The notes under the pieces: model-generated
What the model was told of the DNA's origin: nothing
The model's database searches: none
Seen by the model: only the letters and a program-made list of their open reading frames with translations
Origin: Gammaproteobacteria bacterium
Lineage (GTDB): Bacteria; Pseudomonadota; Gammaproteobacteria; SZUA-140
Direction of reading: 5' to 3'
Length of the DNA stretch: 59,665 nt
Assembly: GCA_003230085.1 (NCBI GenBank)
Contig: QIGV01000129.1
Span: forward strand, 1-59,665
In this document: in pieces, positions 1 through 59,665 of the stretch
Numbering within the stretch: the stretch's first letter is position 1
How the letters are laid out: each line of letters begins with the position of its first letter
Program-made: the position numbers and the translations under genes

Positions 1-35
1 TTGCCATTGAACTGCAAAATAAGGGAGTCACTATT

Positions 36-581
36 ATGGCACAAGATGCCGACAATCTGATATGGATCGATCTTGAAATGACAGGGCTCGATCCTGATCA
101 GGACCATATCATTGAAATGGCAACGATAGTCACTGATAGCGCTCTGAATGTCCTTGCCGAGGGCCCAGTGATCGCTATTCATCAGGAAGAAAGTATTTTA
201 TCGGGTATGGATGAATGGAATACCCGGCAACATAACGGTTCAGGCCTGGTTGATCGTGTTCGCCAGAGCCGTTGTGATGAAAAAGAAGCGGAACAGCAGA
301 CGCTGGCGTTTCTCACAAAGTATGTGGCGCCTGGGAGATCTCCTATGTGTGGCAACAGTATTTGCCAGGATCGTCGTTTCCTGGTTCGTTGGATGCCGGA
401 TCTGGAACGCCACTTTCACTATCGCCACATCGATGTCAGCACACTAAAAGAGTTGGCGCGGCGTTGGTCACCATCTGTTTATAAAGGGATGAGCAAGGAT
501 TCCAGTCATCAGGCCCTTGATGATATTCGTGATTCAATCCAGGAGTTGGTGTATTACAGGGAGCATTTCATCAAAATATGA
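36..581 (+). CDS. orn: oligoribonuclease
   Basis: 181-aa ORF. It has the N-terminal [12 protein letters not shown] exonuclease motif and the C-terminal [11 protein letters not shown] motif typical of Orn. It neighbours queG/nnr/tsaE as in enterobacteria. Confidence 0.95.
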
Positions 582-598
582 GTGCTCAATAGTGAGCG

Positions 599-1234
599 CT
601 ATTTCCCGGTAGTGCTGGTTTCCCACCAGGGCGGCGGGGAGCCTTCGTGAGGTACGCTGTGGCAGCGCTCGCACATAAAAAGGCTGAATGACACCTTGTC
701 ATGGCAGACACCACAATATTCGCCGCGCAACACCTTGGTCATACTGATCGGGTTGGCATCTTCCCGGGGTATAAATATTTTTGGATGACAGTTGCTGCAG
801 GCCAGCCATTGGGTATGTGGTTTATGAGGGAAACGGACCCAGGGCATCTGCATGGTATTTTTCATGATAATGTCAAAATCCATTTCCATGGGTAGTGCCT
901 CATCCCATTCATCCCCGGTACGACTTTTTCGCGGGGTAATAATGCCGGATTGAATGGCCTGTACCCAATCGACTTCCCCACGTCGATCTTTGGGGAAATT
1001 TTTCATTGATTCATCCGGATCCTGTAATATTTCGATCGCTTCACCTCTGGGATCGTGGATGCCGTCGTTTGCTAGTGGTGAGCGGGGCGGCGCCTGCAAA
1101 TCGAGGGCCACGGCTGGCAGGATATACAACAGTGACATGAGTGAAATCAGGACGATAGTCAGCGGCAGGCCGGGAATATGTAAATTTGCTGACCTGGAGC
1201 TCCCATGATCCTGGCCCTTAATTATTTTTTTCAT
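599..1234 (-). CDS. membrane-anchored triheme c-type cytochrome (c7/c3-like domain)
   Basis: Three CxxCH motifs (CSNCH, CGVCH, CERCH) in the C-terminal 70 aa. An N-terminal hydrophobic anchor (LPLTIVLISLMSLLYILPAVA) is present. The start was moved to the ATG at 1234 (MKKIIKG), which has GGGAA 9 nt upstream. This ATG overlaps the queG stop as ATGA. Confidence 0.75.
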   Translation of the reverse strand: MKKIIKGQDHGSSRSANLHIPGLPLTIVLISLMSLLYILPAVALDLQAPPRSPLANDGIHDPRGEAIEILQDPDESMKNFPKDRRGEVDWVQAIQSGIITPRKSRTGDEWDEALPMEMDFDIIMKNTMQMPWVRFPHKPHTQWLACSNCHPKIFIPREDANPISMTKVLRGEYCGVCHDKVSFSLFMCERCHSVPHEGSPPPWWETSTTGK

Positions 1235-2346
1235 GGCAAACATTCCCTGCTTGATATCTTGTTTAGTTTTTGTTGTTGTTTCAAGGCCCACTCGATGTGT
1301 TCCTTGACCATGGGAGTTGCCTGATTCTTGCGCAAATTCAGGGTGTCTATAATCTTCTCATTTGCAGGTGCATTCCCCAAGCCAACCGCAAGATTTCGTA
1401 GCCAACGTTCGTAGCCTATCCTGCGAATCGCTGAGCCTTCAGTATATCTCATGAACTCATCCTCGCTCCATAAAAACAGGTCTATTAATTGGCGCTGGTC
1501 GAGCCGGTGGCGCGGGTGGTAGTCTTTTTCTCCGGTAATTTGGGCGAATCGGTTCCAGGGGCATACGAGCTGGCAGTCATCACAGCCATAGACCCTGTTT
1601 CCTATCAGTGGACGCAGTTCTTCCGGAATGCTGCCCTTTAATTCAATCGTCAGGTAAGAGATACAGCGACGGGCATCCAGTCGGTAAGGCGCGATGATGG
1701 CTTGTGTAGGACATATTTTCATACAGTCCGAGCAATGGCCGCAATGATTTTTGGCGAGGTTGTCCACAGGTAGAGGAAGGTCTGTGTAGAGCTCTCCCAG
1801 GAAAAACCATGAGCCGGCCTCTTTGTTCAGGAGATTGGTGTGCTTTCCAATCCACCCGAGTCCCGCTTTTTGCGCCAGTGCCTTTTCCAGTACTGGCGCA
1901 CTGTCAACAAAAGCGCGGTAACCATAGGGCCCGATGGCAGACTCGATCCGGTCAGCCAGGCGTTGTAATCTGCGCCGCATGAGTTTGTGATAATCGCGCC
2001 CCAGCGCATAGCGGGAGATATAGGCCTGGTTCTTGTCATTCAACACCTGTTCTGCCGGTGCCGCTTCGGGTAGGTAGTCCATGCGCACGGAAATAATACG
2101 TATCGTCCCCGGCTGCAGTTTGTCAGGTTGGCTGCGCTTCAGTTCATTGCGCGCCATATAGCTCATTTCACCGTGCATGCCTGTGTTCAGCCAGTCCCGG
2201 AGGTGAGCCTTGTCCTGATCAAGCTGTGTATCGGTGATGCCCGTTTGTTGGAAACCGAGTTCACTTGACCAGCGTTTGATATCCAGTGACAGGCGCTGGC
2301 ACTCTGCATCAGAAAAACGGGTCGAGATGTTCTGTATAGCTTGCAT
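1231..2346 (-). CDS. queG: epoxyqueuosine reductase
   Basis: Strong QueG-like sequence with two 4Fe-4S ferredoxin motifs (CGHCSDCMKICP, CDDCQLVCP). The ORF-track N-terminal extension was rejected. The start was set at the ATG at 2346 (MQAIQNIS), divergent from nnr. Confidence 0.9.
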   Translation of the reverse strand: MQAIQNISTRFSDAECQRLSLDIKRWSSELGFQQTGITDTQLDQDKAHLRDWLNTGMHGEMSYMARNELKRSQPDKLQPGTIRIISVRMDYLPEAAPAEQVLNDKNQAYISRYALGRDYHKLMRRRLQRLADRIESAIGPYGYRAFVDSAPVLEKALAQKAGLGWIGKHTNLLNKEAGSWFFLGELYTDLPLPVDNLAKNHCGHCSDCMKICPTQAIIAPYRLDARRCISYLTIELKGSIPEELRPLIGNRVYGCDDCQLVCPWNRFAQITGEKDYHPRHRLDQRQLIDLFLWSEDEFMRYTEGSAIRRIGYERWLRNLAVGLGNAPANEKIIDTLNLRKNQATPMVKEHIEWALKQQQKLNKISSRECLP

Positions 2347-2365
2347 AACCGTTATGATAACCCGA

Positions 2366-3844
2366 ATGGAAGCCTTGCCCCACATCTTGTATCGCGCTTC
2401 ACAGGTTCGTGAGCTGGATCGTATTGCGATCGAGGATTTCGCTATTCCTGGTATGGTTTTAATGGAACGTGCAGGAAAAGCAGCATTCGAGGTATTGCGT
2501 GCCCATTGGCCTGATGCAAGGAGTATCGCCGTACTGTGCGGGACCGGTAACAATGGTGGCGATGGCTATGTCGTGGCGCGTCTCGCCTATGAAGCCGGTC
2601 TTGCGGTCGATGTGCTGCAGCTGGGTGATGTCAGTCGGACGCGGGGTGATGCCCGCAATATGCTTGAAACGATGCGCGGGGCAGGGGTTGTTGAAACGCC
2701 TTACACAGGGCAGCCGCTGCTCGGGTATGACATCATTGTTGATGCATTGCTGGGCACCGGACTGGAGCGCCCGGTCGAGGGGGGCTGGCTGACAGCAATC
2801 AAGGCCATCAATCATAGCAAGGGTCGAGTGTTGGCCATCGATATGCCAACAGGTCTGCATGCGGATAGCGGTAGTGTACTTGGAATGGCTGTTAAGGCAG
2901 ACATCACCATCACTTTCATCGGTGTCAAACAGGGCATGTTAACCGCACAAGGCGTGGAGTCATGTGGCAAACTGGTTTTCAACAGCCTTGATGTACCTGA
3001 CAACGTATTTAGACACATTTCTCCCACAGCGATCACAACTGCTGCCTTCAATCTACGGCGCCTGTTACCACGGCGTAACCGCAATGCCCATAAGGGACAT
3101 TTCGGCCATGTGCTGGTGGTCGGCGGAGATCGGGGTATGTCCGGCGCTGTGCGTCTGGCCGGAGAGGCGGCAATGCGGATCGGGGCTGGTTTGGTCAGCA
3201 TTGCGACACAGCCAGAACATGCAGTAGTGCTTAATCTGATGCGCCCGGAGCTGATGATTCGCGGCGTGACTGGTGCCGCTGATCTCAGGCCCATGTTGGC
3301 ACGTGCCAGTATCCTTGCTATTGGCCCTGGCCTTGGCCAATCCCGTTGGGCGCAGCAAATACTGGCGACCAGCCTGGAAGCCGGGCGTACCATGGTTATT
3401 GATGCCGATGCCCTGAATTTATTGGCGCAGAACCCTGTGCAGCATAATGATTGGATATTGACTCCCCATCCTGGTGAGGCGGCGCGCCTGCTGGGCGTGT
3501 CCATACAGGAGATTCAGGAGGATCGTTTCCAGGCCGCCCGGGAAATTCAGCGTCGCTATGGCGGTATCTGTGTCTTGAAAGGGGCTGGAACCTTGATTGA
3601 TGCCGGTCATCGCGCAACGGTTATTTGCAATGAGGGGAATCCCGGAATGGCAGGCGGCGGAATGGGGGATGTGCTCACCGGTGTTATTGCGGGGCTGTTA
3701 GCCCAGGGGATGACCCCGGTAGCCGCTGCCTGTCAGGGGGTGGCGTTGCATGCCCGGGCGGGTGATCAGGCGGCCCGGCAGGGCGAGCGGGGGCTGTTGG
3801 CCAGTGATCTCATGCCTTGTCTACGTCATTTGGTCAATTTCTGA
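2366..3844 (+). CDS. nnr: bifunctional NAD(P)H-hydrate repair enzyme (epimerase / ADP-dependent dehydratase)
   Basis: N-terminal YjeF_N domain (GTGNNGGDG) plus a C-terminal carbohydrate-kinase-like domain (GPGLG, GGMGDVLTG). The start was set at the ATG at 2366 (MEALPHILY). Position before tsaE matches E. coli yjeF. Confidence 0.9.
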   Translation: MEALPHILYRASQVRELDRIAIEDFAIPGMVLMERAGKAAFEVLRAHWPDARSIAVLCGTGNNGGDGYVVARLAYEAGLAVDVLQLGDVSRTRGDARNMLETMRGAGVVETPYTGQPLLGYDIIVDALLGTGLERPVEGGWLTAIKAINHSKGRVLAIDMPTGLHADSGSVLGMAVKADITITFIGVKQGMLTAQGVESCGKLVFNSLDVPDNVFRHISPTAITTAAFNLRRLLPRRNRNAHKGHFGHVLVVGGDRGMSGAVRLAGEAAMRIGAGLVSIATQPEHAVVLNLMRPELMIRGVTGAADLRPMLARASILAIGPGLGQSRWAQQILATSLEAGRTMVIDADALNLLAQNPVQHNDWILTPHPGEAARLLGVSIQEIQEDRFQAAREIQRRYGGICVLKGAGTLIDAGHRATVICNEGNPGMAGGGMGDVLTGVIAGLLAQGMTPVAAACQGVALHARAGDQAARQGERGLLASDLMPCLRHLVNF

Positions 3845-3848
3845 TTCT

Positions 3849-4292
3849 ATGGAGATCCAATCGGCCGCGGAGATGGAAGCGCTGGGCGCTCGGCTTGCGC
3901 AGTGTATCAGTGAGCCGGTCATGATATTCCTGCGTGGTCCGCTGGGAGCAGGCAAAACAACCCTGGTACGGGGTCTTCTAAGATCTAGTGGCCATCAGGG
4001 CGCCGTTAAAAGCCCGACCTATACCCTGGTTGAGAGCTACGCCGGGAAGGAGTATCAGATTCATCATTTTGATCTATATCGCCTGGGGCACCCCGAGGAG
4101 CTGGAAAATATTGGTATCCGTGACTATCTAGATGGCCGCTCACTATGCCTGGTAGAGTGGCCGGAGCAGGGCGTCAGTATTTTGCCGTCACCGGATCTGG
4201 AGTTGCAACTTGCCTATGCAGGCGAGCGCCGGGATGTCTCGATTAAGGCAGGATCTCCCGCTGGAGCCAATATAATGGCTTGTTTACAGTAG
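3849..4292 (+). CDS. tsaE: tRNA t6A37 threonylcarbamoyladenosine biosynthesis protein TsaE
   Basis: P-loop GPLGAGKTT and the HFDLYRL motif. The start is the ATG at 3849, 5 nt after the nnr stop. The longer ORF-track start overlaps nnr. Confidence 0.9.
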   Translation: MEIQSAAEMEALGARLAQCISEPVMIFLRGPLGAGKTTLVRGLLRSSGHQGAVKSPTYTLVESYAGKEYQIHHFDLYRLGHPEELENIGIRDYLDGRSLCLVEWPEQGVSILPSPDLELQLAYAGERRDVSIKAGSPAGANIMACLQ

Positions 4293-4466
4293 ATTCTGGG
4301 AGATGTGCATTAGAATGGCATGAGCTTTGCTACTTATATTTTGATCTTTTAGGCTGCATTCATCAGGTATTAAAATATATTTACAGTCTATCTCTCTAAA
4401 ATATTTGCATTTATCGGTAGAATGTATTAAAAATTGTCTGAGTCGGAGTCATCTGAGATAAACATA

Positions 4467-5765
4467 ATGAAAAAGCTGATTGCCGTATTGCTATGTCTGT
4501 TACCGTTCTATAGCTTTGGGGCTGCTGTACAGATCAATGGTGTGAGGATGTGGCCTGCGCCAGAGAATACCCGTCTGGTATTCGATGTCAGTGGTCCGGC
4601 AGAGTACAAGCTGTTTGATCTTGAGAATCCCCCACGTTTAGTCATCGACTTGAAAAATGCACGTTTGCTGAATCCCCTGACACAACCCTCGGACTCGGAT
4701 AAGCTCCTCAGGAAGATCCGTTCAGCACCACGCAATGGGCATGATATACGGGTTGTGCTCGATATGCACAATAAGGCGAATTACAAAAGTTTTTTATTGA
4801 AGCCCAATCAAAAATACGGGCACCGTCTGGTAATAGATCTACATCAGCTTGAATCAAGCCGGCCACTGGTCGTCAAGAAGTCGATCCAGAAGAAACAAGG
4901 GTTACGCCAGCTAGTGATCGCTATAGATGCCGGTCATGGCGGAGAAGACCCGGGCGCGATGGGCTACAGTGGCGTCTATGAAAAGGATGTTGTGCTGGCC
5001 ATTGCCCGCAGACTAGAGAGGCTGGTAGAACAGGAGCCAGGTATGCGCCCTGTGATGATCCGGGGTGGTGACTATTATGTCAGTCTGCGCGATCGGACAC
5101 GATTGGCAAGGAAACACAAGGCCGATTTTTATATCTCGATACATGCTGATTCGTTCCGTGACAAGCGTGTGCGTGGTATGTCTGTTTATGCCTTGTCCCG
5201 CAATGGTGCCAGTGACGAGGCCGCGCGCTGGCTGGCGGAAAAGGAAAATTCATCAGATCTGATGGGTGGTGTCAGTCTGGACGACAAGGATGATTTGCTG
5301 GCATCGGTATTGTTGGATCTGTCCCAGACTGCAACGATCGAGGCCAGTCTGGCCGTTGGCAATGAAGTGTTGCGCAATATGAAGCCGCTGGGCAAGCTAC
5401 ACAAGAAACGCGTACAACAGGCGCGATTTGTGGTTCTGAAATCTCCGGATATCCCCTCAATTTTAGTGGAAACTGCGTTCATTTCCAATCCCAGCGACGA
5501 CCGAAATTTAAGAAGTGCAAAGCACCAGAAAGCCCTGGCAGCCGCTATGATGAAAGGTGTGCATGTCTATTTTTCCAGAAATCCGCCGTCAGGCACTATT
5601 TATGCCGCAGCCAGGCGGCATACCATTTCCGATGGAGATACCTTGTCGTATCTGGCCGTACATTATCATGTCAGTCTGGCAGCGCTGCGTTCAGTAAATG
5701 CGATCAAGGGTGATAAATTGCGGGTAGGACAGGTATTACGCATACCTGCCGACAACGAAGGTTAA
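4467..5765 (+). CDS. amiB: N-acetylmuramoyl-L-alanine amidase (AMIN + Amidase_3 + C-terminal LysM)
   Basis: Signal peptide MKKLIAVLLCLLPFYSFGAA, then an AMIN-like domain (GVRMWPAPENTRLVFD). The amidase core carries IDAGHGGEDPGA and SIHAD. A LysM domain closes the protein (HTISDGDTLSYLAVHYHVS). The symbol comes from tsaE-amiB-mutL synteny. Confidence 0.88.
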   Translation: MKKLIAVLLCLLPFYSFGAAVQINGVRMWPAPENTRLVFDVSGPAEYKLFDLENPPRLVIDLKNARLLNPLTQPSDSDKLLRKIRSAPRNGHDIRVVLDMHNKANYKSFLLKPNQKYGHRLVIDLHQLESSRPLVVKKSIQKKQGLRQLVIAIDAGHGGEDPGAMGYSGVYEKDVVLAIARRLERLVEQEPGMRPVMIRGGDYYVSLRDRTRLARKHKADFYISIHADSFRDKRVRGMSVYALSRNGASDEAARWLAEKENSSDLMGGVSLDDKDDLLASVLLDLSQTATIEASLAVGNEVLRNMKPLGKLHKKRVQQARFVVLKSPDIPSILVETAFISNPSDDRNLRSAKHQKALAAAMMKGVHVYFSRNPPSGTIYAAARRHTISDGDTLSYLAVHYHVSLAALRSVNAIKGDKLRVGQVLRIPADNEG

Positions 5766-5858
5766 TTTTCCAGGTTATTGACATAAAATAGTCCTCACTT
5801 TCCCTTTTCTTCTTTTATAATCCCTTAATCTAAATTGATTTCGGGATCATAAAATTTC

Positions 5859-7697
5859 ATGCGTATTCATCTCCTGCCCTCACAATTGAGCAACCAGATT
5901 GCTGCTGGCGAAGTGGTCGAGAGACCGGCTTCGGTGATCAAGGAATTGCTGGAGAATAGCCTCGATGCTGGCGCTACCTCTATTGCTGTTGAGGTGATGC
6001 AGGGGGGTGCCAGCTTAATACGTGTTCGCGATAATGGACACGGCATTCATCGCGAGGATCTGGCGATGGCCTTGAGCCGCCATGCGACCAGTAAAATTAC
6101 GTCAGCAGAAGACCTGGATCGCATTGCTACGTTGGGATTTCGTGGTGAGGCCCTGCCTAGCATTGCCTCCGTCTCTAAATTGATGATTACTTCCCGCCAG
6201 AGCGAGGCTGAAGCGGCTTGGTCAATACGCGGTAATGGCACAGATGAGGGTAGTGAGTCGATTACCCCGGGTGAGGTCTCTGCCCGAGAGGGTGCACTGG
6301 TACCCGCAGCCCATCAGGCCGGTACAACGGTTGAGGTCAGGGATCTGTTTTTCAATATCCCGGCACGAAGAAAATTCCTGCGCACCGAAAAAACTGAATT
6401 CAGTCATATCGAAACCGTGTTCCGGCGTATTGCATTGAGCCGTTTCGAGGTGGCGTTTACCCTGACTCACAATCAACGTCAGATCTACCAGCTAAAGCCG
6501 GTAACCGACAGGGCGCAGCAAATAACGCGTGTTGCCGATATTTGCGGGCAGGCCTTTGCATCCAACCTTATTGAAATTGAGTGTGAAACGACTGGTCTGC
6601 GTTTGTGGGGCTGGATAGGTTTGCCGACATTTTCACGTAGTCAGACGGATCTTCAATTCTTTTTCGTGAACGGGCGTGTCATTCGTGATCGTCTGGTAGG
6701 CTATGCGGTTCGCCAAGCCTACCAGGATGTACTTTTCCATGGCCGCCATCCGGTATATGCCTTATATCTTGAAATGTCGGCGGAACAGGTGGATGTCAAT
6801 GTGCATCCTACCAAGCATGAAGTACGCTTCAGGGAGAGTCGTGCAGTGCGCGATTTTCTGTTCAGCGCCATCAACCAGTCCCTAGCGGACATCAGGCCCG
6901 ATAGTGTCAGCGGTGCATCTGCCGGGTTAGTTGCGCGGGAGCAATCATCGGTAACGAATTATGCCCAGTCTCCCGGACCCCGGCAGGCACCTATTTCTTT
7001 ACAAGTACGCGAACAGATGAGTAATGCCTATAACACTTTTTTCAATCTTGCCCGTGAAAATATCCCGGCAGGAGAACAGCTAGCTGTTGCAGAACAAGCG
7101 GCTCATGTCGAAAGCTATCCTTTGGGCCATGCGCTGGCCCAGTTACACGGTGTCTACATATTGGCTGAAAATGAAACAGGCCTGGTGCTGGTAGATATGC
7201 ATGCAGCGCATGAGCGCATCACCTATGAAAGAATGAAAGAGACCCTGCAACAGGGCGGGATCAAGACTCAGCCGCTGCTGGTCCCGGTTTCCCTCACGAT
7301 GAGTCGGCAAGAAGCGGCTTTGGCGGAAGAGCGCCAGGAATATTTTGCAGAACTGGGCTTTGAGATACAACGCCTCTCACCGGAAACCCTGGTTGTCCGG
7401 TCAGTACCAACATTGTTGTGTGAGTCAGATATAGAGTCCTTGGTGAGGGATGTTATTGCCGATATCAGTACCGAGGGTGATAGTGCTCGGGTAGGCGAGA
7501 GGATGAATGAGGTGCTCGCAACCATGGCGTGCCATGGTGCTGTCAGAGCCAATCGTAAGCTCACTCTCCCGGAAATGAATGCCTTGTTGCGTGACATGGA
7601 GAAAACTGAGCGTGGTGGCCAGTGCAATCATGGCCGGCCGACCTGGATAAGCTATTCGATGGATGAGCTAGACAAGCTATTTCTGCGTGGGCAGTAA
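5859..7697 (+). CDS. mutL: DNA mismatch repair protein MutL
   Basis: 612 aa. It has the GHKL ATPase N-terminus ([30 protein letters not shown]) and a conserved C-terminal dimerisation domain. Confidence 0.96.
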
Positions 7698-7819
7698 GGG
7701 AAGGCTCCCGTATACTAAGAGCGGAAGTTTAAACGGTAAAGATAATCGACAGCCGCCAACCCCTTGCAGTCCTTCGGGCCACGTGCCGGGACGATCGGAA
7801 AGCAAATCACCATAAAGAA

Positions 7820-7909
7820 GAAAACCGGGGTCAGACTTCAGTTTCTAAAACCGAACTCAGACTACAGTTTTCTTAATGCGGTAGAAACTGAAGTCTGACC
7901 CCGGTTTTC
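7820..7909. repeat. 27-bp perfect inverted repeat (36-nt spacer) containing a third degenerate direct copy; probable bidirectional terminator or REP-like element
   Basis: 7820-7846 (gaaaaccggggtcagacttcagtttct) is the exact reverse complement of 7883-7909. The spacer at 7847-7873 is a degenerate direct copy of the left arm. The element lies between the convergent mutL and the 7986-8996 gene. Confidence 0.85.
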
Positions 7910-7985
7910 ACCTCTCGCGACATGCCTGACTCAAGCCTGATAAAAAATGCCAGATAATAATTACCTACGAGAAATAAACTGGAAT

Positions 7986-8996
7986 TTACTGCGCTGCTGC
8001 TTTCGGGGGCATGTCGCCATCTGTTACTTCAGTGGCTTCGGTATTATTTTCACTAGCTGGAGGGGTTTCGATATCCACATCATCAAGGATGGCACCACTT
8101 TCTTGTGCGTCTGAGTCCTGTGTTTCCTCCGATGCTTTATCCGGAATAGAGGCATTTCCCTCCAGGTCTTCAACTTTCAGCATGCCTTCATCTTCGTCAT
8201 CGCTATCGTCAATGCTGATTTCCTCTGTCTCGCTATTTTCGTCTTCAGCGACAATCTCAGGTTCTGAATCTTCAGCTTCATTGTCCTCGATACTGATTTC
8301 GTCACCTGTGTCGCTGAGGGTGTCTGGAGTATCATCAGATTCCACCATGATGCCTTCATCAGCAGGTGCATCATCTTCAGCGTCAGGTGACTCTATATTG
8401 TTTGTTTGCGAAGCTTGATTTTCCTGCTCGGCCTTCTCTTGTTCTTGCTTCTCTTTGTCGAACGCCGAGACATACTCGGACATTATACTATCCAGCTCTT
8501 TCTTGGTGCCATCAAGCTCTTCCTTCAACTCACATTTTTCTTTAGACAGCGCATCAACAGTATGTTTGAGACTGTCCATCTTCTTTTTCGTCTGTTTTTC
8601 CGAGCTCTCAAGCGCTGTTGAAGAACTGGAAATCATGGCGCGGTATGGAGAAAGCAGTTTGTCTGTCCACTTGTATAAGCCGGATAGAGAATCATGATCC
8701 TGTGAGATAAAGGTGGTCAGAAGTTTCTTATGGAATTGACTTTCCGCCTTGACCAGTTTGGTAGCAACCTGGCTGGCGTTTTCCTCGTCACTTTCCTGGT
8801 ATATGTCTTTTAGGGTGTTTTCCAGGACCTTCTGGCGTTCTGCATCTGATGCTTCGGTTGCACTGATAATGTTCTGCAAAACGGCTCGACATTGACGTTT
8901 ACGACGTATATACAGGATCGTGAGGACAATCAGAATGATGCTTTCAACTGCAAGCAGTTCACCCATGATTATAAAAAATGTAGGATTAATGTTCAT
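7986..8996 (-). CDS. hypothetical single-pass membrane protein with a coiled-coil region and a highly acidic Asp/Glu-rich C-terminal tail
   Basis: 336-aa ORF. It has an N-terminal transmembrane helix (FFIIMGELLAVESIILIVLTILYI, followed by RRKR). The middle is rich in heptad-like K/E/L sequence. The last ~140 aa are dominated by D/E/S/T. No family was recognised. Confidence 0.6.
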   Translation of the reverse strand: MNINPTFFIIMGELLAVESIILIVLTILYIRRKRQCRAVLQNIISATEASDAERQKVLENTLKDIYQESDEENASQVATKLVKAESQFHKKLLTTFISQDHDSLSGLYKWTDKLLSPYRAMISSSSTALESSEKQTKKKMDSLKHTVDALSKEKCELKEELDGTKKELDSIMSEYVSAFDKEKQEQEKAEQENQASQTNNIESPDAEDDAPADEGIMVESDDTPDTLSDTGDEISIEDNEAEDSEPEIVAEDENSETEEISIDDSDDEDEGMLKVEDLEGNASIPDKASEETQDSDAQESGAILDDVDIETPPASENNTEATEVTDGDMPPKAAAQ

Positions 8997-9239
8997 CTTG
9001 GTCCTGTCTGCAATGCTTTTGCGCTGAATAGCGAGATATATAAAGCAGCGGCGCTCCTATAAAACCCCTGTTTTAAGTATAACGGTCTGGATTGGTAAAT
9101 CTTAAGGCTAAGGTACGTTTTTTCTACTATTAGATGTAATCTGGATGCAGATTAACTTGCTGATTTATCAGGGCTATCAGTATTTTCTGACAGTCCTGGT
9201 GTCTACGAGTGTGGGGGCTTTTCTGGAATGAAAGTATTC

Positions 9240-9557
9240 TTAGAGATCTTTCTGGGATAGAACTTCAGCCTTCCAGCGTACGACGTGGCCGGGGTCAATC
9301 ATCTCTGATAAATGTTCCAGTATCATGTCTACCTTTTCGGGCTCATCAAAGAATTCCACTACGACAGGCAGATTGAGCGATAGGTCCAGAATATTTGAAG
9401 TATGCATGATACCGGATGGGCCAAAGCCCGAAATGCCGCGGAACACCGTGACGCCACGGACATGTTCCCAATCATGCAGACGCTTGATGAGCGCATCAAG
9501 TTTTGATTCAGATTCGGTGAGGTATATTCTCACCATGGTGACTTCTGTTGTTTTCAT
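9240..9557 (-). CDS. DUF190 (P-II-like, CrcB-associated) protein
   Basis: A VRIYLTESE...VTVFRGISGFGPSG signature typical of DUF190. The start was set at the ATG at 9557, which overlaps the crcB stop (ATGA). Confidence 0.8.
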   Translation of the reverse strand: MKTTEVTMVRIYLTESESKLDALIKRLHDWEHVRGVTVFRGISGFGPSGIMHTSNILDLSLNLPVVVEFFDEPEKVDMILEHLSEMIDPGHVVRWKAEVLSQKDL

Positions 9558-9928
9558 AGCTGTCTCCCGGTGATGATGCCCAGCCAGGCTGCACCCAGGC
9601 ACAGGCCAACACTAAGTAAGATATTCAACAAGGCCTTGAGTAAATCACCCTGCTCAATCAGGTTCAGGGTTTCAATCGAGAAAGTAGAAAATGTGGTGAA
9701 TGATCCCAACAATCCAATTAATATCGCTGCCCGCCATTCGCTGCCAATGTTGAGACGATCCATAAATAATACAAACAGGAAACCCATCAATAGGGACCCG
9801 GCAACATTGACCACAAGTGTACCATATGGAAAGGCGCGTCCCAGGATGGAGTGAACGCCTATTGAAGTCCAGTAACGCAGTAGTGCGCCAATAGCGCCTC
9901 CTGTAGCGATGGCAAATACCTGGTTCAT
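9554..9928 (-). CDS. crcB: fluoride ion channel CrcB/Fluc
   Basis: A 124-aa four-helix membrane protein with the GAIGALLRY and GSFTTFSTF motifs characteristic of CrcB. Confidence 0.92.
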   Translation of the reverse strand: MNQVFAIATGGAIGALLRYWTSIGVHSILGRAFPYGTLVVNVAGSLLMGFLFVLFMDRLNIGSEWRAAILIGLLGSFTTFSTFSIETLNLIEQGDLLKALLNILLSVGLCLGAAWLGIITGRQL

Positions 9929-11260
9929 TTAGCTATTCCCATAGGCCTTGTCCAGCTGTTCAAGATAGGCCAGCTTCTCCGCGATCTTTTTTTCCAGCCC
10001 ACGCTGGACAGGACGATAATATTTTCGTTCACCCAGTGATTCCGGGAAATAACTTTCTCCGGCAGCATAGGCATCAGGTTCATCATGTGCATAACGGTAT
10101 GCTTTGCCATAATCAAGTTTCTTCATCAGCGTCGTCGGGGCATTACGCAGTTTGAGTGGAACGTCCAGTGATCCATGGTTTCGAGCATCGGCAAGCGCAG
10201 CACCGTAGGCTTTGTACACGGCGTTACTTTTGGGGGCGCAGGCTAGATATATCACAGTCTGAGCCAAAGCCAATTCACCTTCCGGGCTTCCCAATCTTTC
10301 CTGTGCTTCCCAGGCGTCAAGGGCCAGTCTCAAACTGCGCGGGTCCGCGTTGCCAATATCTTCACTGGCCATTCGTACCAGCCGCCGTGCAATATAGCGG
10401 GGATCACAGCCACCATCCAGCATGCGCGACAGCCAATAGAGCGCGGCATCCGGTGCTGAGCCGCGCACCGACTTGTGTAAGGCGGAGATCTGGTCATAGA
10501 AGGCCTCGCCGCCTTTGTCAAAGCGGCGTATGCTGCCGCTGGACAAAACATCATCGATTAATTTCTCGGTGATCTGCTTTTGCTGATTGTTGACTTCAGC
10601 AAGTTCGGCGGCAATTTCCAGAAAATTGAGCGCTCTGCGGGCATCACCGTCTGCCGCTGCCGCCAGGCGGTCGAGCGAGGATGCCTCAATGTTAATCCTC
10701 TGTTGACCCAATCCGTATTGCTCGTCTGTAATGGCGCGATCAAGTATGTGCCGTATATCGACCGGTTCCAATGGTTTTAGTACGTAGACGCGGGCCCTTG
10801 ACAGCAAGGCATTGTTCAATTCAAAAGACGGATTTTCAGTTGTGGCGCCGACAAAAATGAAAGTGCCGTCTTCGATGTAGGGTAAAAAGGCATCCTGTTG
10901 TGCCTTATTGAAGCGGTGGACCTCGTCGATAAACAATACAGTGCGTTGCTGTTTGTTGTCCAGGGTTTGCTGTGCTTCAGCGACCGCCGCGCGCACGTCT
11001 TTGACGCCGGCCAGAACAGCAGAAAGGCTAATGAAATAGGCATCCGCATAGTGGGCAATCATACGGGCCACAGTGGTTTTACCACTTCCGGGGGTACCCC
11101 ACAGGACCATGGAATGCAGCCTGTCTGATTCAATGGCGAGCCGTAGCGGTTTGCCTTTTCCCAGTATATGTTCCTGGCCGAAGAACTCATTCAGCTTTTT
11201 TGGCCGCATACGATCGGCAAGAGGCTGGATAAGGGATGTGTTTTTGTCCTGCATATTCAT
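9929..11260 (-). CDS. rarA: replication-associated recombination protein A (AAA+ ATPase)
   Basis: 443 aa with Walker A GTPGSGKTT, Walker B LFIDEVHRF and a conserved MgsA C-terminal domain. Its stop is directly abutted by the crcB ATG. Confidence 0.95.
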   Translation of the reverse strand: MNMQDKNTSLIQPLADRMRPKKLNEFFGQEHILGKGKPLRLAIESDRLHSMVLWGTPGSGKTTVARMIAHYADAYFISLSAVLAGVKDVRAAVAEAQQTLDNKQQRTVLFIDEVHRFNKAQQDAFLPYIEDGTFIFVGATTENPSFELNNALLSRARVYVLKPLEPVDIRHILDRAITDEQYGLGQQRINIEASSLDRLAAAADGDARRALNFLEIAAELAEVNNQQKQITEKLIDDVLSSGSIRRFDKGGEAFYDQISALHKSVRGSAPDAALYWLSRMLDGGCDPRYIARRLVRMASEDIGNADPRSLRLALDAWEAQERLGSPEGELALAQTVIYLACAPKSNAVYKAYGAALADARNHGSLDVPLKLRNAPTTLMKKLDYGKAYRYAHDEPDAYAAGESYFPESLGERKYYRPVQRGLEKKIAEKLAYLEQLDKAYGNS

Positions 11261-11275
11261 TTCGTCAGACGCCGA

Positions 11276-11995
11276 TCACCCACCTGTATCGCGAATCACG
11301 TCAGCATCAGGCGGCGGTACAAATTTGAATCTTTCTGGATCGATTGGGATGTTTTTTTTCAGCTTGTGGAATGTAAGGATTGAAGTCTGGCCAAAGCTGT
11401 CGATCATTTCCATGATGGCAAGTGTGCCCTTGGTAAATCCCAGCCGAATGCTGTCGAATCCGGTATTGTCATTCCTGGGACGCAGTTCAACCCATGCCAT
11501 GCCTTCGCTGTTGTCCAGTTCTGTGATCAGGAAGGATTCATCCAGAGGCTGTCGGCTGCTCAATAGTGCTGCCGGGGTGCCATTGAAATTTTTGTCCAGT
11601 GCTCTGACCGTGACTTGTGCAAGGTCGTGGTCGTAGAGCCATAACTTGTTGCCATCGGTGACAATGTCCTGTTGATAGGGGGTCAAATATTGCCAGCGGA
11701 ATTTCATGGGTCTGGATAACTCCACAGTTCCGGTTGTCTGCTGGATTATATCCCCGTCAGGATTAAGTACTGATTGCTCAAATGTGGCCTGCAGGCTGTC
11801 CAGGTCCTGGAAAAACTGATCCAGTTGAATCCTGCCAGATGTTGAATTTGGCGCCTGCTCTACGCGAGAGCTTGCAGATGCAGTATCAGAAAACCAGCAG
11901 GTGACTGCACCGAGCAATACTATGAAAGGCAGCAATCTTGTTGGAGGGCTAATCGCATTCTGAATGCTGGACAAAACCAAGATCAAATTACTCAA
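11276..11995 (-). CDS. lolA: outer-membrane lipoprotein carrier protein LolA
   Basis: LolA-like sequence (QLDQFFQDLDSLQATFEQ ... KLWLYDHDLAQVTV) between ftsK and rarA, as in E. coli. The annotated start is a TTG directly after the ftsK stop. The exact start is uncertain. Confidence 0.85.
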   Translation of the reverse strand: MSNLILVLSSIQNAISPPTRLLPFIVLLGAVTCWFSDTASASSRVEQAPNSTSGRIQLDQFFQDLDSLQATFEQSVLNPDGDIIQQTTGTVELSRPMKFRWQYLTPYQQDIVTDGNKLWLYDHDLAQVTVRALDKNFNGTPAALLSSRQPLDESFLITELDNSEGMAWVELRPRNDNTGFDSIRLGFTKGTLAIMEMIDSFGQTSILTFHKLKKNIPIDPERFKFVPPPDADVIRDTGG

Positions 11996-14287
11996 TTAAT
12001 CAGGCGGCGGGGGTGGGGCCAGCACCTCACGTGAGCCATTGGATTCCATGGGGCTGACCACGCCTGAGCGCTCCATGTCTTCAATAATACGCGCAGCGCG
12101 GTTATAGCCAATTTTAAGCCTGCGTTGAACCCCTGAAATTGAAGCTCTGCGGGATTCTGTCACGATACGAACGGCCTGGTCATAGAGCGCATCCGATTCG
12201 GAATTGTCGCTTGCGACAAACCCGTCTGTATCACTGTCAAATTCGTTCCCTTCCAGAATCTGGTCCAGATAATTTGGTTCGCCGGACTGTTTCAGATTAT
12301 CGACAACCTTGTGTACTTCATGGTCGTCCACGAAGGCGCCGTGAATACGGGTGGGTACACTGGTGCCGGCTGGCAGATACAGCATATCGCCATGACCCAG
12401 TAACTGCTCAGCACCCATCTGGTCAAGGATAGTGCGGGAATCAATTTTCGACGATACCTGAAATGCGATACGGGTTGGGATGTTGGCCTTGATCAGACCG
12501 GTTATGACATCAACAGAGGGACGCTGTGTTGCCAGAACCAAATGTATACCAGAGGCACGGGCCTTTTGGGCAAGGCGTGCAATGAGTTGCTCAACCTTCT
12601 TGCCTACCATCATCATCATGTCAGCCAGTTCATCAACGATAACGACGATGTATGGCATTTCAGTCAGCTCCGGTGCTTCTTCGCCTTCTATCGGTGGCGC
12701 AAAGGGATCAGTAATCGGTGAGCCTTCATCGGCAGCAGTTTTTATTTTCCGATTAAAATTGGCGATATTGCGCACGCCCATAAAGGCCATCAGCTTATAG
12801 CGGCGCTCCATTTCACCGACACACCAGCGCAAGGCATTTGCAGCATCCTTCATGTCGGTTACCACTGGCGTTAACAGATGGGGGATGCCTTCGTAAATAG
12901 ACAGCTCCAACATTTTGGGATCTATCATGATGAGACGCATATCTTTAGGCGTCGCGTTATATAACAGGCTGAGGATCATGGCGTTAATGGCAACAGATTT
13001 ACCTGATCCGGTCGTGCCGGCGATCAGTAAGTGAGGCATCTTGACGAGATCAACGACAACTGGATGGCCGCTGATATCCTTGCCTAATGCCAATGGCAGG
13101 GGAGAACCTGCCTTTTCAAATTGTATGGATTGCAGGATTTCACTCAGGCGCACAATTTCCCGATGATCATTGGGTATCTCGACGCCAATGACGGACTTGC
13201 CGGGAATGACTTCCACGATCCGGACGCTGATGGCTGACAGCGCGCGCGCGAGATCTTTGGAAAGGTTGCTGATCTGGCTGACCTTGACACCTGGCGCTGG
13301 TTGCAGTTCATAGCGGGTAATGACTGGCCCAGGATGCACAGCGACCACCTGGACATCAACGCCGAAATCCTGCAGTTTTAGCTCAACCTGGCGGGAGATT
13401 GCCTCCAGGGCAGCCTCAGAGACTTGATGCTTGGGTGGCTCAGCCTCATCCAGCAAGGAAAGGGGAGGTAAATCGCTGTCCTCAGGGGAAGTAAACAGGG
13501 TGACCTGTTTTTCCTTTTCAATCCTGATGCCGGTCTCCGGTTTTTTCACGAGCGGCTCGATTCTGGGTTTAGGACGTATTTTTTTCCTGATGTTTTCGTC
13601 CTTAATGGCCTCCACGCGTTTTTTTCGTGCCTGGCGGGCTGTAAAGTAATCCACCAGGCGTCTGCTTTGGGAAGCAATCCAGGCGCTAAAAGACAGGGTG
13701 AGTTTGCCAATGGTATCCATCAGCGAAATCCAGGATAGGCCGGTAAACAGGGATATGCCAGTGAGGAAAAAGGCCAGCAGGAAAAGGGTGGCACCAAAAA
13801 AATTGAACGGCGTCACCAGCAGCGTGGCGGTGATGTCACCGAGGATGCCGCCCGGGTTAGTAGGAAGGTTACCGGGCAGGTTTGTGAAGTGGAGCGTTGT
13901 AATACCTGCGCCCGTAATCAGGGTGAGCAGAAAGCCGCAGGAGCGTATCAACAGACGGCGCAGGTTAGAAGGGATATCCTGATAGCGTCCTTGATAAAAT
14001 AGATAGCCACCGTAGACGAGCATCACCGGGAACAGATAAGCGAGGTATCCGAAATAAAACAGAAACAGGGAGGAAAACCAGGCGCCTACAATCCCCCCTG
14101 CATTGGTGACCTGATTTGTAGTAGCGCTGTACGCCCAGCCAGGATCAGAGGAGCTATAGGTCAGCAAAGAGATCAACATGTAAATGGCAGTGGCACCAAA
14201 TATCAGGAGCACGCCCTCGCGGATACCGGTGCCGTGAGGTGCGATGATATCAGTGCGGGTTTCTTTTCTTCGTGTAGCCTGTGCCAA
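11996..14287 (-). CDS. ftsK: DNA translocase FtsK
   Basis: 763 aa. It has N-terminal multi-pass membrane helices and a short linker. The motor domain carries Walker A GTTGSGKS. The gamma domain is a C-terminal winged helix ([23 protein letters not shown]). Confidence 0.96.
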
Positions 14288-14369
14288 AGGAAGTTCCTAT
14301 TGGTGCCCTATTATAAAATTCACCGGAAATTTAACGATTCTGGAAGGTGATGTCACGTCTTTTCTAGTT

Positions 14370-14533
14370 AAGGAACCTCTGATCAAGTCTGGGCGAGCTG
14401 AATTGAGATTTAAAATATTCAAGTTTAAGGCGCAAATCGCAGGTAATAGCGGGACTATTGCCAAGATTTGCAACGCAGAAGTTGAATATTTTAGACTCAA
14501 GGCTGCCGCTCATGACTTGATCAGGGGTTCCTT
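14370..14533. repeat. 20-nt inverted repeat (1 mismatch) bracketing ~124 nt; the right arm is the last 6 codons of ald
   Basis: 14370-14389 (aaggaacctctgatcaagtc) compares with the reverse complement of 14514-14533 (aaggaacccctgatcaagtc). Both arms encode KEPLIKS on opposite strands. Confidence 0.8.
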
Positions 14534-15589
14534 GGCTAAAGCGGGATGGACAATCTTACCTTGTTTAATGTTGATGCCGCTAGCTAATTCAGGCTTCTCC
14601 TCCCAGCCTTCCTGGCTGATTGCCAGCGCATAGGGTGTCAAGACTGCCGATAAGGCTTGTGAAGCACTACGTGGGACAGCGCCAGGCATGTTCGTTACCC
14701 CAAAATGTATGACGTCTTCACACAGGTAGGTGGGATCCGCATAGTTAGTCGGGCGGATTGTCTCGATGCAGCCACCCTGATCAACCGATACGTCAATAAC
14801 GACACTACCAGCGCCCATGTGGCGCACCATCTCGGTAGATACCAGGTGAGGGGTCTTTTCACCGGTAATGAGGATTGCGCCGATTAAAAGATCTGCTGAA
14901 CTGATTTCCCTGTCCAGAGAATCAGCGTAGGAATACAGGCCTGTTACGTTATCGCCTATTTCTCTGGCTTGCTCCAGTTTCGTGCGGTCCCGATCGAACA
15001 CAATAACCTCTGCACCCAATGCTGCCGCTACTCGAGCAGCGCCACTGCCTGCGGTGCCTGCACCAAGGACAATGACCCGGCCTCTTTCAGCGCCACTGAC
15101 GCCGCCCAGAAGAATGCCTTTGCCGCCCTGTGAATGATGCAGTAGGTGACAGCCGATTTGGGCCGCAAGTCGCCCGGCAATATCACTCATGGGCGCCAGA
15201 AGTGGCAGACGCCCCTGGCAGTCCATTACGGTTTCAAAGGCGACCGCAATCAGGCCGATGGCTTTCAGTCTATCCGTAAGCGCCGGATTGGCGGCTAGAT
15301 GCAGGAAACTGAACAGTATATGGTCCGGTTTTAAATAATCCAGTTCCGCATCGACCGGTTCCTTGACCTTGATGATTAGCTGAACCTTGCTATAAAGTTC
15401 CTCTGCTGTGGAAAGGATTTGTATGCCCACAGCAGAATATGCGGCATCCGGATATCCGCTTAATAAGCCTGCGCTGGATTCGATGTAGACCTCATTCCCG
15501 CATTGAACCAGTTCTGCAGCTGCGGCAGGAATCAGGCCGACTCGGCCCTCATAAGCTTTGATTTCCCGAGGGATACCGATACGCATCAT
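14510..15589 (-). CDS. ald: alanine dehydrogenase
   Basis: N-terminal MRIGIPREIK..EGRVGL, a Rossmann motif VLGAGTAGSGAA and the overall AlaDH/PNT fold. The start was set at the ATG at 15589. The ORF-track 27-aa extension was rejected. Confidence 0.88.
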   Translation of the reverse strand: MMRIGIPREIKAYEGRVGLIPAAAAELVQCGNEVYIESSAGLLSGYPDAAYSAVGIQILSTAEELYSKVQLIIKVKEPVDAELDYLKPDHILFSFLHLAANPALTDRLKAIGLIAVAFETVMDCQGRLPLLAPMSDIAGRLAAQIGCHLLHHSQGGKGILLGGVSGAERGRVIVLGAGTAGSGAARVAAALGAEVIVFDRDRTKLEQAREIGDNVTGLYSYADSLDREISSADLLIGAILITGEKTPHLVSTEMVRHMGAGSVVIDVSVDQGGCIETIRPTNYADPTYLCEDVIHFGVTNMPGAVPRSASQALSAVLTPYALAISQEGWEEKPELASGINIKQGKIVHPALAKEPLIKS

Positions 15590-15787
15590 TGATCTTGTAA
15601 ATTCCTGGTTGCAACCTGATTCGAGGTATTTAAAAATTGCCCGGGTTCTATTCTGTAGGGCAAGCTTCAATGCTTGCCCATGCTCTTTATGTATAAAGTG
15701 GTATTATAGGCAGGGGTCTGAATCCATGGGTTAAGGCTTGACCAATATTAAGCCCTGAGTCTTCGTTACAAAACAATTTGACTCTAA

Positions 15788-16792
<1,005 letters not shown>

Positions 16793-16864
16793 CATAGCGA
16801 GCAATCGCATAGGTGGCCCGGATTCTGCAGATTAATCCGCACTCGTTAAGGGGAGGAGGTCGAT

Positions 16865-17182
16865 ATGTTGAATTTGGCTGAAAATCGCAAATACCCACGA
16901 ATGTCCTTGGACTGCGGTATTACTTATCGCTATGTTGATGAAGAATCAGATAAAGAAGCGGTGGTTAAAAGCATCAGCGGAAATGGCATGATGTTTGTTG
17001 CTGATGAAGGCCCGCAGGTAGGAGATCTGTTGGAGATCAAGATCCAGCCTGGTAGCTTGTCTATACCCACTCTGGATGCGATCGTGGAAGTTGTAAGAGT
17101 GCGCACTGGAACAAATGGGAAATCACTGAATACACAGGCGACATGCTATGAAGTTGCTGCCATGATTCATTCCATGAAATAG
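16865..17182 (+). CDS. stand-alone PilZ domain protein (putative c-di-GMP receptor)
   Basis: 105 aa. It has an RxxxR motif (RKYPR) near the N-terminus and a near-canonical (D/N)xSxxG motif (SISGNG). A strong SD (GGAGGAGG) lies 5 nt upstream. Confidence 0.75.
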   Translation: MLNLAENRKYPRMSLDCGITYRYVDEESDKEAVVKSISGNGMMFVADEGPQVGDLLEIKIQPGSLSIPTLDAIVEVVRVRTGTNGKSLNTQATCYEVAAMIHSMK

Positions 17183-17290
17183 CCAAATCCTGTTTCTAAC
17201 ATCGCTGCATAATAATAGTCTCCCCGTCGTTCTGTAAGCCGCACATTCGGGTGCCATGATACCGGTGCCTTTCGTATCCTTGAATGCCCC

Positions 17291-17989
17291 ATGAAAACAC
17301 CTTTTTTTCTTAATTCACTGAATACGATTGAGCAATTCCCTGATGTTTCGCAGGCTCTGAAAGACCCCAATGGCTTGCTGGCCGTTGGCGGGGACCTCTC
17401 TCCCGAGCGCTTGCTGCAGGCTTATCTGCAAGGTATTTTCCCCTGGTACAGCAATAATCAGCCTGTCATGTGGTGGTCGCCAGATCCGCGCATGGTGCTC
17501 TTCCCCTCAGAACTCAAGGTTTCGCGTAGTCTGCGACGCGTGGTTCAAAAAGGCAGGTTCAGGGTTACGATCGACAAGGTTTTTCCTCAGGTGATCAGGG
17601 CTTGCGCTCAACCGCGTGATAATGAGGGGGAAACCTGGATTACGCCAGAGATGGAACAGGCTTATATTGATCTACACCAGTTAGGGTGGGCCCACTCTGT
17701 TGAAGCCTGGTCTGGTACGGAGCTGGTTGGAGGATTTTATGGGATTTCTATCGGGCGGGTATTTTTCGGTGAGTCCATGTTCTACAAAGAGCCGGATGCC
17801 TCCAAGGTAGCCTTTGTTGTCTTTGTCAGGCAGCTTCAGGAATGGGGTTTCGAGTTAATTGATTGCCAGATGACTACCTCCCATTTGCTCAGTTTTGGTG
17901 CTCGTGAGATTGCCAGGAAAAAATTTATCGATCTGTTAGATAAATGGTGCAGTATCAACACCAGGGAAGGAGTTTGGAATTCAGATTGA
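17291..17989 (+). CDS. aat: leucyl/phenylalanyl-tRNA--protein transferase
   Basis: 232 aa with NGLLAVGGDLSPERLLQAYLQGIFPW and GESMF motifs typical of Aat. Confidence 0.93.
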   Translation: MKTPFFLNSLNTIEQFPDVSQALKDPNGLLAVGGDLSPERLLQAYLQGIFPWYSNNQPVMWWSPDPRMVLFPSELKVSRSLRRVVQKGRFRVTIDKVFPQVIRACAQPRDNEGETWITPEMEQAYIDLHQLGWAHSVEAWSGTELVGGFYGISIGRVFFGESMFYKEPDASKVAFVVFVRQLQEWGFELIDCQMTTSHLLSFGAREIARKKFIDLLDKWCSINTREGVWNSD

Positions 17990-18028
17990 CATTATCATAA
18001 AGTAACGAAAACCATTATATGGTTCTGT

Positions 18029-20380
18029 CTACCTGTTTTCGAGGCGGTTGTAGTCGAACAGGCCTGCCTCAATCGGTGAGAGATTCTTATAGGCGGTCTG
18101 CAGATAATCACTGTGCGCCCAGAAATCAGGATCAGTGCGGCGCACCCCGAAGCGGCTGACAAGCGTCTGATAATCTTCCTCGTTGGCAAGGTTGGCAGCA
18201 GCCGTGACGAAATCCGATAGGGCTTCTTTTGTTACACGGTAGAAAACATTGGGATATGAACCGATAAAACCACGGGTAATGGTCAGGGTATCTTCTGACG
18301 GCAAGCGCCTTTGATCCTGATGAAAAAGTTGAGATACATTACTCTGCCCCATGTTATGGACCAGCGTGTATATTTTTGGTGGCCTGCTATCCTGGTCCTG
18401 GTTGCTAACGGACAGGAATGCTATATGGGGTAACCAACTGACTGGGTTTCCTTGTAGCCTGGATAATTTTTCCAAATGTTGTTTGATGTCAATATCGTCT
18501 TCACCATCGATTGTATAACGCTTGTACAGTATAGTGGCCAGGCGCTGATGCAGCATTTTATATAGTTCTGATTTGGGGTCATCAGTCTTGTAAGTGATAT
18601 TGGTTTGCTGATCAAAATCGTTACTGCGATTGTGGATGTAGTTTCTGACATTCCTGTTTGTCCCGCGATACCAGTAGTCCCATTCTTCTTCGCGCATATT
18701 CCTGGGTAGCAGAGTCAGAAAATTGAATTCTCCTTCCATTCGCAGAAAATCCATATACAGGCGCGAATTTAATTGGTGTCCGACATTGCCGAAAACGTCA
18801 AATCCTGCAACCAGCAGGTAGTGGATGCGCTCAAGCATGGGATAGTCAATGACCCATGCTGTTTTAGGGTTGTCGCCAACGAATCCCTGAACGACTGTCG
18901 CACTGTCAAAATGACGAAAAACAGTCAAGGCGGCATTCTTGTTCCAGCCATCACCATCCCATATCAGATCCAGGTTAATGGCGTCTGGTTGGGCCAGATT
19001 TTCCTCCATGTACTTCATCTTGGCCTTCAGGTATTTGTTTTGTAGTCTTGAATATTTGCGCCACGTTGACAACAGCCGCGTATTGCTTTCCCTTTCAGTA
19101 GGCAGACTCAGGTTGTTGAGCTCACGGGCTAAAAATTCTTCTCTATTGTCAAGAACCCCACTGTCCGGGTTGACAAACATAACCCAGAATTGTTCATCAA
19201 TGACGCTGAGTGCTACCTGACCCCGACATACCGGCCCCTTGATAAAACCCATGATGGTGAAGCGGGCCTCATCGATGAGAAATCTGTAGCGGGAGTCTGC
19301 AGGGATATTCTTAAAGGTGACAAATGGATTTGCCGCAACGTCAGGGTCGTAGGAGGGTAATTTATGGACTTCATAATCGGGTGCCAGAAAGAGCTCCTGG
19401 TACCGCAACATGCGTGCGGTATTGAGCGCATAGGGCATGTGCGTTTTGTCCAGTATGGTGGTGCGTAACGCCTGCAGTCGATAGTAGACTTGATTGGCTT
19501 TCGGGTCATCATATGGGCGGCGGGTTGCAATCAGATCAATAGGTGCGCCAGGGGGAGATTTTGAGCGCACCAGACGAAAGACCGTTCGCGGAGACAAGTC
19601 GCTGAAATAAAGACTGGCCAGGAACAGGTGCTCATAGAGATAGCGGCTCATCAGTTGCTGCTTCAAGGTGCCGCTATTGAGAAAAGCCTCCCATTTATCG
19701 ATGCGTGCCTGAAAAGTGGATGCCAGTGCTGGTGGCTCGTAATAGGGGGCTCCCTGTTTCAGCCAGTCAATCAAGGTGGAGAATTCTCTGTCTTTCAGGC
19801 TTGGCAAGCCATAAGGCATTCCCCATAATGGGTGTTTTCGGGAAAAAGAATTGAACTCCTCAACGGTTGGACATTGTTGTTTCCGGTCTAGGGAAAGGTC
19901 AAAACTGTCAGGCAACTGCTTTGTTTTCGGCAGGGGATGCTGGCGTTTCATCAGCAGCATTTTAGCCATGACACCGGCATTGATGTTGGCCTCACTAGTC
20001 TGACTGCGTTCATTCAAGACTGGGTAAAACCCTCTTTCACGCCACTGAGGTGGTGTTCTGGCATCCACGAAGAGACGGCTGGGTATGGTCGCCAGTATAC
20101 GGGTATCATAGATATCTTCCTTGTTGGCGCCACGATCGATGCCTTCATAGGCACTCATTTTCAGCTGACATGGCGCATCGTAACAGCCATGACAAACCAC
20201 ACAGCGGGATTCCAGAATCGGTTTTACATCATGCCAGTAATCAATTGTGGCAGGTACAGATGCCTCCATCAGGCGGTTCTGAGGGGCGGCGTTCCCGTAT
20301 TGCTTGTCCATCTGAATTCGGGACAGCATCGTGCAGCCGCTTAGTAGTAGTATGATTGACAGGAGATAGGTCCAGCGCAT
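18029..20380 (-). CDS. cti: fatty acid cis/trans isomerase (heme c-containing, exported lipoprotein)
   Basis: 783 aa. The lipobox signal peptide is LLLSGC. The N-terminal CVVCHGCYDAPCQLKM heme-binding block and the overall length match the Pseudomonas/Vibrio Cti family. Confidence 0.8.
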   Translation of the reverse strand: MRWTYLLSIILLLSGCTMLSRIQMDKQYGNAAPQNRLMEASVPATIDYWHDVKPILESRCVVCHGCYDAPCQLKMSAYEGIDRGANKEDIYDTRILATIPSRLFVDARTPPQWRERGFYPVLNERSQTSEANINAGVMAKMLLMKRQHPLPKTKQLPDSFDLSLDRKQQCPTVEEFNSFSRKHPLWGMPYGLPSLKDREFSTLIDWLKQGAPYYEPPALASTFQARIDKWEAFLNSGTLKQQLMSRYLYEHLFLASLYFSDLSPRTVFRLVRSKSPPGAPIDLIATRRPYDDPKANQVYYRLQALRTTILDKTHMPYALNTARMLRYQELFLAPDYEVHKLPSYDPDVAANPFVTFKNIPADSRYRFLIDEARFTIMGFIKGPVCRGQVALSVIDEQFWVMFVNPDSGVLDNREEFLARELNNLSLPTERESNTRLLSTWRKYSRLQNKYLKAKMKYMEENLAQPDAINLDLIWDGDGWNKNAALTVFRHFDSATVVQGFVGDNPKTAWVIDYPMLERIHYLLVAGFDVFGNVGHQLNSRLYMDFLRMEGEFNFLTLLPRNMREEEWDYWYRGTNRNVRNYIHNRSNDFDQQTNITYKTDDPKSELYKMLHQRLATILYKRYTIDGEDDIDIKQHLEKLSRLQGNPVSWLPHIAFLSVSNQDQDSRPPKIYTLVHNMGQSNVSQLFHQDQRRLPSEDTLTITRGFIGSYPNVFYRVTKEALSDFVTAAANLANEEDYQTLVSRFGVRRTDPDFWAHSDYLQTAYKNLSPIEAGLFDYNRLENR

Positions 20381-20613
20381 GTTTTCTCAATCGAATGTGT
20401 ATTTAGAAATATTTAATATATTATTTAGAATGGTATTGTGCGAGTAGGCCGTTATCATGCGCCATCCATTTTCTCATCATAATAAGTTGTTCTGCTGTTG
20501 GCAAGAATACGGGATTTGGCCCATAGACTTTTCAATCATTGTGAATTATAGATAAGCGGTCGTATACTTTCTCAGTATCCGCACCTCTCGCTATAAATAG
20601 ATCAAGAGCAAAT

Positions 20614-22167
20614 ATGCGCATATTTCCAAAATTACTGTTCCTGATGTTAATTGTAGCAAGCCTGGTGGGGTGCGCCAGTGTCGACTTTGACTCCCCGAAA
20701 ATTGATTCACACGCGTTTCAGAGTACTGGTAGTACGCAGCTTGGAAAGCTAATTGAGCCGCTGGTTGCTGCCCATCCGGTTGACCATTCCGGTTTTTTTA
20801 CATTGACCGATGGCATCGATGCATTTTCTGCTCGTCTGCTCATGGCAGAACGGGCCGAGCAAAGCATTGATGCACAATATTACCTGATAAAGGATGGTTT
20901 TACCGGCAGAGCATTTATTCTCGCCCTATTGCATGCAGCGGACCGCGGTGTTCGCGTACGACTGCTGGTCGACGATATATTTGCCGGCGGTTATGACGCC
21001 GGCATGGCTGGTCTGGATTCGCACCCGAATTTTGAAATCCGTGTATGGAATCCATTTGCACGTCGGTCGCTGCGGTTTATCGACGGTATTACAAACCTGA
21101 GGCGTCTCAACCGGCGCATGCACAACAAGTCGTTTACCGTGGATAACCAGGTCACACTGATTGGCGGTCGCAATATATCAGACGAGTACTTTGGGGCAAA
21201 TAGAGACGAAAAATTCAGTGATCTGGATGTTGTTGCCATAGGGCCTGTGGTTCACGATGTATCCATCATGTTTGACAGTTACTGGAACCATGAGCGCGCA
21301 GCGCCTATTGCCGCGTTTGTTAAGATGCCTGAAAATCCGGTTGCAGAACTCGAGCGCGTCAGGAAGACCCTTGAGCAAAATCGACAGGAAATCACCAGCA
21401 TTGTGTATGCGGAAGTGTTAGATGACCAGGTTTTAGAATACATCGATGACGTCGATGACAAAGACATCAGTTTCATCTGGGCGCCCTACACCTTGACCTT
21501 TGATTCACCTGACAAGTCGTTCAAGTCAAAGGCCAGGGAAGCCGATTCGATCATGACACCACTGCGCGAGTCCTTGTTGGCCGCGAAAAGTGAAATACTC
21601 ATTATTTCACCGTACTTTGTACCCAGACGATCAGGGGTCGAGGCATTTTCTGAAGTCCAGGCGCGTGGTATTCAGGTGACGGTTATTACCAACTCGCTTG
21701 CTTCCAGCAACCAATTGGTGGTGCACGGCGGTTACGCTCCTTCGCGAAAACCACTTTTGAAAAATGGTGTGAAAATATATGAGATGCGTGATGATGCCGA
21801 TGTCAGAGGCGCTCAACTGGTCGCTGCCAGTGGAGCTAAAGCGACCTTACACACAAAGGCCTTTATTATTGATCGCAAAGAGATCTTTATTGGCTCTTTC
21901 AATTTCGATCCACGTTCTGCCTATATCAATACGGAATTGGGTGTCATTATCCGCTCACCAGAAATAGCTGGGCCTCTAGCAGATAAGGTCGATGCCGCAC
22001 TTGCCGAGCAGACTTGGGAGCTTTTCCTGGAAAATGATCGCTTGAGATGGCGTGGCTATGATGATGACGGCAATGAAATTATAGAGAAAAGGGAACCCCA
22101 GACATCCTGGTGGACACGGTTCAAGGCCGGCTTTGCACGTATCCTGCCTATCAGGGGTCAGTTATAG
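20614..22167 (+). CDS. phospholipase D family lipoprotein (two HKD motifs)
   Basis: 517 aa with lipobox SLVGC. The two HxK(x)4D motifs are HNKSFTVDNQVTLIGGRNISDEY and HTKAFIIDRKEIFIGSFNFDPRS. Confidence 0.85.
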   Translation: MRIFPKLLFLMLIVASLVGCASVDFDSPKIDSHAFQSTGSTQLGKLIEPLVAAHPVDHSGFFTLTDGIDAFSARLLMAERAEQSIDAQYYLIKDGFTGRAFILALLHAADRGVRVRLLVDDIFAGGYDAGMAGLDSHPNFEIRVWNPFARRSLRFIDGITNLRRLNRRMHNKSFTVDNQVTLIGGRNISDEYFGANRDEKFSDLDVVAIGPVVHDVSIMFDSYWNHERAAPIAAFVKMPENPVAELERVRKTLEQNRQEITSIVYAEVLDDQVLEYIDDVDDKDISFIWAPYTLTFDSPDKSFKSKAREADSIMTPLRESLLAAKSEILIISPYFVPRRSGVEAFSEVQARGIQVTVITNSLASSNQLVVHGGYAPSRKPLLKNGVKIYEMRDDADVRGAQLVAASGAKATLHTKAFIIDRKEIFIGSFNFDPRSAYINTELGVIIRSPEIAGPLADKVDAALAEQTWELFLENDRLRWRGYDDDGNEIIEKREPQTSWWTRFKAGFARILPIRGQL

Positions 22168-22196
22168 CTGGAACAGCAAATCGACCGACTGCAATG

Positions 22197-22553
22197 CTAT
22201 CGTTGCTCTTTTTCCCTATATCTTGATAATTCGCTAAGTAACCATTGTGCAGTGGTTTGCCGCTCTCCCTGGCAGGTAACATAATACTTCTTACCTGATA
22301 AACTGCTTTTAGTTGCAGCATATTTAATAAAATCTTCTGTCGTGTCTACAAACGAATCAACGTAATCATATTTTTTTTGTATATGCAATTTGGCATCTTT
22401 GGCGTTATGAACCGCTCCATTACGTTCGAATTCACACCCGGATTGCTCGATGTAGCGCAGTAAATACCGGGTCTCTTCAGCCTGGCCAGCCATTGCAGGC
22501 AGGACAATCATTGAAAATATTATGCTCATGGTCAGCACTGCCAGCTTGTTCAT
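22197..22553 (-). CDS. DUF5329-like exported protein
   Basis: 118 aa with a signal peptide ending PAMAGQ. The YLLRYIEQSGCEFERNG...HIQKKYDY pattern resembles DUF5329. The ATG overlaps the stop of the upstream EEP gene (ATGA). Confidence 0.6.
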   Translation of the reverse strand: MNKLAVLTMSIIFSMIVLPAMAGQAEETRYLLRYIEQSGCEFERNGAVHNAKDAKLHIQKKYDYVDSFVDTTEDFIKYAATKSSLSGKKYYVTCQGERQTTAQWLLSELSRYREKEQR

Positions 22554-23443
22554 GGTAATTTGCTCACAATAAAATCAGAATTTACTCTAAAGCTTGCATG
22601 TATTGGATTATGATTTGATGAAGTGACAGGCCATACTTTATACTCAATCGGGATCAGGCCACGATAAAACATATGATCAATAACGTTGCCGAGTACTATC
22701 GTTCTATTGTGACCGCTGTAGTCCAGCGATGACAGGGAAAGTTGCTCGGCCATGTCATTCATGATCCGCATGCGCGCATCACTCCACGTATTAAAATCAC
22801 CCGCCAGCACAACAGGGCCTTCATGTTGCCTGATGACCTCGTAGAGCTGTTTGATCTGCTGCTTGTAGACATCAACACCAAAAGTGAAATTCACGCTGTG
22901 AATATTTGCCACCAGCAAATATTCTTGTTGCCCGGCAATGGGGAAATAATTGATTAATGCAGTTTTAGGTGTTCTTATCAGTGGCTCTGTAATACGCTGG
23001 CCACAGCTATAAACAGGCTTGACACTGGAAGCAGTCATTACGCCTGTGGCTTTATCGTGATAATAGAATGCTGTGTTCAGAGTCCAGTGATAATCATTAC
23101 GAGCAAGAATTGACTGCAGCTCACTACCGAGATGCGCTTCCTGTATGATGATGATGTCATGCTTTGAGCTGTATTTCCTGAATTCTTCTGGCCAGTTATC
23201 ACGCTGGCCTTTATATATGTTCCAGTTCAGTATTGATATGTTTTGCGGATCCAGCTTGTCGCTATCACTCAAAACAGTATCGTGTGAATCCTGCGCCACA
23301 TTGCGAGCGTCACACACGCCCTGTGCGCCACTGATTTCATTACTCGTAGTACTGTTCAGCACCAGCTGCTCGGTCGAAACAGACACACAGGCAGTCGTTA
23401 GCAGAGGCATGAGGAGAATTAGAAATTTGGGAAAGAAGCGCAT
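22550..23443 (-). CDS. endonuclease/exonuclease/phosphatase (EEP) family lipoprotein
   Basis: 297 aa with lipobox LTTAC. EEP catalytic blocks are ILNWNIYKG, IIIIQEA, LAGDFNTW and VIDHMF. Confidence 0.8.
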   Translation of the reverse strand: MRFFPKFLILLMPLLTTACVSVSTEQLVLNSTTSNEISGAQGVCDARNVAQDSHDTVLSDSDKLDPQNISILNWNIYKGQRDNWPEEFRKYSSKHDIIIIQEAHLGSELQSILARNDYHWTLNTAFYYHDKATGVMTASSVKPVYSCGQRITEPLIRTPKTALINYFPIAGQQEYLLVANIHSVNFTFGVDVYKQQIKQLYEVIRQHEGPVVLAGDFNTWSDARMRIMNDMAEQLSLSSLDYSGHNRTIVLGNVIDHMFYRGLIPIEYKVWPVTSSNHNPIHASFRVNSDFIVSKLP

Positions 23444-23759
23444 ATGGATTACTGTTCTCAGACTTTTTAGTGACTATAAATATATTTGATGATTCCTTCA
23501 TTATATAGTTCAGTATCAGCTGATAGGGGCCAAAACGAAATATAACATCCAGCATATCAATTAGTTACATATATTGAATGGCGCATGCCCAAAATCCGGA
23601 TAACTCGCAGTTAAGTGACCATGCTGACACATTAATCACCTGACTTGCCCTTTTTGAACTGGTTGAGCATTCATTCGAACTTCATAGGGACCTCATCCCT
23701 CCATCATGAATGGTATTCAAGCTAACTACAGAATCATTTCATATTGGAAAAGACTAGGG

Positions 23760-23789
23760 TTGTATAAATTTTTCGAGATGACTTATACT
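23760..23789 (+). promoter_or_regulatory. candidate sigma-70 promoter of infA (TTGTAT-N18-TATACT)
   Basis: The hexamers at 23760-23765 and 23784-23789 lie ~37 nt upstream of the infA ATG. This rests on sequence match only. Confidence 0.3.
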
Positions 23790-23825
23790 CCCATGACTTT
23801 AATTTCAGCAGGTTTAAAAAAACGA

Positions 23826-24044
23826 ATGGCGAAAGAAGAACATATTGAAATGGAAGGCACGGTTATCGAAACCCTGCCGAATACCATGTTCAGGGTAGAA
23901 CTTGAGAATGGCCATGTTGTGATTGCACATATTTCAGGAAAAATGCGCAAACACTATATCCGTATTCTGACCGGAGACAAGGTAACCGTGCAATTAACAC
24001 CCTACGATTTATCCAAAGGGCGCATTGTCTTTCGCGCACGCTGA
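23826..24044 (+). CDS. infA: translation initiation factor IF-1
   Basis: A 72-aa product, [72 protein letters not shown], near-identical in pattern to bacterial IF-1. The ORF-track 5' extension was rejected. Confidence 0.97.
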
Positions 24045-24096
24045 TTACCACCTCCCTTCTTGCCAAACTGTCTCATTATTGTCTAGGGAAAAAATC

Positions 24097-26364
24097 TCAG
24101 GAGCTTTTGGCTGTCTCTTTGTGCCTCTTGATATCGAAGGACAAGGCGTCCTTCTTAACCGTAATAGTGATGTGGCCGCCTTTAGCCAGTTTGCCGAATA
24201 GCAGTTCCTCCGCGAGTGGCTTTTTAATGTAATCCTGGATTGTTCGGGCCATTGGCCGGGCACCCATTTTCGGGTCATAACCGTGCATGGCCAGCCATTC
24301 TCGCGCTGGATTTCTAACTTTGAGCGTTACATGTTTCTCTTCCAGCTGGGCTTCCAGTTCAATGATGAATTTATCTACAACATTGGCAATAATATCCGGT
24401 GGAAGCGATTCAAATTGAATGATCGCATCAAGGCGGTTGCGAAACTCGGGAGAAAATGCCTTTTTGATGATCTCCATGCCATCGCTGGAGTGATCCTGGC
24501 TGGAGAACCCGATGGAAGGGCGGCTCATCTGCTCCGCACCAGCGTTCGTTGTCATGATTATAATCACATTGCGAAAGTCGGCTTTGCGCCCGTTGTTATC
24601 TGTCAGCGTTCCATGATCCATGACCTGCAATAGCAGGTTGAAGACATCCTGATGGGCCTTCTCGACTTCATCCAGCAGTAAAACTGCATGTGGATTTTTT
24701 GTGACCGCCTCTGTTAGCAGGCCGCCCTGGTCGTAACCGACATAGCCGGGTGGTGCGCCAATCAGTCGAGATACTGTATGCCGCTCCATATATTCAGACA
24801 TATCAAACCGGATTAGATCGATCCCCATTATTTTGGCGAGCTGATTGGTTACTTCGGTTTTCCCTACGCCTGTAGGACCCGCAAACAAAAATGAACCAAT
24901 AGGTTTATGTACATTGCCGATACCAGAGCGAGACATCTTGATCGCAGTGACTAGCGTATCAATGGCTTTATTCTGGCCATAGACGACCATTTTCAGGTCA
25001 CGATCCAGGGAACGCAATTTTCGTTTGTCTGATTGACTGACGCTGTTAGCAGGGATGCGGGCAATCTTTGCAATAATATTTTCGACATCTCGCACGCCAA
25101 TCATTTTCTTGCCTTTCCCCTCAGGTTGAAGCCGTTGAAAGGCACCTGCTTCATCAATGACGTCGATTGCTTTATCCGGCAGATGCCGGTCATTGATATA
25201 ACGATCGGCTAGTTCTGCAGCACAACGTAGGGAGTCTTTGCTATATTTGATTTTATGATGCGCCTCAAATCGCGATTTCAACCCCGTCAGTATCTGGATC
25301 GTGTCATCAACGCTGGGTTCTGTGACGTCGATTTTCTGGAAGCGCCTTGCTAGTGCACGGTCTTTTTCAAAGATACCGCGATATTCCTGGTAAGTCGTGG
25401 AGCCAATGCATTTCAGTTCTCCTGATGACAGCATAGGCTTGATCAAGTTTGAGGCGTCCATTACACCACCGGAGGTAGAACCGGCGCCAATTATGGTATG
25501 AATCTCGTCGATGAAGAGAATGGCGTGGGGTTCCTGGCGCAATTGGGAAAGTATGCCCTTGAGGCGTTTTTCAAAATCACCGCGGTATTTTGTGCCCGCG
25601 AGCAATGCCCCCATATCAAGACAGTAGATAGTGCTGTCTGATAATATTTCAGGCACATTTCCATCAACGATATTTTTCGCAAGTCCTTCGGCTATAGCTG
25701 TTTTTCCTACGCCTGCTTCACCAACAAGTAATGGGTTATTTTTTCGTCTGCGGCATAATATCTGAATCAGACGTTGCAGTTCAGCGTCGCGGCCAATCAA
25801 CGGGTCAATTTTGCCTTCTTTTGCCATAATATTCAGGTTGGTGGCAAAGTTTTCCAGTGGGCTACTGGTTGTATTTTCCCCAGCTTCATTTTCAAGTTCG
25901 GGATTGACCGGCATGCCTTCTATATCTTCGCCGGCATATTTTGAAATGCCGTGTGATATATAGTTGACAATGTCAAGGCGGGTGAGATTCTGCTCGTTTA
26001 GAAAGTAGACAGCCTGGGAATCCTGTTCTCCGAAAATCGCAACCAGTATGTTCGGAGCACTGACCTCCTGCTTGCCGGACGACTGCACATGAAATACAGC
26101 GCGCTGTAGTACTCTTTGAAAACCCAGGGTGGGTTGAGTTTCCTTTTCCTCGTCATTGAGCAGCGGCGTTGTTTCATCCAGGAAAGTAACTAGTTCCTGT
26201 TTGAGTATTTCAAGGTCTGCTCCACAGGAGTGTAAAATTGAGGCTGCTGCTGCATTGTCAATCAGTGCGAGCAGGATATGCTCAACAGTAATAAATTCGT
26301 GTTTCTTTTCACGCGCTTCTTGAAAAGCTAAGTTTAAAGTATGTTCAACGTCTTTACTCAGCAT
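24097..26364 (-). CDS. clpA: ATP-dependent Clp protease ATP-binding subunit ClpA
   Basis: It has a Clp_N domain and two AAA+ modules (GEAGVGKTA and GPTGVGKTE). It lies downstream of clpS. The start was taken as the ATG at 26364 (MLSKDVEHTL); a GTG at 26373 is the alternative. Confidence 0.95.
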   Translation of the reverse strand: MLSKDVEHTLNLAFQEAREKKHEFITVEHILLALIDNAAAASILHSCGADLEILKQELVTFLDETTPLLNDEEKETQPTLGFQRVLQRAVFHVQSSGKQEVSAPNILVAIFGEQDSQAVYFLNEQNLTRLDIVNYISHGISKYAGEDIEGMPVNPELENEAGENTTSSPLENFATNLNIMAKEGKIDPLIGRDAELQRLIQILCRRRKNNPLLVGEAGVGKTAIAEGLAKNIVDGNVPEILSDSTIYCLDMGALLAGTKYRGDFEKRLKGILSQLRQEPHAILFIDEIHTIIGAGSTSGGVMDASNLIKPMLSSGELKCIGSTTYQEYRGIFEKDRALARRFQKIDVTEPSVDDTIQILTGLKSRFEAHHKIKYSKDSLRCAAELADRYINDRHLPDKAIDVIDEAGAFQRLQPEGKGKKMIGVRDVENIIAKIARIPANSVSQSDKRKLRSLDRDLKMVVYGQNKAIDTLVTAIKMSRSGIGNVHKPIGSFLFAGPTGVGKTEVTNQLAKIMGIDLIRFDMSEYMERHTVSRLIGAPPGYVGYDQGGLLTEAVTKNPHAVLLLDEVEKAHQDVFNLLLQVMDHGTLTDNNGRKADFRNVIIIMTTNAGAEQMSRPSIGFSSQDHSSDGMEIIKKAFSPEFRNRLDAIIQFESLPPDIIANVVDKFIIELEAQLEEKHVTLKVRNPAREWLAMHGYDPKMGARPMARTIQDYIKKPLAEELLFGKLAKGGHITITVKKDALSFDIKRHKETAKSS

Positions 26365-26398
26365 TGGAGGCACCTATACATTTGTTGTCTAATCCGTA

Positions 26399-26722
26399 TT
26401 ATGCATTTTCCATTGTGCATAAAAGCGGATGTTCATTTTTGCGGGCAAACTGATTTACCAGCGCAACCTTTGTTTCAGCAATATCACGTGTAAAGACACC
26501 GCAAATACCTACACCCCGGGTATGGACATGCAGCATAATGTTCGTGGCCTGCTCGTGTCCCATGCCAAAAATGTTTTCCAGAATATGCACGACAAATTCC
26601 ATTGGCGTATAGTCATCATTCAGGAGTAGCACCTTGTACATTGGCGGTCGTTTAACCTTGGGCTTTGCTTCCTGAAGCGCCAATCCGTCGTCATTATTCA
26701 GACTACGTTTGATACTTTTCAT
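26399..26722 (-). CDS. clpS: ATP-dependent Clp protease adaptor ClpS
   Basis: 107 aa with [23 protein letters not shown] and the [19 protein letters not shown] core. Confidence 0.95.
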
Positions 26723-27133
26723 GACTTTAATTATATCGTATTTTGTAAAAAAAACCCGCCAGCCCTTTCATTTAAATATAATGAGGTCTGTCATGAAAAT
26801 AACAATAGCCATTATTTCCACTTTGCTGTCTTTACATAAAATATATCGTCATATTAATGTTTTCACTTGAGATGAATATGACTCTGCAAAATACTTGCCA
26901 GAATATTTTCTGTTTAATCGCCTGTGCAGGCTAAGCTCAGCTCTGTTTTGCACAAGCGAGTAGTCTGTGGCGGTTGGATTTTGACTATATCCTTATGAAT
27001 AGCCAGAGTATTGAGGAGGGGGGGTGAAGTCGCTGTGTAATGTGGTAATCAGGGGCTCCACGCCCCAGGCGCAGAGTTCATGCGCGCTTTATCTATAATT
27101 AACAACGTCTTGCTACGCTAATGTCTTGTTACA

Positions 27134-28396
27134 CTAGGCCTGCATGTTGTCGATGATGGCTTGCCCAAATCCTGAGCAGCTGACTAACTCCGCATCTGTC
27201 ATTAAACGTTCCAGGTCATAGGTCACGGTTTTATTGGCAATTGCGCCTGCAAGTCCCTTGATAATCAGATCAGCGGCCTCGGTCCATCCCAGGTGGCGCA
27301 GCATCATTTCTCCGGACAGTACTAAGGAACTGGGATTTACGCGATCCTGACCAGCATATTTGGGTGCCGTGCCATGAGTGGCCTCAAACAGACCAATGGT
27401 ATCTGAAAGGTTCGCACCTGGCGCGATACCAATACCGCCAACCTGGGCTGCCAGGGCATCGGAGATATAATCGCCGTTAAGGTTGAGGGTAGCGATAACA
27501 CTGTAATCTTCAGGGCGTAACAGGATTTGCTGCAGGAAGGCGTCGGCGATTACATCTTTGATAATGATTTCCCTGCCTGTTTTAGGATTCGAAAAGGTGC
27601 ACCATGGTCCGCCGTCAATTTCAGTGGCGCCATATTTTTCCCTGGACAAGGCATAGCCCCAGTTTTTGAAACTACCCTCGGTGAATTTCATGATGTTACC
27701 CTTGTGTACCAGGGTGATAGAATCGCGGTCATTGTCGATCGCATACTGAATGGCTTTATCTACCAGCCGTTCGGTGCCTTCCCGTGAGACCGGCTTGATA
27801 CCGATCCCCGATGTTTCTGGAAAGCGTATCTTGGTTACTTTCATTTCCTGCTGTAGGAAATTGATCAATTTTTTGACCTCTGCTGTGCCAGCTTCCCATT
27901 CAATTCCGGCATAGATATCCTCGGAATTTTCTCTGAAAATGACCATGTCGGTTTTTTCAGGTTCCTTCAACGGGCTTGGGGTTCCCTCGAAATAGCGTAC
28001 AGGACGCATACAGATATAGAGATCCAGTTCTTGACGCAGGGCTACGTTCAGAGAACGAATGCCGCCGCCCACCGGTGTCGTAAGGGGACCTTTGATGGAT
28101 ACCAGAAAGTTGCGGATAGCCTCGAGTGTCTCGTCTGGCAGCCAGGTATCATCACCATAGATTTTGGTAGCTTTTTCTCCAGCGTAGATTTCACACCAGG
28201 CGATGGATCTGCGTTCGTCATAGGCAATAGATACGGCACTATCCAACACGTTGTGCATAACAGGTGTGATATCAACCCCAATTCCGTCGCCTTCGATAAA
28301 TGGAATAATAGGACAATCAGGTATGTTCAGAGAAAGATCGCTGTTGGTGGTGATTTTTTCTCCGTTGCCCGGAATCTTGATCTTGTTAAAAGTCAT
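27134..28396 (-). CDS. icd: NADP-dependent isocitrate dehydrogenase
   Basis: 420 aa. The N-terminal [19 protein letters not shown] and the overall sequence are collinear with E. coli Icd. Confidence 0.95.
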
Positions 28397-28527
28397 GGTA
28401 GCACCTGATTGTCGTCATAAAAGGCCAGCAGCTTAGCAGCTCTCGGGCAAATGATCTAACCTGCGGGAATACTTGACCGCCATTATGCGCTGTTTAGATT
28501 CAACTAGAAGGGCCGATAGATAATATT

Positions 28528-29007
28528 ATGACCAATACACTAACCAGTCAGGCAGAGGGCGGCGAGGAATGGAAGCCGCACGTGACCGTGGCAGCCATCA
28601 TTGAGCGCAATGACCGCTTTCTGATGATTGAGGAGTCCTGTAACGGCAGGGTTGTTATCAACCAGCCTGCGGGCCACCTGGAGGAAGGGGAAAGTCTGCA
28701 GGAGGCGGTGATCAGGGAAACCCTTGAGGAGACGGCCTGGTCTGTACGTCCTACAGCTATAACCGGTATATACCAGTGGGTGACGCCTCATAGCCAAAAA
28801 ACATATCTACGGGTTTGCTTTATCGCAGAATGTCTTGAGCAACACCAGCGCTTGCTGGATAAGGATATCTTGCAGGTCATGTGGCTAAGTAGAGATAAGA
28901 TTGCACAATGCTCTGATCAATTACGCAGTCCCATGGTCATGCAATGTATCGATGACTATTTAGCGGGTAAATGTTATCCGTTGACTCTCGTCAACCATAT
29001 ATCCTGA
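28528..29007 (+). CDS. nudJ: NUDIX hydrolase (NudJ-like)
   Basis: 159 aa with Nudix box GHLEEGESLQEAVIRETLEETAW. The symbol comes from the icd-nudJ-mnmA-hflD-purB synteny with E. coli. Confidence 0.8.
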   Translation: MTNTLTSQAEGGEEWKPHVTVAAIIERNDRFLMIEESCNGRVVINQPAGHLEEGESLQEAVIRETLEETAWSVRPTAITGIYQWVTPHSQKTYLRVCFIAECLEQHQRLLDKDILQVMWLSRDKIAQCSDQLRSPMVMQCIDDYLAGKCYPLTLVNHIS

Positions 29008-29094
29008 TTTAGATAATCGTTTTTACAGACATGGGGCCATCAAGTCCCGTGAAATTTGCTACAATATCCTCCCGTTTATTTCCGGCAGAGCGTC

Positions 29095-30231
29095 ATGTCT
29101 TCCAAAGGTGTTTCCAGAGATCGTATCATTGTTGGTATGTCCGGCGGCGTTGACTCGTCCGTGGCAGCCCTGCTGTTGAAACAGCAGGGATACGATGTCA
29201 GCGGTGTGTTTATGCAAAACTGGGATGAAAAGGATCCGGAAGGACCGTGTCAGGCGGAAATTGATGCCCATGATGCGCTTGCCGTCTGTGATAAAATAGG
29301 CATATCTCTGGATGCGGTGAGTTTTGCCAGTGAATATTGGGATAAAGTTTTCACGTATTTTCTGGATGAATATCGCAGTGGTCGTACACCGAACCCGGAT
29401 ATATTATGCAATAAGGAAATTAAATTCAGAGCATTTCTGGACTATGCCCTTGCACAGGGCGCCGAGTCAATTGCCACTGGACACTATGCCAGAATACGCC
29501 GGCATCAAGGTGTGTTCCAGCTGCTCAAGGGGTGTGATGCAAACAAGGACCAAAGCTACTTTCTCTATACCCTTGGACAGTCACAATTGGCGAGAGCATG
29601 CTTTCCACTGGGAGAATACGAAAAGGTCGAAGTCAGAAAAATAGCGTTGGAGGCAGGATTCCCTAATCATGAAAAAAAAGATAGCACTGGAATATGTTTC
29701 ATCGGGGAGCGTAAGTTCAAGGCTTTTCTTGAGCACTATCTGCCTGCCAGGAAAGGTGATATAAAGACCCCGCAAGGTGAGGTTATCGGGGTCCATGAGG
29801 GATTAATGTTTCATACAATCGGGCAAAGAAAGGGGCTGGGTATCGGAGGCCGACAGGAGGATGATGGTGAACCGTGGTATGTGGTAGCCAAGGATGTCTC
29901 GCAGAACATACTCACTGTGGTGCAGGGAAATCACCACCCGTTGCTGTATAACCGTGGACTGATGGCGCTGGATATTCACTGGATTTCCGGTCAGGAACCA
30001 CTGTTCCCTCTGGAAGTCAGCGCCAAGATTCGCTATCGTCAACCTGACCAGAATTGTACTGTTGAACCTGTAGGAGATGGGAAATATCTGGTTACCTTTC
30101 GAGAAATGCAGCGCGCGATTGCGCCGGGACAGTCCATTGTGTTCTATCAGGATGAAGTCTGTCTGGGTGGTGGTATTATAGACTGTGCGAAAAATAACGA
30201 GAAACAAATGCTGGAGGTTTCTATTGACTGA
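29095..30231 (+). CDS. mnmA: tRNA 2-thiouridine(34) synthase
   Basis: PP-loop VGMSGGVDSS, catalytic-cysteine contexts (NPDILCNKEIKF, DSTGICFIGER) and a conserved C-terminal barrel. The start was set at the ATG at 29095. Confidence 0.95.
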   Translation: MSSKGVSRDRIIVGMSGGVDSSVAALLLKQQGYDVSGVFMQNWDEKDPEGPCQAEIDAHDALAVCDKIGISLDAVSFASEYWDKVFTYFLDEYRSGRTPNPDILCNKEIKFRAFLDYALAQGAESIATGHYARIRRHQGVFQLLKGCDANKDQSYFLYTLGQSQLARACFPLGEYEKVEVRKIALEAGFPNHEKKDSTGICFIGERKFKAFLEHYLPARKGDIKTPQGEVIGVHEGLMFHTIGQRKGLGIGGRQEDDGEPWYVVAKDVSQNILTVVQGNHHPLLYNRGLMALDIHWISGQEPLFPLEVSAKIRYRQPDQNCTVEPVGDGKYLVTFREMQRAIAPGQSIVFYQDEVCLGGGIIDCAKNNEKQMLEVSID

Positions 30232-30270
30232 TAGCAGCGGACTCCTGGCAAGAGAAAAAATATTATAGTC

Positions 30271-32302
<2,032 letters not shown>

Positions 32303-32448
32303 CAGTTTGTCTATACTGCTATCTGATAAGCCGAAGGCACCTTGCGTTTGATCCCATTAGAGGGTCGCCGCCTGTTTTGTGATGGGGTTCACAGTTTTAT
32401 AGCTGCCTTTTGATGATAATAATGACACTGGGAATCAGAGGGCAACGA

Positions 32449-32478
32449 CTCCTCCTCCTCCTCCTCCTCCTCCTCCTC
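32449..32478. repeat. perfect trinucleotide microsatellite (CTC)10
   Basis: Thirty consecutive nucleotides of ctc repeats were counted directly. The tract lies in the purB-serS intergenic region. Confidence 0.95.
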
Positions 32479-32505
32479 TATGGATCGTTGCCTGATTGCC
32501 CAAAC

Positions 32506-32546
32506 CCGAACTGCTCGATCCTCCTCTGGCAGTTCGGTTTTTTTTT
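32506..32546 (+). terminator. rho-independent terminator (9-bp stem ccgaactgc/gcagttcgg followed by T9)
   Basis: The stem is 32506-32514 paired with 32529-32537, followed by nine T at 32538-32546. It is oriented for plus-strand transcription, ~240 nt after the purB stop. Confidence 0.8.
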
Positions 32547-32679
32547 GCTCCCAAATCCTCGATTGAATGGCTGGTGTACAGCGGCATGTCAGGTTTCCGG
32601 CTTCCAGGATAATAGTTGCCAGGATAATCGGCAGGCCCTACTATTACAGTTTCAAAAATGGGGTAGAGGCGAATTTTAA

Positions 32680-34008
<1,329 letters not shown>

Positions 34009-34019
34009 AGGTTGAATCA

Positions 34020-35414
34020 TTGGAGTATCTACCTGCATTTCTCAATATCCGTAAACGCCGTTGTCTGGTGGTGGGCGGTGGAGATGTCGCGGCGCGCAAG
34101 GTCGCATTACTATTACGTGCCGCTGGGCTGGTCGAGGTGGTCGCCCCGCAATTAGGCAATGAGCTCAGGGCTCTCTATGAGAAAGGTGAGATCGAATGGC
34201 AGCCAGCCTCGTTTGAGGCAGGGAACCTGGAAAGCGTCATGTTAGTAGTGGCTGCAACGAACGATTCCGAACTCAATCGCAGGATTTCTTTACAGGCAGG
34301 GGAAAAAAATATTCCCGTCAATGTCGTTGATCAGCCGGATTTGTGTAGCTTTATCTTCCCCTCCATTGTTGACCGCTCACCTGTCATTGTCGCGGTTTCT
34401 ACAGGCGGGGCTTCACCCGTGCTGGCGCGTATGCTGCGAGCTCATCTAGAGGCTGCAATTCCTGCCAGCTATGGGCGATTGGCCACATTGATGGGAGAAT
34501 TTCGCGCCAGGATCAAGCAACGCTTTTCAAATTCAGGGCAGCGTCGTAGATTCTGGGAAAAGATTCTCCAGGGACCGGTGACCGAGATGGTTTTTGCCGG
34601 CCGCGAACAGGAAGCAGCTGGATTGATCCAGCGGCAACTGGAGCAGGGTTTGGATGGAGAGGCACGGGGTGAGGTCTATCTTATTGGTGCAGGCCCCGGC
34701 GATCCCGATCTATTAACTTTTCGCGCTCTGCGCCTCATGCAGCATGCCGATGTGGTGTTCTATGACCGCTTGGTTGCACCGCAGATACTCGATATGGTCA
34801 GGCGTGATGCCGAGCGAATCTATGTGGGGAAAAAACGCGACTATCACACTGTCAGACAGGATGAAATCAACCAGTTGCTTGTGGATTATGCCCGGCAGGG
34901 AAAAAAAGTTGTACGCCTCAAGGGGGGAGACCCCTTTATATTTGGGCGCGGCGGTGAAGAGATTGAGACCCTGTCCAAAGAAGGGATCCTGTTTCAGGTG
35001 ATTCCTGGCATTACCGCCGCAAGTGGTTGCGCAGCCTATGCCGGCATCCCCTTGACTCATCGCGATTACGCCCAATCCGTGGTATTCGTTACCGGACATC
35101 TCAAAGATGGCGCCATCAATCTCAATTGGGACAAGATCATCCAGCCACAACAGACCATTGTCATCTATATGGGGCTGGCTGGCCTGGAACTATTATGTCA
35201 AAAATTGATTTCACATGGTTTGAACAAGGATACACCGGTGGCGCTGGTGGAGCAGGGTACCACCCCGCGGCAACGCGTCTTCACAGCGACCCTGGGCAGT
35301 CTGCCAGAGCATATACAGCGAGAGGAAGTCCATGCGCCCACCTTGGTGATCGTCGGTGAAGTTGTGCGCCTTCACGAAACCCTCGCATGGTATAAGCCAG
35401 GTCAGGATTCGTGA
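34020..35414 (+). CDS. cysG: siroheme synthase (precorrin-2 dehydrogenase/ferrochelatase + uroporphyrinogen-III C-methyltransferase)
   Basis: 464 aa. It has an N-terminal Rossmann motif [11 protein letters not shown] and a C-terminal SUMT domain ([29 protein letters not shown]). The start codon is TTG. Confidence 0.92.
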
Positions 35415-35433
35415 GACGTGAGTCCGCAGGGTG

Positions 35434-36021
35434 CTACATCAACGGATTGCAGCTTGCGCCATGTTGCAGCAGTAGTTGGCTGTTGGTGACCTGGTTATTT
35501 TGCTGGGCCAGGCATAGCGGTGTGACGCCATTCCGATTTTCCAAATTAGCATTAGCACCCCTCTCCAGTAACAGGCGCACGCCTTCAACATCGCTATAGC
35601 GTACAGCATCAAATAATGCCGTTTCACCGCTGATGCCAGTAATTTCCGGATCTGCACCAGCATCAAGTAAGATCATCGCGGCGGACAGATCACTTTTTCT
35701 GATAGCCGCGCGCAATGCGGTGATCCCTTTACGCGTATGTTTGTTGACATTGGCACCTCGGGAAACCAAATAACTTACTGCGGCTGTGCGGGCGTACCGC
35801 GCAGAGAAAATCAGAGGGGTACTGCCCACGATATCCTGCCTGTCAATATCAACACCATTATCAAGCAATTGCTTGATCTCTTTTACTCGACCACTTGATG
35901 CCGCGATAATCATCTGCATAAAGGGTGTCAGGCTGGTCGAATATCGGGATACGGCGTTAGCGTTAAAAGAAGCGGCAATCAATAGTAAGGCCCAGCAGGC
36001 GGTCTTGCTTACATCAGGCAC
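35434..36021 (-). CDS. exported ankyrin-repeat protein
   Basis: 195 aa. A signal peptide ends NANA. At least four ANK repeats are present (GSTPLIFSARYARTAAVSYLVSRGANVN, GITALRAAI..., GETALFDAV..., GVTPLCLAQQ...). Confidence 0.85.
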   Translation of the reverse strand: MPDVSKTACWALLLIAASFNANAVSRYSTSLTPFMQMIIAASSGRVKEIKQLLDNGVDIDRQDIVGSTPLIFSARYARTAAVSYLVSRGANVNKHTRKGITALRAAIRKSDLSAAMILLDAGADPEITGISGETALFDAVRYSDVEGVRLLLERGANANLENRNGVTPLCLAQQNNQVTNSQLLLQHGASCNPLM

Positions 36022-36158
36022 ATTGTGATCCTGTTTTTATTATATTGACCAGAATTCTGCCAGAGATGGTAGAGAATTCATAATCAGGATAGCAGGTTTT
36101 GCGGAATTCCTGTTTAATTTTTCTGGGTCGAGTACCCAGCTGCCTGTAGCAAAAAATG

Positions 36159-36221
36159 GTAGGAGCGGCTTTAGCCGCGATGGCTATGCCTGAAAAGCTT
36201 CGCGGCTAAAGCCGCTCCTAC
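36159..36221. repeat. REP-like nested palindrome (22-bp perfect arms, 19-nt spacer)
   Basis: gtaggagcggctttagccgcga at 36159-36180 is the exact reverse complement of 36200-36221. Each arm holds an internal palindrome, gcggct-tt-agccgc. It resembles the GTAGGAGC...GCGA-type repetitive extragenic palindromes of pseudomonads. Confidence 0.8.
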
Positions 36222-36314
36222 AGCCAAAACCCTCGTCTGCTTGCAGCGGGGTAATTTATTGCTTAGATTGCATCATGCATGAAGGGTCCGAGATTCAGTA
36301 GCTAGTGGTTACAC

Positions 36315-37316
36315 TCACTTCTTGGCATTGAACCTATGACGGTTTCGGGTCTGCCACATATCCTTTGCTAGCTGTTCGGCAGCGTCAATGGTATCGGCCT
36401 TACCCGTGAGATGCAGGGCGATTGCCGCAGTACCCGTTACCGCTGCTGTAGCATATTCGTCCTCAAATTCCTCCTGCCATAGGCCTGCAAGACGGGAAAT
36501 GTCCATGGTCTGATCCTTCAAGTGGCGCGGGCCGTTGAACATGGCGGGCCAGGTTTGTTCGTTGGCAGTTTCGCTGTGTACAGACAAGACCTGACAGGGC
36601 ATATCAGGGTTACGCTCGGTTTCACCGCCTTCACCCTTGAATACCGCCATGTGAGGCTGTTTGAGCAGCAAGGCTGCATGTTGGTGAATTGAACCGTAGC
36701 CAGGGTGAAAGATGCCCTGCATTAAAAAGGGCGCCTGCATTGGGTTTAGCATGCGTAACAAGGTATTGATAGGAGAGCGCAGCCCGAAAAGATGGCGCAG
36801 GTTCAGGATGTTTTTGAGTGTCGGGCAGATGTTCTCCAGGCTTATGAAAGCAAAATTGTGTTGTTGGATTTCATCGCCTGCCTGCTGAAAATCGTCACAA
36901 ACAGGGAGTCCGAGCGATTGAATGACATCGGGTGTGTAGATTCGTTTATCCTTGAAGCCATGGGTGCTGTGCATCAGGACAGTGATACCATTTTCAGCCA
37001 GTAGCAGGGCGGACAGGATAAACCAGGGTAGTTGGCGCCGCTTACCGGCATAGCTGGACCAGTCCACCTCGACACGAGGCAGGGCAGGGGGAAGTAACAG
37101 TGAGTTTCGGGCGGCCTTTACAAAACCGGCCAGTTCCTCAGGGCTTTCTTCGCGAATGCGTATTAGCATGAGGAAGGCCCCCAGTTGGGCTGGTTCCACC
37201 TGATCTGCCAGGATCATACCCATCGCCTCGCAGGCTTCATCCATCGTCAGCGAACGAGCGCCTTTCTTGCCCCGTCCCAGGGTACGTACGTATTGAGCGA
37301 AGGGATGCGAATTCAT
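36315..37316 (-). CDS. ybiB: TrpD2/YbiB-family protein (glycosyl transferase family 3-like, putative nucleic-acid binding)
   Basis: 333 aa. The N-terminal FAQYVRTLGRGKKGARSLT..EA...ILADQVEPAQLGAFLMLIRIREES matches the YbiB-type anthranilate phosphoribosyltransferase paralogue. Confidence 0.75.
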   Translation of the reverse strand: MNSHPFAQYVRTLGRGKKGARSLTMDEACEAMGMILADQVEPAQLGAFLMLIRIREESPEELAGFVKAARNSLLLPPALPRVEVDWSSYAGKRRQLPWFILSALLLAENGITVLMHSTHGFKDKRIYTPDVIQSLGLPVCDDFQQAGDEIQQHNFAFISLENICPTLKNILNLRHLFGLRSPINTLLRMLNPMQAPFLMQGIFHPGYGSIHQHAALLLKQPHMAVFKGEGGETERNPDMPCQVLSVHSETANEQTWPAMFNGPRHLKDQTMDISRLAGLWQEEFEDEYATAAVTGTAAIALHLTGKADTIDAAEQLAKDMWQTRNRHRFNAKK

Positions 37317-37343
37317 GCCTGCATTGTCGACGATATCAGCAGT

Positions 37344-37375
37344 AAAAAAAAGCCCCGGAGCAGGCCGGGGCTTTT
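37344..37375 (-). terminator. rho-independent terminator after the BI-1/YccA gene
   Basis: The stem is gccccgg (37352-37358) paired with ccggggc (37365-37371). On the minus strand it is followed by a run of 8 U (A8 at 37344-37351 on the plus strand). Confidence 0.8.
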
Positions 37376-37397
37376 AAGCTGGTTTGATGACAGAAAT

Positions 37398-38066
37398 CTA
37401 GTCGTCGCCGCTGAACGCACCTATCAGATGCAGTAGGCTCAGGAACAGATTATAGATGCTGACATACAGGGTGACAGTCGCCATGATGTAATTGGTCTCG
37501 CCACCATGTATCAACTGGCTGGTCTGATACAATATCAGTCCCGACATTAGCAACACGAACATGCCCGATATGGCTAGGCTCAGTGCCGGTATGTTGAGGA
37601 AAATTGCGGCTATAGATCCGAGGAATGCGACCAGTATTCCAACCATCAGGAATCCGCCCATAAAACTGAAGTCCTTGCGGGTGGTCAGTGCATAGCCGGA
37701 GAGCCCAATAAAAATCGCGCCAGTACCTCCCAGGGCCGTCATGACGACCTGGCTCCCATTTGGCAGGTTGAGATACATGCTGATGATTGGTCCCAGTGTC
37801 AGCCCCATGAAACCAGTCAGCGCAAAAACGGCCGCCAGTCCCCAAACACTATTTTGCAGCTTGTGGGTCAGGAACAGTAATCCGAAATACCCGACAATAG
37901 TCAGCAGAAAACCTGGGTAGGGCAGGTTGAAAACAACCGAAGCGCCTGCCGTAATCGCGCTGAAGATCAGCGTCATCGATAACAGCGTATAGGTGTTGCG
38001 TATGACCTTGTTGGTGGCAAGAACAGAACTGGGGGCTCTGCTGATGCCGGCATTTAATGGATTCAT
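37398..38066 (-). CDS. Bax inhibitor-1/YccA family membrane protein
   Basis: About 222 aa with seven predicted helices. The N-terminal VIRNTYTLLSMTLIFSA is typical of the BI-1/YccA family. The start was set at the ATG at 38066. Confidence 0.85.
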   Translation of the reverse strand: MNPLNAGISRAPSSVLATNKVIRNTYTLLSMTLIFSAITAGASVVFNLPYPGFLLTIVGYFGLLFLTHKLQNSVWGLAAVFALTGFMGLTLGPIISMYLNLPNGSQVVMTALGGTGAIFIGLSGYALTTRKDFSFMGGFLMVGILVAFLGSIAAIFLNIPALSLAISGMFVLLMSGLILYQTSQLIHGGETNYIMATVTLYVSIYNLFLSLLHLIGAFSGDD

Positions 38067-38261
38067 CGTTTTCAATATCCTCTTACTGTGACAGATATAA
38101 GAAATATAGTGACTATCGGGTAAAAATACAAGGTCGATCATGATACTAAAAGGTAATAATTTTCAACAAAAACCCCTTTAAAATTACGGAAATGCTTCCG
38201 TCAGTTGTAATATCATGTAGAATGACAGCGCTTTTTCAATTCAAGTGAAAAACGCCTATTC

Positions 38262-38349
38262 GGAGAGGTGGCTGAGTGGTCGAAAGCGGCGGTCTTGAAA
38301 ACCGTTGAGGGGTAACCCTCCCAGGGTTCGAATCCCTGCCTCTCCGCCA
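38262..38349 (+). tRNA. tRNA-Ser (anticodon UGA)
   Basis: The cloverleaf was read by hand. The acceptor stem is ggagagg/cctctcc, followed by discriminator G and an encoded CCA. The anticodon loop is cuUGAaa. A long variable arm (tgaggggtaaccctcc) and the T-arm caggg-ttcgaat-ccctg complete it. Confidence 0.93.
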
Positions 38350-38448
38350 ATTAATGAGCATGATTTATTGAATATTTTTAATTAGTTTTTCGTATTTTGT
38401 TTCGTTCTTACTCTTCTGCAAAGTCAAAGCCTTTTAGCTGTCAGCACA

Positions 38449-39363
38449 CTAATAATTTGAATTACCTATAATGATCTGGTGGCTTTCATCAAGGATATAT
38501 TCTAAAAATGTTTGTGCGACTAAAGAGAGCTTTTTGCCTTTTAAATGTACCGCATACCAACGTCGCTTAAGTGGGAACCCTTCAACATTGAGTACTGTTA
38601 ATTTGTTTACATCACGTTCTAGCTGCACGCTGTGTAATGATAATACGGCTATTCCCAGGCCAGCCATAACGGCCTGTTTAAGTGCCTCGCTACTACCGAG
38701 TTCCATATAAGGTTCAATTTCAACTCCGTGCTCTTTCAGCAATTGATCGAAGACATACCGTGTGCCAGAACCTATTTCCCGTATTAAAAATCGTTGCTTA
38801 GCTATCTCCTTTATGGTGATATTTTTCTTATTAGCCAAAGGGTGGTCGTTATGAGCAACGATTCCAAGGATATTATTGAGGAAAGGATATGCCTCAAAAT
38901 TTCCATCTACAGGTATTTGTCCCATTATCACAAAATCATCGTCATTATTCATTAGGCGCTCAATGACACGCGCACGGTTAGTAAACTTTAGTTTTGGTTC
39001 TACTTCAGGGTACTGTTGTAAAAAAACACCTAGTAACTTTGGTAAAAAATATTTAGCGGTGGTTACCACCGACATTTGCAATGGGCCTTTTACCGTCCCT
39101 TTTAGTTCTTCAATAGCAGTTTTTAACTCGTCTACTCTATTTAAAATATCCAGACTGGCTGCATACATCGTTTTACCGGCTGTAGTAGGGAAGGTTTTTT
39201 TTCCGACCTGTTCAAATAAGGGTAATCCAGCTTGTTCTTCCAAACGTTTAATCTGAATAGAAACAGCAGGTTGTGTAATAAAAAGTTCATTAGCCGCGCG
39301 CGTGTAACTGCCAAGACGTGAGACGGATTCGAAGAGTCGTAATTGTTGTAATGTCAGATGCAT
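38449..39363 (-). CDS. cbbR: LysR-family transcriptional regulator of the RuBisCO operon
   Basis: It has an N-terminal helix-turn-helix (LTLQQLRLFESVSRLGSYTRAANELFITQPAVSIQIKRLEE). It is divergent from cbbL with a 199-bp shared control region. The start was set at the ATG at 39363. Confidence 0.88.
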   Translation of the reverse strand: MHLTLQQLRLFESVSRLGSYTRAANELFITQPAVSIQIKRLEEQAGLPLFEQVGKKTFPTTAGKTMYAASLDILNRVDELKTAIEELKGTVKGPLQMSVVTTAKYFLPKLLGVFLQQYPEVEPKLKFTNRARVIERLMNNDDDFVIMGQIPVDGNFEAYPFLNNILGIVAHNDHPLANKKNITIKEIAKQRFLIREIGSGTRYVFDQLLKEHGVEIEPYMELGSSEALKQAVMAGLGIAVLSLHSVQLERDVNKLTVLNVEGFPLKRRWYAVHLKGKKLSLVAQTFLEYILDESHQIIIGNSNY

Positions 39364-39562
39364 AGAAAGACCGATAAACAAAAGTAAATGAAAATGATAG
39401 CAAAAAGTAATTATTATTAATAGTTGATTGGGGCTATATTTCACTCACGCCTGATTAGCAGCATTAAGAGCTTGCTACCCCAGGAACATATATTGTCTTT
39501 GAAAATATATTATAAAGCTATTTTTTCAAAGTTTATCGATAAGCAACTATGAGGAATGCAAC

Positions 39563-40981
39563 ATGGCAAAGACCTATAGTGCGGGTGTAAAAGCATACCG
39601 CGAAACATATTGGGAGCCTGATTACACGGTAAAAGATACCGATATCCTGGCCTGCTTTAAAATCACACCGCAGGACGGTGTTCCTCGTGAAGAGCTTGCA
39701 GCTGCTGTTGCCGCTGAGTCTTCAACCGGTACCTGGACCACCGTGTGGACCGATCTGCTGACTGATCTAGATTATTACAAAGGCCGTTGTTACGCCATTG
39801 AAGATGTACCTGGTGATGACACCTGTTTCTATGCTTTCATTGCATACCCAATCGATTTGTTCGAAGAAGGCTCAGTGGTTAACGTGCTGACCTCTTTGGT
39901 CGGTAACGTATTCGGCTTTAAAGCACTGCGCGCACTTCGTTTGGAAGACATCCGCTTCCCAATCGCTTATGTCATGACCTGTAATGGTCCACCTCAGGGT
40001 ATCCAAATGGAGCGTGACATCCTGAATAAATACGGTCGTCCTTTCCTGGGTTGTACCATAAAACCTAAATTGGGCCTGTCTGCTAAAAACTATGGCCGTG
40101 CCTGTTACGAAGGGTTACGCGGTGGTCTTGATTTCACTAAAGATGATGAAAATGTAAACTCACAACCATTCATGCGTTGGAGAGCTCGTTTTGACTTCGT
40201 AATGGAAGCGATTCATAAAGCAGAAGCCGAAACTGGTGAGCGAAAAGGTCACTACTTAAACGTAACAGCACCTACTTTTGATGAAATGATGAAACGTGCT
40301 GAATACGCAAAAGAACTTGGTGCGCCAATCATCATGCACGATTACCTAACAGGTGGTCTGACTGCAAACACAGGCCTGGCACAGTGGTGTCAAAATAATG
40401 GTATGTTGTTACACATTCACCGCGCTATGCACGCGGTTCTTGACCGCAACCCGCACCACGGCATTCACTTCCGCGTACTAACTAAAGTACTTCGTTTGTC
40501 TGGTGGTGATCACCTTCACTCAGGTACGGTCGTTGGTAAGCTGGAAGGAGACCGCGATGCAACTCTGGGCTGGATTGACATTATGCGCGATTCCTTCATT
40601 AAAGAAGATCGTACACGTGGTATCTTCTTTGATCAGGACTGGGGTTCTATGCCTGGCGTAATCCCGGTAGCCTCCGGTGGAATTCACGTATGGCACATGC
40701 CAGCACTGGTTAGCATCTTCGGTGATGACTCCTGTCTTCAGTTCGGCGGTGGTACATTAGGTCACCCCTGGGGTAACGCTGCAGGTGCTGCTGCTAACCG
40801 TGTTGCGGTTGAAGCCTGTGTTGAAGCACGTAACATGGGTGTTGAGCTTGAGAAAGAAGGTAAGGACATTCTTACTAAGGCTGCAGCACACAGCCCAGAA
40901 CTTAAGATCGCCATGGAAACCTGGAAAGAGATCAAATTTGAATTTGATACTGTTGACAAAATCGACGTAGCACATAAATAA
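39563..40981 (+). CDS. cbbL: ribulose-1,5-bisphosphate carboxylase/oxygenase large subunit, form IA
   Basis: 472 aa with the active-site block [19 protein letters not shown] and form I green-type sequence. It is followed by cbbS and cbbQ/cbbO and has no carboxysome genes nearby, consistent with the IAq type. Confidence 0.97.
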
Positions 40982-40989
40982 ACGCCTAC

Positions 40990-41018
40990 CCCTCCTTCTC
41001 CCTCTGGGAGAAGGAGGG
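40990..41018 (+). other. intercistronic 13-bp perfect stem-loop between cbbL and cbbS
   Basis: ccctccttctccc (40990-41002) pairs with gggagaaggaggg (41006-41018) around a 3-nt loop. There is no U-run, so this is probably an mRNA stability or processing hairpin rather than a terminator. Confidence 0.7.
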
Positions 41019-41059
41019 AATCAGGATTAATTTAAAACTAATAATTTGGAGTAAATCAC

Positions 41060-41419
41060 ATGAGTGATGTACAAGATTACAGCTCGAGCTTAAGCGACGC
41101 TGCTACAAGCCGTAAATATGAAACTTTTTCTTACTTGCCTCCTTTGAGCAAAGAATCAACGCGTGCCCAGATTCAGTATATTGTTGATAAAGGCTGGAAC
41201 CCAGGTATCGAACATACCGAGCCAGAGCACGCCATGAGCAATTACTGGTATATGTGGAAGCTGCCGTTGTTTGGTGAAACAAATGTCGATGTTATTATCG
41301 CCGAAATAGAAGCCTGCCATAAAGCGCACCCGGACAACCATGTTCGTTTGTTAGGTTTTGACAATTTTTCACAGTCTGCTGGTACAGCAATGGTTGTACA
41401 CCGCGGAATTTCTGTTTAA
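41060..41419 (+). CDS. cbbS: RuBisCO small subunit
   Basis: 119 aa with FSYLPPL, the EH..PE....YW.MWKLP motif and a position directly after cbbL. Confidence 0.95.
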
Positions 41420-41451
41420 AACAATAAGGCAGAATGTGAGATTACATGAAA

Positions 41452-41488
41452 AGCCTCTGTCGGGTATATTTCGGACAGAGGCTTTTTT
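41452..41488 (+). terminator. rho-independent terminator/attenuator downstream of cbbS
   Basis: The stem is agcctctgtc (41452-41461) paired with gacagaggct (41474-41483). The T6 tract (41483-41488) begins at the last stem base. Confidence 0.8.
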
Positions 41489-41529
41489 ATCCATAACTAA
41501 GACAGCATATACTGGTTATAAGGTTTTCT

Positions 41530-41841
41530 ATGGCACGTCCTGATAAATATATTGGTGTTCAAAACGAAGTCAACGGTGGCATGACCACAATTGGGAAAAT
41601 CATTCGTGATGCATGGGTCTTCAGTTTGATTGATGAGTCGGAGACTTGTGAAGGCTGGAACTTTTCGCGTGTCGATGCTTTATTGGATAAGGTCAATAAT
41701 GAGTGGGATAAATATGGTTGCCTGGCGAGTAATTTACCCGCAGAGCTGTTTGAGAAACACCAGAGGATACATGGAAAAGCGATCGAAGCAGCGTATGCTG
41801 CTGGTTGGTGTGGTGAAGTAGAAACTGAGGATGAGGAATAA
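41530..41841 (+). CDS. hypothetical 103-aa protein with an acidic C-terminus, located between cbbS and cbbQ
   Basis: The ORF runs on the same strand as the cbb genes and fills the cbbS-cbbQ gap. A weak SD (AAGG) lies 7 nt upstream. The C-terminus is EVETEDEE. No family was recognised. Confidence 0.55.
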   Translation: MARPDKYIGVQNEVNGGMTTIGKIIRDAWVFSLIDESETCEGWNFSRVDALLDKVNNEWDKYGCLASNLPAELFEKHQRIHGKAIEAAYAAGWCGEVETEDEE

Positions 41842-41936
41842 CCAGCCCAATAATAAATTTTATTTTTATAGCTTCAAAAATGATGTTGAAACATTTTATC
41901 TTTAGTTAAGTAAAAAGATTTAGAAAACAAGAGAGA

Positions 41937-42764
41937 ATGACTATGTCCATTATTGAAAATGTCGTAGATACCGAACAATATCTAATCAAAGATGAACCAT
42001 ACTACGAACCGGTGGGACAGGAGTTAGCCTTATACGAATCTGCGTATGAAGTTCGTATGCCTATGATGATCAAGGGCCCTACTGGTTGCGGAAAATCTCG
42101 TTTTATTGAATACATGGCATGGAAGCTGGGTAAGCCGTTGATTACGGTTGCCTGTAACGAAGATATGACCGCCTCGGATCTGGTCGGTCGCTTCTTGCTT
42201 GATAAAGACGGAACCAAGTGGCAGGATGGCCCGCTAACAACTGCGGCGCGTATTGGCGCTATTTGTTACCTTGATGAAATCGTTGAAGCGCGTCAGGACA
42301 CGACAGTTGTTATTCACCCGCTTACCGACCACCGCCGTAGCCTGCCATTAGATAAAAAAGGCGAGTTAGTTCAGGCCCACCCTGATTTTCAATTGGTTAT
42401 TTCGTACAACCCAGGCTATCAGAGTTTAATGAAAGATTTAAAACAGTCGACGAAGCAGCGTTTCGGCGGCCTGTATTTTGATTATCCTGAGGAAAAGATT
42501 GAAATAAATATCGTCTCCAGGGAGTCTGGAGTCGATGCTGAAACCGCAGAAAAACTGGTGCATATCGCACAGCGTGCACGCAACCTGAAGGGTCATGGTC
42601 TGGATGAAGGTATTTCGACGCGCTTACTGGTTTATTCTGGTCAGCTGATCGCTAAGGGTGTGTCACCCCTGGAAGCTTGCAGTATGACGATGGTGACACC
42701 TTTAACTGATGATCCCGACATGCGCGATACACTGAATGCCTCTATTGAAACATTTTTTGGATAG
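41937..42764 (+). CDS. cbbQ: RuBisCO activase subunit CbbQ (MoxR-type AAA+ ATPase)
   Basis: 275 aa with Walker A GPTGCGKS, Walker B CYLDEIVEA and the typical CbbQ/NirQ/NorQ sequence. Confidence 0.93.
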   Translation: MTMSIIENVVDTEQYLIKDEPYYEPVGQELALYESAYEVRMPMMIKGPTGCGKSRFIEYMAWKLGKPLITVACNEDMTASDLVGRFLLDKDGTKWQDGPLTTAARIGAICYLDEIVEARQDTTVVIHPLTDHRRSLPLDKKGELVQAHPDFQLVISYNPGYQSLMKDLKQSTKQRFGGLYFDYPEEKIEINIVSRESGVDAETAEKLVHIAQRARNLKGHGLDEGISTRLLVYSGQLIAKGVSPLEACSMTMVTPLTDDPDMRDTLNASIETFFG

Positions 42765-42869
42765 AACATATCAGGAATATAGTGGCAGTAATATCGCGAG
42801 CTGAAGTATTCGAATTATTAATACTTCTACCTCTACCTCTTGTTGTTCTGGCCATGATAGAAACATTAT

Positions 42870-45212
42870 ATGTCGATAAATCTCGAAGATTACGAGGGTA
42901 TTCTAGCTGAGGCTGCACCAGAGATTCGCGATGTCCTGGAAAGTACCTTTCAGGAAGCATCGCGTGTTATGTCACCTGCTGGTCTGCAAGAATATATGAG
43001 CGGCGCCATAAGTTTATGCAATTTAGGTCGTGGTTCCAATGTGGTGATTTCTTATCTTCAGGAGATGCCGCTGATTGCAAAAGAGTGTGGTGAAGATGTC
43101 ATCAGTGATTGCCTTGCCGCGGCCATGAAACTTTCTTCTATGACCTCCGGTGAGGTGGTTGCACTATTGTTTAGTAGTATGCCAACAGCGGCACGTAATC
43201 TTGGCGATGCTGAACTATTTCGTGGCTATCTAACATTAATACACCAGCTTGCATCAACTGCTTCACGCGGTGTTCGACCAATGCTCAATCATATTGATGA
43301 GTTGTTATCTAAATTAACACTGAGTGGTTTACGTCGCTGGGCGAATTTTGGTGCGCAGGCCTATCGCAGGGATTTTAATAATCTTACAGCTTATTTTAAT
43401 CTTGAATCTGCGGACAGCCGTGCGGTATTACAAAAAGAACGCCGCGGCGTATTATTCATAAAAACTCAACGAAAATTAAATTTTTACCTGCGCGCCTTAT
43501 GGGGGCGAGATTTTTTCTTGCGTCCTACCGGCGCTGACTTCGCGGATTTCCGTCCTTTTATCGAACACCGGATATTGCATCTGCCCGATGCTCTGGACGA
43601 CAGCAGTGATGTTCCGGGCTTAGAGATCTACCGCGCAACGGCTGCACACATGGCCGCACACATGATGTATTCCACGGCACCGATATCAGCCGAGGGTCTT
43701 AGTCCGGCGCAGATGTTTTTCATTGGTCTGGTGGAAGATGCCCGTATCGAATACAAAGCCATCAATGAATTTCCAGGCTTAAAGAAACTCTGGCGTTCAC
43801 TGATGGATGTGGTTAGCGAAGAAAAATCTGAACACCCGACCATGCCATTACTGGAATTATTTGCGATCATGCTGCTGGATGCAACTGTAACGTCGGATGA
43901 TAAAGAGCTGAATGCAATCGCACAAAGATTCCATGATGGCATTCTTGAAAATCAGAACAACAATAATTTCTGCTGGCATCTTGGTCTGGATATTTTTAAT
44001 TGTTTCTCATCGCGAAAAGAAGTGCCAAGTCTGCGTATTCTGGAGCGTATCGATATCCCTTACCGTGACGATAACCGCTATGTCTGGGAGTTTGAAGAAT
44101 TTACCTGGGAAGTCGGGAACGAATATGTGCCAACAAGCCAGCGGCAGGTACGACGTCAGGTCAGCGTCATTGAAATGGCAAACGAGGTCGATTGTGAACT
44201 GGCCGGTGATGACGCGCAGGAAATCTGGACCTGTTCGACCAATATGCGCCCTTATGAAGATGATCTGACCGATGAACAGAAAAGCTTCAATGACATGTGG
44301 GGGAAAGAGCCGGTTTCTGATCCTTATCATTATCAGGAATGGGATTACCGGATTCAACTCCATCGGCCGGATTGGGCAACCATTTATGAACGACGCCAGC
44401 CACGTGGCCATGTCGAGGATATTCAGGCTATCATTGATGCATACAAACCAGTTGCGCATCGCATAAAACAGATCATCGACTTGCTCACTCCGGAGGGAGT
44501 GCAGCGTGTGCGCAATATGGAAGATGGTGACGAAGTGGATATCAACGCTGCCATCGATGCCATGATTGCGGTTCGTATGGGCGAGCAGCCGAACACCCGC
44601 ATTACCATGCGCAATGTATTAAAAACGCGGGATCTGTCGGTCGTATTATTACTGGACCTGTCTGAATCAACCAATGAGCCGATGAATGGTTCAGAAAAAA
44701 CGGTATTACAGCTCACTCGTGAAGCAGCGACCCTGGTGGCGACCGCAATTGAAGGCATTGGAGATCCGTTTGCTATTCACGGTTTCGCTTCCGATGGTCG
44801 TCATGATGTGCAGTATTACCGTTTTAAAGATTTTAATCAGCACTTTGATGACGAAGCAAAATCACGGTTAGCCGGTATGAAAGGTGGTTTGTCAACCCGC
44901 ATGGGTGGTGCCCTGCGTCATGCGGGCTATCACCTGCTAAAGCAGCAGGAGAAGCGTAAATTAGTTTTATTAGTTACTGACGGTGAGCCAGCAGATATTG
45001 ACGAGCGTGATCCACAGCATCTTCGACACGATACTAAAAAGGCAGTTGAAGAACTCTATAGTACGGGTGTTATAACCTATTGTCTGACACTTGATCCAAA
45101 TGCTGATGATTATGTAAAAAGAATATTTGGCGCGAATAACTATACCATTATCGATCATGTCGATAAATTACCAGAACAGTTGCCCGTTTTGTTTGCTAGC
45201 CTGACGGCATAA
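42870..45212 (+). CDS. cbbO: RuBisCO activase adaptor CbbO (C-terminal von Willebrand factor A domain)
   Basis: 780 aa. The vWA/MIDAS motif is VVLLLDLSESTNE. It is paired with cbbQ, as in other form IAq loci. Confidence 0.9.
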   Translation: MSINLEDYEGILAEAAPEIRDVLESTFQEASRVMSPAGLQEYMSGAISLCNLGRGSNVVISYLQEMPLIAKECGEDVISDCLAAAMKLSSMTSGEVVALLFSSMPTAARNLGDAELFRGYLTLIHQLASTASRGVRPMLNHIDELLSKLTLSGLRRWANFGAQAYRRDFNNLTAYFNLESADSRAVLQKERRGVLFIKTQRKLNFYLRALWGRDFFLRPTGADFADFRPFIEHRILHLPDALDDSSDVPGLEIYRATAAHMAAHMMYSTAPISAEGLSPAQMFFIGLVEDARIEYKAINEFPGLKKLWRSLMDVVSEEKSEHPTMPLLELFAIMLLDATVTSDDKELNAIAQRFHDGILENQNNNNFCWHLGLDIFNCFSSRKEVPSLRILERIDIPYRDDNRYVWEFEEFTWEVGNEYVPTSQRQVRRQVSVIEMANEVDCELAGDDAQEIWTCSTNMRPYEDDLTDEQKSFNDMWGKEPVSDPYHYQEWDYRIQLHRPDWATIYERRQPRGHVEDIQAIIDAYKPVAHRIKQIIDLLTPEGVQRVRNMEDGDEVDINAAIDAMIAVRMGEQPNTRITMRNVLKTRDLSVVLLLDLSESTNEPMNGSEKTVLQLTREAATLVATAIEGIGDPFAIHGFASDGRHDVQYYRFKDFNQHFDDEAKSRLAGMKGGLSTRMGGALRHAGYHLLKQQEKRKLVLLVTDGEPADIDERDPQHLRHDTKKAVEELYSTGVITYCLTLDPNADDYVKRIFGANNYTIIDHVDKLPEQLPVLFASLTA

Positions 45213-45337
45213 TGGGCCTCTTTACTGAAATTGCATCAGGAGAAATTATATCTCTGGTTAATATAAGGGGTATGCTGAAGGACTTTTAATCTGGTCCGTA
45301 TGGCTTACACATAAAACCGCACCAAAAGCCGTTACTT

Positions 45338-45802
45338 TCAATTATGTTCAGGTGAGGAATTTAACGGTAGGAGACTGATTTTACAGTCTGTGTTCAGTGA
45401 GTCGCAATGACGTTGGTCAATTAGTCGCATCGACTGGTAAAGTTCACTGTTCAATCTATTTTGAACTTCACACATATCTTTACCATAAAAAATAATCCTG
45501 AAATCCATGTTCTGGTTTAAGCCCTCACGTTGATTTGCATTTAATAACGGGTGCCATGAAATTCTGATCAACCGACCGCCCTCATCGCCACGAACCGCAT
45601 AATCTAAACTATCGACAAACCAGAAGGCATTCTTTTCAAGAATAGCAAGATATTGCAATGGACGTATAGGAACAAATATATAATCTGATTGGCTTCGTTT
45701 AAGCAGCACATGGGCAAGGTTGTAAGTCTTCGACAATAACCGGCTTTCCTGGCAAAAAAACTCATCAGGTGTAAAAAATGATTGAGTATCATGTGCTGTC
45801 AT
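45338..45802 (-). CDS. hypothetical cytoplasmic protein (154 aa)
   Basis: ORF only. It lies on the same strand as, and 166 nt downstream of, the riboswitch-controlled gene. It has no signal peptide, no obvious SD and no recognised family. Confidence 0.45.
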   Translation of the reverse strand: MTAHDTQSFFTPDEFFCQESRLLSKTYNLAHVLLKRSQSDYIFVPIRPLQYLAILEKNAFWFVDSLDYAVRGDEGGRLIRISWHPLLNANQREGLNQNMDFRIIFYGKDMCEVQNRLNSELYQSMRLIDQRHCDSLNTDCKISLLPLNSSPEHN

Positions 45803-45968
45803 AAAATGAATTGTAGCACTATAATTAATTTAAAACCGCGCGACAGGGAGTTTACGGGGCGGCAGTGGGTTTATTAATAAATGAAAGAGGAGGGGCCTTG
45901 CTGGGTGTTACCAGGACGACCTTAAATAAGATCGCCCTGGTGAATTAACAGCCTTGGTAGGATGAATA

Positions 45969-46949
45969 TTACGGTAGTGAAGGGGCTGTGCCGAAATTAT
46001 TGGTGTCCCAATCAAATGGATCGATGATGTCTGAGCTTGGTAGACTCAGTGCGATGAGTTCCGCGCCGACATTCTGATCCAGATTCTTTACTGATTGATA
46101 GTTAAAGCCACTACCATCTACTCCTTTATCCTTGTAAGCAATCCAGGTAGTGGATATCGTGTCGCCATCTGACCAGGTTATGGTTGAATCAAGTGTCATT
46201 TGACCTTGTGTCGTCACTGGGTTTAGCTGCAGGTTTTGCGTCGCTTCATCAAAGCTACCTGCCCAACCACCTCTCTCACGAAAAGCAAAATTCTCTTCTG
46301 CACTGAATGGATCATTGATGTCACCTAATGGCAGCCGCTGATCGATGTCTATTCGTTTGCCGAAATATATTTCGCTGCCTTCGTTAATATCGGTCGTGTT
46401 TTGATATAAAACGAAATCGCTGTTTAAGCCACTAGCATCATTAATTGATTGTGAAATATTCATTTCTGCGATATTGATAAAGTTACCCTGCGTATCAACA
46501 AATGAATTACGGTTAAATTCCGTAATGCTATCAAAAGAATTGTCCAGTTCACGTATATTCTGCTTGAAATTGATATCTATACCCGTCGGGTTGTCCATAG
46601 GGATAAAATTTTCATCCGCAAATGTTAGTGTGTTCGCATTACCCGTAGCACCTGCTTCGGTCACAATAGTGCGGGTGAAGGAGCCATGGGCGGTGTTAAC
46701 CTGTTGTTGGAGGAACCCATCATCATCTACCAGTGTGGTGCAGCTTACTGAACCATTACATGATAATGAGGTATCAATCACACCATTGTTTACGGTCCAG
46801 CCATCAAAAACGACAGCAGGCTGATCTGCCAGAGCAATACTGCATAGGAGCGATGACATTGTCATCATCGCAAATTTTATAGAGGGCAATCTATGGCGTG
46901 GATGATTTGTGTCAAGAGATGACTTGATGTGGGCCTGGTGTGAGATCAT
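45969..46949 (-). CDS. secreted protein of unknown function (c-di-GMP riboswitch-controlled)
   Basis: The start was placed at the ATG at 46949 because AGGAGG lies 9 nt upstream. A charged N-region precedes the hydrophobic core AMMTMSSLLCSIALA. The mature part is rich in N/D/T/S/G. No family was recognised. Confidence 0.65.
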   Translation of the reverse strand: MISHQAHIKSSLDTNHPRHRLPSIKFAMMTMSSLLCSIALADQPAVVFDGWTVNNGVIDTSLSCNGSVSCTTLVDDDGFLQQQVNTAHGSFTRTIVTEAGATGNANTLTFADENFIPMDNPTGIDINFKQNIRELDNSFDSITEFNRNSFVDTQGNFINIAEMNISQSINDASGLNSDFVLYQNTTDINEGSEIYFGKRIDIDQRLPLGDINDPFSAEENFAFRERGGWAGSFDEATQNLQLNPVTTQGQMTLDSTITWSDGDTISTTWIAYKDKGVDGSGFNYQSVKNLDQNVGAELIALSLPSSDIIDPFDWDTNNFGTAPSLP

Positions 46950-47104
46950 GATTATCGTCCTCCTCATTCGTTTTTCGCAGAATCCTGAGTTTTAATGCCC
47001 AGGAATAATGGCGGCGATCGACTCTATGAGGAGGGTAAACCAGAATTACAGCTATAGCAGGGCGTACGGCATTCCATTGCCCATGTGCAGCTGTTGATCA
47101 ATAA

Positions 47105-47208
47105 TCTCTCTGGTAGTCCCGCTGTCATTACACCATCCGAGGGATGGTTTATCAGACCGGTGACTTTGCGTCCCTACCTTTCGGTCAGGTTTGCCTTTAT
47201 CTGAGCAT
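47105..47208 (-). ncRNA. c-di-GMP-I (GEMM-I) riboswitch aptamer
   Basis: The minus-strand RNA reads GAUAAAGGCAAACCUGACCGAAAGGUAGGGACGCAAAGUCACCGGUCUGAUAAACCAUCCCUCGGAUGGUGUAAUGACAGCGGGACUACCAGAG. The blocks GGCAAACC, a GAAA tetraloop, GGGACGCAAAG, CACCGG, AAACCAU and AGCGGG..UACC appear in the same order and spacing as in the V. cholerae Vc2 aptamer recalled from memory. Confidence 0.85.
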
Positions 47209-47219
47209 CTTCAGGAGAA

Positions 47220-47246
47220 GCTATCGGCTAGTTTCCGGGATTCTTT
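47220..47246 (-). promoter_or_regulatory. sigma-28 (FliA) promoter: TAAAGAAT-N11-GCCGATAG
   Basis: The reverse complement of 47220-47246 is TAAAGAATcccggaaactaGCCGATAG. Against the consensus TAAAGTTT-N11-GCCGATAA, it matches 6/8 in the -35 and 7/8 in the -10, with exact 11-nt spacing. The predicted transcription start falls a few nt before the riboswitch. Confidence 0.75.
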
Positions 47247-47264
47247 AACCGGAGGTCCCCTAAT

Positions 47265-47627
47265 CTAGCCTAGGACTTCATTGATGGAGGAAATCAGCTG
47301 ACTGGGATTGAAAGGTTTTACCAGCCATCCTGTAGCACCTGCTTCTTTACTCTGTCGTTTTTTTTCAGCAGTGGACTCCGTGGTCAGCATTAATATTGGA
47401 GTGTATTTATAGTCAGGAAGATTTCTCAACTCACGTATCAGTGAGATGCCGTCCATTTTAGGCATATTAGCATCGGTAATGATAAGGTTGACCTTGTTTG
47501 TTTTGGCCTGTGACAAGGCGTCTTGGCCATCAACCGCTTCAACGACGGTATGTCCGGCATTCTTCAATGCAAAAGAGACCATCTGCCGCATGGATTCAGA
47601 ATCATCAACCGCGAGAATGCTTGCCAT
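47265..47627 (-). CDS. single-domain CheY-like response regulator
   Basis: 120 aa with the acidic pocket DDS, phospho-acceptor ITDANMPKMDG, T (LMLTT) and K (VKPF). It is CheY-like, but orthology to chemotaxis CheY is not proven. Confidence 0.85.
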   Translation of the reverse strand: MASILAVDDSESMRQMVSFALKNAGHTVVEAVDGQDALSQAKTNKVNLIITDANMPKMDGISLIRELRNLPDYKYTPILMLTTESTAEKKRQSKEAGATGWLVKPFNPSQLISSINEVLG

Positions 47628-47721
47628 ACCGTTTCTCCTGTCTCTGCACCGTATTTTTCAGTTAGCTTCATCATCACTGGTCACTCCCCGCGGGTATTTC
47701 AGGGATAGTCAGATACAGTAT

Positions 47722-47749
47722 TTAACGTCTCAAATGAGGAGGAACTTTA
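47722..47749 (-). promoter_or_regulatory. possible sigma-28 promoter upstream of the cheY-like gene (TAAAGTTC-N14-CGTTAA)
   Basis: The reverse complement reads TAAAGTTCctcctcatttgagaCGTTAA. The -35 is good. The -10 core is 5/6 with spacing one nt longer than consensus. Confidence 0.3.
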
Positions 47750-47866
47750 AAAAACAGGAAGAATATAAGTTTTTCGGGATAGGGCGTTATAGTAGAGAAT
47801 GTGGGACCTCAAGTGCTACTTGAGGTTAAGAATCAAAGTAGCATTTTACTATCAGGTAAGACTTGA

Positions 47867-48307
47867 TCAGGCGCTGGCTATATGCGTCGATGTTGGTGCA
47901 GCTGTAGATTTCCCGCGTGGGCCATAGTTCATCTCTTCGACATGACTTTGTCCGCGCAGAATGGCAAGTGCTGCGTTGGTTTGGTTCTGTCGCATATGAA
48001 TGATGCGGCCATTGATGGCATTTTTCTGTCGGCATTGTTCCATTAGGCTGCTAAATTCATTCCATAGGACAGTATCCTTTCCAGGTTCTGCTTGCCGGTT
48101 GGTTTTTAATTCAACAAGTGGCGCATCAATATTTTGCAGTTCTGAAAGTGTTTGATACTTATGCTCCAGAATTTTTATGAACGCGTCAAGGTCGTCATTT
48201 TCCAGGGCATGGTATTCTTCTTCAAGTGTTTTTAGTAACACCTTGGCTGATAAAATTCCATCCTGCAGGAGATCCTGGTAATCATTCTGTGAAATATCCA
48301 TGGCCAA
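47867..48307 (-). CDS. flgN: flagellar export chaperone FlgN
   Basis: 146 aa and helical, with LLKTLEEEYHALENDDLDAF typical of FlgN. It lies downstream of flgM. Confidence 0.8.
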   Translation of the reverse strand: MAMDISQNDYQDLLQDGILSAKVLLKTLEEEYHALENDDLDAFIKILEHKYQTLSELQNIDAPLVELKTNRQAEPGKDTVLWNEFSSLMEQCRQKNAINGRIIHMRQNQTNAALAILRGQSHVEEMNYGPRGKSTAAPTSTHIASA

Positions 48308-48318
48308 TAATTCCTTTA

Positions 48319-48642
48319 CTAGAGACTGGCGCTAAGTTCTGCTTCGAAGTTCATCAGCTTTTCAGCGACTCTGTCCGGGTTTATTTGATAAGTACCATTG
48401 TTAAGAGCTTCTTTTATAGCCTCAACCCGGCCGCTATCAACGACAGGCAGGTTGGCAATCCTGGATTGAATTTCCTGTATCATGGCTGCGGTGCCTGTCA
48501 GGCGCACAGAATCTGAATTGATTGAGGTCGCCTCTGCCGTTTGTGCTTTACCGGCAGATTCAGCAGGCGTACGTTGGCTTGATGAGCTTTCACGGGTATT
48601 CAGCCGCGGTGAATTAGTTTGATTGTTGATTTCGATTGGCAT
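48319..48642 (-). CDS. flgM: anti-sigma-28 factor FlgM
   Basis: 107 aa. The N-terminus is disordered and Ser/Thr-rich. The C-terminus carries RVEAIKEALNNGTYQINPDRVAEKLMNFE. Confidence 0.9.
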   Translation of the reverse strand: MPIEINNQTNSPRLNTRESSSSQRTPAESAGKAQTAEATSINSDSVRLTGTAAMIQEIQSRIANLPVVDSGRVEAIKEALNNGTYQINPDRVAEKLMNFEAELSASL

Positions 48643-48660
48643 AATGAATCTCCTTTAGAT

Positions 48661-49389
48661 TTAAAACAAAATCTTTACAACTCCTGATGACAGGACTTTC
48701 CCTTCAACGATTCTTTTGGATTTCAGGTTTTTGACCTTGATCAGATCGCCCGCAGTGCCATCCATCAGTGCTTTTCCCTTCATTCGGATCTCAAATCCAT
48801 CAGCGCTCGCGAGGATTGTAACTCCCTCTCCACGACGAATGATTTTAGGGTTGCTGATGTGATTGGGATTGATAATACTGCCTGTCATAATATCCTGTTT
48901 GACAACTTTTCCAACGACATTATCATATTCGGTAAAATATCCCCGACCCAATACCGATAAATCCTTGTCTGTAAACGTAAGATCATCAGACTGTATCACG
49001 GTCCCTCTGGGCAGATAATTACTTGTCGTTAGAACCTGATTGAAAATCTTAATATTGACCGGTACATAGAGCTTCCAGGGCTTACTGCTCCTGCAGCTGA
49101 CGCCTACTGTAGTATTGCCAAGTAGGCGGCTACCTGGTGGTGCAGTGACATGCAGATCCTGATCGCAGGGAATCAGGCGTAGGCGTGAGTCAATATCACC
49201 TACGGTAATCACTCGTTTGCCCTGAAGATGGGTGTTCTGCTGAAGCAAAAAATATTTCGCTGCTTCCCTGATCGATTCCAGTGACTGGATGGATTGGCCC
49301 TGGACTTGCAATGGCATCATGACCAAAAGCATTGGCCACAGAAATGCCATAATTGGTTTACACCCTTTGTTAGTATGATGAATGAACAT
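48661..49389 (-). CDS. flgA: flagellar basal-body P-ring formation chaperone FlgA
   Basis: It has a signal peptide and a C-terminal SAF-like block (VKQDIMTGSIINPNHI ... GDLIKVKNLKSKRIVEGKV). It is divergent from cheV-cheR-flgB. The start (49389 or the internal Met at 49350) is uncertain. Confidence 0.88.
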   Translation of the reverse strand: MFIHHTNKGCKPIMAFLWPMLLVMMPLQVQGQSIQSLESIREAAKYFLLQQNTHLQGKRVITVGDIDSRLRLIPCDQDLHVTAPPGSRLLGNTTVGVSCRSSKPWKLYVPVNIKIFNQVLTTSNYLPRGTVIQSDDLTFTDKDLSVLGRGYFTEYDNVVGKVVKQDIMTGSIINPNHISNPKIIRRGEGVTILASADGFEIRMKGKALMDGTAGDLIKVKNLKSKRIVEGKVLSSGVVKILF

Positions 49390-49493
49390 GGTTTCTGATG
49401 CCTAAACACTTTATCCTAATGGCCCATCTGGCCATATAAAACATACATAAATCATGCCAACACTGGGTCGGCCTTGGGTTATTCAGCGTTAAC

Positions 49494-49520
49494 TTAAGAA
49501 TTATCTGATGAAGTCGATAA
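49494..49520 (+). promoter_or_regulatory. candidate sigma-28 promoter of cheV-cheR (TTAAGAAT-N11-GTCGATAA)
   Basis: The -10 matches 7/8 and the -35 matches 5/8 to the FliA consensus, with exact 11-nt spacing. It lies 36 nt upstream of the cheV ATG. Confidence 0.55.
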
Positions 49521-49555
49521 TTCTGAGGAGCAGGTTTGAATGGGGCAAGAGGATA

Positions 49556-50509
49556 ATGACGAGTGTAATGGATGGGGTAGACCGGTTAACCCAGTTGGCC
49601 GGGCACAATCGCCTGGAACTGTTGATGTTTCATCTGGGGGATAAGCAACGATTCGGTATCAATGTATTTAAAGTTCAGGAAGTTATACACTGTCCTGCCC
49701 TGACCAGAATCCCCAAGTCAAACCCGGTAATACGCGGTATTGCGGACATTCGTGGTAAAACAATTCCGATTCTTGATCTTGCCATGGTCATTGGCTACCC
49801 GACATTGGATGACCCACAAGAGGGTTTCATCGTTATCACAGAGTACAATAGCAAAGTTCTCGGGTATCTGGTCAGCGGAGTGGATCGTATTATCAATATG
49901 AACTGGGAAGATATTTTGCCGCCCCCAAAAGGCATGAGTAGCGGCAGTTATTTGACTGCTGTTACGCGGGTCGATGACAGGTTTGTCGGTATCCTCGATG
50001 TGGAGAAAATCCTTGCAGATCTCTGCGGAACGCCTACCGAGGTATCAGATTCCCTGGCAAGCGTCGGCAGAGAGTTGAAAAGGGAGGACATGTTTATTCT
50101 TGTCTCGGATGATTCAGCGGTTGCCCGCAAACAAATTTCCCGCCCGCTTGAGCAAATGGGAGTGGAGCATGTCTTGGCCAAAAATGGCCGTGAAGCTTTT
50201 GATTATTTATTAGACTGGTCGCGGAATGATCCCGAGAAGATGTCCAGGCTCATCATGGTGATTTCTGATATCGAGATGCCGGAAATGGATGGTTATACAT
50301 TTACCGCGGAAGTGCGTAAAGACGCCGCGCTCAAGGAAATATATATTCTCCTGCATAGTTCATTAAGCGGTGTATTCAATAATGCAATGGTTGAAAAAGT
50401 TGGCGCTAACCAGTTTATTCCCAAATATGACCCGGATATATTGACACAGGCAGTGCTGGACAGGCTAAAAACAATTGAGGGAAAAACACCATTGACAACA
50501 GCGGCGTAG
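49556..50509 (+). CDS. cheV: chemotaxis coupling protein CheV (CheW-like + receiver domain)
   Basis: An N-terminal CheW domain (LELLMFHLGDKQRFGINVFKVQEV) is followed by a C-terminal REC domain (VSDDS...ISDIEMPEMDGY...KYDP). The start was set at the ATG at 49556. Confidence 0.9.
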   Translation: MTSVMDGVDRLTQLAGHNRLELLMFHLGDKQRFGINVFKVQEVIHCPALTRIPKSNPVIRGIADIRGKTIPILDLAMVIGYPTLDDPQEGFIVITEYNSKVLGYLVSGVDRIINMNWEDILPPPKGMSSGSYLTAVTRVDDRFVGILDVEKILADLCGTPTEVSDSLASVGRELKREDMFILVSDDSAVARKQISRPLEQMGVEHVLAKNGREAFDYLLDWSRNDPEKMSRLIMVISDIEMPEMDGYTFTAEVRKDAALKEIYILLHSSLSGVFNNAMVEKVGANQFIPKYDPDILTQAVLDRLKTIEGKTPLTTAA

Positions 50510-50519
50510 ATTCACAGCC

Positions 50520-51368
50520 ATGAATCCAGAACGTATTGTAGAGAGGCAGCAAATCAATCAACAGGAATATAATGCCATACGCGAATTTCTTGAGAAGTCG
50601 TGTGGCATCGTTCTTGGTGACAACAAGCAATATCTTGTAAACAGTCGCTTGGCGCACCTGATGAAAGAACAGGGTTTTGCATCACTGGGTGATTTGGTCA
50701 AGGTGCTGTATTCCAGTCGTCACAGAAAGTTGCAGCTCAGTGTGATTGATGCCATGACGACAAATGAAACATCCTGGTTCAGGGATAACCATCCCTATGA
50801 AAGTTTGAAAAAGATTATCCTGCCCGACTTGTCTGACAGAAAAATACAAAATGCTGCGATATGGTCAACGGCTTGTTCCTCTGGCCAGGAACCCTACTCC
50901 GTCTCAATGAGTATTCAGGAGTATCTACGCAGTAGGCCCAGCACTTTGCCTGGCGTCAGGATTGTTGCTACCGATATATCACCTTCTATCCTGAAGGAGG
51001 CACAGACCGGGTTGTTTGATAACACTTCTTTGTGCCGCGGTATTACCGAGGAATACAAGAAGCGCTATTTTGATTCAATTAATGGACAGTGGCGCATCAA
51101 GCCAATTATTCGTGACCGCATCACTTTCAAGGAGATTAACCTGCTGCAAAGCTTTTTCTTACTAGGTAGATTTGACTGTATTTTCTGTCGTAATGTTCTG
51201 ATCTATTTTTCAAGCGCCAATAAGGAAGATATTATCAATCGCCTTGCTGATGCTCTCAAGCCAGGGGGCTATCTTTATCTCGGTGGCACGGAGTCCATCC
51301 CCCACTATACCGACCGCTTTGAGGCCGTGCGCTTCAAGCATGGCATGGTCTATAAGCTGAAAGAATAA
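50520..51368 (+). CDS. cheR: chemotaxis protein methyltransferase CheR
   Basis: 282 aa with the CheR N-terminal helical domain and a SAM-binding fold (IWSTACSSGQEPYS, IFCRNVLIYF). Confidence 0.93.
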   Translation: MNPERIVERQQINQQEYNAIREFLEKSCGIVLGDNKQYLVNSRLAHLMKEQGFASLGDLVKVLYSSRHRKLQLSVIDAMTTNETSWFRDNHPYESLKKIILPDLSDRKIQNAAIWSTACSSGQEPYSVSMSIQEYLRSRPSTLPGVRIVATDISPSILKEAQTGLFDNTSLCRGITEEYKKRYFDSINGQWRIKPIIRDRITFKEINLLQSFFLLGRFDCIFCRNVLIYFSSANKEDIINRLADALKPGGYLYLGGTESIPHYTDRFEAVRFKHGMVYKLKE

Positions 51369-51527
51369 TCTATCCCCATCCGTAACAACGCCGGTCCAGG
51401 AACAGTTTCCTGATCTCGATGCGTGCCTGGCAAGGATTGCCGGTCACTGGAGTCTGTTTGCCGCTTTTACCTCTTGAACCCTTCAAGATAATTATTAACA
51501 CTCTGAAAACACTGGATAATTCAATAT

Positions 51528-51543
51528 TGGCATAGCAATTGCT
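51528..51543 (+). promoter_or_regulatory. sigma-54 promoter TGGCAT-N5-TTGCT upstream of flgB
   Basis: tggcatagcaattgct has the GG and GC dinucleotides at the canonical -24/-12 spacing. It lies ~26 nt upstream of the flgB start. Confidence 0.75.
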
Positions 51544-51568
51544 CTTTGCCTGATATGGAAATAAATCT

Positions 51569-51976
51569 GTGGAGTCAATTCAGACAGTGAATATCGACAA
51601 GGCATTCGGGATACACGCAAAGGCTTTGGAGTTGGGCGCCCAGCGTGCCCAGGTTTTAGCCGCCAATCTCGCGAATGCCGATACGCCCAACTATAAGGCA
51701 AAAGATATTGATTTCAAGACTGCGCTAACGAATGCCAGTCAGCAGGGAATATCAATGAAGACAACAAACAGTATGCATATCAGCAGCAATTCATCGCCTG
51801 GCACACAGGTTGATACCTATTACCGTAATTCCCAGCAGCCTACGTTGGATGGTAATACAGTGGATTCACAAATCGAGCAGGCTCAGTTCATGGAGAATGC
51901 AATTCGTTATCAGACGACAATAACCTTTCTAAGTGGCAGCGTCAAAGGCCTGCTATCTGCGATCAGAGGAGAATAA
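51569..51976 (+). CDS. flgB: flagellar basal-body rod protein FlgB
   Basis: It carries QVLAANLANADTPNYKAKD and the C-terminal rod motif. The start codon is GTG and the exact start is uncertain. Confidence 0.9.
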   Translation: MESIQTVNIDKAFGIHAKALELGAQRAQVLAANLANADTPNYKAKDIDFKTALTNASQQGISMKTTNSMHISSNSSPGTQVDTYYRNSQQPTLDGNTVDSQIEQAQFMENAIRYQTTITFLSGSVKGLLSAIRGE

Positions 51977-51980
51977 AATA

Positions 51981-52388
51981 ATGTCTTTGTTTAGTGTATT
52001 TGACATATCCGGGTCGGCAATGAGTGCGCAAAATGTGCGTCTGAATACAACGGCAAGCAATCTCGCCAATGCTGACACTGTAAGTAGCAGTGAAGCAGGG
52101 GCCTATCGTTCACGTCAGCCGGTATTTTCAACAGTTTTAAACAGCGCTAATAAAGACATTGCCGGAGTCAAGATTAACGGTATCGTAACCAGTCAGGCGC
52201 CAGTCTACAGAGAATATGCTCCCGAGAATACGATGGCTGATAAGGAAGGCTACATCTATAAATCAAATGTAAATACGGTTGAGGAGATGGCCAACATGAT
52301 ATCTGCATCACGTGCTTATCAAAATAGTGTTGAAGTCATGAAGACATCCAAAGAATTGTTATTGAATACACTGCGTTTGGGGCAGTAG
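51981..52388 (+). CDS. flgC: flagellar basal-body rod protein FlgC
   Basis: It carries MSLFSVFDISGSAMSAQNVRLNTTASNLANADT and the C-terminal SRAYQNSVEVMKT. The start is the ATG at 51981. Confidence 0.95.
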   Translation: MSLFSVFDISGSAMSAQNVRLNTTASNLANADTVSSSEAGAYRSRQPVFSTVLNSANKDIAGVKINGIVTSQAPVYREYAPENTMADKEGYIYKSNVNTVEEMANMISASRAYQNSVEVMKTSKELLLNTLRLGQ

Positions 52389-52418
52389 CTGTAATGGAAA
52401 GGATCAGGAGTAAAGATC

Positions 52419-53096
52419 ATGAATACACTGGATAGTAAGGCACTTGAAGGCCTGGGATTGTCAAGCAGCCAGGCTAATGGACGGGACAACGGGAAGGGCT
52501 CACTTGGCCAGGCGGAATTTCTGAAATTGATGACAGCACAACTGAATAATCAGGACCCCACTAAACCGATGGAAGGTGGTGAGTTCTTTAGTCAAATTGC
52601 ACAATTCAGCACAGTGTCCGGAATGCAGGAGCTACAAAGCAGTTTTGAGCAGGTTGCTTCGGCGATGTATTCGAGCCAGGTACTCCAGGCATCAACCATG
52701 GTCGGGCGATCGGTGTTGGTTCCCACCAGTCAGGCAAATACAGATGGTCAATCTGGAGTTGAAGGTATCGTAGAGTTGCCATCCAGTACTAATAAATTAT
52801 TTATCAATATTTATGACGTCACAGGGCAATTAGTTAACCGTGTCGATATGGGTTCTCGCAACGGTGGTGAGACTACATTTAACTGGGACGGACGAGATGC
52901 AGGCGGAAAAATAGTGCCTGCGGGTAGTTATCAAATCAAAGCGGAGGCACAGTATGGTGGTGAGACTGTCGGGCTAAATACTTACCTGGCTGCCAAAGTC
53001 GAAAGCGTTTCAGTGGGAAGTCAAGGGCAGGGTGTGACATTAAACCTCGCGGGTCAGGGCGCCATGCCGGTTGCCAATATTAAACGGGTAATGTAA
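52419..53096 (+). CDS. flgD: flagellar hook assembly (capping) protein FlgD
   Basis: 225 aa with FLKLMTAQLNNQDPTKPM and a C-terminal FlgD Ig-like domain. Confidence 0.93.
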   Translation: MNTLDSKALEGLGLSSSQANGRDNGKGSLGQAEFLKLMTAQLNNQDPTKPMEGGEFFSQIAQFSTVSGMQELQSSFEQVASAMYSSQVLQASTMVGRSVLVPTSQANTDGQSGVEGIVELPSSTNKLFINIYDVTGQLVNRVDMGSRNGGETTFNWDGRDAGGKIVPAGSYQIKAEAQYGGETVGLNTYLAAKVESVSVGSQGQGVTLNLAGQGAMPVANIKRVM

Positions 53097-53120
53097 TCAA
53101 GGGTAAGAAGGAGAAGGACT

Positions 53121-54737
53121 ATGCCATTTCGTACAGCATTAAGTGGACTTAACGCAGCATCTGCAGAGTTACGGGTAATCGGGAATAATGTGGCAAATGC
53201 GAGCACAACAGGATTCAAAAAATCTCGGGTTGAATTTGCAGATATCTTTGCAACTGCCAACCTTGGTGCGGCATCGAATGCCATCGGTAGTGGTGTCCGA
53301 GTCGGAGATATATCACAACAGTTCTCTCAGGGTAATATTGGTTTTACTGACAATAACCTGGATCTGGCTATCAGTGGCCAGGGATTCTTCCGCCTCAGTG
53401 ATAATGGTCTGTCGGTCTATTCTCGTGCTGGTTCCTTTGGTGTTGACAGGAATGGTTTTATCGTCAATAACCAGGACCAGCGTCTCACTGGATTTATTGC
53501 TGACAGTAGTGGCAACATAAGTGGTGCGCTGGGTGATGTGCAGTTAGATACTTCAGACATAGCGCCACAGGGATCTTCCCGGGTGAGTTATGGTTTGAAT
53601 CTTGATGCCTCGGCATCAATATCAGCGGCGCCCGTGACCACTTCTACTTTTACGTTAGGAAGCGCCGGAGCTAATCCAGTGCTGGATGATGGGGATTCAC
53701 CGATCACGGCTACAGCCATGACGCTAGTGGATGCCTATGGTCAACAAGTGGCAGGTGCTCAGCTGCAATTTACCAATACGGGTGGAAATAACTGGGATAT
53801 TACGATGGCGGGTGCAGGTGGTTCAACGTCGACGGCCTCGATGACGGTTGGTACGACGGGCAGCGTCACCTTGGCCTGGGATCCGGATGGAGCAGGTGGT
53901 GCCCAGAGCAGTAGCAACATCGATATCGATGTTTCTGCTATCACACAAATAACTGGGGGAGGTAACACTGATCTCAGCACCAGTGCCAATGGTTCCGTGC
54001 AGGGGGCCTTTGATCTGACTGACGCCTCAACCTATAACAATTCAACCTCATTGACAGTGTATGACTCTCTAGGTGGCGCAAACCTGGCTACGGTCTACTA
54101 TCGCAAGACGGGCATTCCCAATCAATGGGAAAGCTATTTTACTTTTAATGGTAATCAGATTGCAGGCACGCAAGGGAATGGCTCTGATTTGCTGCAGTTC
54201 CAACCCGATGGCACTTTGTCTCAAATTAACGGCAATCCAACACCACCATCATCGTTTACATCAGCTACATTCAACCCGGGCAATGGCGCTGCAAACATGA
54301 GCCTGACCATGGATTATGCCAGTATCAGTCAATATGGCGGTGGTTTTAATGTCAACTCACTGACTCAGGATGGTTTTTCGACTGGTCGTCTGAGTGGTAT
54401 TGATATTGATAGTTCGGGGGTCATTCTGGCTCGTTTCACTAACGGGCAATCGCGGACACTGGCCCAGATTGCGCTGGCCAATTTCAGTAATTCACAAGGG
54501 TTGACCCAGCAAGGAGATCTTAATTGGGCAGAGAGCTTTGAATCTGGCGCTGCACTTGTAGGCTCACCTGGATCATCCAGTCTGGGACTCATCGAATCCG
54601 GTGCGCTTGAAGGTTCAAACGTAGATCTGACTGAGCAGTTGGTTAACATGATTACGGCACAGAGAAATTTTCAGGCTAATGCACAGGTGATTTCAACGGC
54701 AGATACGATTACCCAGGCCATTATTAATATCAGGTAA
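53121..54737 (+). CDS. flgE: flagellar hook protein FlgE
   Basis: 538 aa. The termini are conserved (MPFRTALSGLNAASAELRVIGNNVAN ... MITAQRNFQANAQVISTAD). The central domain is long, variable and rich in G/S/T/A. Confidence 0.95.
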   Translation: MPFRTALSGLNAASAELRVIGNNVANASTTGFKKSRVEFADIFATANLGAASNAIGSGVRVGDISQQFSQGNIGFTDNNLDLAISGQGFFRLSDNGLSVYSRAGSFGVDRNGFIVNNQDQRLTGFIADSSGNISGALGDVQLDTSDIAPQGSSRVSYGLNLDASASISAAPVTTSTFTLGSAGANPVLDDGDSPITATAMTLVDAYGQQVAGAQLQFTNTGGNNWDITMAGAGGSTSTASMTVGTTGSVTLAWDPDGAGGAQSSSNIDIDVSAITQITGGGNTDLSTSANGSVQGAFDLTDASTYNNSTSLTVYDSLGGANLATVYYRKTGIPNQWESYFTFNGNQIAGTQGNGSDLLQFQPDGTLSQINGNPTPPSSFTSATFNPGNGAANMSLTMDYASISQYGGGFNVNSLTQDGFSTGRLSGIDIDSSGVILARFTNGQSRTLAQIALANFSNSQGLTQQGDLNWAESFESGAALVGSPGSSSLGLIESGALEGSNVDLTEQLVNMITAQRNFQANAQVISTADTITQAIINIR

Positions 54738-54783
54738 TGGGCAAAAGTAAGCGCAAAGTCTTAGAAAATAAGGGATAGAATCA

Positions 54784-55527
54784 ATGGACCACATGTTATA
54801 CGTCGCAATGTCTGGCGCCAAGCAGATGATGGTGGCACAGGCTATCAACACAAATAATCTTGTGAATGCCAATACGACAGGGTTCAGAGAGGATCTGGCC
54901 TTGTTCGAAAGCAGGCCGGTGCAGGGGCCTGGATTACCAACACGTGTCAATGCCATGACCGTTGAAAAGGGATTCAATACTATGCAAGGACCCTTGACTG
55001 AGACCGGACGCGATTTGGATATTGCGATCAGTGGTGATGGCTGGATTGCAGTGCAGACGCCGGATGGCGGTGAATCATATACTCGTGCAGGAAATCTTCA
55101 CATTACCTCACTAGGTACACTAGTTACCGCAAATGGGTCGGCTGTGCTCGGTAATAGTGGCGGTCCCATCGCCATACCACCGGCGGAGAAAGTGGAAATC
55201 GGTAGCGATGGAACAATCTCTGTCCGTCCGCTGGGGCAAAGCCCCCAGTCATTAGCCATCATTGACCGGATCAAGTTGGTCAACCCGGATGTCAGCCAAA
55301 TGACCAAGGGTACTGATGGAAATATACGGCTCAGGAATGAAGCTGTGGCAGTTCCAGATGCCTCGGTCAGCGTTATCAAGGGCTCCCTTGAAATGAGTAA
55401 TGTCAATGCGATCGATGCCATGGTGAATATGATCTCACTGGCCAGGCAGTACGAAATGAGTATCAAGCTGATGAATACTGCCAAAGAAAATGATGCTGCG
55501 TCAGCACAGCTGATGAAAATTTCATAA
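54784..55527 (+). CDS. flgF: flagellar basal-body rod protein FlgF
   Basis: 247 aa with MDHMLYVAMSGAKQMM..QAINTNNLVNANTTGF and the C-terminal rod motif. Confidence 0.93.
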   Translation: MDHMLYVAMSGAKQMMVAQAINTNNLVNANTTGFREDLALFESRPVQGPGLPTRVNAMTVEKGFNTMQGPLTETGRDLDIAISGDGWIAVQTPDGGESYTRAGNLHITSLGTLVTANGSAVLGNSGGPIAIPPAEKVEIGSDGTISVRPLGQSPQSLAIIDRIKLVNPDVSQMTKGTDGNIRLRNEAVAVPDASVSVIKGSLEMSNVNAIDAMVNMISLARQYEMSIKLMNTAKENDAASAQLMKIS

Positions 55528-55553
55528 CTGAATTCAGTATAGAGGAAATTGAA

Positions 55554-56339
55554 ATGAGCCAAGCACTATGGATTGCCAAGACCGGTCTTCAGGCCATGCA
55601 GACCAAGATGTCTGTAATTACCAATAACCTGGCTAACACCAATACGTCCGGTTATAAAAAGAGCCGGGCAGTATTTGCAGATTTACTGTATCAGAATGTA
55701 CGTCAGGCAGGTGCACAGTCGTCACAAAATGCACGTTTTCCATCTGGCCTGAATCTGGGCACTGGTGTCAAGACACTGGCTACTGAAAAAATATTTACCC
55801 AGGGTAATATCGTCGAAACCGAGAACCCGATGGATCTTGCTGTTCAGGGGAAAGGTTTCTTCCAGGTCCTGCAACCCGATGGCACGTTGTCGTATACCCG
55901 GGATGGTTCCTTTCAACTGGATCAAAACGGTCAGATGGTGACTTCAAATGGTCTGCAGGTTCAGCCTGCAATCACCATTCCCAGCGATGCTATCAATATT
56001 ACGATTGGCTACGACGGGGCGGTTAGTATTACCACGCAGGGCACCACAACACCGAGTACTGTTGGCACGATACAATTGGCGAATTTTGTCAATCCGGGGG
56101 GGCTGCAGCCTATGGGTGACAATTTATATCTTGAGACCGCATCCAGCGGATCGCCACAAACCGGAGATCCTGGCCAGAATGGCGCCGGCACTTTGCTACA
56201 GGGCTCCCTGGAAACATCGAATGTTAATGTCATTGAGTCCCTTGTGGACATGATCGAGACCCAGCGTCGCTATGAAATGGTATCCAAGGCAATCCAGGCC
56301 AGTGACAAAATGTGGGAGTATGTGAATAATAATCTCTAA
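55554..56339 (+). CDS. flgG: flagellar distal rod protein FlgG
   Basis: 261 aa with ALWIAKTGLQAMQTKMSVITNNLANTNTSGYK and the C-terminal LETSNVNVIESLVDMIETQRRYE. Confidence 0.96.
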   Translation: MSQALWIAKTGLQAMQTKMSVITNNLANTNTSGYKKSRAVFADLLYQNVRQAGAQSSQNARFPSGLNLGTGVKTLATEKIFTQGNIVETENPMDLAVQGKGFFQVLQPDGTLSYTRDGSFQLDQNGQMVTSNGLQVQPAITIPSDAINITIGYDGAVSITTQGTTTPSTVGTIQLANFVNPGGLQPMGDNLYLETASSGSPQTGDPGQNGAGTLLQGSLETSNVNVIESLVDMIETQRRYEMVSKAIQASDKMWEYVNNNL

Positions 56340-56388
56340 TTAATGGATCATATCCTCCAGGGGCTATGTCCAGCGGAGTGCACAGGTA

Positions 56389-57093
56389 ATGAAAATGAAT
56401 AATTCCAAGCTTTTAATAACACTAGCGCTCATGATCGTTGTGATCACAGGATGCGCTACTAATCCTGGGCAGGTGCAAGAAGAACCAGTAACAAAAACCT
56501 TTACGCTGCCAGAACCACCTCCCAAAGAAGACAATGGCTCGATTTATCAGGCAGGCTACAGTACGGCTATATTCGAGGATGTACGCGCTCGTCATGTGGG
56601 CGATATTCTAACGATTGTTTTGAATGAGGAAACCAGGGCCAGTAAATCAGCCAGTACCTCGACGAGTAAAGACAATTCTATCGGTGTTGATAACCCAACA
56701 TTATTCGGCCTTCCCTTATCGCTTAACACGATCAGCAAAGGCAAGTTATCTAATTTTGAGCAGAGACTGAGTTCGGAAAAATCCTTCGAGGGTGAGGGGT
56801 CGAGTGATCAAAGCAATCGTCTGACTGGCAGTATACAGGTGATGGTTGTCGAAGTCCTACCCAACAGAATCCTCAGGATCGAAGGCGAGAAAATTATCGC
56901 TATCAATCAGGGTGATGAAAAGGTGAGGATTACTGGTTTAGTAAGGCTGCAGGATATCAGTACGGATAATATTATATCCTCGACACAAGTGGCCAATGCC
57001 GTGATTACCTATGGTGGCACAGGCGTGTTGGCAGATTCTAATGATATGGGCTGGCTAGCTAAAATGATCAATGGTAAATGGTTCCCATTTTAA
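56389..57093 (+). CDS. flgH: flagellar L-ring lipoprotein FlgH
   Basis: 234 aa with lipobox VITGC and a conserved core (FEDVRARHVGDILTIVLNE). Confidence 0.95.
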   Translation: MKMNNSKLLITLALMIVVITGCATNPGQVQEEPVTKTFTLPEPPPKEDNGSIYQAGYSTAIFEDVRARHVGDILTIVLNEETRASKSASTSTSKDNSIGVDNPTLFGLPLSLNTISKGKLSNFEQRLSSEKSFEGEGSSDQSNRLTGSIQVMVVEVLPNRILRIEGEKIIAINQGDEKVRITGLVRLQDISTDNIISSTQVANAVITYGGTGVLADSNDMGWLAKMINGKWFPF

Positions 57094-57130
57094 GTGTGCC
57101 GACGCTTTCAGGATTTAAAGGATACAGGAA

Positions 57131-58246
57131 ATGAGATTTAGACCAGGTAAAACAGGACTAATCATGTTGATCACATTCCTGCTCATCAGCGGGTCGGCGT
57201 TAGGGGAAAGAATAAAAGATCTGGCGTCTATCGCTGGGGTGCGTGATAACCAACTAGTGGGGTACGGGTTGGTTGTCGGCCTGGATGGTACGGGCGATTT
57301 GACCACGCAAATTCCCTTTGTTGCCCAATCTCTGAAAAATATGTTGCTTCAGTATGGTGTCGCTGTGCCGAGCAATTCCAATCCGCAACTCAAGAATGTA
57401 GCTGGAGTGATGGTGCACGCCACACTACCAGCCTTTGGTAAACCCGGGCAGACTATAGATGTTACGGTTTCTTCGGTTGGTAATGCAAAAAGCCTGCGTG
57501 GTGGTAGTCTGTTGATGACGCCATTAAAAGCGGTGAACGGTGATGTTTATGCCATTGCTCAAGGTAACCTGGTGGTGGGAGGTCTGGGCGTGGCCGGCAG
57601 TGACGGCTCCAGGGTATCTATCAATATTCCCAGTGTCGGTAGAATTCCCAATGGCGCTACCATCGAGCGTCTCTCACCGACGCCTTTTGGCACTGAAGAC
57701 GCCATTGTTTTTAATCTGCGCAGTTCTGATTTTACAACTTCCAAGCGTATAGCAGATGTGATCAACACAACCATTGGCGCGGGCACTTCTTATCCGATTG
57801 ACAGCTCATCTGTACATGTCAGCGCTCCTCGATCACCGGCGCAGCGGGTATCATTTGTATCTATGCTGGAGAACCTGACATTGGAGCCCGGTGAGGCATC
57901 GGCCAGGGTGATTATCAATTCACGCTCGGGTACGGTCGTCATCGGTCGGCATGTCAGAGTAACCGCCGCCGCAGTTTCTCATGGCAGCTTGACCGTGACG
58001 ATTACAGAAAGACAACAGGTTAGCCAGCCTGGCGCATTGTCGGGCGGCAATACGGTCGTTGTGCCTACGTCAGATATTCAGGTTGAACAGGATCAAAGCC
58101 ATATGTTCCTGTTTGAGCCCGGTGTATCGCTCAATGAACTCGTCCGCGCGGTCAATCAGGTCGGGGCGGCGCCGGGTGATCTCGTCGCCATCCTTGAGGC
58201 GCTTAAGGAAGCAGGCGCACTACGTGCAGAACTGATCGTCATATAG
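57131..58246 (+). CDS. flgI: flagellar P-ring protein FlgI
   Basis: 371 aa with a signal peptide and [30 protein letters not shown]. Confidence 0.96.
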
Positions 58247-58291
58247 TGCTGTAGTGAAATTGCTGAACAATCAATGCAACAGGAATGACCC

Positions 58292-59149
58292 ATGACACCA
58301 GGTTTATCAACAGCTGCTCTATATACTGATCTGCAGGGATTGTCTCAATTGCGGGTAGAAGCCCGTGAAGAAACGCCGGATGCTATTAAAGCAGTAGCGA
58401 AGGAGTTCGAAGCCATTTTTATGCAGATGATGTTGAAAAGTATGCGGGATGCCAGTTTGGGAGAAGGGCTGTTGGATAGTGATCAGGGGAAATTCTATCA
58501 GGAGATGTTCGATAAGCAGATTGCCACATCTCTATCCAGAGAACAGGGTATGGGTTTGGCAGATATCATGGTCAGACAGCTCAGCAGGGGAAAGGATAGC
58601 AAACAGCCTGGAGAGGTATTAGCAGCTTCGGGAGCGCAAAAAACAACGCCTTCTTTTACGTCACCCACCGATTTTATCAATAAATTAACTGATATGGCCA
58701 AATCCATTGGCAAGAAATTAGGTGTGTCGCCGAAGGCACTATTGGCGCAATCTGCACTGGAGACCGGATGGGGTCAGAATGTGATGAGAAAACCTGATGG
58801 TGGCAGCAGTCACAATCTTTTTGGGATCAAGGCTGACCAACGTTGGGACGGAGATAAGGTAGTAACCACCACGCTAGAATATTCCGAAGGCGTAGCAGAA
58901 AAAGAACAGGCCAGTTTCAGGTCCTATCAGTCCTATGAAGAAAGTTTTGAAGACTACGCACAATTTATAATGGCTAATCCCAGGTACGAAAAAGTACTGC
59001 AAAGTGGCCAGGACCCTGCTGCTTACGCCAGATCATTGCAGCAGGCGGGCTATGCTACTGATCCAGATTATGCGCGAAAAATAAATAGTATTATGCAGAA
59101 TGAAATTTTCCAGCAGGTTCAATATGTGGCGAACGATCAGCATGAATAA
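58292..59149 (+). CDS. flgJ: flagellar rod-assembly protein / peptidoglycan hydrolase FlgJ
   Basis: 285 aa. An N-terminal rod-binding domain (AKEFEAIFMQMMLKSMR) is followed by a C-terminal glucosaminidase domain (ALLAQSALETGWG ... NLFGIKA). Confidence 0.92.
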   Translation: MTPGLSTAALYTDLQGLSQLRVEAREETPDAIKAVAKEFEAIFMQMMLKSMRDASLGEGLLDSDQGKFYQEMFDKQIATSLSREQGMGLADIMVRQLSRGKDSKQPGEVLAASGAQKTTPSFTSPTDFINKLTDMAKSIGKKLGVSPKALLAQSALETGWGQNVMRKPDGGSSHNLFGIKADQRWDGDKVVTTTLEYSEGVAEKEQASFRSYQSYEESFEDYAQFIMANPRYEKVLQSGQDPAAYARSLQQAGYATDPDYARKINSIMQNEIFQQVQYVANDQHE

Positions 59150-59196
59150 TTCAGAGTATTTATTTGGCTTTATCGGCATAGCGCTATCAGAGGAGT

Positions 59197-59665
59197 GTGG
59201 CTGATGGCTGTCTGCTGTCATTGCAGCGGGCATTGGCTGTTACTTCGCAAAATATTGCCAATGTTAATACTGAAGGATATAGCCGTCAACAGGTGGAATT
59301 TAGTGCCAGAGCACCACAGGCAAATGGTGGTGGGTTTATCGGGACAGGCGTCTATGTTAATTCTGTTGATCGTGTCTATGATGATTTTATAACACAACAG
59401 ATCCGGGCCAATAGTTCAGGATTTAACCAGGCGCAGCAATTTAATGTGCTATCAAGGCAGGTAGATAGTCTGTTGGCAGATCCGCAGGCTGGTTTGATGT
59501 CAGCTTTACAGGGCTTTTTCAATGCGGTCCAGGGAGTAGCTGACGACCCGTCTTCCAGTGCAGCACGACAGGTCATGGTCAGTGAAGCACAGAGCCTTGA
59601 GGCGCGTTTTGGATATCTTGATCAACGCCTGGCGTCTTTAGGTGATAGCGCTAATATTGGTGTTA
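59197..59665 (+). CDS. flgK: flagellar hook-associated protein 1 FlgK (5' part; runs off the window)
   Basis: An open frame, absent from the ORF track because it has no stop, reads ...LLSLQRALAVTSQNIANVNTEGYSRQQVEF...DDFITQQIRANSS.... This is the conserved FlgK N-terminus. The only in-frame start is a GTG at 59197, placed 1 nt after GGAG, so the start is uncertain. Confidence 0.8.
   Translation, partial: MADGCLLSLQRALAVTSQNIANVNTEGYSRQQVEFSARAPQANGGGFIGTGVYVNSVDRVYDDFITQQIRANSSGFNQAQQFNVLSRQVDSLLADPQAGLMSALQGFFNAVQGVADDPSSSAARQVMVSEAQSLEARFGYLDQRLASLGDSANIGV

Follow-up and report, generated by a model that had tools for sequence, protein, structure and literature searches.

Organization of the locus

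The window, that is, the whole stretch of 59,665 nucleotides analysed here, carries on its minus strand a c-di-GMP-I (GEMM-I) riboswitch aptamer lodged between a cheY-like gene and a gene for a 326-amino acid protein. The aptamer begins only 60 nt past the stop codon of the cheY-like gene and ends 159 nt upstream of the ATG at 46949. The main features of the locus are as follows:

47221..47248, minus strand: putative sigma-28 (FliA)-type promoter, composed of a -35 element TTAAAGAAT, an 11-nt spacer and a -10 element GCCGATAG
47247-47243, minus strand: TAAAG of the -35 element TTAAAGAAT, read from the sequence
47228-47221, minus strand: -10 element GCCGATAG, read from the sequence
47109..47205, minus strand: c-di-GMP-I (GEMM-I) aptamer, with limits from RF01051, a full-length match and covariation
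45969..46949, minus strand: gene predicted to be regulated, encoding the 326-aa protein (open reading frame; start from alignment of homologue N termini and Shine-Dalgarno spacing)
45911..45940, minus strand: predicted fourteen-bp hairpin about 30 nt past the stop codon

The start codon at 46949 is backed both by the spacing of the Shine-Dalgarno (SD) sequence and by the aligned N termini of homologues; an in-frame ATG further upstream, at 46967, lies within the SD sequence itself and is not likely to be the start. The intergenic gap had been given as 297 nt in the original prediction, a figure that fits this upstream ATG, and has to be corrected to 315 nt when counted from the cheY-like stop codon (47265) to the ATG at 46949. 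The encoded protein bears an N-terminal signal peptide, probably cleaved between ALA and DQP, as well as two conserved cysteines, and its mature form has a net charge of -29. It is predicted from its signal peptide to be secreted, is very acidic, and is all-beta in its AF2 model (pLDDT 78). The protein gave no match to Pfam, NCBIfam or PDB sequence profiles, and 10 of its long relatives gave none to Pfam, within a family that comprises 385 representative clusters. Foldseek searches against the PDB and viral models returned nothing significant (best E-values 0.13 and 0.011, TM-scores <0.3); the matches show a faint lean towards outer-membrane beta-barrels. A monocistronic unit probably ends at the hairpin at 45911..45940, where a simple scan found no T-run terminator.

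A class-I c-di-GMP aptamer with a canonical ligand pocket

When the whole window was analysed with Rfam cmscan, RF01051 (c-di-GMP-I) matched at 47205-47109 on the minus strand and scored 67.7 bits, the gathering score being 35 (E = 3.9e-11), with the alignment spanning model positions 1-87 of 87. RF01051 was the best family retained within clan CL00126, and a tRNA was the sole other Rfam match in the window. With this E-value and a full-length match, the resemblance is therefore far beyond chance, and 47205-47109 is a genuine, ordinary class-I c-di-GMP riboswitch aptamer. The match covers the full model with almost double the threshold score and bears out the GEMM-I identity put forward in the original prediction, whose span (47105-47208) differs from the Rfam limits by only 3-4 nt; all the sequence blocks that it had quoted (GGCAAACC, GAAA, GGGACGCAAAG, UCACCGG, AAACCAU and AGCGGGACUACC) are found on the minus strand. 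The elements of the aptamer, in the direction of transcription, are:

47201..47205, minus strand: 5' strand of P1a, CUCAG, ending at the G14 equivalent and pairing with CAGAG at 47112-47108
47200-47196, minus strand: junction AUAAA, between the P1a 5' strand and G20
47195, minus strand: G20, the first G of GGCAAACC (RF01051 alignment)
47195-47188, minus strand: GGCAAACC, conserved aptamer block read from the sequence
47168..47194, minus strand: first aptamer hairpin, from G21 to C46 (RF01051 structure line and alignment)
47182-47179, minus strand: GAAA tetraloop, read from the sequence
47174-47164, minus strand: GGGACGCAAAG, conserved aptamer block read from the sequence
47167, minus strand: A47 (RF01051 alignment)
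47115..47165, minus strand: second aptamer hairpin (P3 in crystal-structure naming), with a receptor-like internal loop CUGAU...UAAUGAC (RF01051, covariation)
47113, minus strand: C92, expected to pair with one ligand guanine (RF01051 alignment)
Ending at 47112, minus strand: AGCGGGACUACC, conserved aptamer block read from the sequence
47112-47108, minus strand: 3' strand of P1a, C93-G97, pairing with the P1a 5' strand

The first hairpin, which corresponds to P2 in crystal-structure naming and had been called P1b in the original prediction, carries the GAAA tetraloop, and the second hairpin carries CUGAU...UAAUGAC where the consensus is CUAA...AUGAC. In the alignment of 13 leaders (the window and 12 relatives), RNAalifold predicted 22 pairs in the aptamer helices, 12 of which show double compensatory changes; G21-C46 and C22-G45 are invariant while the inner pairs of the first hairpin covary, and the pairs of the apical stem of the second hairpin covary strongly.

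The pocket nucleotides G20, A47 and C92 are all canonical in the window, and both G20 and C92 are kept in 13/13 leaders. A47 intercalates in the ligand pocket of this class. G20 has been shown to read one ligand guanine and C92 to pair with the other (PMC6140456). Because all three positions are canonical, the ligand is expected to be c-di-GMP and not cGAMP. The base that governs specificity had been placed immediately 5' of CAAACC; that base is in fact G21, which is paired with C46 in the structure line of the RF01051 model, and G20 sits two positions 5' of CAAACC. Since G20 and G21 are both G, the conclusion that the aptamer is of the c-di-GMP type stands. A C92U variant suspected in the L020-L022 clade was dropped, as C92 is kept there and only U93 differs.

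Next to the pocket, P1a consists in the window of a G-C pair, an A.A mismatch and C-G, U-A and C-G pairs, that is, four Watson-Crick pairs and one mismatch. A helix in the same register, with 5-6 of 7 pairs, is present in 13/13 leaders and adjoins C92 in every one of them; its sequences differ between the two leader types, which amounts to covariation at the level of the helix. A short P1 has been reported for class-I members with a weak P1 (PMC9262584). In the Vc2 aptamer, the ligand guanine gI pairs with C92, shows an NOE to G14 and stacks on it, and U90, G94 and U96 are also named (PMC11705072). From these residue numbers and the Vc2 sequence, we take C92 to be the first C of the ACC motif. 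An extended P1 (UCAGAUAA:UUAUUGA) competing with an AUG-masking helix, which would follow ON logic, was considered and dropped, the five nucleotides before G20 being junction and P1a starting directly after C92 (PMC11705072).

Conservation of the aptamer with its downstream gene

The aptamer precedes a homologue of the same downstream gene in 13 distinct loci, the window included, and in at least three genomic neighbourhoods, so that the link between aptamer and gene is conserved. The upstream contexts vary, the aptamer being found after cheR-cheD-cheB, after a response-regulator gene or beside a PAPS-reductase gene, and the neighbours of the downstream gene also differ between homologous loci. 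Identity among the proteins of aptamer-bearing loci goes down to 33%; a scan of a single genome collection returned one Gammaproteobacteria MAG with a homologue at 69% identity. Some members of the family have departed from this arrangement. For example, the L005/L017 clade has lost the aptamer and kept the TAAAG/CGATA promoter element, and L031 has a degenerate aptamer-like sequence that scores below the Rfam threshold.

A putative sigma-28 (FliA)-type promoter ahead of each aptamer

The consensus of sigma-28 promoters is TAAAGTTT-N11-GCCGATAA, and the window element TTAAAGAAT-N11-GCCGATAG agrees with the FliA -35 and -10 consensus and with their separation. For FliA, TTAAG-N16-CCGATA has also been published as a consensus (PMC3627812). 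A pattern scan for TAAAG-N14-16-CGATA gave this element as the single match in the 59.7-kb window. Across the leader alignment, TAAAG-N16/17-CGATA ends 23-28 nt 5' of G20 in 13/13 leaders, CGATA being invariant, TAAAG nearly invariant and the spacer variable, and in each leader a separate promoter element lies between the aptamer and the gene upstream of it. By weight matrix, the window element scores within the range of shuffled sequences, which reach 15-20 in 60 kb, and the support for the promoter is therefore positional and comparative. It is for the same kind of reason that other sigma-28 sites proposed by the weight matrix were set aside, the matrix being non-discriminating in 60 kb; a similar site that precedes cheV-cheR is the only one that is contextually plausible. 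We infer that the leader mRNA begins at this sigma-28 (FliA)-type promoter, with a transcription start predicted near 47215, which would give a leader of roughly 265 nt up to the downstream gene.

Predicted switching helices in the expression platform

Between the aptamer and the start codon, the leader contains several segments that engage in alternative pairings in the predicted folds:

47097..47108, minus strand: post-aptamer tail GAGAUUAUUGAU, pairing with AUCAUGAUCUC in the minimum-free-energy fold
47048..47094, minus strand: spacer hairpin separating the aptamer from the anti-SD (ACAGCUG...CAGCUGU), common to all predicted folds
47026..47035, minus strand: anti-Shine-Dalgarno segment (anti-SD) CCCUCCUCAU, a perfect complement of AUGAGGAGG (minimum-free-energy fold)
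46995..47013, minus strand: switching segment X, CGCCAUUAUUCCUGGGCAU, complementary to GAUGCUCAGAUAAAGGC
46959..46967, minus strand: Shine-Dalgarno region AUGAGGAGG, read from the sequence and paired in the minimum-free-energy fold
46952-46942, minus strand: AUCAUGAUCUC, spanning the start codon, partner of the tail GAGAUUAUUGAU

The GGAGG core of the SD lies at 46963-46959, 9 nt ahead of the start codon, and in the minimum-free-energy fold of the full leader it is engaged in a nine-bp helix with the anti-SD. This fold, which includes the pairing of the tail with the start codon, has z = -3.6, and 0/200 shuffles fold as well; the tail pairing is seen only in the leader of the window, the equivalents in L002 and L004 having only 5 bp. 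On the other hand, a CU-rich anti-SD segment and an anti-SD/SD hairpin are predicted in all leaders. In transcripts that end before the SD, the predicted partner of the anti-SD is AGGUAGGG, which forms the 3' side of the first aptamer hairpin.

The segment X is complementary to GAUGCUCAGAUAAAGGC, which is made up of the P1a 5' strand, the junction and G20-C22. The duplex between this 5' flank and X has an energy of -22.6 kcal/mol and z = -4.1, and 0/200 shuffles are as good; a competing helix thus exists and is statistically significant. Because X pairs with the P1a 5' strand, the junction and G20, the X duplex excludes both P1a and the reading of the ligand by G20. The duplex is found again in L002, L030, L004 and L012, where U.G has changed to U-A on the X strand, is marginal in L009, L013 and L020-L022, and is not significant in L016, L007 and L018.

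The energetic consequences were estimated by ensemble calculations with explicit holo and alternative constraints, which replaced a simpler four-state minimum-free-energy comparison in which the coupling was weak (-1 to +5 kcal/mol). For the window, the cost of freeing the ribosome-binding site is 14.5 kcal/mol when the leader is in the ligand-competent fold and 2.7 when it is in the alternative one; 12/13 leaders show a positive difference (mean +5.5). For transcripts that have not yet reached the SD, the calculations favour the alternative fold, by 9 kcal/mol for the window and by 4-18 kcal/mol for 10/11 leaders; these values are on the scale of the binding energy of a pM-nM ligand. Once the leader is complete, the model prefers the SD-sequestered fold by about 5 kcal/mol even without ligand, and any ON state would therefore require a kinetic switch; such secondary-structure energies take no account of tertiary contacts or kinetics. 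A terminator scan of the window found no intrinsic terminator between the aptamer and the ATG. An antiterminator/terminator pair considered for the L020-L022 leaders was unsupported by the scanner and the folds, with a loop of 17-19 nt and no T-run, and a 10-codon ORF in the leader (47084-47052), which has no SD and is not conserved in L002 or L004, was treated as a chance occurrence.

Discussion

Our analyses suggest, with a probability of about 0.6, that the locus encodes a translational OFF switch, in which a leader transcribed from a sigma-28-type promoter carries a class-I aptamer ahead of the gene for a secreted, acidic, all-beta product, and that the riboswitch probably blocks translation of this product at high c-di-GMP. 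During transcription and without ligand, the P1a 5' strand, the junction and G20-C22 would pair with X (47013-46995), the anti-SD would be held by the G-rich 3' strand of the first aptamer hairpin, and the SD and AUG would be left open for the protein to be made. Upon binding of c-di-GMP, G20, C92 and P1a would be locked in the aptamer and X freed into a local hairpin, leaving the anti-SD (47035-47026) to pair with the SD (46967-46959) and the post-aptamer tail to pair with the AUG, which would block initiation. Combined with the sigma-28-type promoter, this logic would make expression of the gene depend on low c-di-GMP together with an active late flagellar sigma factor.

Several other explanations were weighed against this one. 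c-di-GMP often induces secreted or adhesive proteins, and the target resembles a protein of this type, so that in biological terms a switch of the opposite polarity would be the better fit; c-di-GMP would then expose the SD and AUG, and the protein would be made at the motile-to-sessile transition, with FliA still active. Class-I members of both polarities are known (PMC9262584), the thermodynamic coupling is small in several leaders, and in L012 the minimum-free-energy fold accommodates the 5' flank:X helix, which resembles an extended closing helix, together with both aptamer hairpins. We nevertheless regard such an ON switch as unlikely. The X helix occupies G20 (as part of G20-C22 in the window and close relatives, and of G19-G20 in L012), the Watson-Crick edge of which must be free for ligand reading (PMC6140456), and X pairing and ligand binding therefore exclude each other; moreover, release of X favours SD sequestration in 12/13 leaders, and no segment was found that would hold the anti-SD only in the ligand-bound state. 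It is quite improbable that, instead of being a cis translational switch for the gene downstream, the aptamer acts mainly on RNA stability, belongs to a small RNA or sponge transcribed from the sigma-28 promoter to bind c-di-GMP, or serves the flgM-flgN-cheY transcript as a 3' element. Its closeness to the cheY-like stop codon would suit such a role, for Vc2 control over the stability of a small RNA upstream has been reported (bioRxiv 10.1101/617340), and Bdellovibrio has, in merRNA, an abundant riboswitch-containing RNA of its FliA-dominated attack phase that is followed by no ORF (PMC3627812). However, the aptamer accompanies its downstream gene across unrelated upstream contexts, behind a promoter element of its own in each leader, and the anti-SD/SD hairpin of every leader, with no terminator detected between aptamer and ATG, points to the downstream gene as the target.

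As to the ligand, the fold is shared with the GEMM-Ib riboswitches and sequence gives no certain specificity, so that 3'3'-cGAMP, alone or together with c-di-GMP, has to be considered. The known GEMM-Ib members come mainly from relatives of Geobacter, whereas the window looks gammaproteobacterial. Position 20 has been described as contributing to selectivity without being an absolute filter (PMC9262584), but it is G in the window and in 12/12 related leaders, along with a canonical C92 and A47, and for Vc2, which has G20, the affinity is in the pM range for c-di-GMP and only 10 uM for cGAMP (PMC6140456); recognition of another cyclic dinucleotide is therefore very improbable. A chance resemblance or a decayed, functionless relic would recall the degenerate sequence of L031 and the loss of the aptamer in the L005/L017 clade. 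The probability of this is close to nil, being effectively refuted by the full-model Rfam match (E = 3.9e-11), the conservation of the locus and the covariation, with invariant pocket nucleotides and compensatory changes in the helices among loci with proteins down to 33% identical.

The riboswitch by itself adds one more member to a well-studied class with thousands of representatives. What is added here is the putative sigma-28-type promoter on every leader and the two mutually exclusive folds predicted for the leader. Used as a functional tag, the riboswitch would put a widespread, unannotated family of secreted proteins under c-di-GMP control, and the conserved promoter would place it in the flagellar late-gene programme, which gives a concrete starting hypothesis for the family. 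More tentatively, and at somewhat less than even odds, the promoter and riboswitch may together mark an unrecognised late-flagellar-class family (about 385 clusters; secreted, acidic, all-beta) under an AND-NOT gate, with FliA active and c-di-GMP low. In that case, vent and sediment Gammaproteobacteria would have in this protein a new component of the periplasm or the cell surface that is associated with motility, and the leader, compact at about 265 nt, would be a natural case of a sigma-factor input and a second-messenger input combined on one mRNA. The 13 related expression platforms could also help explain how class-I aptamers with a weak P1 control translation at a distance.

Among characterised systems, the closest parallel is found in Vc2, from the 5' leader of tfoY in Vibrio cholerae. 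Both aptamers belong to RF01051 and have the G20/A47/C92 pocket, a hairpin with a GAAA tetraloop, a second, receptor-like hairpin and a short P1a beside C92. In Vc2, the formation of P1 upon ligand binding represses translation and makes it a translational OFF switch (PMC9262584 and PMC11705072), the same logic as is predicted here from sequence and computed folds. The two differ in their target, a regulator (tfoY) for Vc2 and a predicted secreted beta-rich protein for the window, in their junction (CACAG and AUAAA, respectively) and in their expression platforms, which are unrelated in sequence, the leader of the window starting at the conserved sigma-28-type promoter.

A link between a class-I aptamer and motility genes is also seen in Cd1, upstream of the flgB flagellar operon of Clostridioides difficile. 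This operon is an early flagellar one and includes the gene for SigD, a sigma-28 homologue. Cd1 is an OFF member acting by transcription termination, pilM being a transcriptional ON member. The two have been studied as an ON/OFF pair (PMC9262584), and Cd1 is without a P1 helix (PMC9262584). In contrast, the riboswitch of the window lies downstream of a sigma-28-type promoter, has a P1a and no terminator, and precedes a single non-structural gene. The GEMM-Ib riboswitches for 3'3'-cGAMP (Geobacter Gs1761, pilM) have their overall fold and Rfam clan in common with the window, but carry A at the equivalent of Vc2 G20 (PMC6140456), where the window (47195) and 12/12 relatives have G. Another c-di-GMP-I aptamer within a FliA-type sigma programme, with a TTAAG-N16-CCGATA consensus, is the Bdellovibrio merRNA, which has been proposed to serve as a c-di-GMP reservoir and whose own entry in the promoter table is not marked as FliA-dependent (PMC3627812). 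Unlike merRNA, the aptamer of the window precedes a conserved protein-coding gene with a platform predicted to sequester the SD.

Aptamer identity and ligand pocket

The whole window was scanned with cmscan against Rfam 15 at gathering thresholds, and the two matches returned were a tRNA (38262-38346) and a c-di-GMP-I element (RF01051) at 47205-47109 on the minus strand, which covers model positions 1-87 of 87 with E = 3.9e-11 and a score of 67.7 bits, the gathering score of the family being 35. The original prediction of a c-di-GMP-I riboswitch, which had named a covariance-model check as decisive, is supported by this result, and the conserved GEMM-I blocks on which it relied are all found on the minus strand at 47208-47105; the aptamer had thus been correctly recognized. 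No ORF of at least 50 aa overlaps it on either strand. The upstream gap, put at 297 nt, is actually 315 nt to the ATG at 46949, 297 nt being the distance to an in-frame ATG (46967) that falls within the Shine-Dalgarno (SD) sequence. RNAalifold predicts both hairpins of the family from 13 aptamers, with compensatory double changes in 12 of 22 pairs and invariant pocket and junction nucleotides. With the register of helix P1a set from Vc2 geometry, 13/13 leaders show the helix with 5-6 of 7 positions paired, as CUCAG:CAGAG in one group and GUCAUUG:CAGGGAC or GUCAUUG:CGAAGAC in another; in the window, CUCAG (47205-47201) faces CAGAG (47112-47108), where four of the five positions form Watson-Crick pairs and the remaining one is an A.A mismatch. 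The element is almost certainly a true class-I aptamer, a riboswitch class that is very well known, and its intrinsic novelty is low.

Pocket nucleotides of the window aptamer (Vc2 numbering)
47195, minus strand: G20
47167, minus strand: A47
47113, minus strand: C92

We assign C92 to the leading C of the ACC motif, assuming the Vc2 sequence and the residue numbers given in PMC11705072. The G just 5' of CAAACC, proposed earlier as specificity determinant, corresponds to G21, the partner of C46 in the RF01051 structure line; the specificity nucleotide is G20, the first G of GGCAAACC. G20 and C92 are kept in every related leader, and a candidate C92U variant in one clade was rejected, the U in those leaders sitting at position 93 only. 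[quoted passage not shown] PMC11705072 places the C92-paired guanine, by an NOE, near G14 at the top of P1a and names U90, G94, and U96.

Conserved association with the downstream gene

The target gene lies between carbon-fixation and flagellar clusters, as follows.

Genes around the aptamer
39563-45212, plus strand: cbbL, cbbS, cbbQ, and cbbO ORFs
45338-45802, minus strand: unannotated 154-aa ORF between the target gene and cbbO
45969-46949, minus strand: target gene, 326 aa
47265-47627, minus strand: single-domain response regulator beyond the riboswitch, followed on the same strand by FlgN, FlgM, and FlgA
Plus strand: CheV, CheR, and flgB, C, D, and E

DNA around relatives of the target protein was retrieved and scanned with Rfam. 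The homologue is immediately preceded by a full-length RF01051 match, scoring 45-75 bits, in 12 more distinct loci (L002, L004, L016, L030, L012, L007, L018, L020, L021, L022, L009, and L013), whose proteins range from 72% down to ~33% identity to that of the window. The homologue comes after cheR-cheD-cheB in L002 and L004 and is preceded by a response-regulator gene in L012, like in the window; in L007, L009, L013, and others, a PAPS-reductase gene adjoins and motility genes are absent nearby. Because the pairing is shared across differing neighborhoods, the aptamer travels with the target gene, and we put the probability that its ligand is c-di-GMP and that it controls the gene at 46949-45969 at about 0.85-0.9. 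This conserved association of the riboswitch with an unannotated secreted-protein family is newly added here. The Rfam scan found no aptamer in the fetched loci of homologues at ≤31% identity, nor in a 55%-identity clade (L005, L006, and L017). Downstream neighbors also vary among loci, and a perfect 14-bp hairpin, CCAGGGCGAUCUUAUUUAAGGUCGUCCUGG, lies ~30 nt past the target stop codon (45911-45940, minus strand), so the regulated unit is probably monocistronic; lacking a T-run, the hairpin may be a 3'-end stabilizer or an atypical terminator. The 154-aa ORF has no match in Pfam or NCBIfam and does not adjoin homologues in the other loci.

Some further features were observed. In the 55%-identity clade, the aptamer-less region (L005 ~4930-5000, L017 ~1430-1500) leaves only ~82 nt after cheB. 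At ~260-400 of L031, GGCAACCCUGCUCGAAAGACAGGUUCGCAAGGGG...GACAGCGGAACUGCCAGG resembles the aptamer in degenerate form; it stays under the Rfam gathering score, reads UCGCA rather than ACGCA, has a second hairpin that is shortened, and may represent a GEMM-I variant or an aptamer in decay. In L011, a distant homologue without riboswitch (30% identity, 5001-6158) is just downstream of a PAS-GGDEF-EAL gene (2647-4812), a possible further link between the family and c-di-GMP. Elsewhere in the window, a LysR-family regulator (38449-39444, minus strand) is divergent from cbbL-cbbS-(103-aa ORF)-cbbQ-cbbO, the usual CbbR arrangement of chemoautotrophic proteobacteria. The tRNA (plus strand, 62.3 bits) has a long variable arm and an anticodon loop, CUUGAAA, that suggests tRNA-Ser(UGA); a seryl-tRNA synthetase gene is at 32725-34008.

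The protein family of the probable target gene

The 326-aa protein has no match in Pfam or NCBIfam, none in a PDB sequence-profile search, and only unnamed relatives (15 clusters) in a word-indexed search, whereas an exhaustive profile search gave 385 representative clusters at E ≤ 1e-3, of which 72 reach E ≤ 1e-30. Its N terminus is basic and then hydrophobic, with a probable predicted cleavage site ALA|DQP; the net charge of the mature part is -29, D, N, S, and T make up 39% of its residues, and two cysteines are kept among homologues. An AlphaFold2 model from 15 sequences (pLDDT 78, pTM 0.67) shows an all-beta fold, the long strands starting at residue 50. Foldseek found nothing significant in the PDB (best E 0.13) or among viral models (0.011), with TM-scores <0.3, the matches leaning faintly toward outer-membrane beta-barrels. 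Some family proteins are 650-795 aa long with 2-4 tandem domain copies, and P0044, P0051, P0053, P0060, P0071, P0097, and P0138 were singled out from the profile search. Because the 10 long members tested contain no Pfam domain, this looks like an undescribed domain family. The regulation of the target protein suggests a motility-associated envelope or secreted component.

A probable sigma-28-type promoter precedes the riboswitch

TAAAG-N16/17-CGATA occurs in every leader and stops 23-28 nt short of G20; its window copy is TTAAAGAAT-N11-GCCGATAG (47248-47221), and the pattern has one match in 59.7 kb against 0.28 expected by chance. Aligning 14 upstream regions shows an invariant CGATA and an almost invariant TAAAG, with variable spacer and discriminator. 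We equate this element with the sigma-28 (FliA) consensus, which we take to be TAAAGTTT-N11-GCCGATAA. A FliA consensus of TTAAG-N16-CCGATA is quoted in PMC3627812. L031 has TTAAG-N16-CGATAA ahead of its aptamer-like sequence. Because the L005/L017 clade has lost the aptamer and retains TCAAG-N15-GCCGATAA ~55 nt before its ATG, the promoter seems evolutionarily more stable there than the riboswitch. Scores of a weight matrix built from the leader sites are matched in size in shuffled sequence, so the support is positional and comparative; on that basis, the leader promoter is probably sigma-28-dependent, and its conservation in front of the riboswitch is a second new element of this work. No paper describing such a promoter-riboswitch combination for a protein-coding gene was found in a limited full-text search, the nearest precedent being Bdellovibrio merRNA (PMC3627812).

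The matrix also selects CTTAAGAAT-N11-GTCGATAA (49493-49520, plus strand) just upstream of cheV-cheR, which may be FliA-dependent. This site overlaps the first ATG (49508) of the CheV-like ORF, and the real start is therefore probably downstream, at ~49556 ('MTSVMDG...'). Another high-scoring match, CTCAAGTGA-N12-GACGATAT (26843-26871, minus strand), lies 470 nt ahead of a ClpA/ClpB-type AAA+ gene (24097-26373) and is probably due to chance, given the shuffle background.

Predicted expression platform and proposed switching model

No intrinsic terminator was found in the stretch from the aptamer to the ATG. In its minimum-free-energy fold (z-score -3.6; 0/200 shuffles as good), the leader keeps 19/25 aptamer pairs, with the second hairpin complete, and pairs the anti-SD CCCUCCUCAU (47035-47026) with AUGAGGAGG (46967-46959), while the tail that follows the aptamer (47108-47097) is paired with the region of the start codon (46952-46942); a hairpin sequestering the SD is found in nearly all leaders. 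When the leader is ended just before the SD, the preferred fold switches: the 5' flank GAUGCUCAGAUAAAGGC, made up of the P1a 5' strand, the junction, and G20-C22, now forms a duplex with a downstream segment, X (47013-46995), and AGGUAGGG, which is the 3' strand of the first aptamer hairpin, is bound by the anti-SD. Because it occupies the P1a 5' strand and the pairing face of G20, the flank:X duplex excludes ligand binding; in the window, X also lies in the loop of the anti-SD:SD hairpin, so that duplex and hairpin are topologically incompatible.

Stability of the flank:X duplex and shuffles as good
Window: -22.6 kcal/mol, 0/200
L002: -22.7 kcal/mol, 0/200
L030: -21.0 kcal/mol, 3/200
L004: -22.2 kcal/mol, 3/200
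L012: -17.9 kcal/mol, 1/200

Among these five leaders, the X strand shows a U.G to U-A change. In other clades, the duplex is weaker and bipartite but unchanged in position, 22-38 nt upstream of the AUG, with a distal arm of AGUCA:UGACU, GGUCA:UGACC, or GAGG:CCUC by clade; significance in the shuffle test was not reached in L016, L007, and L018. A ten-codon ORF (MGNGMPYALL*, 47084-47052, minus strand) inside the spacer hairpin of the leader lacks an SD and is conserved in neither L002 nor L004, and its MGN start probably resembles homologue N termini by chance.

A ligand-competent state, with the aptamer hairpins enforced and pocket nucleotides unpaired, was compared with an alternative enforcing flank:X. 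The computed cost of opening the SD-AUG region of the window leader is 14.5 kcal/mol in the former versus 2.7 in the latter, and the difference is positive in 12/13 leaders (mean +5.5). In SD-less transcripts, the alternative fold is favored by 9.0 kcal/mol in the window and by 4-18 kcal/mol in 10/11 evaluable leaders, a scale of preference that a pM-nM ligand could offset. A cruder four-state calculation gives a coupling of only -1 to +5 kcal/mol. The SD-sequestered fold is already preferred by ~5 kcal/mol in the full window leader, and the open state must therefore be co-transcriptional and kinetically trapped. These models point, with moderate confidence, to a translational OFF switch as the most likely mechanism, in which c-di-GMP would lock P1a, G20, and C92, X would be released, and the anti-SD and tail would then mask the SD and AUG. 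A switch of opposite polarity is unlikely; c-di-GMP and motility are generally antagonistic, which fits the OFF direction. This specific, testable model is also new relative to the original prediction. Its logic is the same as that of Vc2, for which PMC9262584 and PMC11705072 describe ligand-dependent P1 formation repressing translation.

Follow-up and report, generated by a model that had tools for sequence, protein, structure and literature searches.

The window, that is, the whole 59,665-nucleotide stretch of DNA analysed here, carries on its minus strand a GEMM-I (c-di-GMP-I) aptamer that directly follows an element resembling a sigma-28 (FliA) promoter. Comparison with related loci makes it very probable that the two belong to a single regulatory unit, in which a FliA promoter is followed by a 5' GEMM-I aptamer, a linker with an SD hairpin and the gene for a putative secreted protein, and which would act as a two-input gate. 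The choice between swimming and sticking has two best-known controls, c-di-GMP and the FlgM/FliA checkpoint. They are normally described as working on different layers, by way of proteins (FleQ, YcgR and RsiG, for example) or, in C. difficile, of a riboswitch above the gene for the sigma factor. Both parts of the arrangement are textbook elements; the combination is what is new. A preliminary description of this DNA had suggested that the pairing was undescribed for GEMM-I, and our search agrees, with no sigma-28, SigD or WhiG promoter before a GEMM-I riboswitch in the openly searchable full-text literature. The features discussed below are as follows.

47265 to 47627, minus strand: gene for a CheY-like single-domain response regulator (Response_reg, 2.8e-28).
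47221 to 47247, minus strand: predicted sigma-28 (FliA)-type promoter, with -35 TAAAGAAT at 47247-47240, an 11-nt spacer and -10 GCCGATAG at 47228-47221.
47211 to 47214, minus strand: predicted transcription start, 7-10 nt past the -10 by the usual sigma-28 geometry.
47109 to 47205, minus strand: GEMM-I (c-di-GMP-I) aptamer (RF01051, 67.7 bits, gathering score 35).
46950 to 47108, minus strand: linker and predicted expression platform (~160 nt), from folding.
47114-47108 (ACCAGAG) with 47045-47039 (TTCTGGT), minus strand: predicted platform helix, from RNAalifold on the window and the related loci L001 and L003.
47034-47026 (CCTCCTCAT) with 46967-46959 (ATGAGGAGG), minus strand: predicted anti-SD and SD-containing strands, from MFE and centroid folds.
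45969 to 46949, minus strand: riboswitch-controlled gene (326 aa), likely start ATG 46949, 9 nt after the SD.

The preliminary description placed a box-N11-box element on the minus strand just before the aptamer. Direct reading of the strand finds it there as TAAAGAAT-N11-GCCGATAG, although its span is 47247 to 47221 and thus one base off from the 47246 to 47220 first assigned to it. The -35 box reads T47247-AAAGAAT-47240 and the -10 box G47228-CCGATAG-47221, the spacer between them is cccggaaacta (47239-47229), and the full order along the minus strand is GG-TTAAAGAAT-cccggaaacta-GCCGATAG-cttctcctgaagatg-CTCAGATAAAGGCAAACC. As originally counted, the boxes match the consensus TAAAGTTT at 6/8 and GCCGATAA at 7/8 positions with the exact 11-nt gap. 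The two distances to the neighbouring features needed correction: the -35 element lies 17 nt, not 19 nt, after the stop codon of the CheY-like gene (TAG, 47267-47265), and the -10 ends 15 nt, rather than ~12 nt, before the start of the Rfam aptamer. CGATA is 26 nt from the GGCAA core of the aptamer, and the element points in the same direction as the aptamer and the open reading frame. The blocks by which we assign a site to the sigma-28 class, TAAA(G) and (G)CCGATA(A) with TAAAG and CGATA 16 (+/-1) nt apart, are all present, and the 60-nt spacer between the CheY-like gene and the aptamer contains no sigma-70-like site. Because sigma-28 transcription usually starts 7-10 nt past the -10 box, the leader is predicted to begin at about ..UGAAGAUGCUCAG; the window, L001 and L003 agree in every base of the 5' leader AGATGCTCAGA.

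The raw pattern match is not significant by itself. When up to three mismatches are allowed, the window contains one match to the 27-nt pattern where 0.55 would be expected, and 41 of 100 shuffles contain at least one; GCCGATA alone matches 10 times against 6.9 expected. Since such counts are uninformative, we used PWM ranking and comparative analysis in their place. In a PWM derived from 99 independent, unrelated sigma-28 plus GEMM-I sites of the genome scan described below, the window site scores 22.0 bits and ranks first among all positions on both strands, above every one of 30 shuffles (maximum 17.3, mean 11.6). Its conservation in relatives places the element well beyond chance.

Nine independent genomic contexts of the 326-aa family were examined, the relatives coming from hydrothermal-vent and other environmental metagenomes. 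A GEMM-I aptamer precedes the family gene in six of the nine, and these homologous aptamers (L001, L003, L006, L012, L013 and L014) are without exception (6/6) preceded by TAAAG-N16/17-CGATA, with PWM scores of 15.5-20.3 bits and 21-26 nt from the end of the -10 block to the GGCAA core. Protein identity across the six loci is 43-72%, and distant members have a spacer identity of ~0.30, near random. The genes on the left vary as well: a CheY-like gene, a flagellin gene, cheB, a response regulator gene, or unrelated genes 420-770 nt off. On both strands of 288 kb of sequence (the window plus the family loci), the TAAAG/CGATA core occurs 9 times against ~0.8 expected; eight of these occurrences lie upstream of riboswitches and the ninth upstream of the flagellin gene of L001, 75-77 nt before its ATG and with a score of 20.1 bits. 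The flagellin site provides an internal positive control for what the sigma-28 consensus looks like locally.

The motif is also found where the riboswitch is missing. In L004/L005 a -10 of GCCGATAA lies 49 nt from the ATG, and L008 has CTAAAGTTTT-N10-ACCGCTAA at 19.8 bits. Altogether a sigma-28-like promoter stands before the family gene in 8/9 independent loci, two of them without a riboswitch, which by itself makes the gene a candidate for the FliA regulon. Chemotaxis or flagellar genes adjoin 5/9 of the loci: the window locus comes after flgA-flgM-flgN and the CheY-like gene, L001 after cheD-cheB-flagellin, L003 and L004 after MCP-cheR-cheD-cheB, and L013 after a response regulator gene. 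L006, L008, L010 and L012 have no flagellar or chemotaxis linkage. The comparison supports the view that the element acts as a conserved and autonomous promoter of the sigma-28 type, travelling with the riboswitch and the gene.

The surroundings in the window fit such an assignment. The CheY-like gene directly upstream of the promoter is the last of a flgA-flgM-flgN-response regulator run, with flgM (TIGR03824, 4.6e-22) and flgN ~1 kb upstream of the promoter; flgM encodes the anti-sigma-28 factor. The genes flgA, flgM and flgN share the strand of the promoter, and cheV-cheR-flgBCDE diverge on the other strand. Between flgA and cheV, ahead of cheV, is the second-best PWM site in the window (15-16 bits, 49493-49520, plus strand). 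The CheY-like gene has a weaker sigma-28-like site upstream of it (12.7 bits, 47750-47722), and flgB is preceded by a near-consensus sigma-54 promoter (TGGCAT-N5-TTGCT, 51528, plus strand). The presence of flgM/flgN, the cheV site and the flgB sigma-54 site support the existence of a sigma-28 system in the host, and the gene layout and promoter sites suggest a gammaproteobacterial sigma-54/sigma-28 hierarchy in the style of Vibrio or Pseudomonas; fliA itself is not among the genes of the window. We found no terminator-like site between the stop of the CheY-like gene (47265) and the aptamer (47205), so read-through transcripts probably carry the riboswitch too. From its sequence, position, conservation and host context, we place the element among the sigma-28 promoters. 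The original proposal that a FliA promoter drives the riboswitch transcript is thus strengthened by the motif kept in six loci, by the adjacent flgM and by the motif before flagellin.

We scanned 185,579 genomes, one per species, with the pattern TAAAG-N16-CGATA-N8-38-GGCAA-N12-30-ACGCAAAG, and obtained at least 121 matches (at least 120 rows) against roughly 10-20 expected by chance. Among the matches listed, the aptamer spacing is canonical (N18/19) in 99/121 and different in the other 22. Positions that the pattern left unspecified are biased in the 99 listed matches with canonical spacing: C at -1 in 67/99, G at 19 in 71/99, C at 20 in 82/99, T at +6 in 64/99 (with T also at +7 and +8) and A after CGATA in 51/99, which yields the consensus cTAAAGxTTT...tGCCGATAa. 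No positional bias was seen in the 22 matches with odd spacing among those listed. This difference argues that the 99 are real sigma-28-type promoters, although a few of those listed, for example the Hydrotalea loci, are probably chance matches. The distance from the -10 to the aptamer core ranges from 10 to 38 nt across the 99 listed leaders. When 18 loci were sampled and checked against Rfam, all 18 had an aptamer of the GEMM-I clan where one was expected, either RF01051 or the 'GGC' variant RF03167.

The pairing was found in at least nine bacterial phyla. Hosts among the matches listed are Actinomycetota (~35), Desulfobacterota (~26) and Betaproteobacteria (Nitrotoga, Thiobacillus; ~11), along with Nitrospirota, Armatimonadota, Bacillota, Atribacterota, Chloroflexota and Acidobacteriota. 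For the matches listed, 84 first downstream open reading frames comprise 23 type IV pilin-like (N_methyl) proteins, five FlgM, five fn3, four DUF1631 and three TadE proteins, the rest including response regulators, HDOD proteins, S8 peptidases and GGDEF/EAL proteins. FlgM is a classic sigma-28 target. As an unbiased sample we took 115 metagenome GEMM-I cores, chosen without any promoter requirement; one strong and two moderate sigma-28-like sites were present at most 100 nt upstream, against none in two control sets for this sample. Judged by these counts, sigma-28-coupled aptamers form a minority class, about 1-3% of GEMM-I, that recurs widely, and the arrangement appears far more general than the preliminary description supposed.

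Could the riboswitch RNA arise purely by read-through from the flgM-flgN-CheY-like operon, with TAAAG/CGATA not being a functional promoter? The lack of a terminator-like structure from the CheY-like stop to the aptamer and the non-significant raw pattern count both agree with this, and the 12.7-bit site upstream of the CheY-like gene could supply the transcripts. However, the motif keeps its distance to the aptamer in L001, L003, L006 and L012 despite different or distant upstream genes, and it is retained directly before the gene in the riboswitch-less orthologs; such conservation, set against a spacer identity of ~30%, is unexpected for non-functional DNA. We consider read-through as the sole source very unlikely. 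Read-through can also coexist with the promoter, and it would probably be FliA-dependent itself. A promoter used by another alternative sigma factor, or one in need of an activator, leaving the gene outside the co-regulation of late flagellar genes, has in its favour that the window holds no fliA, that the -35 TAAAGAAT deviates from the consensus (6/8) and that some bacteria have several sigma-28-family paralogs, such as WhiG, with non-flagellar targets (PMC8325347, PMC7005675). We judge this very unlikely given that the gene for the anti-sigma-28 factor, flgM, is 1 kb upstream, that a close relative has the identical core before flagellin, and that chemotaxis or flagellar genes adjoin five of the nine family loci.

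The motif might, alternatively, be part of the RNA, either an extended P1/P0 or a protein-binding site, with a sigma-70 start further upstream. It does lie immediately 5' of the aptamer, the flanks of riboswitches are often conserved, and the 5' flank AGATGCTCAGA is shared by the three closest relatives. Yet the spacer offers no sigma-70-like site and the preceding stop codon is just 17 nt away. Moreover, the unspecified positions of the 99 listed leaders return the sigma-28 DNA consensus, and the distance to the aptamer core varies over 10-38 nt in those leaders; a DNA consensus at a variable distance fits a promoter better than a structured RNA element. That the motif also precedes a flagellin gene and riboswitch-less orthologs is likewise at odds with an RNA element, and we regard this explanation as extremely unlikely.

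The aptamer is full length, covering model positions 1-87 of 87 (Rfam, E 3.9e-11), and RF01051 is its best family within clan CL00126. Three nucleotides define the GEMM-I core, namely the G that stands before the GC pair of AAAGGCAAA, the A of GACGCAAAG and the C of AGCGGG; the cmscan alignment (AAAGGCAAAC, GGGACGCAAAG, ACAGCGGGACU) agrees with the GEMM-I consensus. These core positions we take to be the ligand contacts G20, A47 and C92 in Vc2 numbering. Covariance-model score and core nucleotides together place the aptamer in GEMM-I. L001 and L003 show a candidate P1 (GAUGCUC / GAG..CAUC), which is unconvincing in the window.

Downstream of the aptamer, the linker folds more stably than its shuffles (z = -3.8). 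The conserved ACCAGAG/UUCUGGU helix joins the 3' tail of the aptamer to the region just before the anti-SD, and a 9-bp helix between CCUCCUCAU (47034-47026) and AUGAGGAGG (46967-46959) buries the predicted SD. Sequestration of the SD appears in the MFE, centroid, RNAalifold and constrained partition-function folds, and an SD-sequestering hairpin is predicted in 6/6 family leaders, each time from different sequences, with an SD unpaired probability of 0.03-0.26 across all six. The leader (46950-47205 region) contains no intrinsic terminator, for which reason control is probably exerted at translation initiation. Predicted SD accessibility was equally low whether the aptamer was forced or forbidden, with the qualification that the forbidding constraint left the aptamer region wholly unpaired and was maybe too strict, so that we place no weight on it. 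Regulation could act through RNA stability or Rho termination instead. As to direction, we lean slightly towards an OFF switch, with expression just in motile cells at low c-di-GMP, because the MFE with the aptamer folded keeps the SD sequestered and because this direction gives a coherent logic.

We propose that sigma-28 holoenzyme (E-sigma28) would initiate at about 47211-47214, a position taken from the usual geometry, once transcription is licensed by the release of FliA from FlgM, that is, when the hook-basal body has been completed. The nascent RNA would then fold the c-di-GMP-I aptamer at the 5' end of the mRNA, and occupancy by c-di-GMP would set the protein yield, most likely at translation initiation. 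The inputs to the gate would be the state of flagellar assembly and the level of c-di-GMP. The motif with its position and conservation, the aptamer, the predicted SD hairpin and the wide spread of the arrangement are results of the analysis, while FliA dependence, the transcription start and ligand binding are inferred.

Several known systems share parts of this design. In C. difficile, the GEMM-I riboswitch Cd1 (Cdi1_3) lies upstream of the flgB operon, and high c-di-GMP lowers flagellar gene expression (PMC3649979); as proposed for the window, a GEMM-I aptamer there wires c-di-GMP into the flagellar regulon. All 13 predicted c-di-GMP riboswitch promoters in that organism are, however, assigned to sigma-A (Table 2, PMC3649979). 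Cd1, which is sigma-A-driven, controls the sigma factor by virtue of its place upstream of sigD and works by transcription termination, whereas the window riboswitch sits downstream of a sigma-28-type promoter, has no terminator and precedes a single non-flagellar putative secreted protein. In Bdellovibrio bacteriovorus, merRNA is a GEMM-I RNA massively expressed in the motile attack phase only, when FliA-type promoters (TTAAG-N16-CCGATA) dominate the transcriptional programme; Table 2 of that work does not mark a FliA promoter for merRNA, which has no downstream open reading frame and has been proposed to be a c-di-GMP sponge (PMC3627812). The window, by comparison, has both a promoter of the sigma-28 consensus type and a conserved downstream open reading frame. 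Vc1 (gbpA) and Vc2 (tfoY) of Vibrio cholerae have long GEMM-I leaders with no intrinsic terminator; no sigma-28 promoter is given for them, and sigma-28/FliA appears in unrelated contexts only (PMC4744006, PMC4545359, PMC7371385). They resemble the window in belonging to a motile proteobacterium with polar-flagellum-type regulation and in controlling secreted or motility-linked factors post-transcriptionally, but their downstream genes are unrelated to the 326-aa family.

In Actinomycetota, c-di-GMP controls sigma-WhiG via RsiG by arming this anti-sigma factor (PMC8325347, PMC12871210), and type IV pilus genes of Rubrobacter are transcribed from WhiG promoters (TAAA / GCCGATAA) whose start sites have been mapped (PMC8325347). 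Here too c-di-GMP and a sigma-28-family factor converge on the same genes. A riboswitch is mentioned nowhere in the RsiG/WhiG work (PMC8325347, PMC12871210), and the RsiG-WhiG connection is protein-based, whereas in our proposal c-di-GMP would act on the mRNA after sigma-28 initiation. Sigma-28-type promoters with GEMM-I leaders stand before pilin genes in many Actinomycetota among the matches listed, and one in a Rubrobacter MAG stands before a gene of unknown function. The classical FlgM-FliA class III/IV promoters of E. coli, Salmonella and Vibrio share the architecture TAAAGTTT-N11-GCCGATAA, and the window site likewise lies beside flgM/flgN and cheV/cheR. Classical late promoters serve flagellin, motor and chemotaxis genes through short, unstructured leaders; in the window, by contrast, the leader is a putative second-messenger sensor and the product an uncharacterised putative secreted protein.

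On balance, the scan and the family comparison favour a widespread and so far unremarked sigma-28-promoter/GEMM-I module acting on pilins, surface proteins and FlgM, with the window family as a core part of the sigma-28 regulon. If this is true, c-di-GMP control would act downstream of the sigma factor, flagellar or WhiG, the Armatimonadota FlgM cases would be an RNA-based c-di-GMP feedback on sigma-28 activity, and the pilin cases would extend the gate to WhiG-controlled pili; the module of the window would control a new secreted all-beta family in vent and sediment Gammaproteobacteria-like organisms. Such a gate would be compact, two inputs being read on one mRNA: transcription would report an assembled flagellum and the aptamer the second messenger. 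The direction of the switch would decide between genes for committed swimmers and genes used when c-di-GMP rises, for example on surface contact. The arrangement could offer a sequence signature for genes of the motility-to-attachment transition in uncultured bacteria and a testable design principle, and existing datasets, for example Rubrobacter Cappable-seq, may hold an overlooked riboswitch.

The 326-aa product matches no Pfam or NCBIfam domain and has 15 homologs among 5.8 billion clustered proteins. Its confident AF2 model (pLDDT 78) consists of beta-strands throughout, with residues 1-47 disordered or forming a signal peptide, and we predict a putative secreted all-beta protein with a signal-peptide-like N-terminus. 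Foldseek returned no significant structural relative in the PDB (best E 0.13, TM < 0.3). A faint likeness to outer-membrane barrels was also seen with Foldseek. Within the family, Cys64 and Cys70 are invariant.

In Armatimonadota MAGs, a sigma-28-type promoter and a GEMM-I or GEMM-I-GGC aptamer were found directly upstream of flgM, the anti-sigma-28 gene, at the following genome-scan loci:

L015, 4428-4949: promoter, aptamer and flgM
L083, 1092-1613: promoter, aptamer and flgM
L123, 735-1259: promoter, aptamer and flgM
L090, 1590-2115, minus strand: promoter, aptamer and flgM
L031, 2273-2704, minus strand: promoter, aptamer and flgM

Since both elements lie immediately before flgM, which in L083 is transcribed as a monocistronic gene, sigma-28 activity could come under feedback from a c-di-GMP riboswitch. 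A c-di-GMP riboswitch before flgM was not found described in the literature searchable as full text.

Among the scan matches listed, 23 of 84 first downstream ORFs encode type IV pilin-like proteins whose N-termini read G-F-T-L-[IV]-E; most of these come from Solirubrobacterales, Thermoleophilia, and other Actinomycetota. Examples are:

L016, 7178-7846: pilin-like ORF locus
L025, 4510-5153: pilin-like ORF locus
L028, 840-1497: pilin-like ORF locus
L066, 4778-5418: pilin-like ORF locus

The sigma-28 homolog of Actinomycetota is WhiG, which is under c-di-GMP control via RsiG (PMC8325347, PMC12871210). The actinomycetotal pilins may receive a double c-di-GMP input, by a protein route and by an RNA route. 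A Rubrobacter sp. MAG (L043, 3158-3272, minus strand) likewise carries a sigma-28-type promoter and a GEMM-I-GGC aptamer, here before a 190-aa ORF for which a Pfam search returned no match. WhiG start sites have been mapped in R. radiotolerans, in a paper that does not mention riboswitches (PMC8325347), and experimental proof of the promoter-riboswitch pairing may already sit in those data.

An Anaerolineales contig (L133) has two separate sigma-28-type promoter and GEMM-I units (216-354 and 3339-3470, plus strand) with near-identical promoters (GTAAAGAA..AGCCGATAAC), the former preceding an 884-aa ORF. In a Geobacter MAG (L077, 3454-4643, plus strand), four GEMM-I-GGC aptamers within 1.2 kb form a tandem riboswitch array with short ORFs; among these, the exact sigma-28 core of the scan pattern occurs only with the aptamer at 3686. 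We also noted a group II intron D1-D4 match (RF02003, 61.8 bits) in a Nitrotoga MAG (L070, 3213-3331, plus strand), ~700 nt from the sigma-28 and GEMM-I leader.

Further candidate flagellar promoters in the window itself are:

51528-51543, plus strand: near-consensus sigma-54 promoter, TGGCATAGCAATTGCT, 26 nt upstream of the flgB ORF start (51569)
49493-49520, plus strand: sigma-28-type site between flgA and cheV, CTTAAGAATTATCTGATGAAGTCGATAA, 15-16 bits
47750-47722, minus strand: weaker sigma-28-like site, TTAAAGTT-N12-GACGTTAA, 12.7 bits, N17 spacing, preceding the CheY-like gene by ~95 nt

The sigma-54 site upstream of flgB suggests a sigma-54/sigma-28 flagellar hierarchy of the Vibrio/Pseudomonas style in this organism. 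The flgA-cheV site, which ranks second by PWM among the sigma-28-type sites of the window, implies that the true cheV start is the ATG at 49556 (Shine-Dalgarno AGAGGA) instead of 49508 of the mechanical ORF list. Read-through that starts at the weaker site and runs into the riboswitch would be FliA-linked as well.

In two riboswitch-less orthologs of the regulated gene (L004, 3923-3951; L008, 3943-3970), a sigma-28-like promoter is retained at a distance of 30-49 nt from the start codon, hence in this family the link to sigma-28 appears to be either older than the riboswitch or more general. The most distant homolog (L010), adjoining a GGDEF-EAL gene, has neither element upstream.

The AF2 model of the regulated protein (45969-46949, minus strand) is confidently all-beta with long antiparallel strands (pLDDT >90 for residues ~140-326). 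In the family alignment (A4), two Cys positions are invariant and the C-terminus carries a conserved DPFxWD..GxxPxLP motif. No relatives were detectable by sequence (Pfam, NCBIfam) or by structure (PDB); we therefore regard these secreted proteins as an orphan family with ties to motility loci.

Just past the riboswitch-controlled gene, and unrelated to the promoter-riboswitch finding, lie genes for a CbbQ/NorQ-like AAA+ protein and then a 780-aa NorD/CbbO-like VWA protein (41937-45212, plus strand). A tRNA of 85 nt (38262-38346, plus strand, 62.3 bits) has a long variable arm; it is probably tRNA-Ser(UGA), because its anticodon loop reads CUUGAAA.
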